Origin: Thermoplasmata archaeon
Lineage (GTDB): Archaea; Thermoplasmatota; Thermoplasmata; Lutacidiplasmatales; UBA184
DNA: 64,000 nucleotides
Assembly: GCA_027306505.1 (NCBI GenBank)
Contig: DAHUZP010000017.1
Coordinates: 47,244-111,243, forward strand
Direction: 5' to 3'
Positions 1 through 64,000 of the stretch are shown piece by piece. Every line of letters begins with the position of its first letter. The first letter of the stretch is position 1. The notes under the pieces are model-generated. The model was not told the origin of the DNA and searched no databases. It saw only the letters and a program-made list of their open reading frames with translations. A program made the translations under genes and the position numbers.

Positions 1-1
1 C

Positions 2-328
2 CCCCTGCCTCGGGAGGTCCAGGACATGGTCAACGCGGCGATCTCCGGCGACTTCCACGGGGCCCGGGAGCGGCTCTTCACGCTCTTCACCGAGCGCGGG
101 GCGAGCGGGGAGGACGTGGTGAAGGCGATCCACGGCTACCTCGCGACCCTCGCCGTGCCCGATCAGGAGCGGGTGCGGCTGGTGGACGCGCTGGCCGAGG
201 TCGAGTTCCGCATCGTCGAGGGGGCCTCTGAACGGATCCAGCTCGAGTCGTTCCTGACCCGACTGGTCCTCCTCCGCTCCACACTCCACCCGGGGAGCTC
301 CTCCGCGAGCGCTCCCTCCGCTCGATGA
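2..328 (+). CDS. Replication factor C small subunit, C-terminal part (gene truncated at the window edge)
   Basis: The frame is open from the window start. The ...AISGDFHGARERLFTL... and ...FRIVEGASERIQLESFLTRLVLL... segments resemble the Rep_fac_C domain of archaeal RFC small subunits. Confidence 0.5.
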   Translation, partial: PLPREVQDMVNAAISGDFHGARERLFTLFTERGASGEDVVKAIHGYLATLAVPDQERVRLVDALAEVEFRIVEGASERIQLESFLTRLVLLRSTLHPGSSSASAPSAR

Positions 329-846
329 GCCGCCCAACCTCCCCCCCGCTTCCTCGTCGGGCCCGCTCCCACGGGCGCGGTCCTCGCGGTGGAGGGGCCC
401 GGCAGCGCGACATCTCGGGGAAGCCCGTGACCCACCGCCGCGCCCTGGTCGAAGGGGAGCTCCGCCTCTCGGAGGCCGCCCGCCGGGCGATCGAAGAGGG
501 GCGCGTCGAGAAGGGCGACCCGCTCTCCGCGGGCAGCCTCGCAGGGCTCTCCGCGATGAAGCGCACCTCCGAGCTCATCCCCCACTGCCATCTCGTCCCG
601 CTCACGACGAGCCGGGTCGAGCTGGAGCTCGGAGGGCAGGGGGTCCGGGTCCGGGCGGAGGCTCAAGCGCTCTGGTCGACCGGGGTCGAGATGGAGGCCC
701 TGGTCGGCGCGACGCTCGCCCTGCTCACGGTCTGGGACATGGTGAAATACCTCGAGAAGGATGCGCGCGGCCAATATCCCGCGACGGTCCTGGGGCCGGT
801 CCGGGTCGTCCGGAAGGTCAAGGAACGCGTCGCGCGGTCGAGGTGA
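325..846 (+). CDS. moaC: Cyclic pyranopterin monophosphate synthase MoaC
   Basis: ...GKPVTHRRALVEGEL...MKRTSELIPHCHLVPL...EMEALVGATLALLTVWDMVK... is typical of MoaC. The ATG overlaps the upstream stop (ATGA). The N-terminal ~25 aa are R/P-rich, so the true start may lie further downstream. Confidence 0.75.
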   Translation: MSRPTSPPLPRRARSHGRGPRGGGARQRDISGKPVTHRRALVEGELRLSEAARRAIEEGRVEKGDPLSAGSLAGLSAMKRTSELIPHCHLVPLTTSRVELELGGQGVRVRAEAQALWSTGVEMEALVGATLALLTVWDMVKYLEKDARGQYPATVLGPVRVVRKVKERVARSR

Positions 847-849
847 ACG

Positions 850-1434
850 ATGACCCCCCCCGGTTCCAACTACGCTCCGACGTCCCATGCCGCTGCGCTC
901 TCCGCCGGTGGATCGAACCAGGCCTCGGCCCCGTCCGCTTCCCGGCATCATCTGGGGTTCTCCCGTCCGCTCGCCTTCGGGGTCCTCACCACCTCGGACA
1001 CGCACACCGAGGAGGACGACGAGTCGGGCTTGCTCGTGAAGCAGATGCTGAGCGAGGGGGGCCACCGCATCGCCCACTACGCCCTCGTCGCGAACTCCGT
1101 CGCGGACATCCGCGAGACCGTCGGCAAGTGGCTCGAGGACACGCACTTGGAGGCGATCGTCACCATCGGTGGGACGGGCGTGAGCTCCCGTGACGTCACG
1201 GTCGAGGCCCTCGCCGGGATGGGGGGCAAGGTCCTGGAAGGGTTCGGCGACCTCTACCGGGTGCTGAGCTACGAGGAAGTGGGCCCGCTCGCGGTGCTGA
1301 GCCGCGCGAGCCTCTTCGCGATCCAGAACCGACCGGTCTTCGCCGTTCCAGGTTCCGAGCGAGGATGCCGTCTCGCCCTCGGGAAGCTCATCCTGCCGGC
1401 CGCGGAACACCTCGTCGAGGAGCTCGCGCGCTGA
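850..1434 (+). CDS. moaB: Molybdopterin adenylyltransferase MoaB/MogA family
   Basis: ...GVLTTSDT...IVTIGGTGVSSRDVTVEAL...GFGDLYRVLSYEEVGPLAVLSRA... matches the MogA/MoaB fold signature. The N-terminal ~40 aa are low-complexity, so the start is uncertain. Confidence 0.75.
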   Translation: MTPPGSNYAPTSHAAALSAGGSNQASAPSASRHHLGFSRPLAFGVLTTSDTHTEEDDESGLLVKQMLSEGGHRIAHYALVANSVADIRETVGKWLEDTHLEAIVTIGGTGVSSRDVTVEALAGMGGKVLEGFGDLYRVLSYEEVGPLAVLSRASLFAIQNRPVFAVPGSERGCRLALGKLILPAAEHLVEELAR

Positions 1435-1527
1435 AGGGCGCCCGGGGCATGGGTCCGCGGGAGCTCTCCCCACCGGTTGGGAAAAGGGGTTTAACTCCCC
1501 ACGGCGTGCCGAGGGTAAGGTGGCTGT

Positions 1528-1845
1528 ATGGGTGTTAAGGACCTGGATTCGGCGAGTTTCTCGAAGTTCCCCCAGGAGAACTCCGTCGCGATGGTGGACG
1601 TCTGGGCGCCCTGGTGCGGCCCCTGCCGGATGGTCTCCCCGATCGTCGAGCGCCTATCGAAGAAGTACGACGGCAAGGTCGGGTTCGGCAAGCTCAACTC
1701 GGACGACAACTCCGAGACGGCCCAGCAGCTGGGCGTCATGAGCATCCCCACGCTCCTCTTCTACAAGAGCGGCAAGCTCGTCGACCGCATCGTCGGGGCC
1801 TACCCCGAGGATGTGATCGAGGAGCACCTCAAGAAGCTCCTCTGA
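1528..1845 (+). CDS. trxA: Thioredoxin
   Basis: WAPWCGPCR active site. 105 aa. An SD-like GGTAAGGTGG lies upstream and a TTTAAC TATA-like box about 35 nt upstream. Confidence 0.85.
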   Translation: MGVKDLDSASFSKFPQENSVAMVDVWAPWCGPCRMVSPIVERLSKKYDGKVGFGKLNSDDNSETAQQLGVMSIPTLLFYKSGKLVDRIVGAYPEDVIEEHLKKLL

Positions 1846-2024
1846 ACGGGTCGCGCGCTCATTCGGCGCCGCCTCCCGGCGTGGGGGGGAGACGAGGTGG
1901 GGGGCGGGACCTACGCTTGGGGGGCCCTGCTGACGTACACGGCATCTTCTCCGTCCCAGCGGACGCGACGCTTGTTTCTTATCCGCCCCTCCGTAGGACG
2001 TTGCCCGCACCTCGGGCCGCGCGT

Positions 2025-2046
2025 GCGCCGGTGGCTCAGCCTGGAT
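2025..2046 (+). repeat. attL: 22-bp exact copy of the 5' end of tRNA-Arg (gcgccggtggctcagcctggat)
   Basis: Identical 22-mer at 2025-2046 and 6898-6919. The flanking bases differ between the two copies. Confidence 0.7.
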
Positions 2047-2111
2047 GGTGCGTCCCCCGTCAGAGACGTCGCCCGATTTGGCCCCTTCGCGGTCACGTAC
2101 CCTCCGCTCGC

Positions 2112-3161
2112 CTATCTCGCCCGCAATACGGGCTTGTCGGGGGCTTCCAGGAGGCGGGACACCCTGACCAGGTTCTCCTGGTCCTCCCCAGCGTAGTGCA
2201 TCGCCAGGGTGTCGGGGGTCTTCGCCGAATGTCCCAGAAAGTCGTGCAGGTCGTGGGGGGTCGCCCCCCGCTCCCGCAGGGTGCGGGCCGCACCGCGTCG
2301 CAGGTCGTGGTTGGCGAGTCGGATCCCGACCCTCTCCCCCGCACGGGAGACCATCATGTCGATGGCATGGTCCGACCACGGAACCAGCCGGTCCCCGTCC
2401 ACGTGGACCAGCAGGTAGTCCGACGGGGCTCGCCCTTGCGCCCACTGCTCGCGGAGCTTCTCGTACCACCGTAGCTCGCGCTTCAGCGGCTCGAGCAACT
2501 CCGCCCAGTGGGTCACACGGTCGTACCCCTCCTTCTGCCTGATGCCGATTTTCGCGGCGTCCCAGCGCACATCCCCGCAGCGCGCCCGCATCACGGACAC
2601 CCGACGGAACCCAGCGAAGTACTCCAGCGCAAGGACCACACGCTCTAGTCCCTGCGCGTGGTCCATCAACAGGTCGAACTCCTTGCGCGTGGTCCGTCTC
2701 AGGGGTCCCGTCACGTCGGGGAACCGTCGCTTCAGCACCAGGATGGGCTTGCGAATCGTCGTGTTCCCCTGGTCCGTGAGGAACGACGACAGCCACCCCA
2801 GGTTGGTTCGCACGGTCTTCGGGGCCTCGCCCAGATAGGGCAAGAGCGCCGCGAGATGCGACGGCCCGAACTGTTCCGGCGTGACCGGCATCCCAAGGTC
2901 GGTGGCGAGGAGGCGGCCCAGGCGGGCAAGCTGTGTCCGCACCGTCCTTCCCGGGCGCCCCAGGTACTTGCTTTCCTCTCGGCGTTTCGTTTCCACCCAT
3001 GCTCTGCCTGTCTCTGCCCACCGTCGTGCCGATGTCGGCACGGCGGGTTCCTCCGAATGAACGGAGGAGGCGTCCCCTACTTGGTCGTTGGGGAAGAGAT
3101 GTGCAAGGGAGGTGGCGGGAAGAGCGGTGTACGCGCCCTCCCCGCCGGGGACTCCCGTCAC
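2112..3161 (-). CDS. Tyrosine recombinase / phage-type integrase
   Basis: C-terminal ...HDLRRGAARTLRERGATPHDLHDFLGHSAKTPDTLAMHYAGE... gives the R..H..R..Y catalytic signature. It lies beside a tRNA-derived repeat. Confidence 0.85.
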   Translation of the reverse strand: MTGVPGGEGAYTALPATSLAHLFPNDQVGDASSVHSEEPAVPTSARRWAETGRAWVETKRREESKYLGRPGRTVRTQLARLGRLLATDLGMPVTPEQFGPSHLAALLPYLGEAPKTVRTNLGWLSSFLTDQGNTTIRKPILVLKRRFPDVTGPLRRTTRKEFDLLMDHAQGLERVVLALEYFAGFRRVSVMRARCGDVRWDAAKIGIRQKEGYDRVTHWAELLEPLKRELRWYEKLREQWAQGRAPSDYLLVHVDGDRLVPWSDHAIDMMVSRAGERVGIRLANHDLRRGAARTLRERGATPHDLHDFLGHSAKTPDTLAMHYAGEDQENLVRVSRLLEAPDKPVLRAR

Positions 3162-3283
3162 TACCGAGGCGAGCCGCCTTCAAGAAGGCATCGGCACCCC
3201 TCACCGACCGTACACGGCAGCGCGGGGGAAGAGGTTGCGGAAGAGGGTGGGCCCGGCACGTCGGTTCTCCTGGGCCGGCGGTC

Positions 3284-3604
3284 CTACACCTGGGGGGCCG
3301 CGCGAGGACGACCCCACGCCGCCTCGTACAACGATCCCAGGCCAGCCAACCGCGCAGCCTCGCTCAGCCGCGGCGCCACCTCACGCATCACCCGCGAGTA
3401 GGCAGGCGCGACCACCTCTCCGGCGTGCGCCAACTGGCGGCGCACGTCCTGGAGCTCGGGCTTCTGCCACGCGTCACGAACCGCGACGGACAGCGCCTCC
3501 CGCCCGACCTCCCCGGTCAGCACCGGCCGCGGAACCGTCCGCGCGGCGGTCTCGGTCTCGTTCGTCACAAGGCGTTCCTTCGTCACCACTTCGACTTCTG
3601 GCAT
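3284..3604 (-). CDS. Hypothetical protein (element-borne)
   Basis: 106-aa ORF with strong SD (GGAGGAGGG) upstream. Its start abuts the stop of the ORF above it. Confidence 0.4.
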   Translation of the reverse strand: MPEVEVVTKERLVTNETETAARTVPRPVLTGEVGREALSVAVRDAWQKPELQDVRRQLAHAGEVVAPAYSRVMREVAPRLSEAARLAGLGSLYEAAWGRPRAAPQV

Positions 3605-3988
3605 CTACGTTCCCTCCTCCGGCTTGTCCGAAGGAGCAGGAACGGCCCGAGGTGGGGGCAACGAGCTCCGGGCCTCACCCGGCGGAAGCGATGGACGCAC
3701 ACCTTCCGCCGAAGGCACGAGCTTCAGGTTCACCGTGATCCCGCGACGGGCGCCCTCGAGCGTCCCACGCACCAGCTCCTCTTCCTCTCCGACCGCCACG
3801 TAGAGAGGCGACCCATCGGCCTGCTCATCCGTGGGGACCACGATCACCGCCCGTCGCGCCGTCTCCATCGGCGACAGCCCAACCTCGAGCCCGGCCTCGA
3901 GAGCGGCATGACCTCGCGCCAACAGCACCAGAGTCGCCCGCACAGTCTCTCCCGCCGCCGCTCGCGCCGCCTCTGTTTCCTCGCTCAT
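3605..3988 (-). CDS. Hypothetical protein (element-borne)
   Basis: Internal ATG at 3988 is preceded by a GAGGT SD. 127 aa. Tightly packed with its neighbours. Confidence 0.4.
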   Translation of the reverse strand: MSEETEAARAAAGETVRATLVLLARGHAALEAGLEVGLSPMETARRAVIVVPTDEQADGSPLYVAVGEEEELVRGTLEGARRGITVNLKLVPSAEGVRPSLPPGEARSSLPPPRAVPAPSDKPEEGT

Positions 3989-4404
3989 TGCAACCTCTGA
4001 AGGTGGAAGGTACTCGTGCCGACCACCGCACCGCCCCACCGCACGCGACGCAGAGCAGGGCGCGGTTCCGCCGCAGGAACGGGCGCGAGATGGACCGTCA
4101 AGGCCATCCCAGACAGCCGAGCCAGGACCAGTCGAAGACGACCAATCCAAGCATCGCGGAACGACCGCGCCACGGGCGAGTCGTAGCTCACCTCATCGAC
4201 GGTGTGGATCCGGCCCGGACCGTTGAACTGCTGAGCCAGCAGGTCTCGCGGCGTGACCGACGACGCTGGAGCTCGCCAGCCCTGGCGGAGCCGGGACCCG
4301 CACGCGGGACACTTCTGCATCCAACGCACAGTCCGTAGACGGCCCGCGCTACCGACACGACCTGTCGCTACTGTCCCGCAGTCGCTAGCACTCTCGGTAG
4401 GCAC
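3985..4404 (-). CDS. Hypothetical protein with a single CxxC motif (element-borne)
   Basis: 139-aa ORF carrying CPACGS. It overlaps the next start by 4 nt. Weak support. Confidence 0.3.
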   Translation of the reverse strand: MPTESASDCGTVATGRVGSAGRLRTVRWMQKCPACGSRLRQGWRAPASSVTPRDLLAQQFNGPGRIHTVDEVSYDSPVARSFRDAWIGRLRLVLARLSGMALTVHLAPVPAAEPRPALRRVRWGGAVVGTSTFHLQRLQ

Positions 4405-4457
4405 GGGGGGGTAGTCCCCCTGACGGGGTTAACCATGCGGGATAGGATAGGCCAAGC

Positions 4458-5009
4458 TTGGCCAACCACCCGGACAGACCGTCCAGAAGACGGCCCGCCG
4501 AGGAGGGAGCCCCAACATATATTCCCGACGCAGTGCCTAGGGAGATGGTCAAAGACCGCACCAAGGCCCAGGCAGAGACGACGGAGGACTATCCCCCGGA
4601 GTCCTTCCTCCGAGAGATGGAGCGACGGTCGCATGAACGGGAAATCCCCCTCGCAGAGGTCCTGAAGGAAGCGAGGCTGCGAGCGGGGCCCACGACATAT
4701 ACCACCGACACCTTCCTCACCTCGATGGCCGAACCATGGCTCCAGTTCCACGACCGCCGACGACCGCGTCTCACCGCCGCCCAGAAAGAGGCGCGGCACG
4801 CGGCCGTCCCCCAGAAGGTCCAGGCGTTGCGCCAGATCGCGGACTACCTCAAGATCGCGGACCGCCTCAAGAAGTGTCCGCTGTGCAGACCGCAGTTGCG
4901 CATCGAACCGACCATCGAGAACATCAACTCGCTCACGATCGCGATCAACCGCCTCCAGGCGAAGCACGACCGGCACGTCGCCCAGGACGCCGAGTCGTCA
5001 CGCGCGTAG
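4458..5009 (+). CDS. Hypothetical protein (element-borne)
   Basis: 183-aa ORF with balanced composition (K/E/Y present). TTG or internal ATG start. It diverges from the small-ORF operon and has CPLCRPQ near the C-terminus. Confidence 0.4.
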   Translation: MANHPDRPSRRRPAEEGAPTYIPDAVPREMVKDRTKAQAETTEDYPPESFLREMERRSHEREIPLAEVLKEARLRAGPTTYTTDTFLTSMAEPWLQFHDRRRPRLTAAQKEARHAAVPQKVQALRQIADYLKIADRLKKCPLCRPQLRIEPTIENINSLTIAINRLQAKHDRHVAQDAESSRA

Positions 5010-5010
5010 G

Positions 5011-6459
5011 TCACCACAGTCGCTCCTCCCGAGGAGCCATCAGTCCATGCGGCCCGTACCGATCTCCGTACCTCGCCCCCAGCTCGGACGGTGTCACCGG
5101 ATTCAACGCCGCGCTGTCCTCCTCACCGTCCTCCTTCGGCTCGTCAACCAGTTCGTACACCTGCACATCACGGATCCACGACGGCGGCGGCGGACCGTCC
5201 AGCGTCTTCGCCCAGGGATTCCGATCCAACGCCCATCCGTCCCCCTGCGCCACCAACACGTACCCACCGATCCCCTCACACGCGGCCCCGCAGATCGGGC
5301 ACTCGAGCACGCGCTCCTTCGGCTCCTCCTCCCCGAGCCGCCTCCGCATCTCCGCCTTCAGCCAGTCCATATCCACCAATCGCAACGCGCCGAACTCGAC
5401 GATTGTGTGTCCCCTCGGTAGTACAGCGGCGTGACCGAGCTCGTAGGTCAGGTGTCCCTCAAGCTTCCGCCCCGTATACCACACGAACGGGCTCGCCGGA
5501 TCTCCATGCGCAGTCACGACCTTCACAACCCATCCAGTCCGCGCCTCGTAGCTCTCCGACGGGCTCTCACACAGGCACTCCTTTCCCACGGCGTGGCACC
5601 GCTCGCCCTCCCCTGAGAACGGACGGCACGCACGGCACGACGGCCGATGCCGACGCCGAATGTCCAGGCCCAGAACCAGCATGTGAGCGTGCGGGCCCCA
5701 CGTCGTGTAGCCCTCCCCCTCACAACCCCGCCAGAGATGGACAACAGCCGTCCCGGCGGTCAGGACACCACCCATCTCCCAGAGACCCGCCACGTTCTCT
5801 GCATGTCGACGGACTGCCGCCACCACCTTCCCATCGTCCTCCCCCTCCGCGTAGACCCCTGGAGGAGCACTCACAACCACCTGGAGCCAGCCATCCGACA
5901 TCCGAGACTCCAACCGGATCACACCCGCCCCTCCGCACCTCGTGCAACGCTCCCGGCATCCCTTCACCCCGCAATCGATCCGAGGCACCTTGCGGCATCC
6001 AGAGCACACGGTGTAGCCCTTCCCACGACACCGGGGGCAGTTCACCGCCAGTCCTCCGCCCCCAGGATTCTCCCTCGATACAGGTTGCACCAGACGCCTG
6101 AACAGCTCAAGCTTCTTCGCCTCCTCTCCAGCGAGCTCATGCGCCCACGCACCACCCCCGTGCGCCTTCCTCAACACACACCGTTCCAACGTCCCATCGC
6201 ACCTCCCCGCGCAGGTCGGGCAACCCGGGGTCAAGCAACCCAGATGGACCCCCACGACCGCCGCGTGGTCGGGCGCCACGTGCTTCAGGCGGGTGTGAAA
6301 CGTCCCGCAGCCTGGCGGTCGCGCCCCCTGCCCCGGAAGGCTCGCGTGGCGCTCGGACCCCCAGGACCCCCCCCCCGGGAGGCTCGCAGGAGCCCACGAC
6401 CCCCTCCCAATATCCTCTATGGGGGCTGGATAAGGAGGCGGGACGGAGGAGACGGCCAC
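5011..6459 (-). CDS. Cys-rich putative replication initiator (HUH-like motif)
   Basis: 482 aa. Several CxxC clusters (CPTCAGRC, CPRCRGKGYTVCSGCRK...CTRCGG, CPICGAAC). GPHAHMLVLG resembles an HUH motif 2, and VWYTGRK...HLTYELGH are possible catalytic Tyr segments. The opposite-strand ORF is P/R junk. Confidence 0.5.
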   Translation of the reverse strand: MAVSSVPPPYPAPIEDIGRGSWAPASLPGGGSWGSERHASLPGQGARPPGCGTFHTRLKHVAPDHAAVVGVHLGCLTPGCPTCAGRCDGTLERCVLRKAHGGGAWAHELAGEEAKKLELFRRLVQPVSRENPGGGGLAVNCPRCRGKGYTVCSGCRKVPRIDCGVKGCRERCTRCGGAGVIRLESRMSDGWLQVVVSAPPGVYAEGEDDGKVVAAVRRHAENVAGLWEMGGVLTAGTAVVHLWRGCEGEGYTTWGPHAHMLVLGLDIRRRHRPSCRACRPFSGEGERCHAVGKECLCESPSESYEARTGWVVKVVTAHGDPASPFVWYTGRKLEGHLTYELGHAAVLPRGHTIVEFGALRLVDMDWLKAEMRRRLGEEEPKERVLECPICGAACEGIGGYVLVAQGDGWALDRNPWAKTLDGPPPPSWIRDVQVYELVDEPKEDGEEDSAALNPVTPSELGARYGDRYGPHGLMAPREERLW

Positions 6460-6897
6460 GGTCTACCACCTCGGGTCGGCGGTCGAGAGGCAACGCTGAG
6501 CGTGGGTGGGGCACCACGCGCCGAGCTGGTCCGCGAGGTCGCCACCGCGGACGTGGGCCCCGGCAGAGCAACCGCAATCGGCGCAGGGACCGCCGGGAGC
6601 CCTCGCGTGCTCCTGGGACGTAAGCGGTGTCAGGGGGGGGCGCGTCGAGGGCTCAGAGACGCCCCGGAGCACGTTCCCGACACGGAAGGAGAGGGAGCCC
6701 CCGGTTTCCCGGGGGGAAGGGGTTGACGGTTGGCGCGTTGTGTCACGACGGCGGGCTCGGAGGAGGCAGAGCAGCGAGTCGAACGCGGCGCCGGAGTCGC
6801 AAGGGCCTGGGGCGGGGAGCGACGCTCTTATCTCCCGAAGGCTCGGGCCGGGCGAGGGGCGTTGCCCGGAAAGGGCCGTTTTCGGGCAGCGTCCTAG

Positions 6898-6972
6898 GCG
6901 CCGGTGGCTCAGCCTGGATAGAGCGTTCGGTTCCTAACCGAAACGTCGTGGGTCCGAATCCCACCCGGCGCG
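6898..6972 (+). tRNA. tRNA-Arg (anticodon CCT), no encoded CCA
   Basis: Hand-folded cloverleaf: acceptor GCGCCGG/CCGGCGC, D-arm GCTC-AGCCTGGATA-GAGC, anticodon stem TTCGG/CCGAA with loop TTCCTAA, T-arm GTGGG-TCCGAAT-CCCAC, discriminator G. Confidence 0.85.
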
Positions 6973-7013
6973 TAGAGCGGCCCGGGCCGAAGCGGGGAGG
7001 AGAGGCCCCACCG

Positions 7014-8063
7014 ATGCAACGCGCGCGGGAGAGGAGGGACCGCGGTGAGGACCGCTCCCCGCCTCGCCCCCGCTCCCGCTCCCGCGGGGAAGCTCCGAAG
7101 GGTGGGGTACCTTCCCGGGCGCAGTATCGAGGTTCGGGGAGGTTCCAGCGGGCCGGGCCCTACGAGGTCGAGCGGGAATGGCGCCGGTTCGAGGGCACGC
7201 CTCAACGAGAGCTCCTGCGCACGCTCCGCGAGCGGTTCCTGGAGAGGGCCCTGGAGACCTCGGGCCCCGTGGCGCGAGCCCTGGAGGTGGGCCCGGGGCC
7301 GGGCCGGTTCTCTCCCTGGGTCGCCCAGGGTGCGCGTCGCGTCGTTCTCTTAGAGCTCTCTCCCGCGATGTTGGAGGCGGCCCTGCGGTCCGCCCCGAGG
7401 GGCCCGCCGGTCCCGCGGGGCTCCTCGAGGACCCCCGAGACCGTGTGGGAGCCGCTGCTGGGGGACGCGAGGAGGCTCCCCTTGCGTCGGGAGAGCTTCC
7501 CGAGGGTCGTCGCGCTCGGCAACGTGGTCGGCTTCGCCGCCCCGAAGGGGGCCGCGCTGCTCCGGGACCTCGCCGAGACCGTCGCCCCTGGCGGAACGCT
7601 CATCGTGGAGAGCGTCGGGGCCGTGAAAGAGCGGCCACGCTTCCTCGCCTCCCTCAACGGGGAAGGAATCCTGGCGCTGCTCGCCCGGACCCCCCTGGAG
7701 GAGCTCCCCCGTCGCCTCGCCGAGGGGTGGGCACCGCCCTCTTCCGACCGGTCGCCCCGCTCTCCAGAGCGGAGCCGGGAGGGCGAGCTTCCCTCCAGCT
7801 TCCAGTTCCTCTCCGCCTCCGAGGTCCGAGGGACCCTCGAACGCTGCGGCCTCCTGGTCCGGCGACAGAGGGTCATGGCTCCCCTCCTGGGGGACGATCC
7901 CCGCCGCCTCCTCTGGGTCAGCGAGCGGGGAGGGCCCCGCTCCTGGCGGGCCTTGCTCCAGTGGGAGGAGACGGCAGGGGGCCACCCTCGCATCGTGGAG
8001 GCAGGGGGTCACCTGCTCACCTTCGCGACACGGCCAGGGGTCCCGAGGAGCGTCGGGGTCTAA
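7014..8063 (+). CDS. Class I SAM-dependent methyltransferase
   Basis: Motif I LEVGPGPGRF and post-I ...PRVVALGNVVGF... plus GGTLIVE. The N-terminal ~60 aa are R-rich, so the start may be later. The upstream part of the computed ORF overlaps the tRNA and is rejected. Confidence 0.55.
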   Translation: MQRARERRDRGEDRSPPRPRSRSRGEAPKGGVPSRAQYRGSGRFQRAGPYEVEREWRRFEGTPQRELLRTLRERFLERALETSGPVARALEVGPGPGRFSPWVAQGARRVVLLELSPAMLEAALRSAPRGPPVPRGSSRTPETVWEPLLGDARRLPLRRESFPRVVALGNVVGFAAPKGAALLRDLAETVAPGGTLIVESVGAVKERPRFLASLNGEGILALLARTPLEELPRRLAEGWAPPSSDRSPRSPERSREGELPSSFQFLSASEVRGTLERCGLLVRRQRVMAPLLGDDPRRLLWVSERGGPRSWRALLQWEETAGGHPRIVEAGGHLLTFATRPGVPRSVGV

Positions 8064-8247
8064 CACGTCTCCCAGCTAGCCCTCTTATGGGGGACCCCTC
8101 ATCCCCACCCGTGCGACCTGCGGACGCTTCCGCTGCACGCTCGATCGCCCGGACGCTCCCCCTCCTGCTGTTCTCGTGCGCCCCCCTTGGGGGACCTGCG
8201 CTTGGGGCGCCCCAAGCTCGAAGCTCGGGCGGGCCCCAGGGGGTCCC

Positions 8248-9906
8248 ATGACCGCGACCCCGCTCACCGTCGCCCGCCGCTCCGAGAAGGAGGAAGACCT
8301 CAGGGAGCCGCTCAACCTGGAGCTGAAGGGGGAGACGCTCGAGCTCCACGGGCCCGTGCCCGCCCACCTCGCGCCAGTGGTGACCGCGGACGCGCTCCGC
8401 TTCGTCGCCTCCCTCGCCGAGCGCTTCGAGTCCCGTCGCAACGACCTGCTCTCCCGCCGCGAGGTCTACCAGGCCGCGATGGACGAGGGCGGCCTCCCCG
8501 GCTTCGATCCAACTTCCGAGGAGGTCCGCCGCTCCTCCTGGCAGGTCGCCCCTCCCCCCGCGGAGCTGCGGGACCGGCGGATCGAGATCACCGGGCCCAC
8601 CGACCGGAAGATGGTGATCAACGCTCTCAACAGCGGGGCGCACGTCTACATGGCCGACCTGGAGGATGCCCACACCCCCCTCTGGAGGCAGACCCTGGAA
8701 GGTCAGCGGACCCTCTACGACGCCGTGCGCGGCCAGCTGGAGCACTGGACGGCCGAGGGGAAGCACTACGCGCTGCGCTCCCCGCACGCGGTCCTCATGG
8801 TCCGCCCCCGCGGGTGGCACCTGGACGAGAAGGGGCTCACCTTCGGGGGCGAAGCGGTCCCGGCCTCCCTGTTCGACCTCGGCCTCTACGTGCACGCGAA
8901 CGCCCAGGCTCTTCAGGCGGCGGGCTCAGGGACCTACCTCTACCTGCCCAAGCTCCAGAGTGGGAGGGAGGCCGCCCTCTGGGAGGAGGTCCTCTCCTTC
9001 ACCGAAGAGGCGAAGGGTCTCGCCCCCGGGAGCATCCGGTGCACGGTCCTCATCGAGACCCTGCCCGCGCTCTTCCAGATGCACGAGATCCTGCACGCGC
9101 TGCGGCGCCGGGTGCTCGGGCTCAACTTCGGCCGCTGGGACTACCTCTTCAGTTTCATCAAGACCCTGAGGGCCCACGCCGACCGGGTCCTCCCTGACCG
9201 TTCCCTGCTCACCATGGACACCCCCTTCATGCAGCAGGCCTCCCGCTACCTCGTGCGGACCTGCCACGAGCGGGGGGCCCAGGCGATCGGGGGCATGGCG
9301 GCGGACATCCCGGTGCGCGACGATGCGGACCTCCACAGCGAGGCCGTGGGACGGGTCAGCGCGGACAAGCGCCGCGAGCTCGAGCACGGCTACGACGGGA
9401 CCTGGATCGCCCACCCCGGGCTCGTGTCGGTGGTCTCGAAGGTCTTCGACGCTCCCCGTCCTCCCATATCCCCCTCCCTCCCCGGACCCGACCCCGACCC
9501 CGCCCCGTTCTTGTCGCCCCCGCCTGGGAACGCGAGCCCCCAGGGGGTCGCGGCGGACGTGAACGCGGCGGTGCAGTACCTGGAGTCCTGGCTCCGGGGG
9601 GTCGGGGCGGCGGCGATCCACAACCGGATGGAGGACACCGCAACGGCCGAGATCTGCCGCACCCAGCTCTGGCAGTGGGTCCACCTCGCGGTGACCCTGT
9701 CCGATGGGCGGACCCTCACCCCCTCCCTCTTCCAAGCGATGCTGACCGGCGAGCTTGGGGTCATCCGAGAGGAGGTCGGTCAGGAGCGCTACGCACGCGG
9801 GCGGTACGCTCACGCTGGTCAGCTGCTGCAGGAACTGGTCCTCTCCCCGGAGCTTGAAGAGTTCCTGACGCTCCACGCCGGACCCTGGCTGGAGCGAGCC
9901 CCCTAG
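8248..9906 (+). CDS. aceB: Malate synthase A
   Basis: ...[32 protein letters not shown]... and overall colinearity with AceB. Contains a Pro-rich insertion ([17 protein letters not shown]). Confidence 0.85.
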
Positions 9907-9916
9907 GACCGAACCC

Positions 9917-11254
9917 ATGATGCGAGAAGGAATGAAGGACGCGAACCAACTGGCGGCGAGCTGGCGAAAGGAAGAGAAGTGGCGGGGGATCTTCCGTCCG
10001 TACAAGGCGGAGGACGTGGTCCGGCTACGGGGGACGCTGCCGATCCGCTACACGCTCGCCGAGCTCGGGGCGGAGAAGCTCTGGCACCAGATCGCGACGC
10101 AGCCCTTCGTCCCGGCCCTGGGGGCCCAGACGGGGAACCAGGCGGTCCAGATGGTCCAGGCGGGCCTCCCGGCGATCTACGTGAGCGGCTGGCAGGTCGC
10201 GGCCGACAACAACGAGGCGGACGAGACCTACCCCGACCAGAGCCTCTACCCCTCCGACAGCGTCCCACATCTGGTCCGTCGGATCAACAACGCCTTCAAG
10301 CGCCAGGACGAGCGCAAGCACGCCCTCACCACGGAGCCGATCGATTGGTTCGCCCCGATCGTCGCGGACGCCGAGGCGGGCTTCGGGGGGCCCCTCAACG
10401 CCTTCGAGGTCATGAAGGACATGATCGAGGCGGGCGCCGCCGGGGTGCACCTGGAGGACCAGCTCTCCAACGCGAAGAAGTGCGGCCACCTGGGCGGGAA
10501 GGTCCTGGTGCCGGCCCGGGAGTTCATCTGGAAGCTCACCGCCGCCCGCCTCGCGGCGGACGTGATGGACGTCCCCACCCTCCTCATCGCCCGGACCGAC
10601 GCGCTCAACGCGCGCATCGTGACCAACGACGTGGACCCGGTGGACCAACCCTTCCTCAACGGGAAGCGGACCTACGAGGGCTACTACGAGTACAAGGGCG
10701 GCATCGAGTGCGCGATTGCCCGCGGCATCGCCTACGCCCCGTTCGCGGACATGGTCTGGTTCGAGACCTCCTCGCCCGACCCGGAGGAGGCCCGCACCTT
10801 CGCCCAGGCGCTCCACGCGAAGTTCCCGGGGAAGCCTCTCGCCTACAACTGCTCCCCTTCCTTCCACTGGAAGAAGAAGCTCTCCGACGAGCAGATCTCG
10901 AGGTTCATGAGCGACCTCGGTGAGCTGGGCTACAAGTTCCAGTTCATCACCCTCGCCGGGTTCCACTCGCTCAACTACCACATCTTCGAGCTCGCCCGCG
11001 CCTACCGCTCCCAGGGCATGAGCGCCTACGCCAGGTTCCAGGAGCTCGAGTTCGCGACGGTCCCGCACGGCTACAAGGCGGTGGCCCACCAGGCGTTCGT
11101 CGGCACGGACTACTTCGACGAGGTGGCCCAGGTCATCTCCGGCGGGGAGGCCTCCACCCTCGCCATGGAGGGGTCCACCGAGCGCGAGCAGTTCACCACC
11201 CCGCGCACCAAGGCGGCCCCCGGGGGCAAGCCCAAGGTCGCCGCGGCGCGATAG
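9917..11254 (+). CDS. aceA: Isocitrate lyase
   Basis: [13 protein letters not shown] signature and full-length ICL similarity. 11 nt after the aceB stop. Confidence 0.9.
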
Positions 11255-11320
11255 GTGACCTCCGTCCCTACCGCCCATTGTTGCCCCAAGGCCCCGCTGT
11301 GTCGACGGAAAGGGAGCCCC

Positions 11321-12469
11321 ATGCCTCGGCCCCTCGCGCACCGTCCGGCAAGGGGGGGGTCCAGGTCTAGGAGGACGGCGAGCGCGACAGGGGCCCGGTC
11401 CTCCCGGTCCTCCCAAGGCGGGACCGGGAAGCTCGCACCCTCCGAGCTTGCCCGGTCCGTCCTCGACCACCTGGGGCCCTTTCCCCCCAACGTCGTCGTC
11501 CCCCCGCGCACGGGCGTGGACGTCGGCGCGGTGCGCCTGCCGGGGACGGGACAGGTCCTGCTCCTGACGACGGACCCGGTGTATGTCGACCCGGACCTGG
11601 GCTGGGAGGACGCGAGCTGGTTCGCCTTTCACATCTTGGCGAGCGACCTATCGACCTCGGGCGTCCGACCCACCCTCATCACCCTCGACCTCAACCTGCC
11701 CCCGGGGACGCCTCGTTCGACGATCGAGAGGATCGTGCGGACCTTCTCCGAGGAGGCTCGGAAGCTCCGTGCGACGATCGTGACCGGGCACACTGGCCGG
11801 TACGAGGGGTGCGCCTTCCCTCTCGTAGGGGGGTCGACCTTCGCCGCCCTCGCCCCGGCCCGGGGCTACGTCACCTCCGCGATGGCCCGGGCGGGGGACG
11901 TGCTGCTCATGAGCGGGAGCGTCGCGCTCGAGACCGGGGTGCTCCTCGCCCGGAAACTTCCCGGCCCAGCCGCTCGTCTCCTCGGTCGGACGGCCCATCG
12001 GTCGCTCTCCTCCTCGCTCCGGGCTCTCACCACGGTCCCAGCCGCGCTCTCCGCCGCCCGCGCGGTCGGGCTTCGTGGTCGCGGGGTCCACGCGATGCAC
12101 GACTGCACCGAGGGGGGCGTCCTCACGGCGGCGATGGAGATGACGCTCGCCTCCGGTCTACGGCTCGAGCTTCGAGGGAAGGACCTCCCGGTCCTCCCAG
12201 CCGTGGGGGCCCTTTGCGGGCACTTCGGTATCGAGCCCCTTTCCGCGAGCAGCGAAGGGACCCTGCTCGTCTCGGTCGACGCGAGGAGCGCCGATCGGGT
12301 CCTCTCGGTGTGGGCGAGGCGCGGGATCATGGGATGTCGGATCGGTCACTTCGGCCGCTCCCGGGCAGGTGGGGAGCTCCTCCTCGACGCGCGACGGGTC
12401 CGCTCCCCACCGCCGGACGGGTTCTGGCCCGCCTTTCAGCGGGCGCGCTCGAGGGGGGAGGGTCGCTAA
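11321..12469 (+). CDS. AIR-synthase-related (PurM/HypE/ThiL superfamily) protein
   Basis: ...GVDVGAVRL...LLLTTDPV... N-domain and ...TGHTGRYEG...GDVLLMSGSVALETG... C-domain are typical of the PurM-like fold. Start chosen at an internal Met and is uncertain. Confidence 0.55.
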   Translation: MPRPLAHRPARGGSRSRRTASATGARSSRSSQGGTGKLAPSELARSVLDHLGPFPPNVVVPPRTGVDVGAVRLPGTGQVLLLTTDPVYVDPDLGWEDASWFAFHILASDLSTSGVRPTLITLDLNLPPGTPRSTIERIVRTFSEEARKLRATIVTGHTGRYEGCAFPLVGGSTFAALAPARGYVTSAMARAGDVLLMSGSVALETGVLLARKLPGPAARLLGRTAHRSLSSSLRALTTVPAALSAARAVGLRGRGVHAMHDCTEGGVLTAAMEMTLASGLRLELRGKDLPVLPAVGALCGHFGIEPLSASSEGTLLVSVDARSADRVLSVWARRGIMGCRIGHFGRSRAGGELLLDARRVRSPPPDGFWPAFQRARSRGEGR

Positions 12470-12557
12470 GGCCTGCCCGTGGCGTTCCTCCGGGAACCCA
12501 TCCGGCCTTTCGCCCCAGGGTCAAATTCTTCCTATTAGAAATCGCGAGGCGACTTCA

Positions 12558-12574
12558 GGTTCCGTAACGGAACC
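12558..12574. promoter_or_regulatory. Inverted repeat GGTTCCG-TAA-CGGAACC upstream of the 12612 gene
   Basis: Perfect 7-bp arms with a 3-nt spacer in the AT-richer intergenic region, about 40 nt before the GGAGGGGG SD. Confidence 0.4.
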
Positions 12575-12611
12575 TTCTGTCTACGTACCTCCTTGGTTCC
12601 TTGGAGGGGGC

Positions 12612-13859
12612 ATGGAGCGAATCGGGGTCTTTTCCCAAACTCGGCCAGGCATCCGTACCCGGGAGTATGGAGCGAACGCGGAGCGCCAGGGTGACCGGCC
12701 CTGGACGTCCGTGGAGGCAGGGCTCTCGGCGAGCTTCCTCACCGACATGAGCGCGCCCCCGGCTCTCCTCCCTCCGCTGCGGACCCTCGTGCACCCCTGC
12801 ACCAGAGTTCCTTCCCCCGGTCCGGGCGGGCCCTCTCCCCGACCGACGTCCCTCCGAGCGCACTTCCTGGTACGGGAGACCCCTGGGGCCCGTCCGGTAC
12901 CAGCGTCCATCGAGCTGCCGATGGCCCTCCTCGACCCGGCCACCCGGCGTCTCCTCGGCCATTCCGTCCTGGAGACCCCCGGGGGAGTCCACCTTTTCCT
13001 GACCCTCCCGGATCGGTCGAACGGCATGCTCACGCCCACCGACCGCTCGCTTCGCTCCTTCACGACCCTGCCCCTGGAGCTCGCCTCCGATCGCCTGGTC
13101 CGCTTCCGGGCGCGCGAGGTCCTGCGGGAGGTGGCGCAGGCGCACCGGGTCGCCCACTTCGAGCTGGAGGAGCTCCGCTCGAGCGTCGTACGGGGCAACG
13201 AGGACTGGATCCAGGAGGCGCTCTTCACCCCCGTGCAGGTGCCCGAGGCTGCCCTCTTCTCCAGTCCGGTCGATGGGGAGATCTGGCGCACCCTCCAGGG
13301 GAGCTTCCCCCCCGCGACCCGGCTCGCGTTCACCGACGAGGTTCCCGGCCTCGTTCGCCGCTGGTGGCAGGTCGGGGACAGTCAGCTCGTCCGGACCACC
13401 CCGCATGGCTTCCGCGCGGACCTCGTGGAGGGCATGGTCCGGGGCCTCGCGGCCCGTTTCCAACGGACCGAGGGAGCCCTGGTCGCCTTCGAGGGGACGG
13501 AGGACCTGCTGAAGCTCCTTCCCCTGTCGGACCTCGAGCGGCTCATCCAGGGGGTCCGCGAGGCCGCGGAGGCCCACCACGGGCACGCCTGGATCTCCTG
13601 GGACCCTTCCTGGATGCCCCCGGAGGCCGGACGGGTCCTGGGGCGCGGGTTCTCCCCGATCGCCCCGGCGAACCGCGTAGCATGGACCCTGGACGGCGTC
13701 GGCGAGGATTCCCGCCTCGTCCCGGCCGTCATGGCCCTCCCGCGTCCGTCCTCCCGCTCCACCGCCACACCTTCGGGCCGCTCCTCGCAGGTGCCTACGC
13801 TCGGGGACTGGCTCCGCTCCTCCTCCCTTCCGTCGGTCGCGGAGCCCCTGCTCGCCTAG
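12612..13859 (+). CDS. Hypothetical protein
   Basis: 415-aa ORF from an ATG preceded by a strong SD (GGAGGGGG). No recognisable motifs. Confidence 0.5.
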   Translation: MERIGVFSQTRPGIRTREYGANAERQGDRPWTSVEAGLSASFLTDMSAPPALLPPLRTLVHPCTRVPSPGPGGPSPRPTSLRAHFLVRETPGARPVPASIELPMALLDPATRRLLGHSVLETPGGVHLFLTLPDRSNGMLTPTDRSLRSFTTLPLELASDRLVRFRAREVLREVAQAHRVAHFELEELRSSVVRGNEDWIQEALFTPVQVPEAALFSSPVDGEIWRTLQGSFPPATRLAFTDEVPGLVRRWWQVGDSQLVRTTPHGFRADLVEGMVRGLAARFQRTEGALVAFEGTEDLLKLLPLSDLERLIQGVREAAEAHHGHAWISWDPSWMPPEAGRVLGRGFSPIAPANRVAWTLDGVGEDSRLVPAVMALPRPSSRSTATPSGRSSQVPTLGDWLRSSSLPSVAEPLLA

Positions 13860-13924
13860 GGTGGTGAGGCTCCAGATACGGGAGGTCCCCGCCGGCGAAT
13901 GTGGCGCCCTCGGCCTTCACCGGC

Positions 13925-15235
13925 TCAGAGGAGAGCGTCCCAGAGCCGGGCGCCTCGCCGCAACGTCCGTTCGAGCCATCGGGGATCGACGTAGGCCGCG
14001 ACGGCCCAGGGGGTGATCGGCCGGGCGAGCAAGGTCGACCACATCCCCCCCTCGTGGACCAGATCGACGACCCTTCCCGCGTCCCAGATCCACAAGGGGT
14101 CGGAAGCCGAGGCGCCCCGGTCCCCCGAGGTCGCCCCTCGGTGGGTGGAGGCCAGGTCGAGCAGCACCGAGCCGAGAGGGGCCCCCAGCCGCTCGGCCAT
14201 GCGGTCCTCCGCGCGGCGCCGCTCGATGGGATCCCTTGCGAGACGTTCGAGGGCGCGCGTTCGCGGCTCCGCTTGGGCCCAGGAGAGGGTGAACGCGCGC
14301 TTGTAGAGCTCCCGGAGCTGGAAGCGTCGGGCGAACTCCGAGGCTCTACCGCCCTCTCGAAGCAGGTGGGAAAGGAGCTCCGCGTCGGTCAGCGCGAGGA
14401 GCGGCTCGATGTCGGGAAAGCTCTCGAGCCTCTCGAGGGCGGACTGGAGCATCACTTCGGCGATGCGGACGGTCTTGTTGTAGTAGACCGAGGAGTACAT
14501 GAGCGACCTCGCGAAGAGGAAGCCCTCCACCGCGGCCCGTCCCTTCTCGGCGAAGACGAGGTGTCCCCGGTCCAATCGTACCGTCTCAAGGAGGCGGTTC
14601 GCGTCGATGAACCCGTGGGCGACCCCGGTGTAGTGGGCGTCGCGTTGCAGGTAGTCCAGACGGTCCGCGTCGACCGAACCGTGGAGCATCTCGCTGCGGA
14701 AGGGCCTCGTACGGGGGCGGCGGGCGCGCAGCAGCTCCTGGACCTCCCGGGGCGAGAGGCCGTGTCGCTCCAGGACCTCCGGGATGGTCCGGTGGCGTGA
14801 GCCTGGCACTCCCTGGGCCATCGCGCTGAAGGAGGCCGGCGGGTCGCCTCGGAGGAGGGCCCCCGTCACGTCCTCGTGGCTCTGATGGGTCACTTCGTGG
14901 AGGACCGGCTCCAAGGTGTGGGAGAAGGGCGTGTGCCCGAGATCGTGGAGCAGCCCCGCGACCTCGAGCGGAAGCGCCTCCTCCGCCTCGAGCTCGATGC
15001 CCGCGGTCATCGCCCGGGTGACCCAGAGCACCCCCAGGGAGTGCTCGAGCCTGGTGTGGTTCGCCCCTGGGAAGACCAGGTGGGCGAGGCCGGTCTGGCG
15101 GATGCCCCACAGACGTTGGAGGAAGGGATGGGAGAGGAGCTCCAGGATCGGCCCGGTGAGCGGGACGGAGCCGTGAACCGGATCGTAGACGTACTTGCGT
15201 GGCCCTCGACCGACCGCCACGGACCCGCCGCCCAT
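13925..15235 (-). CDS. HD-domain phosphohydrolase (dGTPase/SAMHD1-like)
   Basis: ...NHTRLEHSLGVLWVTRAM... (His-Asp of the HD motif) and LLHDLGHTPFSHTLE. Start set at the Met before ...KYVYDPVHGSVPL... Confidence 0.75.
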   Translation of the reverse strand: MGGGSVAVGRGPRKYVYDPVHGSVPLTGPILELLSHPFLQRLWGIRQTGLAHLVFPGANHTRLEHSLGVLWVTRAMTAGIELEAEEALPLEVAGLLHDLGHTPFSHTLEPVLHEVTHQSHEDVTGALLRGDPPASFSAMAQGVPGSRHRTIPEVLERHGLSPREVQELLRARRPRTRPFRSEMLHGSVDADRLDYLQRDAHYTGVAHGFIDANRLLETVRLDRGHLVFAEKGRAAVEGFLFARSLMYSSVYYNKTVRIAEVMLQSALERLESFPDIEPLLALTDAELLSHLLREGGRASEFARRFQLRELYKRAFTLSWAQAEPRTRALERLARDPIERRRAEDRMAERLGAPLGSVLLDLASTHRGATSGDRGASASDPLWIWDAGRVVDLVHEGGMWSTLLARPITPWAVAAYVDPRWLERTLRRGARLWDALL

Positions 15236-15487
15236 CGCCGACCCCCGCCCGTCCTCACGGGACGAGTGCCCACCGAGAGGTCCGAGAAGAAGGTTCCGGC
15301 GACGAGGATGGGCGACGGGATGACCAGGGAAAGTGCCTCGCATAGCGGCGTCGAGGGCCGAAGGTGGGGTCGGGCGGAACGGTCGGAGGAGGCGGCCAGA
15401 GGGCGCCCCAGACCCGTACCGGGGAGGGCTTCTAGGGGTGCCTCAGCGCCCTCCGGAGCTACCCCCGCCCCTCAGAAGAGGTCGAAG

Positions 15488-15496
15488 CCTTAATCT
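15488..15496 (+). promoter_or_regulatory. TATA-like box (CTTAATCT) about 28 nt upstream of the TPR gene ATG
   Basis: AT-rich hexamer in a GC-rich context at archaeal leaderless spacing. Confidence 0.4.
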
Positions 15497-15521
15497 CGTA
15501 CCGTGGAAGTCCTGGGACAAG

Positions 15522-18500
15522 ATGGTTCAGCCTGCGGGCACGCCGGCCACGCCAGCCCTGGCCAAGGCGAGACAATGGTTCGAATCGGCGGAGTCCGCGC
15601 AGCAGGTCCAGGACTTTAACCGCCAGGGCGAGGCCCTCAAGGAGGTCCTCAACATCGCCAGGGACCGGTTCAACGAGCTCGCCTACCAACGTCAGGAGGC
15701 GGGAGAGCTCCTCGACAAGACCGCGCTCGCGTTCTATCGGCTCTCCATCGGCGACCAGGCGCTCCAGTCGGTGGAGTTCGCCCTCTCCTTCTCGCCGAAC
15801 TCGGCCTCTGCGCTGCAGCACAAGGCGATGATCCTCCTCTCGCTCAACCAGAACCTGGACCAGGTGCTGAACCTCCTGGACCGGGCCCTCTCGGTGAACC
15901 CGCACGACAAGGCGGTCTGGGCGACGAAGGGGGATGCGCTCAAGATCCTGGGCCGCCCGCAGGAGGCGGTCGAGTGCTACCTGCAAGCCCAGCAGCTCGA
16001 CGCGACCTCGACCCAGTACGTGGACCGGGCCCTCAAGCTGGTCCCGGGGCACCCGAAGGCGCTGCGGGTGAAGCTCGCGCTCGCGATGACCCTGGGAGGG
16101 GTCAAGCAGGCGACGGAGACGTGCGACCAGCTCCTCCAGTCCAACCCCTCCGACCCTGAGCTGCACTTCACCAAGGCGAACCTGCTCGCCTCCTCCGGTG
16201 ACCTCAACCCGGCGCTGGAGTCCCTCGAGAAGGCGATCCAGCTCAAGCCGGACGACCCACGCTACCTCTTCCTCAAGGCCCGCGTCCTGCTCGCGCTCCA
16301 GCGCAACGACGAGGCCTTCGCGCTCTACCGCTCGCTCCTCGACAAGAAGGCGGACGTGGACCCCGCGCTCCTCCTGGAGCTCGCCTCGACGCTGGAGACG
16401 ATGAACCTCCAGCCGCAGCTCCTGGTCGAGGTCCGACGCCGCGTGAAGGAGCTCGACCCCCGCAACCTCGCGAACCTCCAGGTCCTGCGCACCACCGCGC
16501 TCAAGTACGACCGGAAGGACGTCGCGATGGAGGCCTGCGAAGCGCTCCTCGTCCTCTCTCCGCACAACCTGGAGGCCGAGCGGACGCTCGGGGAGCTGCT
16601 CTCCACCACGGGCCAGCTCGAGGGGGCGCTACGCGTCTACCAGGAGATCGTCCAGGCCCACCCCACCGAGGTGGAGGAGTTCCGGAAGGGGCTCAAGCTC
16701 GCGAAGCAGAACCGCAAGGCCCCCTACGTGGTGTTCTTCTCGCGCGCCATCCTCGCCCAGAACGCCTCCGACGCGCCGGCCGCCGAGGAGCTCGCGCAGG
16801 CGTTGACCTCGCTCGGGCAGCGCGAGGAAGCGCTGCAGGTCTACGACCACATCCTGCGGATCAGCCCGGACAACATCACGATCCTCCTCCAGAAGAAGGC
16901 GCTCCTGCAGGCGATGGGCCGGGTCGACGAGATCCCGGCGCTGCTCGACCGGATCTTCGAGAAGGACCCCTCCCGCTACGACGTCGCGCTGGAGCGGGGG
17001 AACCTCTACCTCTCCCGAGCCTACAAGACCGCGGAGGCGGCCCCCGAGCGCAAGGGACTCGCGACGGAGGCCCTTCGGAGCTACGAGCGCTCCTCCCTTT
17101 CCTCCGAGTTCCACAACGTGAGCCTGCTCGGCGCGGCGCGGGCGGCGAAGCTGCTCGCGAACGTCGACCGGGCGATCGACGGGTACCGGGAGTTCCTGGG
17201 GGACCCTTCGAACGCGACCCGCGGGGACATCTTCAAGGAGCTCGGGCACACGCTGCGGGAGGTCTCGCGGAACGCGGAAGCCGAGCAGGCCTACGCGAAG
17301 GCGATCGAGCTCGGTCGCGAGGACACCGACCTCATCTGGGGGATGGAGGAGGTCCTCTCCGCCCTCAACCAGGACGCGAAGGCGCTCCACTACGTCGAGA
17401 TCCTGCTCCAGCGGGAGCCTCAGAACCCGCTCTTCCTCCGCCGGCGCGGCCGCCTCCTGCTGCGCCTCGGCCGCCGCGGCGAGGGGGTCCAGATCCTCAA
17501 GAACGCCCTCTCCCCGCAGGAGCGCGACCCCATCGCCTACTTCGAGGTCGCGGACGCGCTCAAGGAGCAGGGGGCCTACGCGGACGCCCTCCCCTACTAC
17601 CAGAAGGGGATCCAGCTGGACCCCGGGAACAAACTGGGGACCCTCTCGCTCGCCGAGACGCTCATGCTCGCCGGGCGCTTCACGGAGGCCGCGAGCGCGG
17701 TGGACACGATCCTGCGCACCGACGCCTACGACCTCAGGCCGTGGAAGCTGCGGGCGGACATCTACCGGTCGCTGCAACGCGACACCGAGGTCCTCTACTC
17801 GCTCAAGGCCATCCTGCTGCTCGAACCGGACAACGCGACGGTCTGGGAGGAGAAGTACCGCATCCACATCGCCCGCAACGAGAAGGTGGACGCCTACGAT
17901 TGCCTCACGAACCTCCTCGCCCATCCCCCCGAGAAGGGGAACTTCTCGCAGTTCTGGCTCGCCCACGGGGACCTCGCGCTGGAGCTCGGGAAGACCGACG
18001 ACGCGATCGCGAGCTACGACAAGGCGGTCGCCGCGTCCCCCGCGGTGAAGCTCGAGGTGGCCTATCGCAAGGCCGGGGTGGAGGAGAAGCAGACCCGCTA
18101 CTCCGACGCGCTCACCACCCTCGAGGTGTTCGGGAACCAACCCTTCCCTCCCGAGGTCGGGGAGGAGCTAGGCTCGCGCGTGCTCCTCATGCGCGGCCGG
18201 ATCGCCTTCCACCTGGAGCGCTTCCAGGAGGCGCTCGACATCTTCCAGGACCTGGCGCAGCGCAAGGGCTCCGACAAGGAGATCGCCCTCTGGTACGTCC
18301 GGGCCCTGCTCGAGATGGGGGAGCACGCGAAGGCGCGCGACTTCCTCGAGCAGAACCTGGAGTCGCTCGCGACCCAGCCGGAGACCTACCTCCACCTCTC
18401 GGAGGCCGAGGCAGGGCTGGGCTCCCTGCCCCGGGCGGTCGACGCCTGTCTCAAGGGGCTCGAGAAGCATCCCACCAACGTCGCGGTCCTGGTCCGCCTG

Positions 18501-20075
18501 GGCGAACTGCAGAGCAAGCAGGAGAAGTGGAGCGAGGCCGCGGACGCCTACGGCCGCGCGCTCTCCGTCGAGGGTCAGAACGCGGACCTGTTCATGAAGG
18601 CGGGCAGCGTCCACGAGAAGCTCCAGCACCCCCACGAGGCGCTTACGGCCTACGAGCAGGCGCTTCGGATCGCTCCGGAGAACAAGTACGCGCTCGCGAG
18701 CCGGGGCCGCGTGCTCCTCGAGCTGGGACGCCCGGAGGAGGGCCTCACCAGCTTCGAGGGGGCGCTCAAGGTCGATGACGGCTTCGAAGCGGCGAAGGAG
18801 GGGCGCAAGCTCGCCCAGCAGAAGATCCGCGACCGGCAGATCGAGGGGTACGGGCGGGAGGCCCTGCTGCTGGAAGCGAAGCTCAACCGCCCGATCACCC
18901 GCAACGACCTCTTCCTGACGCTCCACATCCCCTTCGACCTCCTCGAATCGGTGAGCCGCGCCATCTCCCGGAACGTGGACGTCGACGTTCGGGACCTCCC
19001 CGAGCAGGAGCTCAAGGACCTGGAGAGCGCGAGCTACCACCTCATCAACGCCGCGCTCGAGCAGCGCAGCGAAGTGGTGGAGAAGCGCGGGCTCACCCTC
19101 GCGGACGTCGCGATCCTCTCCCCCCCGAACTACACGCTTGCCCAGCTCCAGCGCCTCTTCGGCTACATGCGGGCGGTCCTCGAGATGGACATCCGTCCGG
19201 AGAACCTCTCGCTCACCCCCGACGTGGAGGAGCTCGCCCGACGGGCGCTCTCCCTGCCTCCGGAGGAGCGAACCGCCTTCCGGCTCGTGCGCAACCTGCG
19301 CGTCGGGCTCTACAAGGCGCGGCTCATCAAGGCGGTCGAGAGCATCGGTTCCGCGGTCCACGCCCCGCTCCCTAGTCTGCGCATCACGGAGTACGGCTCG
19401 CGCACGGTCATGCCTCCGAGCGCCCCGCCCCCGTCCTCGCAGGGCTCCTCGTCCCCCTCCAGCTCGCCCCCCTCCGGCTCCTCCCAGCCGTCCCCCTACT
19501 CCTCCACGTCCTACGGGGGCTCCTCCTCCAGCGGCTACCTCTCCGGCGGGTCGAGCCAGCAGTCCTCCCCCTATCCGCTCCCCTCCAACCCCCCAGCCTA
19601 CCCCTCTTCCACCCCGACCTCCAGCCCGTCCGGAGGACCTGCCCTGCCCAACACCGCGGCGCCGATGGCCTCCGGTCCCTTCTCTCCGCCGCCCGCTTCC
19701 CGAGGCATGCCCTCCCAAGCGCCCCCAGCGGACCTCGTGCCGGCCCCCGGCGGGGCTCGCTGCTCCGGGTGCGGGGGTCTCGCCCAATACCGCCACACCT
19801 GCGGGGCTTCCGTCTGCCAACACTGCATCGTCCAGTTCGGTAGCTGCCCGCGCTGCTCCCTCACCCTGTCGCTTCCGCCCGCGACCACCGCAACCCCGGC
19901 CGCTGAGACCTCCATCCCGGGGGGTCAGGACCGGATCGAGATGCCCCTCGCCCTCCTGGCGGTCTCCCGGGACGATGATTCCGGTACCGTCTCCACGCGG
20001 GGCCAGCGGGGCTCGCGCGGTGGGTCCTCCCGCGACTCCCGACGAGAGTCCCGCGACGAGGACGCGAGGCTTTGA
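15522..20075 (+). CDS. Giant TPR-repeat protein with C-terminal S/Y/G/P-rich disordered tract and zinc ribbon
   Basis: About 30 TPR-like repeats (repeated A..Y..AL pattern). Residues ~1390-1470 are prion-like low complexity. CSGCGG...CQHC...CPRCS zinc ribbon near the C-terminus. Confidence 0.8.
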   Translation: MVQPAGTPATPALAKARQWFESAESAQQVQDFNRQGEALKEVLNIARDRFNELAYQRQEAGELLDKTALAFYRLSIGDQALQSVEFALSFSPNSASALQHKAMILLSLNQNLDQVLNLLDRALSVNPHDKAVWATKGDALKILGRPQEAVECYLQAQQLDATSTQYVDRALKLVPGHPKALRVKLALAMTLGGVKQATETCDQLLQSNPSDPELHFTKANLLASSGDLNPALESLEKAIQLKPDDPRYLFLKARVLLALQRNDEAFALYRSLLDKKADVDPALLLELASTLETMNLQPQLLVEVRRRVKELDPRNLANLQVLRTTALKYDRKDVAMEACEALLVLSPHNLEAERTLGELLSTTGQLEGALRVYQEIVQAHPTEVEEFRKGLKLAKQNRKAPYVVFFSRAILAQNASDAPAAEELAQALTSLGQREEALQVYDHILRISPDNITILLQKKALLQAMGRVDEIPALLDRIFEKDPSRYDVALERGNLYLSRAYKTAEAAPERKGLATEALRSYERSSLSSEFHNVSLLGAARAAKLLANVDRAIDGYREFLGDPSNATRGDIFKELGHTLREVSRNAEAEQAYAKAIELGREDTDLIWGMEEVLSALNQDAKALHYVEILLQREPQNPLFLRRRGRLLLRLGRRGEGVQILKNALSPQERDPIAYFEVADALKEQGAYADALPYYQKGIQLDPGNKLGTLSLAETLMLAGRFTEAASAVDTILRTDAYDLRPWKLRADIYRSLQRDTEVLYSLKAILLLEPDNATVWEEKYRIHIARNEKVDAYDCLTNLLAHPPEKGNFSQFWLAHGDLALELGKTDDAIASYDKAVAASPAVKLEVAYRKAGVEEKQTRYSDALTTLEVFGNQPFPPEVGEELGSRVLLMRGRIAFHLERFQEALDIFQDLAQRKGSDKEIALWYVRALLEMGEHAKARDFLEQNLESLATQPETYLHLSEAEAGLGSLPRAVDACLKGLEKHPTNVAVLVRLGELQSKQEKWSEAADAYGRALSVEGQNADLFMKAGSVHEKLQHPHEALTAYEQALRIAPENKYALASRGRVLLELGRPEEGLTSFEGALKVDDGFEAAKEGRKLAQQKIRDRQIEGYGREALLLEAKLNRPITRNDLFLTLHIPFDLLESVSRAISRNVDVDVRDLPEQELKDLESASYHLINAALEQRSEVVEKRGLTLADVAILSPPNYTLAQLQRLFGYMRAVLEMDIRPENLSLTPDVEELARRALSLPPEERTAFRLVRNLRVGLYKARLIKAVESIGSAVHAPLPSLRITEYGSRTVMPPSAPPPSSQGSSSPSSSPPSGSSQPSPYSSTSYGGSSSSGYLSGGSSQQSSPYPLPSNPPAYPSSTPTSSPSGGPALPNTAAPMASGPFSPPPASRGMPSQAPPADLVPAPGGARCSGCGGLAQYRHTCGASVCQHCIVQFGSCPRCSLTLSLPPATTATPAAETSIPGGQDRIEMPLALLAVSRDDDSGTVSTRGQRGSRGGSSRDSRRESRDEDARL

Positions 20076-20223
20076 TCTCTCCCGCAGAGGCACACGGCAC
20101 GGTGGGTCGTCCCCCTGGGGCGGACGGTCCGATCGACCCCCCGGAAGCGGGCCAGGCTCGGGAGCCCACTTTCCGGGGAGGACCGGTCCGTTCAAGTACC
20201 ATTAAGAGGGGGAGACCGCCTAA

Positions 20224-20814
20224 GTGTCGAACCGAAGTGGAGCGAGCATGAGCGAAGCCAAGGCGGAGGCCCAGGCAGCGGAGACCGGGGCGAAGCTCAG
20301 TGGCATAGCGATCGCCGGGGTCCTCATCCTGATCGTGGTCCTGGTCGGGATCGCGATCTACGTCTCCTTCCCCGTCACGAACAACCACTTCACGGCCCTG
20401 GTCGCGATCGGCGTCCTCGGGCTCGTGGTCTCGGTCCTCGCGGTCCTGGTCGCTCCAGGGGCGAGGGACCCCGCGATCCCCCGTGCCGCCTCTGCCGGGT
20501 CCTTCTGGTTCGGCGTCGCGGTCCTCCTTGGCGCGGGCCTGGTCGCCCCGGATGGGGCGTTCGGCGGCGCCGCCTGCTCGGGCAGTGGCGTCGGGGCCTG
20601 CGGAATCACCTTCGGCTCGGTCCGGATCGTCTATCTCATCATCGTGCTCTTCCTCGTCGTCGCGGGTCTCCTCTACATGCGCTGGCAGCTTGGAGGTCGT
20701 GCTCGCGACGTCCGGCGGGAAGCTTCCCGCGACACGTGGCGCAAGAAGACCGGGGTGGGCGCGGGCTCCCCCGGGACCCCTTCCCCGAACGACCCGCGCA
20801 TGAACCCTCCATAG
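20224..20814 (+). CDS. Small integral membrane protein (4 predicted TM helices)
   Basis: Hydrophobic stretches IAIAGVLILIVVLVGIAIYV, ALVAIGVLGLVVSVLAVLV, FWFGVAVLLGAGLV, IVYLIIVLFLVVAGLLY. GTG start 18-25 nt after CCATTAAG. Confidence 0.55.
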   Translation: MSNRSGASMSEAKAEAQAAETGAKLSGIAIAGVLILIVVLVGIAIYVSFPVTNNHFTALVAIGVLGLVVSVLAVLVAPGARDPAIPRAASAGSFWFGVAVLLGAGLVAPDGAFGGAACSGSGVGACGITFGSVRIVYLIIVLFLVVAGLLYMRWQLGGRARDVRREASRDTWRKKTGVGAGSPGTPSPNDPRMNPP

Positions 20815-20840
20815 AGATCCCAGTCCGAAGGTGTGCATCG

Positions 20841-21656
20841 ATGGCGATGAGCAATCCCTCAACCGCATCCGCCGCGACCGGTCCCAAGTTCTGCGCCCAG
20901 TGCGGCGGTCCCCTGGCCCCAGGTAGCAGGTTCTGCCCCGGCTGCGGTGCTCCCACGGCCGCCGCCCCCTCCGCCGCGACCGCGCCGGCCGCTGCCGCTT
21001 CCGCTCCCGCTAGCGCTCCTCCGCCCCCTCCGCCCCCCACACCCCCCTCGGGGCCCTCGCCCACCGCTGCCCCCTCGGGGCCCAATCCCTACGGCGCCCC
21101 CCCGGTGCCTCCGTCCTCCCCTCCGGGGAACGACATTCGCAACCGCGTCGACCAGGACCGAGGGTTCCTCAAGAAGCTCCAGCTCATGATCCCCGGGTTC
21201 CGGGGCTACCGTCAGGCGGAGGACATCCGCGCCGCGGATTCTCTGCTCCGGATCCAGGTCGCGGACCGGTTGGTGACCGCGATGACGCAGGTCGACACCC
21301 TGCGCAGCCAGATGACCCGGGACGGGGTCATGGCGGGGCTGGTCGCCTTGGGCGGGCTCCGCAGCGAGATGCAGCGGCTGGACGGGCAGATCCGTCACGC
21401 CGAAGGCGGCTACAGCGGGATCTCCTCCACGCTCCGGGTCACCCCGGAGAGCCTCGACAAGCTCTACGAGCGGGACTGGACCTTCGTCGCGAGCGCGGAC
21501 CAGCTCCTCTCGACCATGGGCAGCCTGTCCCAGGCGGTCGAGTCGAAGAACGACGCTCAGATCAACAGCACGTGCGACACCCTCCGAGCGAACCTGAAGG
21601 CGGTGGAGACCTCCTTCAGCCAGCGGATGATGTCCGTGGAGGGGGTCCTCCAGTAG
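20841..21656 (+). CDS. Zinc-ribbon protein with Pro-rich linker and C-terminal helical domain
   Basis: N-terminal CAQCGG...CPGCGAP zinc ribbon, a ~60-aa A/P linker, then a ~170-aa predicted alpha-helical domain. No TM segment. Confidence 0.6.
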   Translation: MAMSNPSTASAATGPKFCAQCGGPLAPGSRFCPGCGAPTAAAPSAATAPAAAASAPASAPPPPPPPTPPSGPSPTAAPSGPNPYGAPPVPPSSPPGNDIRNRVDQDRGFLKKLQLMIPGFRGYRQAEDIRAADSLLRIQVADRLVTAMTQVDTLRSQMTRDGVMAGLVALGGLRSEMQRLDGQIRHAEGGYSGISSTLRVTPESLDKLYERDWTFVASADQLLSTMGSLSQAVESKNDAQINSTCDTLRANLKAVETSFSQRMMSVEGVLQ

Positions 21657-21755
21657 GACCTCCGAGGCGGGAGAAGGTCGTCGCAGGTCTAGCCATCGAA
21701 AAGACAGGTAGTTCGGAAGGTCCACTTCGCATCGAAAGGAGGAGAAAGAGCGACC

Positions 21756-22955
21756 ATGTTCAACCGCAGCGCCCCCCCGCCCGCGACGGGCGGCAGCCTC
21801 TTCGGGTCGACCACGATCATCTGGGAGGACTCGTTCAAAGGCCCCAACGTGATGTGGCGGGTCCCCCGCAACATCCGTCTCAACGACAACGTGGTGGTCC
21901 GCGAGGACGAGTACGCGGTGTTCTTCCGCGACGGTAAGGTCCTCGCCTACATCGACCGTCCCGACCGTTACGCGCTCACCTCGCTCAACGCCCCGGTCGT
22001 CGGGAGGCTCGTGCAGGCCCTCTCGGGCGTGCAGCAGCAGGCGGAGGTCTACTATCTCCAGCGCCGCTTCTTCGACGGCAAGTTCGGTTCCAAGGAGCCC
22101 TACACCTTCCGCGACAAGGACTTCGGTCTGGTCAACCTGCGGGTCTTCGGCGACTTCCGCTGGCGCGTCTCCCACCCGGACAACTTCATCACCCAGTTCG
22201 TCGGGACGTTCGGGAGCGAGAGCTCCGGGGACATCGACGACCGCACCCGGGACCAGATGGTGCTCCTGATCTACGCCGCCCTCGGGCAGGCGAAGGAGAA
22301 GGGGATTGGCGTCGCCGACCTCGCGGCGAACCTGCAGACCATCGAGCAGATGGTGCTGGGGAAGGCCCCGGACTACTTCGACGCCTACGGGCTCGAGATC
22401 AACCGCATCCAGGGGCTCTCGATCAGCGTCCCCGACGAGGTCCAGAAGGCGATCGACACCCGCAGCACCATGGGCGTGCTGGGCGTGAACTACATGCAGT
22501 ACCAGGCCGGCCAGGCCATGACCACCGCCGCCGCCAATCCCGGATCCGCAGGTACCCTCATGGGGGCCGGGGTGGGCATGGGGGCCGGCATGGGCATGGG
22601 CTACGGGATGGCCGGTGCGATGGGTCCGGCCTACGCGGGCATGGGCTCGGGCGGAGGCCCCGGAGGTCCCGCGACGCCGTGCCCGAAGTGCGGCTCGCTC
22701 ATCCCCGGAGGCACCCGGTTCTGCCCGTCGTGCGGGCTCAACCTCGCGGCCCCACCGCCCCAGGCGCCCCCCCAGGTCGCCGCGGGGCCGATCTGCCCGA
22801 AGTGCGGACAGCCCGCGGGCTCGGGGAAGTTCTGCATGAACTGCGGGGCCCCCAACGTCCCGCCGGCACCGGCCGCCCCCGCGGTCTGTCCCAAGTGCGG
22901 TCAGCCCGCCGGGAACGGAAAGTTCTGCATGAACTGCGGGGCCCCTCGGGGCTGA
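21756..22955 (+). CDS. SPFH/band-7-like protein with three C-terminal zinc ribbons (COG4260/YdjI-like)
   Basis: N-terminal ~250 aa resemble the SPFH variant of the 'virion core protein' family. G/M-rich linker. Then CPKCGSLIPGGTRFCPSCG plus 2x CPKCGQPAG.GKFCMNCGAP. Confidence 0.7.
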   Translation: MFNRSAPPPATGGSLFGSTTIIWEDSFKGPNVMWRVPRNIRLNDNVVVREDEYAVFFRDGKVLAYIDRPDRYALTSLNAPVVGRLVQALSGVQQQAEVYYLQRRFFDGKFGSKEPYTFRDKDFGLVNLRVFGDFRWRVSHPDNFITQFVGTFGSESSGDIDDRTRDQMVLLIYAALGQAKEKGIGVADLAANLQTIEQMVLGKAPDYFDAYGLEINRIQGLSISVPDEVQKAIDTRSTMGVLGVNYMQYQAGQAMTTAAANPGSAGTLMGAGVGMGAGMGMGYGMAGAMGPAYAGMGSGGGPGGPATPCPKCGSLIPGGTRFCPSCGLNLAAPPPQAPPQVAAGPICPKCGQPAGSGKFCMNCGAPNVPPAPAAPAVCPKCGQPAGNGKFCMNCGAPRG

Positions 22956-23002
22956 GCATACGCTCCAGCGGGTCCGTGGTCGGAACGGGGTGAACGCGCG
23001 AG

Positions 23003-24025
23003 ATGTTCTGCAACGCTTGCGGGGCGCCGAACCCGGACGGTTCGGCCTTCTGTGACCGGTGCGGTCGTCCCCTCGCGGCCTCCGGGGGGGTCGCCCCCGG
23101 GGGCGGCGCTCCCATGGCGGCGCCTCCTCCCCCGCCGCCGGCGGCCTCCGGCGCGAACGCCTTCGACATGAAGGACCTCAAGTGCAAGTCCTGCGGCGCT
23201 CCGCTGCACCCCTCCTCGGGTGACGCGGTCGTGGTGTGCGAGTACTGCGGCTCGACCATCGCGCTCTCCGGGGCCGGCTGGAAGGCGATCCAGAACCACT
23301 CGATGCTCGTCCCCCAGGTCATCGACCAGGACGGAGCCCTCGCGGCCTGCAAGCGCTGGATGGACACCGGCTTCCTCCACCACAAGGACTTCGAGACGGC
23401 GAAGCTGCTCGAGGCGAAGGTCCAGGTGGTCCCCTACTGGATCGTCCCCGCGAGCGCGGTGACCCACTACGTCTACGAGGACGCGGGGGTGGAGGCCGCC
23501 GAGATCGGCGGCAGCATCGCCGCGGCGGCGCTCATCGGCGGGGCCATGGGCGGACGCGGTGGCGGCGGGATGATGGTCCCCGGGATGATGTTGGGCATGG
23601 GGATGTCCGGAGGGGGGAACATGGCGAAGCGAGCGGGCGAGCTCGCCGGGGACTTCCAGTTCCCGATCATCGCGGTCAAGGGGCTCGGGAACTACCAGCC
23701 CAAGGAGTACCAGTTCGACCTCACCGCCCGGCTCCCCTACGACAAGCGCAAGCTGCCGGGGGGGCTCCCGGTCCTCAACGGCGACGTGAGCGAGGACGAC
23801 GCCAAGTTCCAGGCGAAGAACATGGTCGTCGCGCTCCAGGCCCAGAAGGCCCACGCCCAGCACCGGCTCATCGAGAACCTGAGCACCGAGGTCAACGTCT
23901 CGGACGGGGAGCTCCTGCACGCCCCGGTCTGGTACATGAGCTTCCAGCTCAAGAACGGCAAGCAGGAGATGCTCACCGTCGACGCGCACCGCAACGCGGT
24001 GATGAACGCCCAAAAGCCGGCCTAG
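23003..24025 (+). CDS. Double zinc-ribbon protein with C-terminal globular domain
   Basis: CNACGAP...CDRCGRP and CKSCGAP...CEYCGST ribbons, a G/M-rich tract, and a ~200-aa C-terminal domain. Confidence 0.65.
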   Translation: MFCNACGAPNPDGSAFCDRCGRPLAASGGVAPGGGAPMAAPPPPPPAASGANAFDMKDLKCKSCGAPLHPSSGDAVVVCEYCGSTIALSGAGWKAIQNHSMLVPQVIDQDGALAACKRWMDTGFLHHKDFETAKLLEAKVQVVPYWIVPASAVTHYVYEDAGVEAAEIGGSIAAAALIGGAMGGRGGGGMMVPGMMLGMGMSGGGNMAKRAGELAGDFQFPIIAVKGLGNYQPKEYQFDLTARLPYDKRKLPGGLPVLNGDVSEDDAKFQAKNMVVALQAQKAHAQHRLIENLSTEVNVSDGELLHAPVWYMSFQLKNGKQEMLTVDAHRNAVMNAQKPA

Positions 24026-24063
24026 GCGTAGGTGGCCCCCGCACGGGGGGGGAGTTCCCCGCT

Positions 24064-24336
24064 CTACCCGGAGGGTCCGTCAGGGGAGGGCGAGGACGGA
24101 CGGAAGGCTGCGCGGAAGGTGTACTGGGCGGGGACCCGCCGGCGGATCGGGGTCCAGAAGGCGCACGAGGTGCACCGGTACCCCACGATGACCGAATCCC
24201 CCCAGAGGGTCTCGTTCTGGCGGGGACGCACGGGGGCGAAGCAGACCGGGCAGCAATTGAGCGGCCCCCTGCGATCGCGCAGGGCGTAGCGGACCTCCAG
24301 GGTCACCTTCGAGGAGGAAGCGAGCAGCGCCCGCAT
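24064..24336 (-). CDS. Small zinc-ribbon protein (start uncertain)
   Basis: CCPVCFAP...YRCTSCAFW in a 91-aa ORF from the first ATG after the ATPase stop. Upstream codons up to ...YKLADPRTVERVALAVLRRH may also be translated. Confidence 0.3.
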   Translation of the reverse strand: MRALLASSSKVTLEVRYALRDRRGPLNCCPVCFAPVRPRQNETLWGDSVIVGYRCTSCAFWTPIRRRVPAQYTFRAAFRPSSPSPDGPSG

Positions 24337-24535
24337 CCGCTCCGGGCCGGTCCGCTGGGGGGGCCGGTAGCGGCGGAGCCGCGGAGCGACCTCCCGCCAG
24401 AGCGCCCCCTGGGTGGGGACCGAGCCTCGGTGGCGGCGCAGGACCGCGAGGGCGACCCGCTCGACCGTCCTCGGGTCGGCTAGCTTGTACCCTGCCGGAG
24501 GGCCCGTGGGAACGGTGGGGGGGCCGCCCGACCGC

Positions 24536-25990
24536 TCACCCGGCCGCGAGGGTCCGCCCTTCGCGGGCGGCGATCTCCTGCTGGTAAAAGAGTCGAGCGA
24601 GGGCCTCTTCGTCCTTGCCGACGGGGAGGCTCGCTCCGTCCTTCTTCTCATGTTTGAAGTATCCCACCAGGGCGCCGGCGGCGGCGAGCTTGACCGCCCT
24701 GCTCTTGAGCCGGGGGGAGAACTTGGGGCTCGCGGTCTTCGCGAGGGCCTTCTCGGAGACCTCGCGGAGCGTCGAGTAGAGGCTCGGCTGCAGCGCGACC
24801 CCCTTCATGTGCCACCGCCGGGCAAGGGGGTGCTGGGTCTGGATCGCATAGACGAGGGCGAGATGGTCCTGCACCTTCCGGGCGAGGTGGAAGTCGATCT
24901 CGCCGAGCTCGAGGCGCTCCGCGCTCTGCTCCACCGCCCGGAACCGCTCGCGCGTCATGAGGTGGAAGCGCAGCAGCATCCGGTCCTCGAGCGCAGCGAA
25001 GTTGGGGTCCCCGATCGTCGACTCCCAGGCGTTCCCCAGGACCCGGACGTTGTAGTTGACGGTGAAGTAGGAACGGAAGGTGTAGGGCCCCACCGTGCCG
25101 TAGGTCGTTTCCCACTTGACCTCCCGCTGCTCCATGACGAGCTTGAGCGGCTCGACCATCCCTTTGTACTTGAACCAGTCGTTGAACTCGGGGACGATGA
25201 AGTTGAACGTCCGTCCCCGATAGAAGGAGCCCACGCGAAGGAACTGTGCCGGGGTGATGCCCCCGCAGTATCGGTTGCGGCCGGGGAGCCCGTGGGACGG
25301 GACGCCGCTCTTGGGATTGCCACGGACCAGGTCGTCGATGGCGAAGGTCTTCCCGGTCCCGGGCGGGCCGAAGAGCGCGAGATGGAAGCCGGTGGTCCCC
25401 GTGGTCCTTCCCCCAGGGGCGACCAGGGGCACGTCCGCGAGCGCGTACTGCTGGAGCAGGGCGAGCGCGGGATCGAGCCCGAGCTCCTCCCCGAAGAGCT
25501 CCCGGCTGTAGCGAAGGAGCGCGGCGAGGTCGAAGGTCCGAGCGAACTCGAGGGTCTCCTCGAGCCGCTCCTGGAGGACCTCCCGCAGGTGCCGGAAGAA
25601 GACCGCGTCCATCTCCCGGATCTCGAGCGACTCGTCCGGAGGAGGTTGGAGACCCGTCGTGGAGGGAGTGCTGAGGCGCAGCACGCTCTCGCGCAGGAGG
25701 GCGAGGAGGTCGGGGAGGTGCGGGGCGACGAACACCTTGTCGCCCCGGGGGGCGAAGCTCTCGTCGAGGAGCCCCCGGCGGCGTAGCCGGGAGAGGAGCC
25801 GGGTCGGGTCCTGGAAGATGCGGGACTTGAGGAGCTCCGCCCGGAGCTCGGAGAGACGGAAGCTCGCCGGGACGCCCGAGGTCGCTCGCGCCTCCTGGCG
25901 CCGCCGGGCCTCCTCGAGCACCTGGAGGGCCGAGCGGGCGACCGGCAGGTCCTCCGGGTCGATGTCCAAGGTCCCGGAAGGCGCGGCCAT
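24536..25990 (-). CDS. P-loop NTPase of unknown family (possible Hjc-associated ATPase)
   Basis: Walker A LALFGPPGTGKT near residue 195; hydrophobic-D/E Walker B candidates downstream. 484 aa. Divergent from the Hjc-like gene. Confidence 0.7.
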   Translation of the reverse strand: MAAPSGTLDIDPEDLPVARSALQVLEEARRRQEARATSGVPASFRLSELRAELLKSRIFQDPTRLLSRLRRRGLLDESFAPRGDKVFVAPHLPDLLALLRESVLRLSTPSTTGLQPPPDESLEIREMDAVFFRHLREVLQERLEETLEFARTFDLAALLRYSRELFGEELGLDPALALLQQYALADVPLVAPGGRTTGTTGFHLALFGPPGTGKTFAIDDLVRGNPKSGVPSHGLPGRNRYCGGITPAQFLRVGSFYRGRTFNFIVPEFNDWFKYKGMVEPLKLVMEQREVKWETTYGTVGPYTFRSYFTVNYNVRVLGNAWESTIGDPNFAALEDRMLLRFHLMTRERFRAVEQSAERLELGEIDFHLARKVQDHLALVYAIQTQHPLARRWHMKGVALQPSLYSTLREVSEKALAKTASPKFSPRLKSRAVKLAAAGALVGYFKHEKKDGASLPVGKDEEALARLFYQQEIAAREGRTLAAG

Positions 25991-26020
25991 TAGGGCATCC
26001 TACCCAGGACACACTCGAGC

Positions 26021-26036
26021 ATATGCGTATATCTAG
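26021..26036. promoter_or_regulatory. AT-rich ATATGCGTATATCTA element between the divergent ATPase and Hjc genes
   Basis: The only AT-rich stretch between the divergent starts. TATAT sits 26-30 nt upstream of an in-frame GTG (26059) and 31-45 nt upstream of the ATPase ATG on the other strand. Confidence 0.35.
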
Positions 26037-26610
26037 GCCGGGGGACGTCGCACCGGTCGTGCCGGGTTCGTCCTTCTCGGGCTACGAGCGGGAGCTCAAG
26101 GGCGTGCTTCAAGGGGAGCCCGATGCGCTCCACCGGTACCGGAAGTACGCGCGCACCCCCGAGATGCTCCACCTGCTGGACTCGATCGAGGCCCGGCCCT
26201 TCCTGGTGGTCCGGGCGGCGGGATCGCAGGGGTTCGACCTGGTCGCGTTGCGGGACCGGGTCGTCCTGCCGATCGAGGTCAAGTCCTCGAGCCAGCCGCG
26301 CATCCCCTTCGCCGCGGCGAGCGGCCGGAGCCAGGAGCAGTACCTCTCGCTCCGGGCCCAGACCCGGCGGAGCGGCCTCCTCCTGCTCTACGCCTACCGC
26401 CTGCTCGGCGCAGGGGAGCGCGACCCATGGAGGCTCTTCCTCGCGGAGGCCCCTGTCGAGGACCACAACCGCTACGCGAAGATGATCGCGGGCCAGCTCC
26501 CGACGGTCGGCGCGACGAGCCAGGGCAACCAGGTCCTTCGGTGGGAGGAGGGGAAGCCGTTGCTCGACTTCTTGAACTGGGTGCACTCGGTCCTGCTGGG
26601 CAACGCATGA
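26023..26610 (+). CDS. hjc: Holliday junction resolvase Hjc-like PD-(D/E)xK nuclease
   Basis: ...SGYERELKGVL... (catalytic Glu), ...GFDLVAL... (Asp), ...LPIEVKSS... (E-x-K) match the Hjc fold order. An alternative leaderless GTG start lies at 26059. Confidence 0.6.
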   Translation: MRISRPGDVAPVVPGSSFSGYERELKGVLQGEPDALHRYRKYARTPEMLHLLDSIEARPFLVVRAAGSQGFDLVALRDRVVLPIEVKSSSQPRIPFAAASGRSQEQYLSLRAQTRRSGLLLLYAYRLLGAGERDPWRLFLAEAPVEDHNRYAKMIAGQLPTVGATSQGNQVLRWEEGKPLLDFLNWVHSVLLGNA

Positions 26611-27746
26611 CCGTCGCCATCGCTTCCACCGGTCTCCTCAGGTTCGGCAAGCGTCCCGAGTGCCTCGAAGAGCTCCTCGCCGGGGCGGGACGAGAGGCGC
26701 TCCAGGGTGCCCCCGGGGGTGCGCGACCCGACGCGCTCATCGTCGCCAACATGGCCGCGGGCTCGCTCGCCCACACGGAGAGCCTCGCCCCGCGGATCGC
26801 GGACCTCTTGGGCCTCTCGGGAGTCCCGGCCTGGAGGGTCGAGTCCGCCTCGGCGACGGGAGCGGGGGGGTTCCAGCTGGGCGCCCATCTGGTCGCCTCG
26901 GGGGCCTTCGACCGGGTCCTCGTGGTCGCCGGGGAGAAGATGACCGCCCTTCCCACCGCCGCCACCACGACCGCGCTTTCCCGCTCCCTCTCTCCCCTCG
27001 AGGTGCGGCACGGGGGAACCATGCCGTCCATGGCCGCCCTGGTGAGCGGTCTCTACCTCTCGCGCTATCGACTCCCCATCGAGGAGATGGCCGAGGTCAC
27101 GGTCCGCAACCGCGCCAGTTCCTCCCGCAACCCCCGCGCCCAACTCACCGCTCTCGTGACCCGAGAGGAGGTGAACCATAGCCGAATGGTCTCCTCTCCG
27201 CTGCGGCTCCTCCACGTGAGCGCGATCAGCGACGGAGCGGGGGCGGTCCTGCTGACCCGACCGCGGTCGAAGGACGAGGTCGTGGTCCTGGGCATGGGGC
27301 AGTCGACGGAGGTGCTGGACGTCGCAGCCCGGCCGATGGAGCCTCCGGGGTTCCGTTCCACCCGTCGGGCGGCGAGGGCCGCCTACGACCAGGCCGGGGT
27401 CGGCCGCAAGGAGGTCCGCGTCGCCGAGGTGCACGACGCCTTCGCGCCGTTCCAGTTGATCGACCTGGAGGACCTCGGCTTCTGCGGACCGGGCGAAGGT
27501 CTCGAGTGGACGAAGGAGGGCCGGGGGGACCCGAACGGCGTGCTCCCGATCAACCCCTCCGGAGGGCTCCTCGGACGAGGACATCCCGTGGGGGCCTCAG
27601 GGCTCGCCCAGATCATCGAGATCGACCGGCAGCTCCGTGGCAGTGCGGGTCCGATGCAGGCGGGAGCGCCCACGGTGGGCCTCGCCCAGTCGGTGGGCGG
27701 CCTCGGCTCGCACAACTTCGTGAGCATCCTGGGGAGGAGGACTTGA
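26607..27746 (+). CDS. Thiolase-like protein (archaeal acetyl-CoA acetyltransferase, SCP-x type)
   Basis: Thiolase-fold similarity throughout (...VANMAAG..., ...HVSAISDGAGAVLL..., ...NPSGGLLGRGHPVGASG...). The ATG overlaps the Hjc stop (ATGA). Confidence 0.85.
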   Translation: MTVAIASTGLLRFGKRPECLEELLAGAGREALQGAPGGARPDALIVANMAAGSLAHTESLAPRIADLLGLSGVPAWRVESASATGAGGFQLGAHLVASGAFDRVLVVAGEKMTALPTAATTTALSRSLSPLEVRHGGTMPSMAALVSGLYLSRYRLPIEEMAEVTVRNRASSSRNPRAQLTALVTREEVNHSRMVSSPLRLLHVSAISDGAGAVLLTRPRSKDEVVVLGMGQSTEVLDVAARPMEPPGFRSTRRAARAAYDQAGVGRKEVRVAEVHDAFAPFQLIDLEDLGFCGPGEGLEWTKEGRGDPNGVLPINPSGGLLGRGHPVGASGLAQIIEIDRQLRGSAGPMQAGAPTVGLAQSVGGLGSHNFVSILGRRT

Positions 27747-28060
27747 TCGCGGTCTGGTCCTGCGGCCCCTGTTCGCTCCTCCTTCTGGAGCGGCACGACC
27801 GTTGCCCCTCCTGCGGAGGGGACCTCCTCGAGGGCTCGAGGGAGGGAGCGGCCACGGTGCTGGCCGCGACCGAGCTCCTGGTGGCCCCGGAGGGCTGGAG
27901 CGCGCCGCACCGGCTCGTCCTCTTCGAACTGGACGGGGGCGGGCGCTCCCTCGCGGTGGCGGAGGACCCCTTGCCGGCACCGGGAGGCCGCGGTCGTGTG
28001 GAACTGGGCCAGGAGGGGCGGTTCCTCTGGAAGAGGGTCCCCTCCGCTCCGTCCCTTTGA
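27743..28060 (+). CDS. DUF35 OB-fold/zinc-ribbon protein (thiolase partner)
   Basis: CGPCS...CPSCGG rubredoxin-like ribbon followed by an OB-like segment. The TTG start overlaps the thiolase stop (TTGA), the canonical archaeal arrangement. Confidence 0.6.
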   Translation: MIAVWSCGPCSLLLLERHDRCPSCGGDLLEGSREGAATVLAATELLVAPEGWSAPHRLVLFELDGGGRSLAVAEDPLPAPGGRGRVELGQEGRFLWKRVPSAPSL

Positions 28061-28442
28061 TCGGGCGGACCCACCGGTACGACGCTCGGCATCTCGCGGT
28101 CGACACCTGTAGCCCGTGCTGATCCCCTCGTAGTCGATCGAAGCCCAGGACTCCCCGGTCAGGCCGGGGTTCCTTCGGAGGGAGTGGGGATCGACCCAGG
28201 GCGCGAAGACCTGATCGGAGAGAGGCTCATTGGCCAAGGTGTGGAACCCCAGGTCGTACTGGAGCTGATCCGCCCCCTGGTGGTCCAGGAGCCTCCGGGT
28301 GCTGGTGCAACCGTGAGGCGCGCAGGCATCCCCCGAACGAACCCAGGCGACCCAATGGTCGTACGCCCAACCCTCGCACCCGTGGGTGACCTGATGGTTC
28401 CAGGGATCCGCGCCCGGGCAGGCCCGCGAGTAGCTCCCTTCG

Positions 28443-28750
28443 GTGAGGACACCGGTCAAGCCCTCCGATCGGAGAGTCTACGTGATCCAAGACCACCTCC
28501 CGGCCCACACCACGCCCTACGTACGAGCGCGGGCGAGGACGGACAAGAGGACTCTGGTGCCCAGTGCCACCCATGCCTCTTGGATGAGTCCCTTGGAGCG
28601 CCACACGGGGGACGCCCAGAAGCTGTCGTTGGAGGGGATGGACTATCGAACCTGGCCCGCGGTCGAGAGCGCGTTCCGGCGAGCCATCACCTATCGGAAC
28701 CGGGAGAGTAAGGGACGTGGGAAGGTGTTCCGGGATATCCAACGCCGCTG
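28443..28750 (+). pseudogene. IS630/Tc1-family transposase C-terminal remnant
   Basis: ...RRVYVIQDHLPAHTT... (DDE region) and ...SWMSPLERHTGDAQKLSLEG... resemble the conserved Y-SP-LNPIE-W segment of IS630 transposases. No intact N-terminal half; the surrounding 1 kb has only overlapping poor ORFs. Confidence 0.45.
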
Positions 28751-29047
28751 GAGATCACACCGACGACCTGCCTGGAAACAGCACCAGGTGCCCCGGCAGG
28801 AGCGGGGGTTGGGGCGCGGAGAGGAGGAAGTTCAACGGGCCGGGCCATCTGCGCGGGAGCGCGGCGGGCAAGTTAGGATCCGGAAGCCACCCCGATCGGC
28901 CGACCGATAGGCGGAGGAGGTCGGGCTGGCCTGGGCCAGTCCGCGGGAGACCTCCCGCGCGCCCCTAGAGCTCGGCCCGGCGGGGCAGGTCGGGGGCCGA
29001 ATGTATCCATCGGCAACGCTATACCTACCTTCCAGGATTGTTCAAGC

Positions 29048-29707
29048 GTGCTCACTACGGACGGAAAGCGGTTTTGTCCATATTGCGGAAGCTCCAATCC
29101 AAGTTACTTTCTATCGTGTGGAACTTGCCGGGCCACCCTTCCTCCACCCCCGCCCCCGTCCTCCCTCCCAGCCCCCCCGCCGCCACCTCCAGGTCCCTCG
29201 CCAAGCTCGGGCTCCGCACCGAGCACTGCCTTCGCCCTCGTCCCTCCGCTCCCCCCACCCCCGCTCGCGAGCTCCGAGGGCGCGGTCGCTTGGTACCTCG
29301 GTCGGCCCTTGCGCCAGGCACGGATCGTGGCGGCCGTCTGGGGGCTCATCGGACTGGCACCGCTCTTCCTCGCGCTCTCCTTCTTGATCTCTCCCCTGCT
29401 CTCCTGTCCGACGCTCGGAGGGGCATGCACCGCCATGTTGGCCTTCCCGGGGTACTATGCCGGCTGGATCGCGCTGTTGGTCTACGCGACCCTCTGGGTC
29501 CTTCTCAGCGCGGCGACCTTCCTGGAGCTGCGGTACTGGATCGTTTGGGTGGAGCACCGGCACTTCTCCTTCGTGCGGCAGCGCCTGCTCGCCTGGGCCG
29601 TCTTCTCCGTCCTCTTTTCGACCGTCCTCGGGGTCTTCCTGGCCGCGGCCTACTTGCGACTTCAGAACGCGACCCGCTACGCCAATTTGGATAGGATCGG
29701 ATCATAA
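29048..29707 (+). CDS. Zinc-ribbon membrane protein
   Basis: N-terminal CPYCGSS...CGTC ribbon, poly-Pro linker, and 4 TM segments. Confidence 0.55.
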   Translation: MLTTDGKRFCPYCGSSNPSYFLSCGTCRATLPPPPPPSSLPAPPPPPPGPSPSSGSAPSTAFALVPPLPPPPLASSEGAVAWYLGRPLRQARIVAAVWGLIGLAPLFLALSFLISPLLSCPTLGGACTAMLAFPGYYAGWIALLVYATLWVLLSAATFLELRYWIVWVEHRHFSFVRQRLLAWAVFSVLFSTVLGVFLAAAYLRLQNATRYANLDRIGS

Positions 29708-29721
29708 GGGGAGGGGACGAC

Positions 29722-30456
29722 TTGCCCACGACCTACTGCACGAATTGTGGAGCGGTCAACCCGCTCGACGCGGAGGAGTGTGTCCAGTGTCACGAGCCCA
29801 TCGAGACCTCCCTGAGGTCGTCCAGGGAACCCTCCGCCCCCGAGGACACTAGCACAACGCCTGGAAGCTCCTCGGCAGGCCTTCCTGCCGGTGCCCTCCC
29901 CATGTTGGCTCCGCCCCCCGCGCTCCCTCCGCCTCCCCCTCCGGTTCCGCCTCCCCCTCCTCCATCGACGACGGTCCCGCTGAACATCCTCGGAACTCCC
30001 CCCGATTACCATGGGCTCGGGAACCCCGCCCCTCCCCCCATCTATCTGCAGCGACCCCCGGGCGCCTTGCGTCGAGCCGCCGCCTTGGCGGCCATCTTCT
30101 TCATCGTCGGGACCACGCTCGTCCTAGTGGCCATAGGCCCTCTCGACCACGTGCAGAGCACATTCTTCGTCCAGTGCGGCGCGGGGGCCCCGGCGGCCAC
30201 CACGAACACGTACCCCGCCGGGATACCCGTGGACCTCAGCTGGGCCGCCGCATCGCCTGCCGGAGCGCTCGGGGTCCTCCACGTCTATCCATCCTCGACG
30301 GGCACGTGGAACGACGCGTACACCGGGAACGGAGCAGACGGGAGCGGGCAGTTCTCCTCCAACGGTGGTGCCTTCGTGTACGCCTGTTCGATGTCCGTCT
30401 ACCCGTACAACGGCTCGATAGCGGTCACGACCAGCTACTGGGGCCCGTGGCTATGA
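29722..30456 (+). CDS. Zinc-ribbon membrane protein with extracytoplasmic C-terminal domain
   Basis: CTNCGAV...CVQCHEP ribbon, poly-Pro linker, one TM, then a ~110-aa domain homologous to the C-terminus of the 30597 protein (shared ...LHVY..., ...G.SG..QF.SNGG....CS... pattern). Confidence 0.6.
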   Translation: MPTTYCTNCGAVNPLDAEECVQCHEPIETSLRSSREPSAPEDTSTTPGSSSAGLPAGALPMLAPPPALPPPPPPVPPPPPPSTTVPLNILGTPPDYHGLGNPAPPPIYLQRPPGALRRAAALAAIFFIVGTTLVLVAIGPLDHVQSTFFVQCGAGAPAATTNTYPAGIPVDLSWAAASPAGALGVLHVYPSSTGTWNDAYTGNGADGSGQFSSNGGAFVYACSMSVYPYNGSIAVTTSYWGPWL

Positions 30457-30596
30457 TCCTCGGAGAAGGAGGGCTCCTCCCAGGCGCCTTTCTGGCGACC
30501 ACGAACCACCGGACCCACGAGACGTCTCCCCCCGTCTTTCTCGACCTTCCATCGAGACCGCAGGGTAGGATGATCTGACCTCGAGGGTCCATCGAG

Positions 30597-33404
30597 ATGG
30601 GAGACACGGAAGTCGCGGGGCAGGGGGGCGATCCCTCCGGGGAGCGGCAGAAGGCGCGACGGCCCTCGGCAGAAGCGTCGCGCAACGCAGGGATGGCGGA
30701 GAGTGCCAACGGGAGGGAGCGCCCCTCGAGGTCTTCCGAGTCCTCCGAGTCCTCCGGCGCCTTCCTGGTCGTGCTGCTCCTCGCCCTGGCGGTCCTCGCC
30801 GGGCTGCTCGACCTCCTGACGTTCCCCTCGAGCCTGCTCGGGCCCACCGAGGTCCTCCTCATCGCGGCCGTAGCCCTCGTGGTCCTTGTCCTCGTACTGT
30901 TCCGCAGCTCCTACCTGGTCCAGCCCTTCGAGGTGGCCTACGCCTTGAGGGGGACCGGTCCCGGCGCGCGGCGGCTGGACCCGGGATGGAGCCTGGTGAG
31001 CCCCTTCTCCAAGGTCTACCGGGTGGACCGGCGCACCCAGGTCTTGGAGGTCGAGACCAAGTTGGGGATCACCAAGGACAAGGTGCCGGTCCGCGTCAGG
31101 GCCTCCCTGCGCTTCAAGGTGGACCGGGGGGCTTTCGCGGCCCTCGGCGTCCCGGACTACAGGGAGGCCACCGTGCGCGCCACCGAGGGCGCATTGCTGC
31201 TTCTCCTAGGGACCAAGGACCTGGCGGAGATCGAGGCGGAACGCCCGGCCCTCAACAGCGCCCTCGCGGAACGAGTATCGAAGGACGCGGCCGGATGGGG
31301 CGTACGGGTCTCGGCGGTCGAGCTGCTCGAGGTCGACCCCGGTCCCTCCGTGCTCCAGGCGATGAGCGTGGAGGCGGCGGCCCTGCGCCAGCACCGTGCC
31401 GAGCTGCTGCGGGTGGAGGACGAGCGCCAGAACCGGCTCCTCCAGGCCCTCGAGGTGGAGGAGACCGCGGCCCGGCAGCGAAGGGCGGAGATCCTCCGGG
31501 CGGATGGTCAGAGGCGCTCCCATCTCCTCCTGTCGGAGGGCGAGATGCGATCGAGGCTCCTCCAGGCCGAGGGGGAGCGGCTCGCCGGCCTCTTGGAAGC
31601 GATTGGGCACGCCCAGAGGCTCCAGCTGCGCGCTGCGTCGGCGGACAGCCCCTCGTCGGAGATCTACCGTCTCCTGGGACCGGACCCGGAGAACACCATG
31701 GCCCTGCGTCAGGCGAACCTCACTCTGCTTCCGAGGAGGGTCTCGATGCTGCACGAGGAGTTCTCCAGGCCTCTCGTGCCGTTGGAGGAGCCGTTCCTGT
31801 TCGACACCACCTCGGGGGAGTACCCTGACCTGTCCGAGCCCACCGGGGAGGAGGCGGCCCCGGTCCCAGGAGAGGGCACGGCGCTGGGCGACCTTCTCCC
31901 GAGCCCCTCCCCCACCATGGAGGGGGCCGCGACCCCTGCCTCCGGGCTCGCCGCCGCCCCCGCCGCCAACGCCGCCCCCGCGGTCGCGGGCCTTGCCCCG
32001 GGCGCCTCGATTTCGAGCAAAGTGCTGACCACTGATGGGGTGACCGTCAACTACTACCTCGGCGGGGCCGGAGGCCCTGGAGAAGGCGAGCCACCCGTCC
32101 CGTCGAAGAGCCCTCCGCCGAACCTTCCCCCGATCATCATCCCCGGTGGGTTCTCCGGACAGTCGAACACGAAGATCATCTCGACGGACAAGGTCACCCT
32201 CAACTACGGCATGGGTGGCAAGGGCCCGGGCGGGGAGCCCGAGGAAGCGCACCCGGGTCCCCAGCGGGCGTGCGTGCGTTGCGGCGTCCTCAACCCTGCG
32301 AACTACCGCTTCTGCGTGCACTGCGGGGCCCCGCCGCCCCCTGACGTGGTCCACGAGCCGGTGGGGGTGCCCATGCCCCTACCTCCGCCCCCGGTCTGGA
32401 TCCTCGCCCGTCCCCCGACGGCGAGCCCCCTGGACTGGGAGAAGCTCTCCCCTTCGCGCCAGCGACGTTTGCGTGACGTGGTGGGCCATCTCCACCAAGC
32501 CTCTGCGATGGCGCTCGTCTGGACGGCCCTCGGGTTCATTCCCCTCACCTTCTCGGTCATCGGTCTCCTTTCCCCGATGGGTGGCTGCGGGAGCATCCTC
32601 GGCCTTCTGGGCTGCGCCACCGCCGGTACCGCAGGGTACCTGGAACAGTGGGTCCTCCTCCTCGCCTACTCCCTAGGTTGGATCACGGTCAACGCCGCCA
32701 TCTTCGTGCGGACCCCGAGCTGGATCTCGAACACGGAGGCCCTCTACCTTCCGTTCGTGAAGGAACAGGTGACGGTCTGGGGCGTCCTCTCCTTCCTCTT
32801 CGGGCTCGTCGCGTCGGCCTTCCTCCTCAGGGTCCGAATGGACCTCACCCCGCTCATCTCGAGCTGCCCGCACTGCTACACGACCAATCCCCCCACGCAG
32901 CAATACTGCAGGAAGTGCGGGCGGCAGGTCTTCCACGTGGCCCCCGCGCGCTCCGCCCGTCCGGACCTTCCCCCCTACCCGGCCTCGGGGCGGGCCGGGG
33001 GAGAGCGGCGCCCATGGGGGCGAACGTCGAGAGTGGCCGCGGGCCTCCTCATCGGGCTGGTGGTCCTCCTCGGGGTCTTGGCCGTGGTCCCGTTGAACAA
33101 CCAGGGCCAGACGGTGAGCCTCCTCTGCGGAGGGGCCACGGCGGCCACGGGAGCGGTCTATCTGCCCTCCCAGGCGCAGGTCCAGCTCCACTGGACCGTG
33201 GGCGGACAGAATGGGACGGTCCACCTCCATGTCTACGATGGCCCGGTCCAGAGCGCAGACCTGGTCTACTCGGGCACGGGCTCGAGCGGCACCGTGCAGT
33301 TCGGGTCGAACGGGGGGACCTACCTCTTGACCTGTTCCACGATCTCCGGGGCTTGGACCGACCCCGTGAACGTCTCGACCGAATATCCCACGCCCATCCT
33401 CTGA
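30597..33404 (+). CDS. Large SPFH/band-7 (stomatin/HflK-like) membrane protein with two zinc ribbons and a C-terminal ectodomain
   Basis: N-terminal TM, canonical SPFH core (...RVRASLRFKVDR...WGVRVSAVELLEVDP...), coiled-coil, two ~25-aa repeats (K.L.TD.VT.NY), CVRCG...CVHCG and CPHCY...CRKCG ribbons, 4 TM segments, and a terminal domain paralogous to 29722. Confidence 0.75.
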   Translation: MGDTEVAGQGGDPSGERQKARRPSAEASRNAGMAESANGRERPSRSSESSESSGAFLVVLLLALAVLAGLLDLLTFPSSLLGPTEVLLIAAVALVVLVLVLFRSSYLVQPFEVAYALRGTGPGARRLDPGWSLVSPFSKVYRVDRRTQVLEVETKLGITKDKVPVRVRASLRFKVDRGAFAALGVPDYREATVRATEGALLLLLGTKDLAEIEAERPALNSALAERVSKDAAGWGVRVSAVELLEVDPGPSVLQAMSVEAAALRQHRAELLRVEDERQNRLLQALEVEETAARQRRAEILRADGQRRSHLLLSEGEMRSRLLQAEGERLAGLLEAIGHAQRLQLRAASADSPSSEIYRLLGPDPENTMALRQANLTLLPRRVSMLHEEFSRPLVPLEEPFLFDTTSGEYPDLSEPTGEEAAPVPGEGTALGDLLPSPSPTMEGAATPASGLAAAPAANAAPAVAGLAPGASISSKVLTTDGVTVNYYLGGAGGPGEGEPPVPSKSPPPNLPPIIIPGGFSGQSNTKIISTDKVTLNYGMGGKGPGGEPEEAHPGPQRACVRCGVLNPANYRFCVHCGAPPPPDVVHEPVGVPMPLPPPPVWILARPPTASPLDWEKLSPSRQRRLRDVVGHLHQASAMALVWTALGFIPLTFSVIGLLSPMGGCGSILGLLGCATAGTAGYLEQWVLLLAYSLGWITVNAAIFVRTPSWISNTEALYLPFVKEQVTVWGVLSFLFGLVASAFLLRVRMDLTPLISSCPHCYTTNPPTQQYCRKCGRQVFHVAPARSARPDLPPYPASGRAGGERRPWGRTSRVAAGLLIGLVVLLGVLAVVPLNNQGQTVSLLCGGATAATGAVYLPSQAQVQLHWTVGGQNGTVHLHVYDGPVQSADLVYSGTGSSGTVQFGSNGGTYLLTCSTISGAWTDPVNVSTEYPTPIL

Positions 33405-33457
33405 GCGCCCGGCGGACCTCGGCAGGGGACCCGGCGGCCCAGGAGGGCCTGGTCGCC

Positions 33458-35323
33458 TTACGAGGAGCCCTCGGAGCGGGTCGCGGGCGGGGCCTCGTCC
33501 TCCGGAGCGGTGCGGGCGATGAGCGCGAGCGACACCAGCAACAGGGCCACCACTCCCCCGACGACCAGCAGGCCCTCGAGGCCGGGAAGTCCTAGGAACT
33601 GGCTCGAGGAGGACGTCCCGGTGGGGTAGGACGGCGTGGGGCTCCCGCCCACCACCTGCAGGGCGGCGGTGGCGCTGGCGCTCGCCCCCGTGGAGTCGTT
33701 GACGTAGGCCCGGACCGTGAAGTCCCCCCGGGAGGAGGGCGCGCACGTCAGCGAAGGCCGGTTCGAACTGGTGCATCCCGGGGGTAGACCCACGTAAGCG
33801 TAGCTGAAGGGCGGGCTCCCACCGGAGGCCGTGACGCTCAGCGTAACCGTCCCACCGGCGGGGACCGAACCTGGAGCGATCGAAAAGGCCGTGATCACAG
33901 GGGCCCCCGCCGCGCCGCCGGACGTCGTGGTGACCGTGAAGCTCCCCCCCGACGCGTTGCTCCCTGAGGAGTCCAGGACCCAGAGAGAGACCTGGAACGT
34001 GCCGACCCCCCCGTAGGTGTGGTTCGCCCCGGAGCCTGCGCAGCCGGTGCAACTGGTCCCGTCGCCGAAGCGCCAGTCGTAGGTGTACGGTGGGCTCCCG
34101 CCCTGGGCCGTCGCTTGGAACCGGACCGCGAGCGGGGCGGTGCCGGAGGCCGGGGCCCCCGTGAACACCGCCGAGAGGACGCCCGCACCCGGGGCCCCTA
34201 GCGTGGCGATCGGCATCACACCGTTGGGGGGTTCCGCGCGCACCCTCACCCACGAGTAGGCCACCGTGGACCCGCAGTAGTTGGGGGAGGAAGTGAACAT
34301 CGCGAGGTAGCCCGAGGAAAGGACAGGGGCGACCGACGTGGTCACCGACGAGTAGTTCACGTAGACCGTGGGGCCGTCGACGCTCAGGATCGACCAGGTG
34401 TAGGCCCCGGCGGAAGCGCTCGCCACGGGGGCGAGCGAGGGGGAAAGCACTTGGAGGGGGCTTCCCACGCCAAAGGTGTTGCAGGGCGAGCTGCCGTCCA
34501 GGTATCCCACGCTGTCCCCCTGGCCCACGTAGCTGCTCGACGAGCTGCTGCTCGCGATGGCCAGCTGATAGCCTCCCGCGACCTCCTGGACATAGGCGAT
34601 CCGCCCGTCCACGACCGAGGTCGGTCCAATGGTGATGGGTGACACCGCGTAGGCCGTTCCCACGTTGACCGAGCTCACGCTGAGCTCATCGTTCGAGATC
34701 CCTACGTAGGTGGTGCAACAGCCGTTCCCGCTCGAGGCCCAGCCGATGGTGGAGAGGCTCGAGGAGTTCCCGAGGAAGTTCTGGTACTCGTTGAAGACGT
34801 CCCTACCGTTGTCGTAGATCCCCACCGGCAACGAGAGCGTGGGGGCCTCTCCCACCCGATACCCATTGAACGTGAGGGTCCCGAGGGGCTGAAAGACCAT
34901 CTCGAGCGTGACCGTGGAGCCTGCCGGCACCCCGTTGATGAGGTTCAACCAGTACACGGAGGAGGTCGCATTGTTGAGGGCGCCGGATTCCAACCAGCTG
35001 GGCACGACGGTCCCGTTCGTGTAGGTGAACTCGACATTGGACAGATTGGTCGCCTCGTAGGAGGCGTAGGTGAGGCTGTCGACCACGAGCTTCAGCTGGA
35101 AGGGGGCGGGCGAAGGGACGGACTGGGCGTTGGTGACCTGGATGGGTACCGTCACGGCCGAGGAGGCGTGGGCCCTTGTGGTGGAGGCAAAGGCGAGGGC
35201 GGGCCCTCGCTCCCCCGCGAACGGCATCGAACTGTCGTGGGCAGGAGCGCTCGCCCCGATGGGGAGGACCAGTGTTAGGACGATGAGAAACAGCGCCATC
35301 CACGACCTGGATCTCATCTTCAT
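33458..35323 (-). CDS. Secreted/surface PKD-domain protein with C-terminal TM anchor
   Basis: Signal peptide MKMRSRSWMALFLIVLTLVLPIGASA. PKD-like ...PPYTYDWRFGDGTS... repeats. C-terminal hydrophobic anchor LLVVGGVVALLLVSLALI. Confidence 0.75.
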   Translation of the reverse strand: MKMRSRSWMALFLIVLTLVLPIGASAPAHDSSMPFAGERGPALAFASTTRAHASSAVTVPIQVTNAQSVPSPAPFQLKLVVDSLTYASYEATNLSNVEFTYTNGTVVPSWLESGALNNATSSVYWLNLINGVPAGSTVTLEMVFQPLGTLTFNGYRVGEAPTLSLPVGIYDNGRDVFNEYQNFLGNSSSLSTIGWASSGNGCCTTYVGISNDELSVSSVNVGTAYAVSPITIGPTSVVDGRIAYVQEVAGGYQLAIASSSSSSSYVGQGDSVGYLDGSSPCNTFGVGSPLQVLSPSLAPVASASAGAYTWSILSVDGPTVYVNYSSVTTSVAPVLSSGYLAMFTSSPNYCGSTVAYSWVRVRAEPPNGVMPIATLGAPGAGVLSAVFTGAPASGTAPLAVRFQATAQGGSPPYTYDWRFGDGTSCTGCAGSGANHTYGGVGTFQVSLWVLDSSGSNASGGSFTVTTTSGGAAGAPVITAFSIAPGSVPAGGTVTLSVTASGGSPPFSYAYVGLPPGCTSSNRPSLTCAPSSRGDFTVRAYVNDSTGASASATAALQVVGGSPTPSYPTGTSSSSQFLGLPGLEGLLVVGGVVALLLVSLALIARTAPEDEAPPATRSEGSS

Positions 35324-35653
35324 GGTCCGTTCGGAGTGGTATGGGAGGTCCGCCCTGATTAATGATTCCCGTACTTGACCGGGGACCTCCGCTTCACCTC
35401 GCATCCCACCGCGCCCGCTGAAGGCCCTGTCCGTTCCCCCTCCGCGCTTCCCTCCCGCCCTCCCGGCCCTCTCCCCAGCGCGGACGGCCCGCCCTCGGCC
35501 CTGAGGGCGGGGACCGTCGTCGGACAGGGCCCGGCTCTGCGGACCCCGAAATGGGCGACCCGGTGGGGATGGGGGTCGGGACGCGGGGAGGGGGATGTTC
35601 CGCGGGCCGGGTTCGTCCCGGACCGCCTTTGAACCCCCGAGGTGCAAGCACCA

Positions 35654-35718
35654 CAGGATTAGCAATCCTGCGCCGTACCGGGCTGGGCCATCCCCGCGCA
35701 GGCGGCGCGACCTGCGCG
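35654..35718. promoter_or_regulatory. Two hairpin-forming inverted repeats in the 530-bp divergent intergenic region
   Basis: CAGGATT-AGC-AATCCTG (perfect 7-bp arms) and CGCGCAGG-N8-CCTGCGCG, followed by ATTTAAG. Confidence 0.35.
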
Positions 35719-35855
35719 CGCCATTTAAGCGTGGTGGCGCCAGCGATCCCTCACCTTCCGCCGGCCGTCCACCCCGGCAGGAAACGAGCGAGGCCGCCGC
35801 CCGGCCCGGGTGCACTTATCTACCCACGGCCATCGGGCCGGCCGAGGGCGTGAAC

Positions 35856-36821
35856 ATGATCTACGTTCGGAAGGCCGGGGTCGTTGGTGCGGGGACCATG
35901 GGGGCTGCCATCGCCGAGGTGCTGGCCTTCAACGAGGTCAACGTCGTGCTCAAGGAGGTCAACGAGGAGCTCCTGGCGAAGGGCATGGCCCGGGTCAAGG
36001 GGATCGTGGACGAGCTCGTCGCCTTCCACGAGGGCCGGGCGGACAAGGAGATCGCCCGCATCGAGGAGATGGGGCTCAAGCTCAACGAGGAGCAGAAGGG
36101 CGCCATACGCCAGAAGCTCAAGCCCAAGGTCGACCGCAAGCGAGGGGACGCGATCATCGCCCGGGTGAAGGGCACCACCAGTTGGGACGACTTCAAGGAC
36201 GTCGACCTCGTGGTCGAGGCGGCCTTCGAGAAGGAGTCCGTCAAGAAGGAGGTCTTCGCGGCGCTCGACCGCAGCCTTCCCGACCACGCGATCATCGCCT
36301 CCAACACCTCTTCGCTCTCGATCACCCAGCTCGCGAAGGGACTGAAGCACTGCGGGAACACGCTCATCGCCCACTTCTTCAACCCTCCCTACACGCTGCC
36401 CTTGGTCGAGATCGTCGCGGGCGTGGACACCCGCGAGGACGTGGTCAGCGACGTGATGGAGTTCTTCCAGGGGCTGCGCAACCACCGGTTCCCGATGGTG
36501 CCCATCCGCGTGAAGGAGGTCCCCGGCTTCCTCGTGAACCGCCTGCTCATCCCGATGCTCAACGAGGCCTGCTTCGCCCTCGAGGAGGGCGTCGCGAGCG
36601 CCCGGGACATGGACATCGCGCTCAAGGCCGGGGCCGGGAACCCCATGGGTCCCCTGGAGCTCGCCGACATGATCGGGCTCGACGTCTGCCTCGACGTCGC
36701 GGAGATCCTGCACCGGGAGTACGGCGACCCCAAGTACCGGCCCGCGATCGCGCTCAAGAGGCTGGTCGCGGCGGGTCACCTCGGCCGCAAGACCGGCCGC
36801 GGCTTCTACGAGTACACCTGA
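35856..36821 (+). CDS. 3-hydroxyacyl-CoA (3-hydroxybutyryl-CoA) dehydrogenase
   Basis: Rossmann GVVGAGTMGAAIA. ...NTSSLSI..., ...HFFNPP... and C-terminal ...GRKTGRGFYEY typical of HBD/FadB. SD GAGGGCG upstream. Confidence 0.85.
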   Translation: MIYVRKAGVVGAGTMGAAIAEVLAFNEVNVVLKEVNEELLAKGMARVKGIVDELVAFHEGRADKEIARIEEMGLKLNEEQKGAIRQKLKPKVDRKRGDAIIARVKGTTSWDDFKDVDLVVEAAFEKESVKKEVFAALDRSLPDHAIIASNTSSLSITQLAKGLKHCGNTLIAHFFNPPYTLPLVEIVAGVDTREDVVSDVMEFFQGLRNHRFPMVPIRVKEVPGFLVNRLLIPMLNEACFALEEGVASARDMDIALKAGAGNPMGPLELADMIGLDVCLDVAEILHREYGDPKYRPAIALKRLVAAGHLGRKTGRGFYEYT

Positions 36822-36925
36822 GCCCCGTGAGCGGCACGGACCCCCATCCGTGCGCGGCGGTCCGGCCCGCCCCAAACGCTCCCCCGGACCCGGGCCGGCA
36901 CGAGAGGAGGCATTGCGAACCACCC

Positions 36926-39900
36926 CTACGGCGGGGACGGAGGTCCCGAGCGGCCGTCGTCATCGGCCCCCACCGGACCCGAAGGGGCCCAGAGGGAGCT
37001 CGCCTGGGAGGAAGGGCCAGGGCGGGCGGAGCTGGAGGTCGTGCTCGAGGCGCCGGCGCCCGGGGACGATGGCTCCTCGGGCGCCCGCGCGACGGGGCCT
37101 TTGGTGTCCGCGTGGCGGCGGGCCCGCCGGTAGCGCAGGCGGTGGTGGACCCAGAGGAGCGCGCCCAGGAGCAAGAGGACGCTCGACAGCGCGTAGATCG
37201 GGGAGACGAGGCCTGCCGAGCTCATGTGGGACGGGTCGAGGAGGTAGGAGCCGAGGCCATAGCCTCCCAGCGCCCCGACGAGCGCACCTGCCCCAAGGAA
37301 GCTCGCGGAGAGCGTCGGTTCCCAGCGGAGCGGTCGCACCGCCTCGCGCTGGGCGGGGGTGAACGGGGTGCGGTGCTTCCATCCGATCCTGAGGAGCTCG
37401 ATGCCCGCGATCGCGAGCAGCAGCAGGAGCCCTGCGATGAACGCGAAGAACTCGACGCCTAGCGTGAGCGCGAGCGAGCCGCCGAGGACCTCCGCGATGA
37501 CCGGTCCTTGGAGCGACGGGCTCGAGGAGCTCACGACCGTGCCGTTCACGATGCTGCGTCCGTAGAACCGGACCGCCCCGGACTCGCTGGTGAGCAGCCC
37601 CCGCTGCCAGATCGTCCCCGTGATGTTCGCCCCGCCCGGGAAGGTCGCGGTGTCGTTGGGGAGCACGATGGTCCCCGAGAGGCCAAGGCCCCCCACGGAC
37701 ATGCCGCCGTTCACTTCCATGAAGCCGGCGAGCGTCGCACCTTTCCCGAGGGTCACATACCCCACTGTGGAGCTCGCTCCCCAGACGCTTGCGCTCCCCG
37801 AGGCGACGGTATGCCCGACGATCCGGCTCGAGCCGTCGACGTAGTAGCCGGTCGAGTTCGCGACGATCGTGCCGTGCGAGACCGTGAAGCCGGTGAGCGC
37901 GATGCTCCCCCGGAGCAGGAACTGCCCCCAGTCGAGCGTGTAGTTCCCCGCGACGTCGAGCCCCGGAAGGTCCGTGCGCCCTTGCGTGTAGACCGGTCCG
38001 TTGAAGTCCGCTGTCCCCGAGAGTTGGACCGTGCCCCGGGAGTAGACCATCCCGCTCGCGGCGAGCGCGCCTGAGATCGTGACCTGGGAGGAGGTGAGCG
38101 TCGCCGAGCCCTGGATGGTGACGTTCCCGGAGGTGTTCACGTTCCCCAGCACGTGGGCCGCGTTCGCGAGGTTGATGTCGCCCACGAGCGAGAGGGTCGA
38201 GCCCGGCGAGGTCGACAGGGTCGAGTCCCCCGTCACCACGACGGTGCCGGTCATGTAGAGGTCACCCACGATGGAGGAGGTACCGACCTCGGAAAAGATC
38301 CCCTGGTCCACCGTGAGGATGCCCGTGAGCGTGACGTTGCCCGCGACACCGCTCGTGCCGCTCGCGTTCACCGAGCCCCCCGACGAGGAGAGGCCGAAGG
38401 TCCCCAGGAGGCTCATGCCGGGGAACTGGGCGAGCCCGCTCGAGGTGACCGCTCCGGTGAAGATGGTGACGCCGAGGACGGAGACGTTACCGCGCGCTTC
38501 GACGACCCCGACGACCTTGAGCCCCGTGGGGAAGGAGACGGTGGTGCCGTTGAAGCTGGAGGTCCCGTTCGTGAAGGAGGCGCCCTGGACGAACACGCTG
38601 CCCTGCACCCGGGAGGTCCAGCTCGGTCCGGTGGGCCCGTTGACGACCCCCATGAGGACCGTCGCATTGAGGTTGAGCGAGCCTCCGGGGGCGGTCAGGA
38701 GCTCGGCCGCCCCCTGGACGGTGATGCTCCGGTTCACGTCGACCGTCCCGTTCAGCCACGACGAGCCGGTGACCGAGTAGGTGGAAGCGTTGACCCAGGT
38801 CCACCCGCGAGCGGTGGAGGTGCCTTGGAGCAGGGTGCTGCCGACGCCCACGAAGGAGCCGTCGTGGAGCAGGAACGTGCCGTCCATGAACGCGTGCGGC
38901 AACGAGATGTCTCCGGAGCTCGAGACGTTCCCGAGGAACGCGGTGGTCCCATCGGTCCCCACGCCGCCGGAGGCGGTCATGGAGCCGTTCAGCGAGAGGT
39001 TCCCCTCGATGTGGATGAGCGTAGCGTTCTGGGTCAGCGTACCTTCGATCGCGATGTCCCCCGAGGCGTTGGTGCTACCGTCGATCGTGACGTCGGAGTC
39101 GATCGTGGTGTACCCGCTCGTGACCACGCCGTGGCCAGGGGCGCTCACGATGTGGATGTCCGGTCCCAGCTGGAGCTTGTGGTTGAACACCTGCTCCCCC
39201 GCGCTGTCCATCTCCCCGACGATGGTGAGCCCGCCATCGTTGTAGAACGTGCCGCCGTTCGAGGCCGACGCCTCGGCGCTGAAGGTCCCTTCGACCGTGA
39301 CCGCGGCCTCCAGGTCCTCGCCGTGGGAGACGGTCACCCGTCCGAGGGTCGCCACCAGGGCGGGGTAGCTCGCGCCGGGGGAGACGATGAGCTGGGGCGA
39401 GCCCAGGTCCGGATCCATGGAGAGGTTGACGCCGGCGCTGGGCGGGATCGCGATCGTGAGCCGGGTGTCCGGCATGGTCGCGGTCATCCCCTGCCCGCTC
39501 GTGGTGGTCGAGCCGAGGATGCTGAAATGGGCCCCCGCCGGCCATGTGATCGAGGTCACCGGCACAGCGATACACCCCAAGCCCACGATGCAGAACGCGG
39601 AGACGTACACCTGTCCCACGGCCACATTGATGGTGGTCGGGACCCCCAGGATGGACGCCTGGATCGAGATCGGTCCCGAGGAGTTCGCGTAGTTCAGGAT
39701 CTGGGAGGCGTTGCCGACGTTGATGTTGGCCCCACCGCCGTAGCTGTAGAACCCGCCTGCCTGGCGGGCCTGGATGGTGATGTTGACCCCGGTCGTGGTC
39801 ATGAGGAAGGTCTGGCCGTTCGCGGGGTCGCCCAACTGGATGTTCCCCTGCAGGATGTTGAGCGCGGTCGTGTTGAGCGGCGAGGGGGAGACCCAAAGGT

Positions 39901-40591
39901 TCGAGCCCGGGTGGGAGGTGAAGACGGCGGCGGGACTCCCGGGGAGGGAGGCGATGTGCATCGAGCCCACCACGACGGTGGGGCCATAGTCCGCCCATCC
40001 GGCGGTCTCGGTCAGGTTCGACGTGACCGCGGACCCGATGATGTGGACGGTACCGTCGAGATAGGTGGTGCCGGCCGATAGCGTGCCGTTGAGGTGGACG
40101 CTCCCGTTGATCGCCGTGGACGGGGGAGAGGTCGAACCATGGATCCATGGGACCTTGGACGTGGGAGCGCTCACGGTCCCGGCGAGGGTGGTCCTGACCG
40201 GGGCCGGAGCGCTGCCTACGGTGGGCAGAGCCCCGGGAGGCGGCCCTCCCGTCCTCATCGAGGGTGGGAGGGTGGTCGAGGAGGCTACGGTGCCGGACGA
40301 GGTCGCGAGAGCGCCCGTCGCGCCGTGCGAGGTCAGCAGCAGAGCGCTCGCGCTGCTCAAGAGCAGAAGGGCGACCACGACCGACCGGATCTGTGCTCCT
40401 GACAAGTCCAAGGCCCGTCGCCGCTCTCGCGGTCTTCGACTCGATTCTCCGCTCCGTAATGAGGGTTGGCTCGGGCGACAACGCCCCCTCCACCTCGAAG
40501 CCGGACGGTCCGAGGGGGGGGCGTGACGAGAATCGTAATGTCTGCTTTTCGACCGACAGGTATATACTGTTTGTCTGACAAGTGTCAGCAC
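36926..40591 (-). CDS. Giant (about 1220 aa) beta-helix/adhesin-like surface protein with C-terminal TM segments
   Basis: Signal-like VVVALLLLSSASALLL. Long G/T/S/N-rich repetitive body (GT..VT.G, TISG... repeats). Two C-terminal hydrophobic helices. No in-frame ATG near the N-terminus, so a GTG/TTG start is likely. Confidence 0.65.
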   Translation of the reverse strand: MLTLVRQTVYTCRSKSRHYDSRHAPPSDRPASRWRGRCRPSQPSLRSGESSRRPRERRRALDLSGAQIRSVVVALLLLSSASALLLTSHGATGALATSSGTVASSTTLPPSMRTGGPPPGALPTVGSAPAPVRTTLAGTVSAPTSKVPWIHGSTSPPSTAINGSVHLNGTLSAGTTYLDGTVHIIGSAVTSNLTETAGWADYGPTVVVGSMHIASLPGSPAAVFTSHPGSNLWVSPSPLNTTALNILQGNIQLGDPANGQTFLMTTTGVNITIQARQAGGFYSYGGGANINVGNASQILNYANSSGPISIQASILGVPTTINVAVGQVYVSAFCIVGLGCIAVPVTSITWPAGAHFSILGSTTTSGQGMTATMPDTRLTIAIPPSAGVNLSMDPDLGSPQLIVSPGASYPALVATLGRVTVSHGEDLEAAVTVEGTFSAEASASNGGTFYNDGGLTIVGEMDSAGEQVFNHKLQLGPDIHIVSAPGHGVVTSGYTTIDSDVTIDGSTNASGDIAIEGTLTQNATLIHIEGNLSLNGSMTASGGVGTDGTTAFLGNVSSSGDISLPHAFMDGTFLLHDGSFVGVGSTLLQGTSTARGWTWVNASTYSVTGSSWLNGTVDVNRSITVQGAAELLTAPGGSLNLNATVLMGVVNGPTGPSWTSRVQGSVFVQGASFTNGTSSFNGTTVSFPTGLKVVGVVEARGNVSVLGVTIFTGAVTSSGLAQFPGMSLLGTFGLSSSGGSVNASGTSGVAGNVTLTGILTVDQGIFSEVGTSSIVGDLYMTGTVVVTGDSTLSTSPGSTLSLVGDINLANAAHVLGNVNTSGNVTIQGSATLTSSQVTISGALAASGMVYSRGTVQLSGTADFNGPVYTQGRTDLPGLDVAGNYTLDWGQFLLRGSIALTGFTVSHGTIVANSTGYYVDGSSRIVGHTVASGSASVWGASSTVGYVTLGKGATLAGFMEVNGGMSVGGLGLSGTIVLPNDTATFPGGANITGTIWQRGLLTSESGAVRFYGRSIVNGTVVSSSSPSLQGPVIAEVLGGSLALTLGVEFFAFIAGLLLLLAIAGIELLRIGWKHRTPFTPAQREAVRPLRWEPTLSASFLGAGALVGALGGYGLGSYLLDPSHMSSAGLVSPIYALSSVLLLLGALLWVHHRLRYRRARRHADTKGPVARAPEEPSSPGAGASSTTSSSARPGPSSQASSLWAPSGPVGADDDGRSGPPSPP

Positions 40592-40751
40592 GGATGACGC
40601 CTGTGAACATCGAGCTGGCGCCGTTGTGCCAAGAGCCGAGCATCCGTGAGCGGTTCCGTCCCGTGGACCGGGCCTACGCCGAGGCCGGGCGGACCCTCTT
40701 CGCCATCGCGGGTGTGTCCGTCATACTGTTCCCAGCCGCCGAACGCGAGGA

Positions 40752-41183
40752 GTGAGCGGTGCCTTCCCCAGCACGCTCCCGCTTCCTTCGCGGGGTCCTC
40801 CTGGGACCCCACCACTGCCGGTCCTTCGTGGACCAGGGGCCCGGGGAGCCCCGGTTCCGATGCCGGCAGCGGGCGGACGCCCTTGCGGGCCCTCAGGGTC
40901 CCATGCGGTGCCGTGTCCGAGGGTCGCGGTCGAGCCCGCTGGGGAGGGCGCCGCTGTTGAGGAGCTGCAAGTGCCCGCGTTGAGCTCCGTCCCGGGCACC
41001 TGGTGGTCGACGCTGTGGCGTTGGCCCACCTCCGGAGGTTCCACGCATAATCGTCGGTGTCGATGGTGCATCGACGGACAGATCACCTGCCCGAGCTGCG
41101 CCGTGGGCAAGCCCGACTGCCACCGATGCAGCGGCAAGGGCAAGATCGTCTGTCTGGTCTGTGGTGGCGAGTCCGCGGTCTAG
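40752..41183 (+). CDS. Possible small protein ending in a DnaJ-CR-like zinc finger
   Basis: C-terminal CRWC...CPSCAVGKPDCHRCSGKGKIVCLVCGG (CxxCxGxG-type repeats). The N-terminal part is P/G-rich with a GTG start. Weak support. Confidence 0.25.
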   Translation: MSGAFPSTLPLPSRGPPGTPPLPVLRGPGARGAPVPMPAAGGRPCGPSGSHAVPCPRVAVEPAGEGAAVEELQVPALSSVPGTWWSTLWRWPTSGGSTHNRRCRWCIDGQITCPSCAVGKPDCHRCSGKGKIVCLVCGGESAV

Positions 41184-41363
41184 CGAGCTCGACCCTCTCC
41201 CGTCCCACCGTCCCCGCTCCTGCTCCGCGCCGTCGCTCGTCCCCGCGGGTCATCCTCGGTCCCGTCTCTGCATCGTCGCCTCGGCGGTCCCGGGGGAGAG
41301 GCCTGAAGAACCCTGTACCACTCCCCGGCGCCAACGGGCAAGGGTGGTGGGTCCGGGCCGTCC

Positions 41364-42671
41364 ATGAGCGTTCCAGCGGACCCCGGGACGATCCCCTGCC
41401 CCCACTGCGGGCGACCGATCCGCCTGACCGACGCCCTTCTCCACCCGATGGAGGAACGCGTACGGGCACGTGTCACGGAGGAATTGGCCGAGCGGGAGAA
41501 GGAACGTCTCGCAGAGCTCCTCCGCGAGCGCAAGAAACTGGAGGTGCGCGAGGCCGAGGTCCGGCACCAGGAGGAGGAGCTCCTCTCCAAGGTCGAGTCG
41601 CAGGTCCGGGAGCGGCTGCCCGGGCTACGGGCGGCCGCGCGTCAACAGCTCGAGGAGGATCGGAAGGTCGAGATGGAGGCCCTCCTCGCCCAGTTGCAGC
41701 TCGCGAAGGACCATCTCGCGACCTCCCAGAAGGAGGAGCTGAACCTGCGCCAGCGCACCGCGGCGCTGGAGCAAGAGAAACGGGAGCTCGACGTCCTCAT
41801 CGCCCGGCAGGTCGCGGAGGAGAGAGGTAAGCTCCAGAGCGAGCACACCCTCGAGCTTCGGCAGAAGGAAGAGGTCCTGGAGTCGCTCCGGCGCGAGATC
41901 TCCGACCTCAAGCAGCGCTCCGAGCAGGGATCCCAGCAGCTCCAGGGGGAGGTCCAGGAGCTCGAGCTCGAGGACATGCTCCGGGAGACCTTCCCGAACG
42001 ACGGGTTCGACCCGGTCCCCAAGGGGAAGGAGGGCGCGGACGTCCTCCAGATCGTCCGCCACGCCCCTGGCCACCACTTCGGGAAGATCCTGTGGGAGTC
42101 GAAGCGGACCAAGGAGTGGTCGAAGGACTGGGTCTCGAAGGTGAAGAAGGACCAGAGCGACGTCGTAGCGGACATCGCGGTCATCGTGACCCGGGCCATG
42201 CCCGAGGACGTCCCCACCTTCGGCGACCACGCGGGCGTGGTCGTGACGAGCTTCCGTTACGTCGTCCCCCTCGCGGCCCTCCTCCGTTCGAAGGTCGTCG
42301 ACCTCTCCAAGGCGAGGCAGGCGAACGTCGGCCGGTCCGACAAGAAGGAGATGCTCTACTCGTACGTGACAGGGAACGAGTTCCTGAACGCCTTCCGCAA
42401 CGCGGTGGAGGCCAGCGCGGAGGTGATCACAGAGCTCCAATCCGAACGGATGGCGATGGCCAAGCGCTGGAAGCGCCGGCAGAAGCTCATCGAGCGAAAC
42501 CTCCAGGCGATCGCGGAGGTCTACGGCAGCGTGCAGGGGCTGGTGGGCGCCTCCCTACCTGAGATCCCCGCCCTGAACCTGGAGCCCATGGACGGGTCGG
42601 TGCAGCTCTCCCTCCCCGACGGGGAGGAAGAGGACGAGCCTGCCGAGAAGGGGTCCGACGCACGCGACTAG
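41364..42671 (+). CDS. DUF2130-like coiled-coil protein with C-terminal PD-(D/E)xK-like nuclease motif
   Basis: About 230 aa of heptad-rich E/R/L/Q sequence, then ...GADVLQIV...GKILWESKRTKEW..KDWVSKVKKDQ..., which matches the conserved DUF2130 core (D..E-S-K). Confidence 0.65.
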   Translation: MSVPADPGTIPCPHCGRPIRLTDALLHPMEERVRARVTEELAEREKERLAELLRERKKLEVREAEVRHQEEELLSKVESQVRERLPGLRAAARQQLEEDRKVEMEALLAQLQLAKDHLATSQKEELNLRQRTAALEQEKRELDVLIARQVAEERGKLQSEHTLELRQKEEVLESLRREISDLKQRSEQGSQQLQGEVQELELEDMLRETFPNDGFDPVPKGKEGADVLQIVRHAPGHHFGKILWESKRTKEWSKDWVSKVKKDQSDVVADIAVIVTRAMPEDVPTFGDHAGVVVTSFRYVVPLAALLRSKVVDLSKARQANVGRSDKKEMLYSYVTGNEFLNAFRNAVEASAEVITELQSERMAMAKRWKRRQKLIERNLQAIAEVYGSVQGLVGASLPEIPALNLEPMDGSVQLSLPDGEEEDEPAEKGSDARD

Positions 42672-42702
42672 CCGGTGAGGCCCGCGCCCCATCCCCGTCA
42701 TT

Positions 42703-42726
42703 TTGTCGCCGGCGACAACATATAAG
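42703..42726 (+). promoter_or_regulatory. Perfect 16-bp palindrome TTGTCGCCGGCGACAA abutting a CATATAAG TATA box
   Basis: Located 36-60 nt upstream of the SCP2 gene ATG, in an operator-like position over BRE/TATA. GGGGAGG SD follows. Confidence 0.5.
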
Positions 42727-42761
42727 CAGGGCTCATCCTGGGGAGGCCCGCGAGGACGACC

Positions 42762-43166
42762 ATGGTGAAGTTCCCCAGCCAAGAGTGGATCGAACAGTTC
42801 AAGGAGAAGCTCAACCAGAACGCCGCCTACGAGGACGCGGCGAAGACCTGGGAAGGGGACTTCATCTTCCTGGTCGAGGCGGAAGGCGCCCTCCCCTCCT
42901 CCGTCGCCCTCTACATGGACCTCTTCCACGGCAAGTGCCGGGACGCGAAGATGCTCTCCTCCCCCGAGGAGAAGAGCGCCGCCTACACCTACCAGGGCCC
43001 CTACGGGAACTGGCGCAAGCTCATCAACAAGGAGATCGACCCGATCCAGGGGATGATGACGGGGAAGTTCAAGCTCAAGGGGAACATGATGAAGATCATG
43101 CGCTACACCCGCGCGGCGAAGGAGCTCATCAACACCGCGTCCACGATCCCGACGGAGTTCCCGTAG
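42762..43166 (+). CDS. SCP2 (sterol carrier protein 2) domain protein
   Basis: ...GKFKLKGNMMKIM... is the SCP2 signature. 134 aa. Confidence 0.7.
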   Translation: MVKFPSQEWIEQFKEKLNQNAAYEDAAKTWEGDFIFLVEAEGALPSSVALYMDLFHGKCRDAKMLSSPEEKSAAYTYQGPYGNWRKLINKEIDPIQGMMTGKFKLKGNMMKIMRYTRAAKELINTASTIPTEFP

Positions 43167-43248
43167 GGAGCTCGGGCCCCTCCCGTCCCCCGCCGCTCGA
43201 TCGACCCCCCCAGCGCAAGGAAGGAACGACGGAGGGCGCCGAGCTTAG

Positions 43249-44409
43249 ATGTGGTTCTTCACCTCACCGAAGATCGTCTTCGGCTCAGGCGCAATCGAGT
43301 TCCTGGCCTCGTTGCCCACCAAGAAGGCCCTCATCGTCTGCGACAAGTTCCTCTCCGAGAAGCGGGCCTACCAGCCCGTCGCGGAGCAGCTCACCAAGTC
43401 CGGGGCCCAGGTGAAGGTCTTCGGCGAGGTCGAGCCCGAGCCTCACATCGCGACGGTGGAGGCCGGGGTGAAACTCGCGAGGGAGTTCGAGCCCGACATG
43501 GTGGTCGGTTTCGGCGGAGGCAGCGCGATGGACATGGCGAAGGCCATCTACGCGCTCTACGAGCGACCCGACCTCACCATCTACGACCTCACCCCCATCG
43601 TGGAGCTCCACCTGGGACAGAAGGCCCGCCTGGTCCAGGTGCCTACGACCAGCGGGACCGGCAGCGAGACGACCTGGGCCACCATCATCACCGAGGGGGA
43701 GGGTGGGCGCAAGCTCGAGCTCGCCCATCGCGACCTGGTCGCGGACTGGGCGGTGCTGGACCCGCTCTTCCCGGGCTCCATGCCTCCCCGCCTCACCGCG
43801 GACACCGGGGCGGACGCCCTCGCCCACTCCATCGAGTCGATCTCCTCGGAGTGGTCGAACCCCTTCTCTGACGCCCTCGGGGTGAAGGCCGTGGACACCA
43901 TCTTCCGGTTCCTGCCGAAGGCGGTGAAGGGCGACCCGGTCCCCTCGGAGGTACGGGAGGAGCTCCACCTCGCGGCGGCCATGGCGGGGCTCTCCTTCGG
44001 GAACGCCCAGGTGGGCATCGGCCACGCGCTGGGCCACGCTCTGGGGTCGGTCTTCCACGTCCCGCACGGACGGACCGTGGGGCTCTTCCTGCCCTACCAC
44101 ATCGAGTACAACTTCAACGCCGCGCGCCCGAAGCTCGCCCGGCTCGGACCCGTCCTGGGCGAGTCCACCGTGCAGTCCGGCCGTGACCTCGCCGGGAAGG
44201 TCCGCTCGCTCTGGGACCAGATCGGTATGGCCCGGACCATTCCCGAGGCGGCGAAGATCACCGAGAAGGAGTTTGAGGAGAAGCTGCCCGAGCTCGTCGC
44301 CCGAGCGGACTCCTCCACCTGCGTCATCTCCAACGCCCGCGTCCCCAGCTCGAAGGAGCTGGAGCGGATCTTCCGGGCGGCCTGGAGCGGGAGCCCGATC
44401 GACTTCTGA
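43249..44409 (+). CDS. Iron-containing (group III) alcohol dehydrogenase
   Basis: ...GFGGGSAMD.AKA..., ...GTGSE.T..A.I..., ...H..E... metal-binding pattern. 386 aa. Confidence 0.85.
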   Translation: MWFFTSPKIVFGSGAIEFLASLPTKKALIVCDKFLSEKRAYQPVAEQLTKSGAQVKVFGEVEPEPHIATVEAGVKLAREFEPDMVVGFGGGSAMDMAKAIYALYERPDLTIYDLTPIVELHLGQKARLVQVPTTSGTGSETTWATIITEGEGGRKLELAHRDLVADWAVLDPLFPGSMPPRLTADTGADALAHSIESISSEWSNPFSDALGVKAVDTIFRFLPKAVKGDPVPSEVREELHLAAAMAGLSFGNAQVGIGHALGHALGSVFHVPHGRTVGLFLPYHIEYNFNAARPKLARLGPVLGESTVQSGRDLAGKVRSLWDQIGMARTIPEAAKITEKEFEEKLPELVARADSSTCVISNARVPSSKELERIFRAAWSGSPIDF

Positions 44410-44485
44410 ACCGGGCGACCGGTCCGGCCCGAGCGAGCGAACCAGCGCGACGAACGAACAAGCAGAACCGAGGGGAGAAGAGAGG

Positions 44486-46111
44486 ATGGCCGCACCGGAG
44501 AGCGCCTTGAGCGAGAGCATGGGAACGAACGCGCCCCGGACGTGGAAGGCCTTCATCGGCGGTGAGTGGCGCGACGCATCCAACGGCGCGACGACCACCC
44601 TTCGCGACCCGGCGACCGGCGAGCTCCTCGGAACGGTCCCCCAGTGCACGAAGGAGGACGCGAAGGCCGCGGTGGACGCGGCGAGGGAGGCCTTCGACAA
44701 GGGCCCCTGGCCCGAGACCAGGCCGAAGGACCGGGCTGAGGTCCTTCTCAAGGTCGCGGAGCTCATCACCACGCGGGCGGAGATGTTCGCCCTCCTGGAG
44801 ACCCGCAACGCCGGGAAGCCCATCCGGCAGAGCACGTTCTTCGACCTGGGGCTCGCGGCCGAGCACATGCGCTACTTCTCCGAGCTCACGACCTCGATCC
44901 GCTGGCGCCAGAAGGTGGAACAGCCCGACTACGAAGGGAGCTACGGGGTCATCCGCAAGGAGCCGATGGGGGTCTGCGCGGGGATCACGCCGTGGAACCT
45001 ACCGCTCCTCATGGCGGTCTGGAAGGCGGGCCCGGCCCTCGCCGCGGGGAACACCTGCGTTCTGAAGCCCGCCTCGCTCACGCCCTGCACGACGATCGAG
45101 CTCGCCCGCCTGTTCGAGGAAGCGGGCCTCCCCAAGGGGGCCCTCTCGGTGGTCACCGGCTCCGGAGAGGAGGTGGGGAACGTCCTGCTCACCCATCCGG
45201 GGGTGGACAAGGTGAGCTTCACCGGCTCCACCGAGGTGGGCCGGACGGTCCTCGCGAAGAGCTCCTCCACGGTGAAGCGCACGACGATGGAGCTCGGCGG
45301 GAAGAGCGCGAACGTGATCCTTCCCGAGGCGGACCTGGACAAGGCGATCGACGGGTCGCTCTTCGGCATCTTCCTGCATGCGGGACAGCTCTGTGAGTCG
45401 GGGAGCCGCCTGCTCGTCCCGGCGAAGGAGCAGGAACGCATCGTCCAGAAGCTGGTCGAGAAGGCGCGGAGGATCCGCATCGGCCTGACCCAGGACTACA
45501 ACACCGACATGGGACCGGTCATCAGCGACGGCCAGCGGACCCGGATCGAGGGGTACATCCAGTACGGGATCGATCAGGGCGCGAAGCTCTCCTTCGGCGG
45601 TAACCGGCCGGACCGGCCGGAGCTCCGCAAGGGCTTCTTCCTTCGACCCACGATCTTCTCCGGCGTCACCCCTGACATGCGGATCGCTCAGGAGGAGATC
45701 TTCGGACCGGTGCTCACCGTCCTTCCCTACGACAATCTGGACCAGGCCGTGGAGATCGCGAACAGCACCATCTTCGGCCTCGCGGCGGCCGTGTGGTGCC
45801 GGAACGAGAAGAAGGCGGAGCGGGTCGCGGAGCGGCTCCGGGCCGGGACCGTGTGGATCAACGACTACCACCTGCTCACCTGCCACGCCCCTCGCGGAGG
45901 GTACAAGCAGTCCGGGATCGGTCGCGAGCTGGGAGAGCACGCGCTCGAGGACTACCTCGAGACGAAGCATCTCTTCTTCGGCCAGGACTCCCCGCTCATC
46001 CCCATCGCCCGTGGCCTCGTCGTGGCCCCCGCCCCCGAGGGGGGGCCCGGGAGCCCGACCAGCCCCTCCTCCCCCCCTTCCACGTCGGGGGAGGGCGGCG
46101 CGTCCAGTTAG
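44486..46111 (+). CDS. Aldehyde dehydrogenase (NAD(P)+)
   Basis: ...ELGGKSANVI... (catalytic Glu), ...GQLCESGSRLLV... (Cys), ...FTGSTEVGR.... Unusual S/P-rich C-terminal tail of about 25 aa. Confidence 0.9.
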   Translation: MAAPESALSESMGTNAPRTWKAFIGGEWRDASNGATTTLRDPATGELLGTVPQCTKEDAKAAVDAAREAFDKGPWPETRPKDRAEVLLKVAELITTRAEMFALLETRNAGKPIRQSTFFDLGLAAEHMRYFSELTTSIRWRQKVEQPDYEGSYGVIRKEPMGVCAGITPWNLPLLMAVWKAGPALAAGNTCVLKPASLTPCTTIELARLFEEAGLPKGALSVVTGSGEEVGNVLLTHPGVDKVSFTGSTEVGRTVLAKSSSTVKRTTMELGGKSANVILPEADLDKAIDGSLFGIFLHAGQLCESGSRLLVPAKEQERIVQKLVEKARRIRIGLTQDYNTDMGPVISDGQRTRIEGYIQYGIDQGAKLSFGGNRPDRPELRKGFFLRPTIFSGVTPDMRIAQEEIFGPVLTVLPYDNLDQAVEIANSTIFGLAAAVWCRNEKKAERVAERLRAGTVWINDYHLLTCHAPRGGYKQSGIGRELGEHALEDYLETKHLFFGQDSPLIPIARGLVVAPAPEGGPGSPTSPSSPPSTSGEGGASS

Positions 46112-46117
46112 GACCGC

Positions 46118-46615
46118 ATGGCGCGCATCGAGACCGAGGTCGTCATCCGGGCCCCGCTGGACCGGGTCTTCTGGTTCCTCGCGAACGGTGACCACGCTCC
46201 GGAGTGGTCGGTCTCGGTGAAGGCAGCGCACCACGAGACCCCGCCCCCGATCCGCGTCGGGAGCCGCCTCGCCGTGAAGGCGCAGGCCGGTCGGAGGGAG
46301 TACTCCTGGACCCAGGAGGTCACGCGCTGGGAGCTCCTCCGGGAGTTCGAGGACCGTCTCGTACCGGGCGAGGGGCCCTTCCGCTCCTTCCTGGACTGGG
46401 GAAAGTTCGAGCCGACCCCCGAGGGGGTACGGTTCACCTTCGGCCTCGACTACCATCTCCCCGGGGGCCCCCTGGGCTGGCTCATCGACCGCCTCCTCGT
46501 CGCACCGCGGGTGGAGCACGACCAGCACCTCTCGCTGCAGAAGGCGCGCTCCATGCTCGAAGGCGGCCAGGTCACGGACGAGATCGTCCCCAGGTGGGCA
46601 CGGGGGAAGGCGTGA
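46118..46615 (+). CDS. SRPBCC (START/polyketide-cyclase-like) ligand-binding protein
   Basis: MARIETEVVIRAPLDRVFWFLAN..W... is the typical N-terminus of this superfamily. 165 aa. Confidence 0.65.
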   Translation: MARIETEVVIRAPLDRVFWFLANGDHAPEWSVSVKAAHHETPPPIRVGSRLAVKAQAGRREYSWTQEVTRWELLREFEDRLVPGEGPFRSFLDWGKFEPTPEGVRFTFGLDYHLPGGPLGWLIDRLLVAPRVEHDQHLSLQKARSMLEGGQVTDEIVPRWARGKA

Positions 46616-48588
46616 GCGCCGCCGCTCCCTCGCCCGTCCCCGACGTGAACCCCCGCGACCGGGCGATCCTCGCCGCCGTCGCTCGCGGGCTCGTGCCCTC
46701 CGGAGGGCCCTTCGCCCCCGGCGCCGATGAGGTGGGCGTCGCCGACCTCATCCTCGCTATGGGCAAGGAGATGGACATGGTGAGCAGCGCGGTCGTGCGC
46801 GCGCTCGTCGCGAGCCTCGAGTTCGCCGCCGTCTTTCGCGGTCCGGGCCGGCGCCTTTCCTCGCTCCCTCCCTTGGAGGCGGAGCGGTTCCTCGCGGACG
46901 CGGTCCACCAAGGGAAGGTACGACCCATGGCGAGCTGGCTGCTCCGCCTCTTGGTGGAGGCCAACTACGTCTCCGCCCCCCCGGTCCGGGCCTACCTCTC
47001 GATCGACGACGAGCCGATGTACACGGAGCCTCCCGTGCCCCCCGCCCGGCCACCGGTGCCCACCCTCACCTACCCCTCCCTCAGCCCGGGCACGGAGCTC
47101 GACTGCGACGCATGCGTCATCGGGAGCGGGGCCGGCGGGGCGCCCGCGGCGGCCCTCCTCGCGGAGGCGGGATGGAAGGTCCTCGTGGTGGAGGAGGGGC
47201 CCGCGGTCTCGCGGCAGGACTTCCACGGCTCTGCGATCGGAAGGATCGGGCGCTACTACCGTTCCAACGGGATCTTCTTCACCATCGGCAAGCCCCTGGT
47301 CCAGATCTCCTACGCGAGCTCCGTCGGCGGGACGACGGTGTTCAACTCCGGCACCTGCTTCGAACCTCCCGCGTCGACGCTCGAGAAGTGGGCGAAGGAC
47401 TCCGGGGTCGCGGACCTGGGGCCGGAGGGTCTCGCGCCCTACCTCGCCCGCGTGAAGAAGTTCCTCCAGGTGGGGCCTTCCCGAGCCGACATCATCGGGG
47501 GCAACGGCGAGGCCCTACGGCTGGGCGCGGAGCGGCTGGGCGGGGGCCTCCGACACGGGGTGATCCCCCGCCCCGCCCCGGGCTGCCGCGGCATGGACCT
47601 CTGCGTGGTGGGTTGCCCCACCGATGCGAAGCGGTCGATGCAGATCTCCTACCTCCCTCGAGCCCTCGCCTCGGGGGCGCGGATCCTCTCCCGTGTCCGC
47701 GTGGACCGCGTGCGGGCCGGTCCCGGTGGTCCCGCGCGCTGGATCGTGCAGGGCGCCCTATTGGACCCGGTCACCCGCCGACCGGTGGGTCGGGTCCAGG
47801 TGCGCTGCCGCCACGTGGTCGTCGCGGCCGGCGCCCTCGCGACGCCCTACCTCTTGCCGGCGGTGGGTCCCCGCGCCTCCCGAGCCCACCAGGGCCGACA
47901 TCTCCGCGTGCACCCCTCCCTGGACGTGGCGGGGGACTTCCCGAGGGAGATCCGGGGCTGGCGCGGTGTGCTCCAGTCCTACTACGTGGACGACCATGAC
48001 CACGGCGTGCTGCTCGAAGCGACCTTCCACCCGCGGGGGCTGCTCTCGACCTCGGGGCTTACCCCCTACACGGGGGCCCGCTACAAGGAGTTCCTCGAGC
48101 GGCTCCCCCACCTCGCCCTCATCGGCGCGCTCATCATGGACCAGAGCGAGGGCCGCCTGGGGCCCTTCTTCGCCGGTCGGCCCTGGGTGTTCTACGACAT
48201 GCTCCCGGAGGACCTCCGCAAGGCCGGTCGGGCGATCGCGCTATCGGGCCGTCTGCTGTTCGCAGCAGGCGCTGAGCGCGTCTTCGTCCCTGTGCACGGG
48301 GGACGGGAGGTGAGACGCGTGGAGGACCTCGACGTGTTCGAGAACGAACCGATCGCCCCGGAGGCGTTGCACCTCCTCGCTTTCCACCCGCTGGGCACGG
48401 CGAGGATGGCCCGCGAGCCGGAGATCGGGGCGGTGGACCCGGACGGGACCGTCTGGGGCGCCCCCGGGCTTCATGTCTCGGACGCGAGCCTGCTCCCCGG
48501 GTCCCCGAGCGTCAATCCCCAGATCTCGATCATGGCGATCGCGGAACGGTGCGCGGAGCGCTGGGCGAAGCAGGGGGTCCGTGCATGA
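46612..48588 (+). CDS. GMC-family FAD oxidoreductase (long-chain alcohol oxidase/dehydrogenase-like)
   Basis: The GTG start overlaps the upstream stop (GTGA). About 150-aa N-terminal extension, then DACVIGSGAGGAPAAALLAEAGWKVLVVEEG. C-terminal ...FHPLGTARM... segment. Confidence 0.75.
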   Translation: MSAAAPSPVPDVNPRDRAILAAVARGLVPSGGPFAPGADEVGVADLILAMGKEMDMVSSAVVRALVASLEFAAVFRGPGRRLSSLPPLEAERFLADAVHQGKVRPMASWLLRLLVEANYVSAPPVRAYLSIDDEPMYTEPPVPPARPPVPTLTYPSLSPGTELDCDACVIGSGAGGAPAAALLAEAGWKVLVVEEGPAVSRQDFHGSAIGRIGRYYRSNGIFFTIGKPLVQISYASSVGGTTVFNSGTCFEPPASTLEKWAKDSGVADLGPEGLAPYLARVKKFLQVGPSRADIIGGNGEALRLGAERLGGGLRHGVIPRPAPGCRGMDLCVVGCPTDAKRSMQISYLPRALASGARILSRVRVDRVRAGPGGPARWIVQGALLDPVTRRPVGRVQVRCRHVVVAAGALATPYLLPAVGPRASRAHQGRHLRVHPSLDVAGDFPREIRGWRGVLQSYYVDDHDHGVLLEATFHPRGLLSTSGLTPYTGARYKEFLERLPHLALIGALIMDQSEGRLGPFFAGRPWVFYDMLPEDLRKAGRAIALSGRLLFAAGAERVFVPVHGGREVRRVEDLDVFENEPIAPEALHLLAFHPLGTARMAREPEIGAVDPDGTVWGAPGLHVSDASLLPGSPSVNPQISIMAIAERCAERWAKQGVRA

Positions 48589-49118
48589 ACGCAAGGACGG
48601 AGGGTCCCGCCCCCACGCCCCAGGCACCCGCCCCTTCCGGTCGCGGCCACCCGAGCGGACCTCGCTGCGCTTGGGCCTCGATCGCCCTCCTCATCCTCGC
48701 TCTAGTGCTCCTGGTCTTCGGGTTCTTCTATCTCTTGGAGCCCGGACCCTCGGTGTCCTCCATCAACTCCATCGCGACGACGCTCGGCCTGCACCTGCCG
48801 GCGACGCCCTCGAACCCCCCCGAGTTCCGGGGGTGGGTCGGGTTCACCTTCGCCTACATGATGGGAGCGACGGCCTGCGCGCTCATGGCCGCCCTCTCCC
48901 GGCCACCGGCACGCGACGCCTACCTCAACATCCTGATGCTGCTCAAGGGCACCTCGAGCCTCACCGGGCTCGGGCTCTTCCTCGCGCAGGCGGCCTACCC
49001 GTTCTACCTCGCGACCTTCCTGACCGACGGGCTCATCTTCCTCGGGGTGCTCCTAGTGCGCCTGCACCTCACCCGCTCCCACCCCCTTCCTTCTCTCCCA
49101 GAGGCGCATTCCGCGTGA
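48585..49118 (+). CDS. Small membrane protein (last gene of the operon)
   Basis: ATG overlaps the GMC stop (ATGA). 4 predicted TM helices. Confidence 0.5.
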   Translation: MNARTEGPAPTPQAPAPSGRGHPSGPRCAWASIALLILALVLLVFGFFYLLEPGPSVSSINSIATTLGLHLPATPSNPPEFRGWVGFTFAYMMGATACALMAALSRPPARDAYLNILMLLKGTSSLTGLGLFLAQAAYPFYLATFLTDGLIFLGVLLVRLHLTRSHPLPSLPEAHSA

Positions 49119-49191
49119 GCGCGGGACCGGCGGGGAAGGTCCCGAGAGGGAAGGTACGGCGACGCGACGAGCGCCCCTCGGACGGACCCGT

Positions 49192-49518
49192 TCAGGGCCA
49201 CTTCTCGATCTTGTGGACCGTCGCTTCGCCCAGACCCCGGTTCGGGAGGCCGCTGTGGCGCCAGGCGATCGCCCCATCCTCGAAAGCGATCACCGTGGGG
49301 ATCACCTCGATGTCGAAGGTGAGCGGGACGGGCTCGTAGAAGTCGTCCATCACGTACTCCGCGAGCCGGACCCCCTGGGGAGGGTTCACGCGGGTGTAGG
49401 CGGCCCGGAAGGCCTGGCAGAACGTGCACCAGGGGCCTTGGAAGAGCACGATCCAGCGCCCGGGGAGCTTCAGCCGCGGCCCCTCGAACTCCTGGTCGCT
49501 GACCCGTGTGACCTGCAC
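49192..49518 (-). CDS. Thioredoxin-fold protein
   Basis: GPWCTFCQAF motif in a 108-aa ORF. Confidence 0.55.
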   Translation of the reverse strand: MQVTRVSDQEFEGPRLKLPGRWIVLFQGPWCTFCQAFRAAYTRVNPPQGVRLAEYVMDDFYEPVPLTFDIEVIPTVIAFEDGAIAWRHSGLPNRGLGEATVHKIEKWP

Positions 49519-49672
49519 TCTTACTCCCGGCCTTCCTCGTCCGGGAAGGACCTGGGCCGACCATCGCTGTAGGGTATTTGAGAGAACAGGCGGATCGACC
49601 CGGGCCGGTCGTCTCGCAAATGCAGGACCTTGAGTTCATCCATTCGCCTCGGTCCCCCGCGGTCGATCGGCC

Positions 49673-50620
49673 ATGAGGGTGCGAGGAGCCCACCTCGACG
49701 ACGTGAGCGCGATCTGCCGGGCGCACCTCTCCGAGGTCCCCCGGTGGACCCGTTCCCGGGAGAACGGGGAGGTGGAGGAAGTGCGCTACGAGGAGCTCAC
49801 GCTGTTCCAACGGTGGCTGCACGGCGGACCGCACATGAGCCCGGAGCTCTGTGCCGTGCATCTCAACCACCTCCTTCTCGCCGGACAGACCGCCTTGGTC
49901 GCCGAGGACGAGGAGGGCCGGGTCGTGGGGGAGATCGAGGTCATCGAGGGGGAGGTCCGTGACCTCGGCCGGACCGCGCACGTGAGCGTCCTCAACGTCG
50001 AGGCCCCCGCCCGGAGGAAGGGAGCGGGCCGGGCGCTGGTCGAAGAGGTCGAGGCCAGGGCCCGGGAGAACGGCTGTGCGTGGCTCACGACGCGTCCGGC
50101 GGACGACGCCGTCCCGTTCTACGAGAGGCTGGGGATCTCGAGGAGGCTCCGCCGCCAGGTCGAGGTCGTGATCGACCTTGAGCGGCCTCTGCCCGAGCCA
50201 CCGGAGGCGAGCGAGATCGTCTCACCGCTCGACGAGTACCGTCCCCTTTCGACCCGTCACATGCTCCTGGGTTGCACGCAGAGCCCGTTCCAGAACTGGC
50301 AGCTGCGTCGCTGGACCCTGGCGGGGATCGACGAGGATCTCAGCGCCGAGGAGGGCTACCTCCCCGACCTCGACATGTACTACCGGCTGGAGCGGGCGAT
50401 CTCGAGCCCTCCGGCGCGGCGAGAGGCGGGCGCCTGCGCGTGGGTCGGTGACCGGAGCCTGGGCCCCCTTGCGCTCCGGTGGCTCGCGGGGAAGGCCTCG
50501 GGGACCGGCTACGCCGCTCTCCGCACCGCGATCGCCGAGGAGGAAGAAGCCTGGTTGGAGGGGTTCCAGGTCACCGAACGCTCCCCGTTCCTTCTCCTCG
50601 GCAAGGCCTTGACCACGTGA
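49673..50620 (+). CDS. GNAT-family N-acetyltransferase with C-terminal extension
   Basis: ...RRKGAGRALVEEVEARARENGCAWL... acetyl-CoA binding motif A. 315 aa, with a ~140-aa C-terminal domain of unknown function. Confidence 0.6.
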   Translation: MRVRGAHLDDVSAICRAHLSEVPRWTRSRENGEVEEVRYEELTLFQRWLHGGPHMSPELCAVHLNHLLLAGQTALVAEDEEGRVVGEIEVIEGEVRDLGRTAHVSVLNVEAPARRKGAGRALVEEVEARARENGCAWLTTRPADDAVPFYERLGISRRLRRQVEVVIDLERPLPEPPEASEIVSPLDEYRPLSTRHMLLGCTQSPFQNWQLRRWTLAGIDEDLSAEEGYLPDLDMYYRLERAISSPPARREAGACAWVGDRSLGPLALRWLAGKASGTGYAALRTAIAEEEEAWLEGFQVTERSPFLLLGKALTT

Positions 50621-50706
50621 GGGGGGAGGGCTCCCGCCCTCGACCGGGCGGCGTCCCCGAGGGGTCCTTTTAACTGGCGATAGGTTGGGTACGTAGGTCA
50701 CCATCC

Positions 50707-51150
50707 ATGCAGGAGACCCCCCAGGAGCTCTCGGCCAGGGCCATCCTGCCCGCGCTGCGAGGGCTCATCGCGCGGGAGCTCGTGAAGGGTCACGAGTTCA
50801 CCCACCTGAGGGCGGCGAAGCTCCTGGGGCTGAGCCGGCCCGCGGTCACCCTCTACGCCCGGGGCCACAGGGGCCGTGCGATCGACCTTCGACATCGCGA
50901 CGACGTTCTGCTCATCGTCCGAGACCTGGCGGATGGGCTCGCGAACGGGGAGCTGGACCCGAGGGCCCTCATGGTCCGTCTCGACTCCGCCGCCTCCTAC
51001 GTGCTCCGCAAGGGCTACGCCTGCGCGCTCCACCAGGAGATCGACCCCGGGCTCAAGGGTTCGGGGTGCGACCTCTGCATGACTTCCCCCCGACCTTGCG
51101 CCTACTTCCACCCATGGCGTCCGACCGGAGCGCCGCGGGGGATGGCCTGA
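50707..51150 (+). CDS. Putative HTH transcriptional regulator with C-terminal Cys cluster
   Basis: HTH-like ...LRAAKLLGLSRPAVTLYARG.... C-terminal CALHQ...GSGCDLC. TTTTAACTGG box about 30 nt upstream. Confidence 0.45.
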   Translation: MQETPQELSARAILPALRGLIARELVKGHEFTHLRAAKLLGLSRPAVTLYARGHRGRAIDLRHRDDVLLIVRDLADGLANGELDPRALMVRLDSAASYVLRKGYACALHQEIDPGLKGSGCDLCMTSPRPCAYFHPWRPTGAPRGMA

Positions 51151-51157
51151 GGTCCGC

Positions 51158-51418
51158 ATGCGCCGCGCAGCGACCGTCCGGCTCGACTGTCGGGAGGACG
51201 ACTGCCCCATCCCGGTGCTCAAGACCCGGGACGCGCTCCAGAAGCTCCCCGAGGGCGGGACCCTCGAGGTCCTGACCCGGGACCCCATGGCGACGGTGGA
51301 CATCCCGGCGCTCGTTCACCGGACCGGAGCGGTGTTGGTCTCGATGAGCGAGGACCCGGACACGGAGATCGCGACGTTCTTGATCCGCCGCAACGCCGCG
51401 CCTACCCCCGTCAAGTGA
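51158..51418 (+). CDS. TusA-like sulfur carrier protein
   Basis: ...LDCREDDCPIPVLKTRDALQKL... carries the CPxP motif of the TusA/SirA family. 86 aa. Confidence 0.7.
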   Translation: MRRAATVRLDCREDDCPIPVLKTRDALQKLPEGGTLEVLTRDPMATVDIPALVHRTGAVLVSMSEDPDTEIATFLIRRNAAPTPVK

Positions 51419-52628
51419 TCCCGGCGAGCCCCGCCACCCTGGACGAAGGGACCGCGCGCACCCCCGCGTACTTTCTCCAGAGGTAGTGCAGGAAGACCAG
51501 CGCCGTCGCATCCCCTAGGGCCACCGGCACGAGCCCCACTCCGGTAGGGAGCTGGAGGAGGAAGCCGAGGAGCATGAGCGGCGCGATGAGCCCTCCGGCG
51601 AGAGCGATCAACTGGGGCACGTGTCGGGTCTCTCCCACGTTCCGAACCACCCAGAGGAGCTCGAGAGCGGCGAAACCCAGCACCCCGAGCGTGGCGAGGA
51701 CCGGGGTGAGGTGGCGGGACATCGGCACGTCCTCGACCAGGACCATCCCTGGGAGCATCGCAGAGCCGGCGATGAAGAACATCCAGGGGGCCCTACGCGG
51801 ATACCGGGTGTTGGGGCGAAGGAGGTCGCGAGGGCACCGGTAGGCCGCGTAGACGAGCGCCGCGATCCCTAGGAAGGCTCCCCCGAGGAGGAAGGGTCCG
51901 GCGTAGAAGTGATAGATCGCGCCCGTCATGAGGAGCAGAGCCGTGACGTCCAGCGCGAGCGCTCCGAAGGCGACGCCCAGTCCCCGTCGCGAGAGCAGGC
52001 TGCGGCCCTGGGTCTCGGGGAGCGCCAAGCCCAGGAGCAGGATGGGCAACGCGATGCTCCACAGGGCATGGACGATGAGGAGCTGAGCGGTCCAGACCCA
52101 GTTCACGCCGAGCCAGTGCCCGTAGAACCCGAGGGCGCCGACGGGGTTCGCCTTGGAGTAGAAGAGCGTGTTGAGGGCGACCCCCTCCTCGAGGATGCCG
52201 TAGGCGGCGCCAAGGAGCAGCACCGAGCCCCAACCCTTCTTCCAGCGGACCATCGCCTCTCGGATGAGGAGCGCCCCCGGCCCGTACAGAGCGAGGTTCG
52301 CGGCCAGGAACACGAAGAAGAGGGGCGGGAAGGTCACGAGGAGGCTGAGCTGGCTCGACCCGGAGAGATACTCGACGATCCCCGGTGTGAGGAGCAGGAG
52401 ACAGAGCACCGGTCGCGCCTGGAGGTAGCGTCTGAGGCGGGTCCTCAACGGGACTGGGGGTGCCGCCGGGGGTGCGGTGACCACGGGGGCGACCGGTACG
52501 CTCCAGCCGCTCGGGAGCGTCGGTGGCGGAGGCGATGGCGCAGGCGATGGTGGAGGCGATGGTGGAGGCGGAGGGGGTGGCGCTAGCCCCCCGTGCGGCG
52601 TTCCGGCCGATGGGACCGAGGTCGACAT
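51411..52628 (-). CDS. Polytopic membrane protein with Pro-rich N-terminus
   Basis: About 10 hydrophobic helices. N-terminal PPPPPPPSPPPSPAPSPPPP tract; start uncertain. Confidence 0.5.
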   Translation of the reverse strand: MSTSVPSAGTPHGGLAPPPPPPPSPPPSPAPSPPPPTLPSGWSVPVAPVVTAPPAAPPVPLRTRLRRYLQARPVLCLLLLTPGIVEYLSGSSQLSLLVTFPPLFFVFLAANLALYGPGALLIREAMVRWKKGWGSVLLLGAAYGILEEGVALNTLFYSKANPVGALGFYGHWLGVNWVWTAQLLIVHALWSIALPILLLGLALPETQGRSLLSRRGLGVAFGALALDVTALLLMTGAIYHFYAGPFLLGGAFLGIAALVYAAYRCPRDLLRPNTRYPRRAPWMFFIAGSAMLPGMVLVEDVPMSRHLTPVLATLGVLGFAALELLWVVRNVGETRHVPQLIALAGGLIAPLMLLGFLLQLPTGVGLVPVALGDATALVFLHYLWRKYAGVRAVPSSRVAGLAGIT

Positions 52629-52789
52629 GGGCCATCCCCTGCCCCCTCGATTCCGTCGCTTCCCCTACTTGAACGGGTCGGAACGAATCGACCGGTCCGC
52701 TATCGGTGCGCGGGAACGTGCGCCAGCCGCGGGGCTGCCGCCCGGCATGGCCCCCTCCGGGGGGTGCCGCCCTCCCGACGTCCCAGGGC

Positions 52790-53608
52790 CTACGAGGTGG
52801 GGGCCGAGTCAGGCTTGGGACCTGGGGTCGGGTCGGGAGGCGGGGGTTTCCCCATGAGGTGGATCCCGCACTCCCGCTTCTCGAAGCCGGCCCATCGGCC
52901 GGCCCTTTCGTGCTCGCCGGGACGGATCTTGCGCGTGCAAGGGGCACAGCCGATGCTCCCGTAGCCCTGTTCCCAGAGCGGGTGACGAGGGAGATGGTGC
53001 ACCGTGAGGTACTGTTCCACCTCCGCGCGGTTCCAGAGGACGAGCGGGTTGATCTTGAACACCCCGCGGCCCCCGGGGTCCAGCTCCTGCCACTCGACGA
53101 GCGGGGTCTCGCGCCGACCCTCGTGCTGGTCCCGGCGCAGCCCGGTGAGCCAGGCGTCGTAGGAGAGGAGCGCCCGCCGCAGAGGGGCGACCTTCCTCCG
53201 CTGACAGCAGGTGTCGGGATCGCGTGCGAAGAGGTCCTTCCCGAGTTCCTGGTCCTGCCCCGCGACGCTCTGCTCGGCGTGGAGGTTGACCACGTTGAGC
53301 CCCCACTCGGCGACGAGGCGGTCCCTGAAGCCGAGGGTCTCGGGGAAGTGGTAACCGGTCTCGAGGAAGAGCACCGGGACGTCGCGGCGTATCTTGCGCA
53401 GATGATCGAGGACCACCAGCCCCTCCTTGCCGAAGCTACTGCCGGCCGCGAGCCGGTCACCGAAGAGGGCGTCGACGCGGCGGAGCAGCTCGGTGAGGTT
53501 GAGCGGAAGGAGCTCCTGCGAGAGCGCCGCCGCCCGGGCCCTGCCCCGGTCCCCCTCAAAGGGGGACGGGCGGACCTCCTGCGATATGGACGAGCCTGAC
53601 GACCCCAT
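52790..53608 (-). CDS. cysH: Phosphoadenosine phosphosulfate (PAPS/APS) reductase CysH family
   Basis: ...LVVLDHL...PVLFLETGYHFPET..., ...CC.RRKV.PL... and C-terminal ...YGSIGCAPCT... match CysH. Start set at the Met after the shared TATA. Confidence 0.8.
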   Translation of the reverse strand: MGSSGSSISQEVRPSPFEGDRGRARAAALSQELLPLNLTELLRRVDALFGDRLAAGSSFGKEGLVVLDHLRKIRRDVPVLFLETGYHFPETLGFRDRLVAEWGLNVVNLHAEQSVAGQDQELGKDLFARDPDTCCQRRKVAPLRRALLSYDAWLTGLRRDQHEGRRETPLVEWQELDPGGRGVFKINPLVLWNRAEVEQYLTVHHLPRHPLWEQGYGSIGCAPCTRKIRPGEHERAGRWAGFEKRECGIHLMGKPPPPDPTPGPKPDSAPTS

Positions 53609-53649
53609 CTTCCAGGACCCGGACCGACATCCTGGGAACCACCGTGTTC

Positions 53650-53690
53650 TCCATATATACGCCAAGATGTGGACGTAATACGACATAATG
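53650..53690. promoter_or_regulatory. Bidirectional AT-rich promoter (ATATATA ... TAATAC) between cysH and the comA-like gene
   Basis: The only AT-rich 40 bp in this region. The palindromic TATA sits about 30 nt from the + strand ATG (53688) and about 45 nt from the cysH ATG (53608). Confidence 0.5.
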
Positions 53691-54734
53691 TGCGCAGAAC
53701 TGGCGACTGGCACCGCCCCCTCCGGGGCGTCCCTCCGCCGGAAAGGCTCGCCCCCGAGCAGCTCCCTACCGTTCTTCCCCGCGCGACCCTCGGAGCTCCC
53801 ACGACGGGCCGGACAGGGGCTCACCCACGTCCTCGACCGTCTCGCCCCGATGGACGAGGGGTCGCTCGGCCTCCTCGCTCCATATGTCGACATCGTCAAG
53901 ATCGGTTGGGGCCTCCCTCTCCTCCTACCGCGAGAGACGCTGCGTCGTCGTATCGCGAGCTTCCAGCGGTGGGGCTGGAAGGTGTCCACGGGCGGCACCC
54001 TCCTCGAGCTCGCGATGATCCGCGGCGAGCGCGACCGAGCTCTCGACGAGGCGAAGGCGCTGGGGTTCGACCTCATCGAGGTCAGCGAAGGGGTGATCGA
54101 CCTCACCCACGAGCAGGTGGAATCGGCGGTCGCCTCGGCCCGCTCCCGAGGGTTCGAGGTCCTGATCGAGGTGGGGAAGAAGGACCCGCAGCACCAGTAC
54201 TCGCTGCGCGAGACGCTCGAGCGGGTCTCCCATGCGCGCCGGCTCCGGCCGCTCAAGGTCATCCTGGAGAGCCGCGAGAGCGGTCGCGCGGTGGGCATCT
54301 ACGATCCCGACGGGGCGATCAAGTGGGAGTGGGTGCACGCGCTCGTGGCCTCCCATCCTCCCGAGGACCTCCTCTTCGAGGCCCCGCTGGAGAGCCAGCA
54401 GCTGGGGCTCCTCGTCGACCTGGGCTGCGAGGTGAACCTCGGGAACGTCGCTTTCGACTCCGTCGCCCCTCTCGCCTCGCAGCGGCTCGGCCTTCGAGGG
54501 GACACCTTCGGGCTCTCTCGCCGACACCGGGCGGTCTCGGGGTCCCCTGCGGCGAAGTTCGTCTACTATCTGCTCGAGAACCACCGGGAGCTCGACCAGG
54601 GGGACCTCGTCCGCCTCTCGCGGCTCCCCCGGCGGACCGTCCAGAGCTCGCTCGAGGAGCTCAAGCGCCAGGGCCACGTCCAAGAGACGGTGAGCTTCAC
54701 GGACGCCCGACGACGCGAGTACCGCCTCACGTAG
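53688..54734 (+). CDS. comA: Phosphosulfolactate synthase (ComA) homolog fused to a C-terminal winged-helix domain
   Basis: ...PRRAGQGLTHVLDRL...YVDIVKIGWG... matches the ComA N-terminal signature. Last ~70 aa (...KFVYYLLENHRELDQGDLVRLSRLPRRTVQSSLEELKRQGHV...) look like a MarR/wHTH. Confidence 0.65.
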   Translation: MCAELATGTAPSGASLRRKGSPPSSSLPFFPARPSELPRRAGQGLTHVLDRLAPMDEGSLGLLAPYVDIVKIGWGLPLLLPRETLRRRIASFQRWGWKVSTGGTLLELAMIRGERDRALDEAKALGFDLIEVSEGVIDLTHEQVESAVASARSRGFEVLIEVGKKDPQHQYSLRETLERVSHARRLRPLKVILESRESGRAVGIYDPDGAIKWEWVHALVASHPPEDLLFEAPLESQQLGLLVDLGCEVNLGNVAFDSVAPLASQRLGLRGDTFGLSRRHRAVSGSPAAKFVYYLLENHRELDQGDLVRLSRLPRRTVQSSLEELKRQGHVQETVSFTDARRREYRLT

Positions 54735-54775
54735 TGCGAAAGGCCCGGCGGAGAGGGCCCCGCCCGGTGTGGGGC

Positions 54776-56008
54776 CTAGCCCAGGCCGATCTCGCGCTCC
54801 ACTGCGTGGGCGGCCTCTTCGGCCCGCTTCCGGGCCTCCTCGACGTTGGAGCCCTGGGCGAGCGCGATGCCCATCCGGCGCTCCGGGTAGGCCGAGGGCT
54901 TGCCGAAGAGGTGCACGCGCACCCCCGGGATCCGGTTCGCTTCCCACAGGCCGCCGAACCGAGGGCCCCAGCCCTCGCGCGGGGCGAGGATCACATGGGC
55001 GGCCCCGGGGCTCACCAGCGAGATCGACGGCACGGGGAAGCCGAGGATCGCCCTCGCGTGGAGAGCGAACTCGCTCTGCCATTGCGTCGCGAGCGTCACG
55101 AGCCCCGTGTCGTGCGGCCGGGGAGAGATCTCCGAGAAGAGCACCTCCTCCCCGCGGATGAACTGCTCGCACCCGAAGAGGCCTATCCCTCCCAGGTGGT
55201 CGGTGACGGCCTTGGCCGTCGCCTCCGCCCGGGCGACCACTTCGGGGGAGAGCCCAGCGGGCTGCCAGCTCTCGTGATAGTGCGTTCCAGGACGCACGTG
55301 CGCGATGGGGGGACAGAAGCTCGTCGCGACCTGCCCGTGCCGGTCGTAGTGGCGCAGCGTGAGCAGCGTGATCTCCTGGTCGAAGCGGATGAACTCCTCG
55401 ACCATCACCCGGGGATTGACGACGCGTCCTTGCTCCCGAGCCCGGCGGTAGGCCTCCTCCGCTTCCTCCGCCTTGTGCACCACCGTGCTCCCGAGCCCCG
55501 AGCTCGACATCATGGCCTTGAAGACGCACGGGAGCCCGAGGTCTTCGACCGCCCGACGCGCCTCCTCCGGGGACTCCACGAAGGCGTACCGGCTGGTGCG
55601 CACCCCGGCCTTCTCCGCCGCGAGACGACGGATCCGCTCCCGGTCCATGGTCACGAGCGTCGCCTCCGCGCGAGGGACCACCGTCCATCCCTCCTGCTCC
55701 AGCGCGAGGAGCTCCTGCGTGTCAATCTGCTCGATCTCGGGGACGATCAGGTCCGGGGCCTCCCGCTCGACGAGGGCCCGAAGGGCCTTCCCGTCGGTCA
55801 TGGCGGTCACGTGGTGGCGGTGGGCGACCTGCATCGCGGGGGCGTTCGCGTAGCGGTCGACGGCGACCACCTCCGCACCCATCCGGATTGCTTCCAGAGC
55901 GATCTCCCGCCCGATCTCGCCGCTCCCTAGGAGCATCAGCCTAGTGGACCCTGGGAAGAGCGGGGTCCCCAGTTCCTTCCTCGGACGGATACCGGAGGTG
56001 CGCGGCAC
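54776..56008 (-). CDS. purT: Formate-dependent phosphoribosylglycinamide formyltransferase PurT
   Basis: High colinearity with E. coli PurT, including the N-terminal ...LGT.L.P..TR.MLLGSGE.G.E... and ...SPRPHDTG.VT.... Non-ATG start likely. Confidence 0.85.
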   Translation of the reverse strand: MPRTSGIRPRKELGTPLFPGSTRLMLLGSGEIGREIALEAIRMGAEVVAVDRYANAPAMQVAHRHHVTAMTDGKALRALVEREAPDLIVPEIEQIDTQELLALEQEGWTVVPRAEATLVTMDRERIRRLAAEKAGVRTSRYAFVESPEEARRAVEDLGLPCVFKAMMSSSGLGSTVVHKAEEAEEAYRRAREQGRVVNPRVMVEEFIRFDQEITLLTLRHYDRHGQVATSFCPPIAHVRPGTHYHESWQPAGLSPEVVARAEATAKAVTDHLGGIGLFGCEQFIRGEEVLFSEISPRPHDTGLVTLATQWQSEFALHARAILGFPVPSISLVSPGAAHVILAPREGWGPRFGGLWEANRIPGVRVHLFGKPSAYPERRMGIALAQGSNVEEARKRAEEAAHAVEREIGLG

Positions 56009-56141
56009 GAGCGAGTGGAGGACCCTGGAGCTTTCAATCTTGAGGCCCCGCGCGTCGTGGCCTCGCGGGCCGGAGGGCGGGTGCTCCCCCTCGCTTGGGC
56101 GGACGGGGCGAGGCCCTCCCTCAATCCGCCCCGGGGTGGGC

Positions 56142-59100
56142 CTACCTCGACCCGGGCGGGGGCCCTCCGGGACCGTACCGGGACCCGAACGGATCCGGGG
56201 CGACCTCGTCCGTCGCCCTCGGGGCGGGGCCGGCCGAACTCGCGGGTAGGGGCGCGCTCGGCGCTAGTGGCGAGGGTTCCCAGCCGGCAGGGGCCCCTGT
56301 GGCTCCGGGGCCGGGGTCTCCCACGGCGCCGGACCGTCTCCTCAAGAGCACGAGGGCGAGGGCGACACCGACCACCGCGACGACCCCCAGGAGGATCCAC
56401 CAGAGGTCAGGACCGATCCCTGCCGACGTGGACGCGGGAGCGCTCGTGGCGGCACCCACCGAGACCGTGAAGCTCGTCCTGCCCTGCGCCCCCTGGGAGT
56501 CGTTGACGAAGAGGACCACGGTGTAGTTGCCCACCGCCGAGTAGGCGTGGGTGGGGGCGGCGAGGGAGCTCAGGGAGCCGTCCCCGAAGTGCCAGGAGTA
56601 GATGTAGCTCCCGGAGCCTCCCTGCACGTTCGCGGTGAAGTCGATGGTGGCGCCCGCGGTGGCGGGGTTGGGGGTAGCCTGCGCGTTGACGCTCAGCACG
56701 CCGCTGGGGGCACCCACCACGATGGTGGTGGACGCCTGCGCGGTGGCGCCCGTCGAGTCCGTGACCGTGAGCGAGACGGTGAAGCTCCCGGCGCTGGAGT
56801 AGGTGTGCGAGGGGTCCTGGAGCGTGCTCGTGCTCTGGTCCCCGAAGGACCAGGCCCAGGTATAGCCGGGGGACCCTCCCTGGGCCGACCCGGTGAAGGT
56901 GACCTGGAGCGGAGCCGTCCCTGTGGCGGGGTTCACGGCGATGGCGGCGGAGAGCGTGGAGACCGTGCTCACCGTGATCGACGCGGAGGTCGTGCTAGCG
57001 GTGCCTCCGTTCGAGTCCGTCACCGCGATCGTCGCGGTGTAGGTGCCGGGGGCAGTGGGCGTGCAGCTCACGGAGAGCGCGTTCGCGCCGGTGCACCCGA
57101 GCGCCGGAGCGGAGAAGGTCCACAGGTAGGAGTCGCCGCCCGAGCCCGGTGAGGTGAGCTGGGAGGCGAGCGCGAAGGCCTTCCCGACGGTGGGGGCGGT
57201 GCTGCTGGGCGAAGGGGCTGAGACGCTGGGGAGGGCGTAGACCTGGAAGGCGCTGCTCGAGGCGGAGGCCGTCGCTCCCTGGGCATCGGTGACCTTGAGC
57301 GTGAGGGTGTAGCTGCCGGCGGCGGTCGGCACGCAGCTCACCGGGTATGCCCCCGAGGAGGGGCATCCGAGCCCTGTCGCCGGGGCGGTGGTCCAGCTGT
57401 ACGTGTAGGGGGTCGTGCCCCCGGTCACCGAGGCGGACCAGCTCACGGACTGGCCCACGTCCACGCTACCGGCAGGCGTCGGGGTGGGGGCGCTCACGGT
57501 GGGGACCCCCGCGGTCACTTGCACGGAGGCGGAGGTGTTGCTCCCGGTCCCACCGTTGGAGTCCTTCACCGTCGCGGTCGCCGTGTAACCACCTGCTGCG
57601 GTGGGCGTGCAGGTGTAGGTGGTCGATGTGCTGGCGGTGCAGCCGGCGGTGGAGGAGGGCGAAGCGGACCAGGTGTACGTGTCACCCCCGGAGCCCGGAA
57701 GCCCGGTCTGGGTGGTGAACGTGACGCTCTGGCCCAGCGATATCGAGGTAGAGGAGGGGGAGGGGATCGACGTGGTAGGGTCCGGGTAGACCGGAAGAGC
57801 GGCGGAGGTCGCCGAGGCCGTGAGCCCCCCGCTGTCGGTCACCGTGACCTGGACCGTGTAGCTCCCCGAGGCGGAAGCGGTGCACGTGGTGGACGGGGTC
57901 GTCGTGGCGGCCGTGCAGGCGAGGCCGCTCGCGGGGCTCGCGGTCCAGGCGTAGCCGGTGTAGGTACCCGAGCCGCCGGTGGCGGTCGTGCTGAAGGAGA
58001 CCGTCTGTCCCACGTCCACCGAGGTCGCGGAGGCGGTGGGAGCGCTCACCGACAGGCCCCCTCCCGAGGTGCAGGGGGCGGAGGTGCTCACATTGAGCGT
58101 CGCCGCGGCCGTGATCGTGCACATGCCCATGTCCACGCTGGTGGTCGAGTTGTCCCAGACGTGGTAGGTCCCGGGAACGAGGGTGAGCGTCGCGTCGCCG
58201 TTCGTGTAGCCCCAGTCCTGGTGTCCCACGGCGACGCGCCCGGTCGTCGTCCCAGGGGCCCACAACTGCAGCGTGCCCACCTGCCCCAACGTGTAGGTGG
58301 GGTTCTCGAAGGCCTCGCGCGTGGTGCCGTTCATCTGGACGGAGAAGGGGGTGCCGGAGCCGTCGTTGGAGAAGACAGACTGGTCGGAGGAGATCGCCTC
58401 CGCGGTGTCATCGCCCGCGTTCCACGACGCGGGCACGGCCTGGTAGTTGTGACCGTTCCAGAAGTCGAGGCTGGTCTGGATGTTGGTGGGGCCCGCGTTG
58501 GTGGTGGAGGCCCCTCCGCCGGGCCCTCCGATGGTGAGCTCCGCGTTCTCAAAGAGCCCGGTCGGGTTCATGCTGAAGCCGTCGACGAAGAAGCCGCGGA
58601 ACGTGCTGACGCGCTTCGCGAAGGTGAAGGTCACGGTGTCGTAGCAGCTGAGGACGGTCTTCGCGTCCGCGTAGCAGAAGCGGACCACCGGCTCCCCGTT
58701 CGCGTTGAGGAAGGTCCGGACCTCGACCTGGAAGTAGCTCGGGCCCGTGAGCGTGTCGCAAACCCCGCTCTTCCCTCCGGCGCAGCCTGAGTTCGCGGAG
58801 GCGGGCCAGATGTACACCCCTCCGGAAAGCGACCCGTTGCCGGAGAGGGTGCTCGACGCGACGTTGCAGGTCGAGGTGGTGCAGCTGAAGTTCCAGATGT
58901 TGTCGGCGTAGCTCATCTGCAGGACGTTCGGGGTGGAGTCCACCGGTACGGGGACGTCCTGGATCCAGTAGGAGTAGTTCTTCCCCCCGTTGATGAAATT
59001 AAGGACCACGTTCAGTTGGACCGAGAAGCTAGCCCCGGAGCCGGAACTGTCGATGTAGGCCTGGGTCCAGGAGAAGTTGCCGAGGAACCGGGTGGTCCCG

Positions 59101-59456
59101 TAGGCGTAGGGCGTGGGGTGTCCGTAGCCCGACACCCCGTAGTCCGCGATCCCCATCGGGGCCGGCTCGGAGGGGTAGCCGCATCCCGGGACCACGGGGG
59201 TGGTCGTGCAGTTCCCGATCGCGGAGACGATACGGGGCGGGAAGAGCGGGGCGTGCGAGCTGGAAGGGCTACCGGTCGTGGCGGGGGGAGCTGGAGCCGC
59301 AGAGGGTCCGACCGGGGCCGGGAGCCCGGGGCCGCCCACGAGGGTCGAAGCGTACACGACGCCCGCGGTCGCTCCGGAGAGGACCATCACCAGCACGGAG
59401 AGCCAGAGGAGCGTTCGGCGCTGGGAGCCAGCGGCGGTTCGGGCGGGGCCGACCAT
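56142..59456 (-). CDS. Large PKD-domain surface (S-layer-like) glycoprotein with C-terminal TM anchor
   Basis: Signal peptide. Many N-x-S/T sites. At least 5 PKD-like repeats (...YTYSWT..., ...WAWSFGDQST..., ...YSWHFGDGS...). C-terminal LWWILLGVVAVVGVALALVLL anchor followed by a basic tail. Confidence 0.75.
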   Translation of the reverse strand: MVGPARTAAGSQRRTLLWLSVLVMVLSGATAGVVYASTLVGGPGLPAPVGPSAAPAPPATTGSPSSSHAPLFPPRIVSAIGNCTTTPVVPGCGYPSEPAPMGIADYGVSGYGHPTPYAYGTTRFLGNFSWTQAYIDSSGSGASFSVQLNVVLNFINGGKNYSYWIQDVPVPVDSTPNVLQMSYADNIWNFSCTTSTCNVASSTLSGNGSLSGGVYIWPASANSGCAGGKSGVCDTLTGPSYFQVEVRTFLNANGEPVVRFCYADAKTVLSCYDTVTFTFAKRVSTFRGFFVDGFSMNPTGLFENAELTIGGPGGGASTTNAGPTNIQTSLDFWNGHNYQAVPASWNAGDDTAEAISSDQSVFSNDGSGTPFSVQMNGTTREAFENPTYTLGQVGTLQLWAPGTTTGRVAVGHQDWGYTNGDATLTLVPGTYHVWDNSTTSVDMGMCTITAAATLNVSTSAPCTSGGGLSVSAPTASATSVDVGQTVSFSTTATGGSGTYTGYAWTASPASGLACTAATTTPSTTCTASASGSYTVQVTVTDSGGLTASATSAALPVYPDPTTSIPSPSSTSISLGQSVTFTTQTGLPGSGGDTYTWSASPSSTAGCTASTSTTYTCTPTAAGGYTATATVKDSNGGTGSNTSASVQVTAGVPTVSAPTPTPAGSVDVGQSVSWSASVTGGTTPYTYSWTTAPATGLGCPSSGAYPVSCVPTAAGSYTLTLKVTDAQGATASASSSAFQVYALPSVSAPSPSSTAPTVGKAFALASQLTSPGSGGDSYLWTFSAPALGCTGANALSVSCTPTAPGTYTATIAVTDSNGGTASTTSASITVSTVSTLSAAIAVNPATGTAPLQVTFTGSAQGGSPGYTWAWSFGDQSTSTLQDPSHTYSSAGSFTVSLTVTDSTGATAQASTTIVVGAPSGVLSVNAQATPNPATAGATIDFTANVQGGSGSYIYSWHFGDGSLSSLAAPTHAYSAVGNYTVVLFVNDSQGAQGRTSFTVSVGAATSAPASTSAGIGPDLWWILLGVVAVVGVALALVLLRRRSGAVGDPGPGATGAPAGWEPSPLAPSAPLPASSAGPAPRATDEVAPDPFGSRYGPGGPPPGSR

Positions 59457-59650
59457 GGTACACCAAAGCACGCGTGTGCTCCTGCCTCATACGTTTGGCG
59501 GTCCGGTGAACGCGCGCCGTCCCCCGAGGAGGAACGGGCGCCCCGCTAGCTGCTCTCGAAGGGACGGGACCCCTTCCAGGTGCGGGGGCGGCCTGCCCGT
59601 TCGGGAACCGCCTCCAGACCCTCGGCAGGGCTCCCCGTCGTGTCCACGAC

Positions 59651-60283
59651 GTGGATATGGTCGGGGTGCCTCTGGGCGGCACCTTGACGGCCACCCTGAT
59701 CCTCAACGTCGGGGGACTTTCCCTTCTCACCGAGGCGCTCGTCGTGGTCTGGATCGCTTCCGAGGTGGGGGTCCGTCTTTACGCACGGGCCCTCGGTGCC
59801 CCCTCGAGGGTGCCGCACGGGCCGGACCGCGGCTCCTGGGCCGTGCTCTCCTTGAGCGTCATCGTCTCCATCGTCGTCAGCCTCTGGGACCACACGGCCC
59901 CCCTGGGGGGTCCGCTCCCGCTCTGGGCCCTCGCGGTCGGGCAGCTTGCGATGCTCCTCGGGATCTCGGTGCGGAGCTGGGCGCTTCTCGTCCTCGGCCG
60001 CTTCTTCACGACGCGCGTCAGCTTCCAGGAAGGTCATCGCCTCGTGACGGGCGGGCCGTACCGATGGGTGCGCCATCCATCCTACACAGGGGCCCTGCTC
60101 TCGCTCCTGGGGTTCCCTCTCGCCTGTGGAAGCCTGCTCGGACTCGTGGTGGCCCTGGTGGTCGTTCCGGGGGCCTTCGTCTACCGTATCCATGTCGAAG
60201 AGCAGGCGCTGCGAGAAGGCTTCGGACCGGCCTACGAACAGTACTCCTCGCGGACATATCGTCTCGTGCCGGGGCTCTACTGA
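59651..60283 (+). CDS. ICMT/PEMT-family membrane methyltransferase
   Basis: ...HRLVTGGPYRWVRHPSYTGALLSLLG... is the isoprenylcysteine carboxyl methyltransferase / phospholipid methyltransferase motif. 5-6 TM. Confidence 0.75.
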   Translation: MDMVGVPLGGTLTATLILNVGGLSLLTEALVVVWIASEVGVRLYARALGAPSRVPHGPDRGSWAVLSLSVIVSIVVSLWDHTAPLGGPLPLWALAVGQLAMLLGISVRSWALLVLGRFFTTRVSFQEGHRLVTGGPYRWVRHPSYTGALLSLLGFPLACGSLLGLVVALVVVPGAFVYRIHVEEQALREGFGPAYEQYSSRTYRLVPGLY

Positions 60284-60379
60284 GGGACCGGCGAGCCCTC
60301 GGAGCGACCGCCGCTTCCAGGCAGGACCTTGCTGCCCCGGGAGGGCCGCACGGGGAGCGGTGGACCCTGCCGGGTGGGC

Positions 60380-61447
60380 TCAGGCCCCGGTGGACCTCCA
60401 GGGGAAGCGAAGCACGGCGCCCATCCCGCCCAGCCCCAACAGGCGGCGACCGGCCTCCCCATCCCCGCGGACCACGAGCAGAGGGGTCTTCGCCTCTCGG
60501 GCGGCGTCCAGAAGCGGGACCGTCGCGGGGTCCCTCAGCCGGGCGTCGAGGACGAGCAGGGTCTCGACCGCCCCCGCCTCCACCGCGCCCTTGAGCTCCG
60601 TCACTCCGACCGCCGCCCCCCCTTCCTTCCCGAGCGCCCGCACGAGCCGCTCGACCTCGACGGCCTCGCGCGCGGCCATGCTGGAAGCGAGGGCCTCCTC
60701 CGCCTTGCCGGAGCGGAGCAGCTCGTGCACGCCGGGCATCCCGGCCTCGGCGGTGGGGACCACGGTCACCCGTGCCTTCGGAGGGGGCGAGGAGGCGGCC
60801 AGGCCCTTCGCGAGCTCTTCCTTGAAGAAGCCGGGTCCGCAGACCACGATCGCCTGGGAGCGTCCCACTTCAGGCGCGATCACCTGGAGGACCTCTTCGA
60901 GGAAACTGGCGCGGTCCTTCTCCCGCGCCGAGGAGCGGACTCGGTCGTACTTTCCCGAGCCGGTCCGGGTGCGCTCGTCGACCACGCTCAGAGAGCGCCC
61001 CCTGAGCCGCACGATGGCGGCGTCGCTCCAGTCGACACAGGCGACCAGCACCTGGGGCTCGTCCTTGGCGAGCCTGCCTTCCTCGACCAGGGCCTTGTCC
61101 GACGCGGTGATCGCGCTCTTGGTGAGGGCGACCTCAACGCCCTCCTCCAGGTCGAGGGTGTGGTAGCGTCCCTGGTCGAAGGGCCCCTCGAGGATGGGGC
61201 CGGTCACCCGGACATGGCCGGTGAACTCGTGGAACTCGATGTTCTCGGCCCGGACCGTGAGGAAGACCGTTCGCCGGTCGCGTTGACCCGCGGGGGTGTC
61301 GCTCGGGGCTTCCGGGTCCCGTCGGGTCGTGAGCGCCCCCACCTGGTCCCCGGGGAGGACCAGCCGGGAGAGCCTCCAGAGGTCGCTCGGGGTCTCGAGC
61401 CGCAGCCGGACCAGCCCTGTGTGGAGGTCCTGGAAGAGCACCCTCAT
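60380..61447 (-). CDS. pelA: Protein Pelota (Dom34 homolog; mRNA surveillance)
   Basis: 355 aa. N-terminal ...LHTGLVRLRLETPSDLWRLSRLVLPGD... and central/eRF1-like domains colinear with archaeal Pelota. Confidence 0.8.
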   Translation of the reverse strand: MRVLFQDLHTGLVRLRLETPSDLWRLSRLVLPGDQVGALTTRRDPEAPSDTPAGQRDRRTVFLTVRAENIEFHEFTGHVRVTGPILEGPFDQGRYHTLDLEEGVEVALTKSAITASDKALVEEGRLAKDEPQVLVACVDWSDAAIVRLRGRSLSVVDERTRTGSGKYDRVRSSAREKDRASFLEEVLQVIAPEVGRSQAIVVCGPGFFKEELAKGLAASSPPPKARVTVVPTAEAGMPGVHELLRSGKAEEALASSMAAREAVEVERLVRALGKEGGAAVGVTELKGAVEAGAVETLLVLDARLRDPATVPLLDAAREAKTPLLVVRGDGEAGRRLLGLGGMGAVLRFPWRSTGA

Positions 61448-62232
61448 TTCGACGGGCCCGTCCCTCCTCCCTGGGCCCGGCGAGGACGGGGTCGTCCGGC
61501 AAGCTCGGCATCCGACGCCGGAAGATAGCGCTCCACCTGGCCCGCGAGGGAGCGGTCACGGAGGGCGTGTGTGGCCTCCGGTTCCCGGTCCGGGAGGAGC
61601 CAGAACGGTGGTAGGCGGACGAGCACCCAGTTCGCGAGCTCGTCCGCCCCCCGGGCGTACTGGAGGTAGCTCTGGAACCATGACAGACAACGAGCGGTGA
61701 GCTCGCGCCAGGTCGTCAGAGCCTCCGGCTGGAAGGGGAAAGGGTCTCGAGAGCGGGGGTGAAGCAGGAGCAGCGGGACCGAGAAGAGGCGAGAGATGGG
61801 GTCGCGCACTCCTTCGGGCACTCGGGGGGTGGACGGGTCGAGGCCCCAGGCCTGCCGGATCAGCCGATAGGCGGGGTCCAGGACGGCCCCCTCGGGAGCG
61901 GGGCCGACGGTGAGGAGCGCCCAGATGGGCAGGGCCTCTCGCGCAAAGCTCGCTCCCGGGCCCTGGACCGGATGCCGTAGTCCTGGCAGGTGGAAGGGAC
62001 CTTGAGCGACGGGTGCGCTTCGAGGGGCTCCCCGGACGGCAAGAGCCGGGCGCGGGGAGCGCGAGGGCCGGGAGGGCCGGGAGGGCCGGGAGGTGGTGGG
62101 CTGGCGCCGGACCGAGGGGGCGACCGACCGCAGGAGCCGGGCCCGTTCACGCTCGGTCACCGGGGCGCCATCGAGGTGACGGAGCGCGAGCTTGAGCGCG
62201 GGCTCCAAGGGCTTGGAACGTGCGTCGGGCAC
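61444..62232 (-). CDS. Hypothetical protein
   Basis: 262-aa ORF whose stop overlaps the pelota start. The N-terminal third is R/P/S low-complexity; the C-terminal half has normal composition. Confidence 0.3.
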   Translation of the reverse strand: MPDARSKPLEPALKLALRHLDGAPVTERERARLLRSVAPSVRRQPTTSRPSRPSRPSRSPRPALAVRGAPRSAPVAQGPFHLPGLRHPVQGPGASFAREALPIWALLTVGPAPEGAVLDPAYRLIRQAWGLDPSTPRVPEGVRDPISRLFSVPLLLLHPRSRDPFPFQPEALTTWRELTARCLSWFQSYLQYARGADELANWVLVRLPPFWLLPDREPEATHALRDRSLAGQVERYLPASDAELAGRPRPRRAQGGGTGPSK

Positions 62233-62297
62233 TGGACCGCCTCCGCTCTGGGAGCGTTCCCCCTCTTAGGGGATTGGTGCGATGGAACATGGACCGT

Positions 62298-62320
62298 TTC
62301 GTACGAAATCGATATATCGA
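62298..62320 (+). promoter_or_regulatory. Tandem palindromes TTCGTACGAA and TCGATATATCGA (with embedded TATA) upstream of padR
   Basis: Perfect 10-bp and 12-bp palindromes 30-50 nt upstream of the PadR ATG. Likely an autoregulatory operator overlapping the promoter. Confidence 0.5.
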
Positions 62321-62350
62321 CATCGATAGGTCCCCGCCACCGGTCTGCCC

Positions 62351-62914
62351 ATGATGCCCCACGATCCTGCCCGCCCGGAACGCATGCGACGTGGCACCGT
62401 CGGGATGTACGCCCTCACCCTCATGGAGAAGGAGGGGGCCGTCCACGGCTACCGCGTGGCGGAGCGGATCGCGGAGCGGACCGAGGGTACCTGGCGCCCC
62501 GGCCCCGGGGCCGTCTACCCCGCGCTCCAGCGCCTCACCGAGCGCGGTCTCGCCCGGAGGAAGGCCCACTCGCTCTCGCGTCGCCGCGAGTTCGAGATCA
62601 CTCCCAGGGGGCGGGCGGTCCTCGACCGGGTCCGAGCCTTCCGGGGGCTCAACCGGGCACGGGCTCCCGACCTTGCCGCCTTGTGGGCAGAGATCGCGGG
62701 GGTGGGGGAGATCGAAGACCTCCTGTTGCTTCGCCTCCAGAGGAGCCTGGGCGGTCTCGAGCGCTTCCTCTCTCAGCCAGGCATCCCTCGCGAGCGGCGC
62801 CAGCGGGCGAAGCTCCTCTTCGGTGGGGAGCTCCACCGGTTCCTGAGCAACCTCCCCGAGCTGGGGGAGGCCCCGCGGCGCGCCCGTCGCGGCCCATCTC
62901 CTAGGGACCTATGA
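62351..62914 (+). CDS. PadR-family transcriptional regulator
   Basis: ...MYALTLMEKEGAVHGYRVAERI...GPGAVYPALQRLTERGL... is the PadR wHTH signature. Confidence 0.8.
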   Translation: MMPHDPARPERMRRGTVGMYALTLMEKEGAVHGYRVAERIAERTEGTWRPGPGAVYPALQRLTERGLARRKAHSLSRRREFEITPRGRAVLDRVRAFRGLNRARAPDLAALWAEIAGVGEIEDLLLLRLQRSLGGLERFLSQPGIPRERRQRAKLLFGGELHRFLSNLPELGEAPRRARRGPSPRDL

Positions 62915-64000
62915 CCGACGGCGGGATGGCCATCCGCACCCGCGGCCTCACCAAGGTGTACGGAGGCCGTGCTCAGCTACCGGGCCTCCGCCCGCGCCGG
63001 GCGCCAGGGGGCGCCGGGAACGGCCCAGGGGACTCCTCGGAGGGCCCCCCCCCCAACGGGCACCGGGGGGGACTCGTCGCGGTGGACCATGTGAACATGG
63101 AGGTCCCCCAGGGAGGGATCTTCGGCCTCCTGGGACCGAACGGCGCGGGAAAGACGACCATCATCAAGCTCCTGACAGGCCTCGTCGACCTGACCGACGG
63201 GGAGGCGCAGGTCGCCGGCTACGATGTGCGGACCCACCCGCTCCACGTGAAGGCGAACGTGGGTTGGGTCGCGGCCGAGGTGATCCTGGACGACGACCTC
63301 AGCGGGTGGGAGAACCTCTGGCTGCAGGCGAAGCTCCAGCGGCTCACCGACTGGAAGCCCCGGGCAGAGACCCTCCTCGAGTACTTCGAGCTCACAGACC
63401 GGCGGAAGGACCGGGTCGGCACCTACTCGACGGGCATGCGGAAGAAGATGGAGATCGCCCTCGCGCTCCTCCACCAGCCCCAAGTGATCTTCATGGACGA
63501 GCCGACGATCGGGCTCGACCCCAACGTCCGCCGGATGCTCTGGAAGCTCATCACCGGGGTGAACCACGAGTTCGGGACCACCGTGCTCCTGACCTCCCAC
63601 TACATCGAGGAGGCGGACGCCCTGTGCGACCGCGTCGCGATCATCGACCGAGGGAAGTTCGTCGCCACGGGCACCCCCAACGAGCTCAAGGCCCGCATCC
63701 GCAGCGATTTCATCGAGATCGAGACCGGCACGGAGGTGACCCAGGCCCAGCTCGCAGCGATCCCGGGCGTCTCGGAGGTGCGCTCGCAAGGGAAGGCCTG
63801 GATCCTGAAGGTGTCCTCGGCGGAGGAGTGCCTACCGCACCTCTTCGCGGCCCTCTCCCAGCACGCTATCAAGCGGATCAACGTGGAGAAGCCCAGCCTG
63901 GAGTCGGTCTTCATCGACATCACCGGGAAGCGCCTCGACCAGGCCGGGGGGGACGTCCAGGACTTCCGAAAGTTCTACATGAACGTCCGGAGGGCCAGGC
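62911..64000 (+). CDS. ABC transporter ATP-binding protein (3' end beyond window)
   Basis: Walker A GPNGAGKTT, signature YSTGMRKKM, Walker B VIFMDEPT, H-loop TSH. The ATG overlaps the padR stop. A 38-aa G/P-rich insertion follows the first strand. Confidence 0.8.
   Translation, partial: MTDGGMAIRTRGLTKVYGGRAQLPGLRPRRAPGGAGNGPGDSSEGPPPNGHRGGLVAVDHVNMEVPQGGIFGLLGPNGAGKTTIIKLLTGLVDLTDGEAQVAGYDVRTHPLHVKANVGWVAAEVILDDDLSGWENLWLQAKLQRLTDWKPRAETLLEYFELTDRRKDRVGTYSTGMRKKMEIALALLHQPQVIFMDEPTIGLDPNVRRMLWKLITGVNHEFGTTVLLTSHYIEEADALCDRVAIIDRGKFVATGTPNELKARIRSDFIEIETGTEVTQAQLAAIPGVSEVRSQGKAWILKVSSAEECLPHLFAALSQHAIKRINVEKPSLESVFIDITGKRLDQAGGDVQDFRKFYMNVRRAR

Follow-up and report, generated by a model that had tools for sequence, protein, structure and literature searches.

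Phosphosulfolactate synthase (ComA) that ends in a winged helix-turn-helix (wHTH) raises the question of whether such a protein acts as an enzyme, as a transcriptional regulator or as both, and of what its pairing with a head-to-head cysH gene means. The gene analysed here, comA-wHTH, lies in a window (the whole stretch of DNA analysed, 64,000 nucleotides) from an uncultured soil archaeon of the class Thermoplasmata. In public annotation all of these proteins go by the name 'phosphosulfolactate synthase' alone, and their DNA-binding half is overlooked. Searches of the literature on phosphosulfolactate synthase, COG1809 and archaeal sulfolactate found no description of a ComA-wHTH fusion, and the text of the Lutacidiplasmatales genome paper contains none of the terms 'sulfolactate', 'PAPS', 'cysH' or 'coenzyme M'.

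The locus and its genes

The cysH and comA-wHTH genes are divergent, their start codons being separated by 79 bp, and a single TATA-like element lies in the gap, in agreement with the original prediction of two head-to-head genes around one ATATATA box (Table 1). Position 52790 is the stop codon of cysH and not its start, the gene being read from the minus strand. The comA-wHTH ORF is 100% identical to P0001, and no other ATG, GTG or TTG was found in the stretch from the upstream stop to THVLDR, a conserved motif of the protein. An EM motif search upstream of the orthologs returned the promoter motif RGGTTTTTATAC, the window copy of which scores 6.7 nats.

Table 1. Coordinates of the features at and around comA-wHTH, numbered from the first letter of the window
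Feature	Position	Strand	Description
147-aa protein	50707..51150	+	HTH-like N-terminus, C-terminal cysteines; directly upstream of tusA
TusA-family sulfur carrier	51158..51418	+	86 aa; Pfam PF01206, E 3.6e-18; syntenic in L001 and L008
Polytopic membrane protein	51411..52628	-	405 aa; co-directional with cysH, downstream of cysH
cysH	52790..53608	-	272 aa; thioredoxin-dependent APS/PAPS reductase, Fe-S (Cys-Cys...Cys-x-x-Cys) type
cysH-internal motif match TATCTTGCGCAGAT	53390..53403	+	10.9 nats; top of 128 kb scanned (both strands)
Extended promoter match CTCCATATATAC	53649-53660	comA direction	fits family promoter consensus
TATA box ATATATA	53653..53659	.	palindromic; only TATA-like element of the 79-bp divergent intergenic region
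Operator-like pseudo-palindrome TAATGTGCGCAGAACT	53686..53701	.	overlaps comA ATG; 9.1 and 8.6 nats on the two strands
comA-wHTH gene	53688..54734	+	348 aa; sole in-frame ATG; predicted leaderless or nearly so
ComA (phosphosulfolactate synthase) TIM-barrel domain	53811..54512	+	residues 42-275
Flexible linker	54513..54545	+	residues 276-286; pLDDT <50 at 276-280; sequence variable in alignment
MarR-type winged helix-turn-helix	54546..54728	+	residues 287-347; recognition helix 315-327 (RRTVQSSLEELKR), wing 331-347

Analysis of the neighbouring genes bore out the TusA-like carrier, which has a significant Pfam match. The 147-aa protein next to it had no Pfam or NCBIfam profile match and no PDB relative; it belongs to a narrow family, for which one source (JGI) gives the name 'XRE family transcriptional regulator' and in which a distant homolog contains PF01381. 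The 'Cys-containing HTH regulator' proposed at this place is supported by that name and that homolog only. The membrane protein gave zero Pfam and NCBIfam matches; its synteny with cysH is retained in the related loci L001 and L008, and its homologs are common in Thermoplasmata and Nitrososphaerota, annotated as 'hypothetical protein'. A scan of the ~27 larger ORFs of the window returned no gene for methanogenesis, comB/comC/comDE, sat or sulfite reductase, in agreement with the earlier remark that methanogen genes are absent here. The window also encodes glyoxylate-shunt and beta-oxidation genes, Hjc and a Pelota/eRF1-like protein. Its gene content is typical of an aerobic heterotrophic archaeon.

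The CysH protein is a member of the PAPS_reduct family (Pfam PF01507, E 2.3e-44) and passes the cut-off of NF002537 (259 bits vs 154), while its score for the APS_reductase subfamily TIGR02055 (198) is under the cut-off of 235. Of the structures in the PDB it matched M. tuberculosis CysH (7lhr) best (E 1.5e-53), and alignment to this structure revealed TCC, CAPC and the catalytic motif ECGIH, the signature of the Fe-S assimilatory APS reductases; the protein also has a Pro-rich tail. With the Cys-Cys...Cys-x-x-Cys Fe-S signature, ECGIH and the match to 7lhr, CysH is of the APS-reductase type and not a classical PAPS reductase, and the label 'PAPS reductase' given to it before needs correction.

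Domains and spread of the ComA-wHTH protein

Residues 42-272 matched the ComA profile PF02679 (E 2.5e-61) over profile positions 9-243 of 243, with 207.6 bits vs a gathering score of 25.2. Comparison with PDB 1qwg (M. jannaschii ComA, MjComA) gave 38% identity (E 5e-47) in sequence, and in fold (Foldseek) a superposition of the (beta/alpha)8 barrels over 243 columns with E 9.8e-24, TM 0.90 and rmsd 2.2 A. The N-terminal domain is therefore, as the original prediction had it, a ComA-family TIM barrel. The equivalog cut-off of TIGR03849 (arch_ComA) was missed (205.2 bits vs 280), so that the protein is to be taken as a family member and not as a certified functional equivalog.

Alignment of 17 orthologs revealed that GWG, GGT, E131, EVGKK (K165), ESRESG, FEAP, QQ and RGDTFG are invariant. 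Residues E131 (in IEVSEG) and K165 (in EVGKK), both invariant in the 17 orthologs, align with E103 and K137 of MjComA; Glu103 and Lys137 are reportedly catalytic and Mg-binding in that enzyme, so that such residues may be conserved here. The N-terminal barrel has most likely kept its activity as phosphosulfolactate synthase, with sulfite and phosphoenolpyruvate (PEP) as substrates. Genes for the further steps, comB, comC and comDE of the coenzyme M pathway (comABC-DE) or xcbC1-E1 of the bacterial one (xcbB1-E1), were found neither among the ~27 window ORFs nor in the 16-kb neighbourhoods of four relatives, which leaves the putative enzymatic product without a visible sink at these loci. The earlier proposal that ComA serves another sulfonate pathway likewise gains no support from nearby genes.

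Behind a flexible linker, residues 287-347 are predicted by AlphaFold (AF2) to adopt the H-b-H-H-b-b topology of a winged helix, and the isolated domain reached a pLDDT of 94.4. Its best PDB matches are MarR-family domains (TMq 0.83-0.91, rmsd 0.7-1.4 A, 17-29% identity), several of them solved in complex with DNA. The Pfam profile MarR_2 matched residues 296-342 with 22.9 bits, under its gathering score of 27, whereas stand-alone homologs of the same winged-helix subfamily pass it with 30.3 and 32.9 bits. Given the predicted fold and its PDB matches, the winged helix is real and not a chance sub-threshold match. The helices by which MarR proteins dimerise are missing: the domain, of ~62 residues, aligns to the centre of MarR proteins of 135-145 aa (TMt ~0.44). 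Within the winged helix RLPRRTVQ and RRREYRL are near-invariant in the 17 aligned orthologs.

The fusion was found in 147 species-level genomes, and its proteins fall into more than 120 clusters. Across the clusters, whose overall identity is 55-75%, the recognition helix and the wing hardly vary. The best 120 homologs are all 301-405 aa long, the winged helix being confirmed in the 17 that were aligned, and at the top 80 genome loci the match reaches the C-terminus, which shows that the two domains are kept as one polypeptide. The MarR-like C-terminus that had been proposed from the letters of the gene thus is both predicted to fold as a wHTH and conserved in orthologs. The remark that the fusion of an enzyme with a wHTH is unusual holds in the sense of uncommon and not in the sense of unprecedented, the archaeal RbkR being known (PMC5397151).

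ComA-wHTH proteins were also identified in Nitrososphaeraceae and in marine (TARA) samples. Their ComA half is degenerate; GWG, GGT, EVGKK, ESRESG and RGDTFG are lost and the winged helix is kept. At one Nitrososphaeraceae locus two degenerate paralogs flank an SsuA/TauA-like (sulfonate-type) ABC transporter. Loss of the catalytic motifs, retention of the winged helix and adjacency to a transporter are as expected if the regulatory role were primary.

A motif at the start of comA-wHTH genes

A de novo motif search of 66 distinct upstream regions returned ATTCCTGCGyrGGA at -26 to -20, present in 43 of the 66 loci vs 1.6% in controls. The motif is a gene-specific pseudo-palindrome with the consensus TTCCTGCGCAGAA; its left half is better conserved than its right, and consensus sites are found at loci L064 (ATTCCTGCGCAGGA) and L018 (GATTCTGCGCAGAA). 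In most loci 32-35 nt separate the centre of the motif from that of the TATA box, so that it falls on the predicted transcription start. Of 108 matches in the 1.35 Mb scanned, 31 lie exactly at -26 to -20 (~0.1 expected), and two-fold cross-validation placed 19 of 33 and 13 of 32 held-out sites above the 99th percentile of controls. The other 77 matches in 1.35 Mb include few that precede ORFs, and a general promoter or initiator feature was therefore rejected.

A second copy of the motif was found at +6 to +15, within the first codons, in 18 of the 66 loci vs 1.6% in controls. At this copy Ser is encoded by TCT in 63% of cases vs 3% elsewhere and Pro by CCT in 67% vs 10%, while GCC for Ala occurs once in 42 vs 46% elsewhere. 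The second copy is thus maintained by rare synonymous codons, which is selection on the motif at the nucleotide level. The codon test was run on the +6 site since matches of the position weight matrix (PWM) inside genes can be protein-driven: those at +830 were traced to coding conservation of KFLYFLLE in helix 1 and rejected as operators. An RNA hairpin or riboswitch-like element was likewise rejected as the main explanation, folding of -30 to +30 in the 66 loci giving a mean z of +0.14 with only 3% below -2, and no covariation was seen by eye.

Upstream, at +6 to +15 or at both places the motif is present in 53 of the 66 distinct loci, making it a candidate operator; a copy of at least 6 nats is missing in the other 13. 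Visual inspection of the AT-rich Nitrososphaeraceae intergenic regions revealed no similar motif. In the window the motif is 37 nt from the TATA centre vs the family mode of 32-35 nt. The strongest match of the window sits inside cysH; no match of at least 6.5 nats was found within cysH of L001 or L008, and its significance is uncertain. The suggestion that the protein regulates itself, made earlier from the fusion, gains support from a conserved operator-like palindrome that is specific to the gene and lies at its own transcription and translation start.

Role of the protein and comparison with known systems

The reading that we prefer, and to which we give about an even chance, is that ComA-wHTH is an autoregulated bifunctional enzyme and repressor, a 'trigger enzyme' in the manner of RbkR and BirA. 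The barrel would add sulfite to PEP to form phosphosulfolactate, and the disordered linker of ~10 residues would tether it to the MarR-type winged helix. This domain would bind the candidate operator at or just downstream of the transcription start of its own gene, and often again in the first codons; we infer it to be the binder of the motif by their association. Occupancy of the operator would block recruitment of RNA polymerase, the usual mechanism of archaeal repressors, and the strength of DNA binding would depend on whether sulfite, PEP or phosphosulfolactate is bound to the barrel. In the window the putative operator overlaps the ATG of a transcript predicted to be near-leaderless and driven by the ATATATA box. 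Sulfite for ComA could come from the divergent Fe-S APS reductase, and cysH may be co-regulated with comA-wHTH, since the 79-bp control region is common to both genes.

The protein might instead be a pure regulator and no metabolic enzyme, its barrel serving to sense a ligand (sulfite, a sulfonate or PEP) and thereby to control the winged helix. The Nitrososphaeraceae and TARA relatives, with catalytic motifs lost and winged helix kept, would fit this, as would the two degenerate paralogs around the SsuA/TauA-type transporter, the TIGR03849 score under the equivalog cut-off and the lack of comB, comC and comDE near any locus examined. In Thermoplasmata, however, all ComA motifs are invariant, including the equivalents of E103 and K137, at 38% identity to the characterised enzyme, and such conservation of an active site is not expected of a mere binding domain, so that we consider a pure regulator quite unlikely. 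The converse, an enzyme whose winged helix serves oligomerisation or interaction with protein or RNA while another factor recognises the CTGCG motif as a promoter, initiator or 5'-UTR element, strikes us as very unlikely. Winged helices with roles other than DNA binding do exist, the MarR dimerisation helices are missing from this one, ComA is reportedly trimeric, and the motif is merely pseudo-palindromic with a better conserved left half. Against this stand the specificity of the motif for the gene, with few of its matches elsewhere near gene starts, the absence of an RNA-structure signal, the conservation of recognition helix and basic wing, higher than anywhere else in the protein, and the stand-alone homologs, which are typical small archaeal MarR-like proteins.

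Central to the original prediction was a dedicated, co-regulated module in which CysH and ComA-wHTH, expressed from a shared bidirectional promoter, lead from APS via sulfite to phosphosulfolactate. The divergent genes with one palindromic TATA box speak for it, and the cluster of TusA, membrane protein and cysH is retained in L001 and L008. At L001 the distances of the TATATA from the cysH and comA start codons are 22 and 27 nt, as would suit a single box driving two transcripts, both leaderless; that the box may work in both directions is judged from geometry. The strongest motif match of the window, lying in cysH, would also agree with a module. In the window, however, 48 nt lie between the TATA centre and the cysH ATG, so that cysH would have a leader of ~22 nt, and the cysH-internal motif is missing in the relatives scanned (L001 and L008). 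A cysH gene was found within 6 kb of comA-wHTH at only 3 distinct loci (L001/L009, L002 and L008, all close relatives) out of 80 species-level loci, the others having unrelated gene contexts. Conserved cysH-comA synteny was thus rejected, the pairing being a recent, lineage-specific juxtaposition, and we regard the module as unlikely.

Several observations count against the autoregulation reading as well: the missed TIGR03849 cut-off, the lack of com or xcb genes nearby, the 13 of 66 loci that lack a motif copy of at least 6 nats, the empty visual inspection in Nitrososphaeraceae, the restriction of the cysH link to three relatives and the unconserved motif in cysH. In addition, MjComA is reportedly a trimer, which is awkward for a dyad operator, and the winged helix lacks the MarR dimerisation helices. 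A broader form of the autoregulation reading is tentative and in our view rather doubtful: ComA-wHTH would be both enzyme and transcription factor, responding to sulfite or sulfonate, throughout the class in aerobic soil Thermoplasmata, and its descendants in the ammonia-oxidising Nitrososphaeraceae would be pseudoenzymes. Its active site would act as the sensor of sulfite, PEP or phosphosulfolactate, its own gene would be repressed via a palindrome overlapping the transcription start, and its product would enter a sulfonate pathway other than that of coenzyme M.

If the autoregulation reading is true, the few pairs of regulator and operator known from archaeal transcription would be joined by a widespread, sequence-defined one, in lineages that are abundant in soil and uncultured. 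Aerobic, non-methanogenic archaea that keep an apparently intact phosphosulfolactate synthase with no need for coenzyme M pose the question of what the product is used for. The proteins form a graded series, with an intact enzyme in Thermoplasmata, a degenerate barrel in the relatives from Nitrososphaeraceae and marine samples and the same winged helix throughout, which would illustrate how an enzyme comes to be used in nature as a sensor domain. In metagenome surveys the annotation 'phosphosulfolactate synthase' could be misread as a potential for coenzyme M synthesis or methanogenesis.

Methanogen ComA (M. jannaschii MJ0255, 1qwg) and B. subtilis YitD (1u83) share the Pfam family and the TIM-barrel fold with ComA-wHTH, but canonical ComA has ~250 aa and no DNA-binding domain, whereas ComA-wHTH has 348 aa and carries one. 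Methanogen ComA works with ComB, ComC and ComDE towards coenzyme M, whereas in the window neither methanogenesis genes nor downstream com genes were seen among the ORFs scanned. The winged-helix cores of MarR, MepR, HpaR and AdcR superpose on the ComA-wHTH domain at ~1 A rmsd; in MarR-family repressors, N- and C-terminal helices absent from ComA-wHTH form the dimer and the ligand pocket, so that the ComA barrel would have to provide oligomerisation and sensing. Small stand-alone archaeal wHTH proteins ('PSAK(F/L)VY...LPxRTV(R/Q)xAL...DAR..Y', 73-100 aa) belong to the same winged-helix subfamily at 38-55% identity, and so do NAD kinase-wHTH fusions, in which the enzyme is a different one.

RbkR, an archaeal riboflavin kinase/winged-helix protein present in Thermoplasmata and Thaumarchaeota, is autoregulated at an operator in its own promoter, and its DNA binding is tuned by substrate and product (PMC5397151). 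Like ComA-wHTH it is an archaeal metabolic enzyme fused to a winged helix, although the enzyme is different and there is no sequence relationship; RbkR has been validated experimentally, whereas the regulator role of ComA-wHTH is read here from sequence and predicted structure. The regulon of RbkR is a whole pathway, while the motif of ComA-wHTH was seen at the gene itself only. The winged helix of RbkR is reportedly N-terminal and that of ComA-wHTH is C-terminal. In the bacterial trigger enzymes BirA, PutA and NadR the catalytic or ligand state controls a fused DNA-binding domain that represses the pathway of the enzyme itself, which is the logic proposed for ComA-wHTH, realised there in unrelated folds and domains and in a bacterial promoter architecture.

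Gene content of the window and the divergent cysH and comA-wHTH genes

The window (69.7% G+C) is archaeal, as shown by its TATA-type promoters and by genes for Hjc and a Pelota/eRF1-like protein. Glyoxylate-shunt and beta-oxidation genes are also present; the complete shunt, taken together with the thiolase, 3-hydroxyacyl-CoA dehydrogenase and Fe-ADH/aldehyde dehydrogenase/GMC oxidoreductase genes, points to an aerobic heterotroph using fatty acids or alcohols. The density of zinc-ribbon membrane-associated proteins is unusual. The recombinase gene lies about 3.7 kb from the sole tRNA gene of the window, and this region may be the edge of an integrated element. In locus L005, too, a PKD-type protein is encoded near comA-wHTH, at a distance of about 5.6 kb.

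Features of the window (positions are those of the window)
Feature	Position	Strand	Remarks
Phage-integrase-family recombinase	2112-3161	-	
tRNA-Arg CCT	6898-6972	+	
Malate synthase, isocitrate lyase	8176-11254	+	adjoining genes
SPFH/Band-7 and zinc-ribbon (DZR) proteins	20736-24025; 30597-33404	+	grouped
Thiolase	26427-27746		
3-Hydroxyacyl-CoA dehydrogenase	35595-36821		
Fe-ADH, aldehyde dehydrogenase, GMC oxidoreductase	43249-48588		
147-aa HTH-like protein	50707-51150	+	C-terminal cysteines (CDLC…C); directly 5' of TusA gene
TusA	51158-51418	+	
405-aa polytopic membrane protein	51411-52628	-	Pro-rich N-terminus; downstream of cysH, same direction
cysH (272 aa)	52790-53608	-	PAPS_reduct, Pfam E 2.3e-44; NF002537, 259 bits (cut-off 154)
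Top motif match of the 64 kb	53390-53403		TATCTTGCGCAGAT, 10.9 nats; within cysH
ATATATA	53653-53659		sole TATA-like element between the two starts
Motif at comA-wHTH start	53686-53701	both	TAATGTGCGCAGAACT, 9.1 and 8.6 nats
comA-wHTH (348 aa)	53688-54734	+	ComA, residues 42-272, Pfam E 2.5e-61; MarR_2, 296-342, sub-threshold
purT			downstream of comA-wHTH
1109-aa Ser/Thr-rich surface protein	56142-59471	-	repeated PKD-like modules; C-terminal transmembrane anchor

The original prediction described a PAPS reductase gene divergent from a ComA gene around a single ATATATA box, and its sequence-level observations were all correct. The start codons are separated by 79 bp. The name PAPS reductase is right for the family and probably wrong for the substrate, because CysH is of the Fe-S, APS-reductase type: Cys-Cys (…DTCCQRRK…), Cys-x-x-Cys (…GCAPCT…) and catalytic ECGIH motifs are present, and among solved structures 7lhr (M. 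tuberculosis CysH; E 1.5e-53) is the nearest, with the motif cysteines aligned.

The 147-aa protein belongs to a very narrow family (14 matches, named 'XRE family…thiamine biosynthesis regulator' in one source), and its pairing with TusA is kept in the relatives L001 and L008. Homologs of the 405-aa membrane protein number 828 in Thermoplasmata and Nitrososphaerota, a few of them assigned to PF27245; the profile scan of the window protein gave no Pfam family. It could be a candidate sulfur-compound transporter.

The ComA barrel and its winged helix

Sequence identity between the N-terminal domain and M. jannaschii ComA is 38%, and an AlphaFold model (pLDDT 84.6) superimposed on the structure of that enzyme (1qwg) at TM 0.90 (rmsd 2.2 A). 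All family motifs (GWG, GGT, IEVSEG, EVGKK, ESRESG, FEAP, QQ, NLGN and RGDTFG) are retained in 17 orthologs of 55-75% identity, including E131 and K165, which align with Glu103 and Lys137 of the M. jannaschii enzyme, presumably its catalytic residues. The NCBIfam equivalog model was not reached (205 vs 280 bits).

The expected MarR-like wHTH at the C-terminus was borne out by the predicted fold and by structure searches. A disordered linker (276-286) is followed by an H1-b-H2-H3-b-b arrangement at residues 287-347; modelled alone with an alignment, the winged helix reached pLDDT 94.4. Its best 50 PDB matches were essentially all MarR/SlyA-family regulators (TMq 0.83-0.91), including YusO, AdcR, MepR, HpaR, MarR and BpsR, several of these structures containing DNA. 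The likeness concerns the central winged helix only, while the MarR dimerisation helices are absent here. Conservation among the 17 aligned orthologs is highest in the last 60 residues, where RLPRRTVQ and RRREYRL hardly vary.

Database comparisons show that the fusion is a family and no accident of one locus. The best 120 matches (301-405 aa, mostly 326-336) came from Thermoplasmata MAGs, among them Lutacidiplasmatales and MAGs of peat and soil samples, and, where named, were annotated solely as phosphosulfolactate synthase. When each species was represented by a single genome, relatives turned up in 147 genomes, the best 80 all being Thermoplasmata. With the 69-aa winged-helix domain alone as query, a set of 1.8 billion cluster representatives yielded 103 matches. 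These comprised more ComA fusions, such as a Nitrososphaeraceae cluster of 143 members and a marine protein from TARA, many stand-alone archaeal winged-helix proteins of 73-100 aa, some exceeding the MarR_2 gathering score, and two NAD kinase-wHTH fusions. The latter (P0198 and P0235; PF01513/PF20143) carry the same C-terminal subfamily (PPSAKYVY…LPERTVRHAL…DTRQ..Y) and represent a second enzyme-wHTH fusion that may be a bifunctional regulator too. Domain databases flag the winged helix in few members only (PF12802, PF09904 or PF13545), and no paper on the fusion, on where it occurs or on its operator came up in our literature search.

A candidate operator at the gene start

The 150 nt 5' of the start codon at 66 distinct loci were submitted to unsupervised EM. 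The first motif obtained, RGGTTTTTATAC, is an archaeal TATA box whose 5' flank is rich in purines; it precedes the start codon by about 50 nt at most loci, and by 33 nt in the window, L001 and L086. When EM was limited to the last 45 nt, it detected a further motif at positions -26 to -20, ATTCCTGCGyrGGA. This motif is gene-specific: over 1.35 million positions scanned, 31 of 108 matches of at least 7.5 nats lay exactly there (about 0.1 expected), and few of the remaining matches precede ORFs. Two-fold cross-validation recovered the consensus, with 19/33 and 13/32 held-out sites above the 99th percentile of control windows. The motif is pseudo-palindromic (TTCCTGC|GCAGAA, dyad symmetry at 6/7 positions), at the main class of loci its core and the TATA centre are 32-35 nt apart, and it sits on the predicted transcription start, where archaeal repressors typically act. 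An RNA structure was rejected (mean folding z-score +0.14).

A second copy occurs at +6 to +15, in the first codons (MAxSAQK…), in 18/66 loci (1.6% in controls), preferentially where the upstream copy is weak; 53/66 loci have at least one copy. Codon choice at this site departs from that in the rest of the same ORFs: TCT makes up 63% of Ser codons (3% in the rest) and CCT 67% of Pro codons (10% in the rest), and GCC accounts for 1/42 codons of the next Ala (46% in the rest). This codon usage shows nucleotide-level selection. Disorder is predicted for the first 23 residues of the protein.

In the window, the motif overlaps the ATG at 53688, 37 nt from the TATA centre, and a scan confined to DNA 5' of this ATG found none. 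Since this ATG is the sole possible in-frame start and the TATA box predicts transcription from near 53682-53684, the mRNA would be effectively leaderless and the candidate operator would span about +3 to +18. The stronger match inside cysH, about 300 bp from the comA start, was given no weight because it is missing in the close relatives L001 and L008.

Alternative readings and known systems

The protein is most economically read as an autoregulated bifunctional enzyme/repressor, in which an intact PSL synthase barrel and a MarR-type winged helix would act in one protein, the latter binding the candidate operator TTCCTGCGCAGAA on the transcription start of its own gene, with the ligand state of the barrel presumably modulating DNA binding. 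A rival is a pure sensor-regulator with a non-catalytic barrel. On a Nitrososphaeraceae contig (L088, 1630-8213), an ABC transporter (permease, ATPase and NMT1-type, SsuA/TauA-like binding protein) lies between two ComA-wHTH paralogs, one of 328 and one of 326 aa. Most ComA motifs are gone from the 326-aa paralog and from the marine protein, which both keep the winged helix; their barrels look like sensors or pseudoenzymes. These degenerate relatives argue that regulation is ancestral or at least primary. In Thermoplasmata, the perfectly conserved motifs speak for retained catalysis. Another rival is an enzyme whose winged helix has a non-DNA role. The main weaknesses of the enzyme/repressor reading are that a trimeric ComA scaffold would need to read a dyad site, that phosphosulfolactate is left without a visible sink at the loci examined, and that the cysH link is lineage-restricted. 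Genes comB, comC and comDE, for which the original prediction proposed a search, and xcb were absent from every comA-wHTH locus examined.

A third rival is a dedicated cysH-comA module. The pairing is metabolically sensible, since a sulfite producer adjoins a sulfite consumer, but it is confined to one lineage. Only three close relatives of about 73% identity (L001 (= L009), L002 and L008) share the order 147-aa protein-TusA, membrane protein-cysH, comA-wHTH, purT. No cysH was found within 6 kb of the comA-wHTH gene at the other loci, and the neighbours inspected there are unrelated (phosphodiesterase and glycoside hydrolases in L003; ACT-domain protein and tRNA-guanine transglycosylase in L005). 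This indicates a lineage-specific juxtaposition; the pairing is not family-defining. In L001 the TATATA box is separated by 22 nt from the start codon of cysH and by 27 nt from that of comA, a geometry fitting two leaderless transcripts from one symmetric box. The cysH leader of the window would be about 22 nt, and bidirectional use of the shared box is plausible.

The comA-wHTH protein represents a new form within a known enzyme family and joins the trigger-enzyme class as a new candidate, with a mechanism that is not categorically new. The proposed logic is that of the bacterial bifunctional enzyme/repressors BirA, PutA and NadR. Within archaea, including Thermoplasma, the same combination of enzyme and ligand-controlled autorepressor is found in the riboflavin kinase/winged-helix regulator RbkR (PMC5397151).
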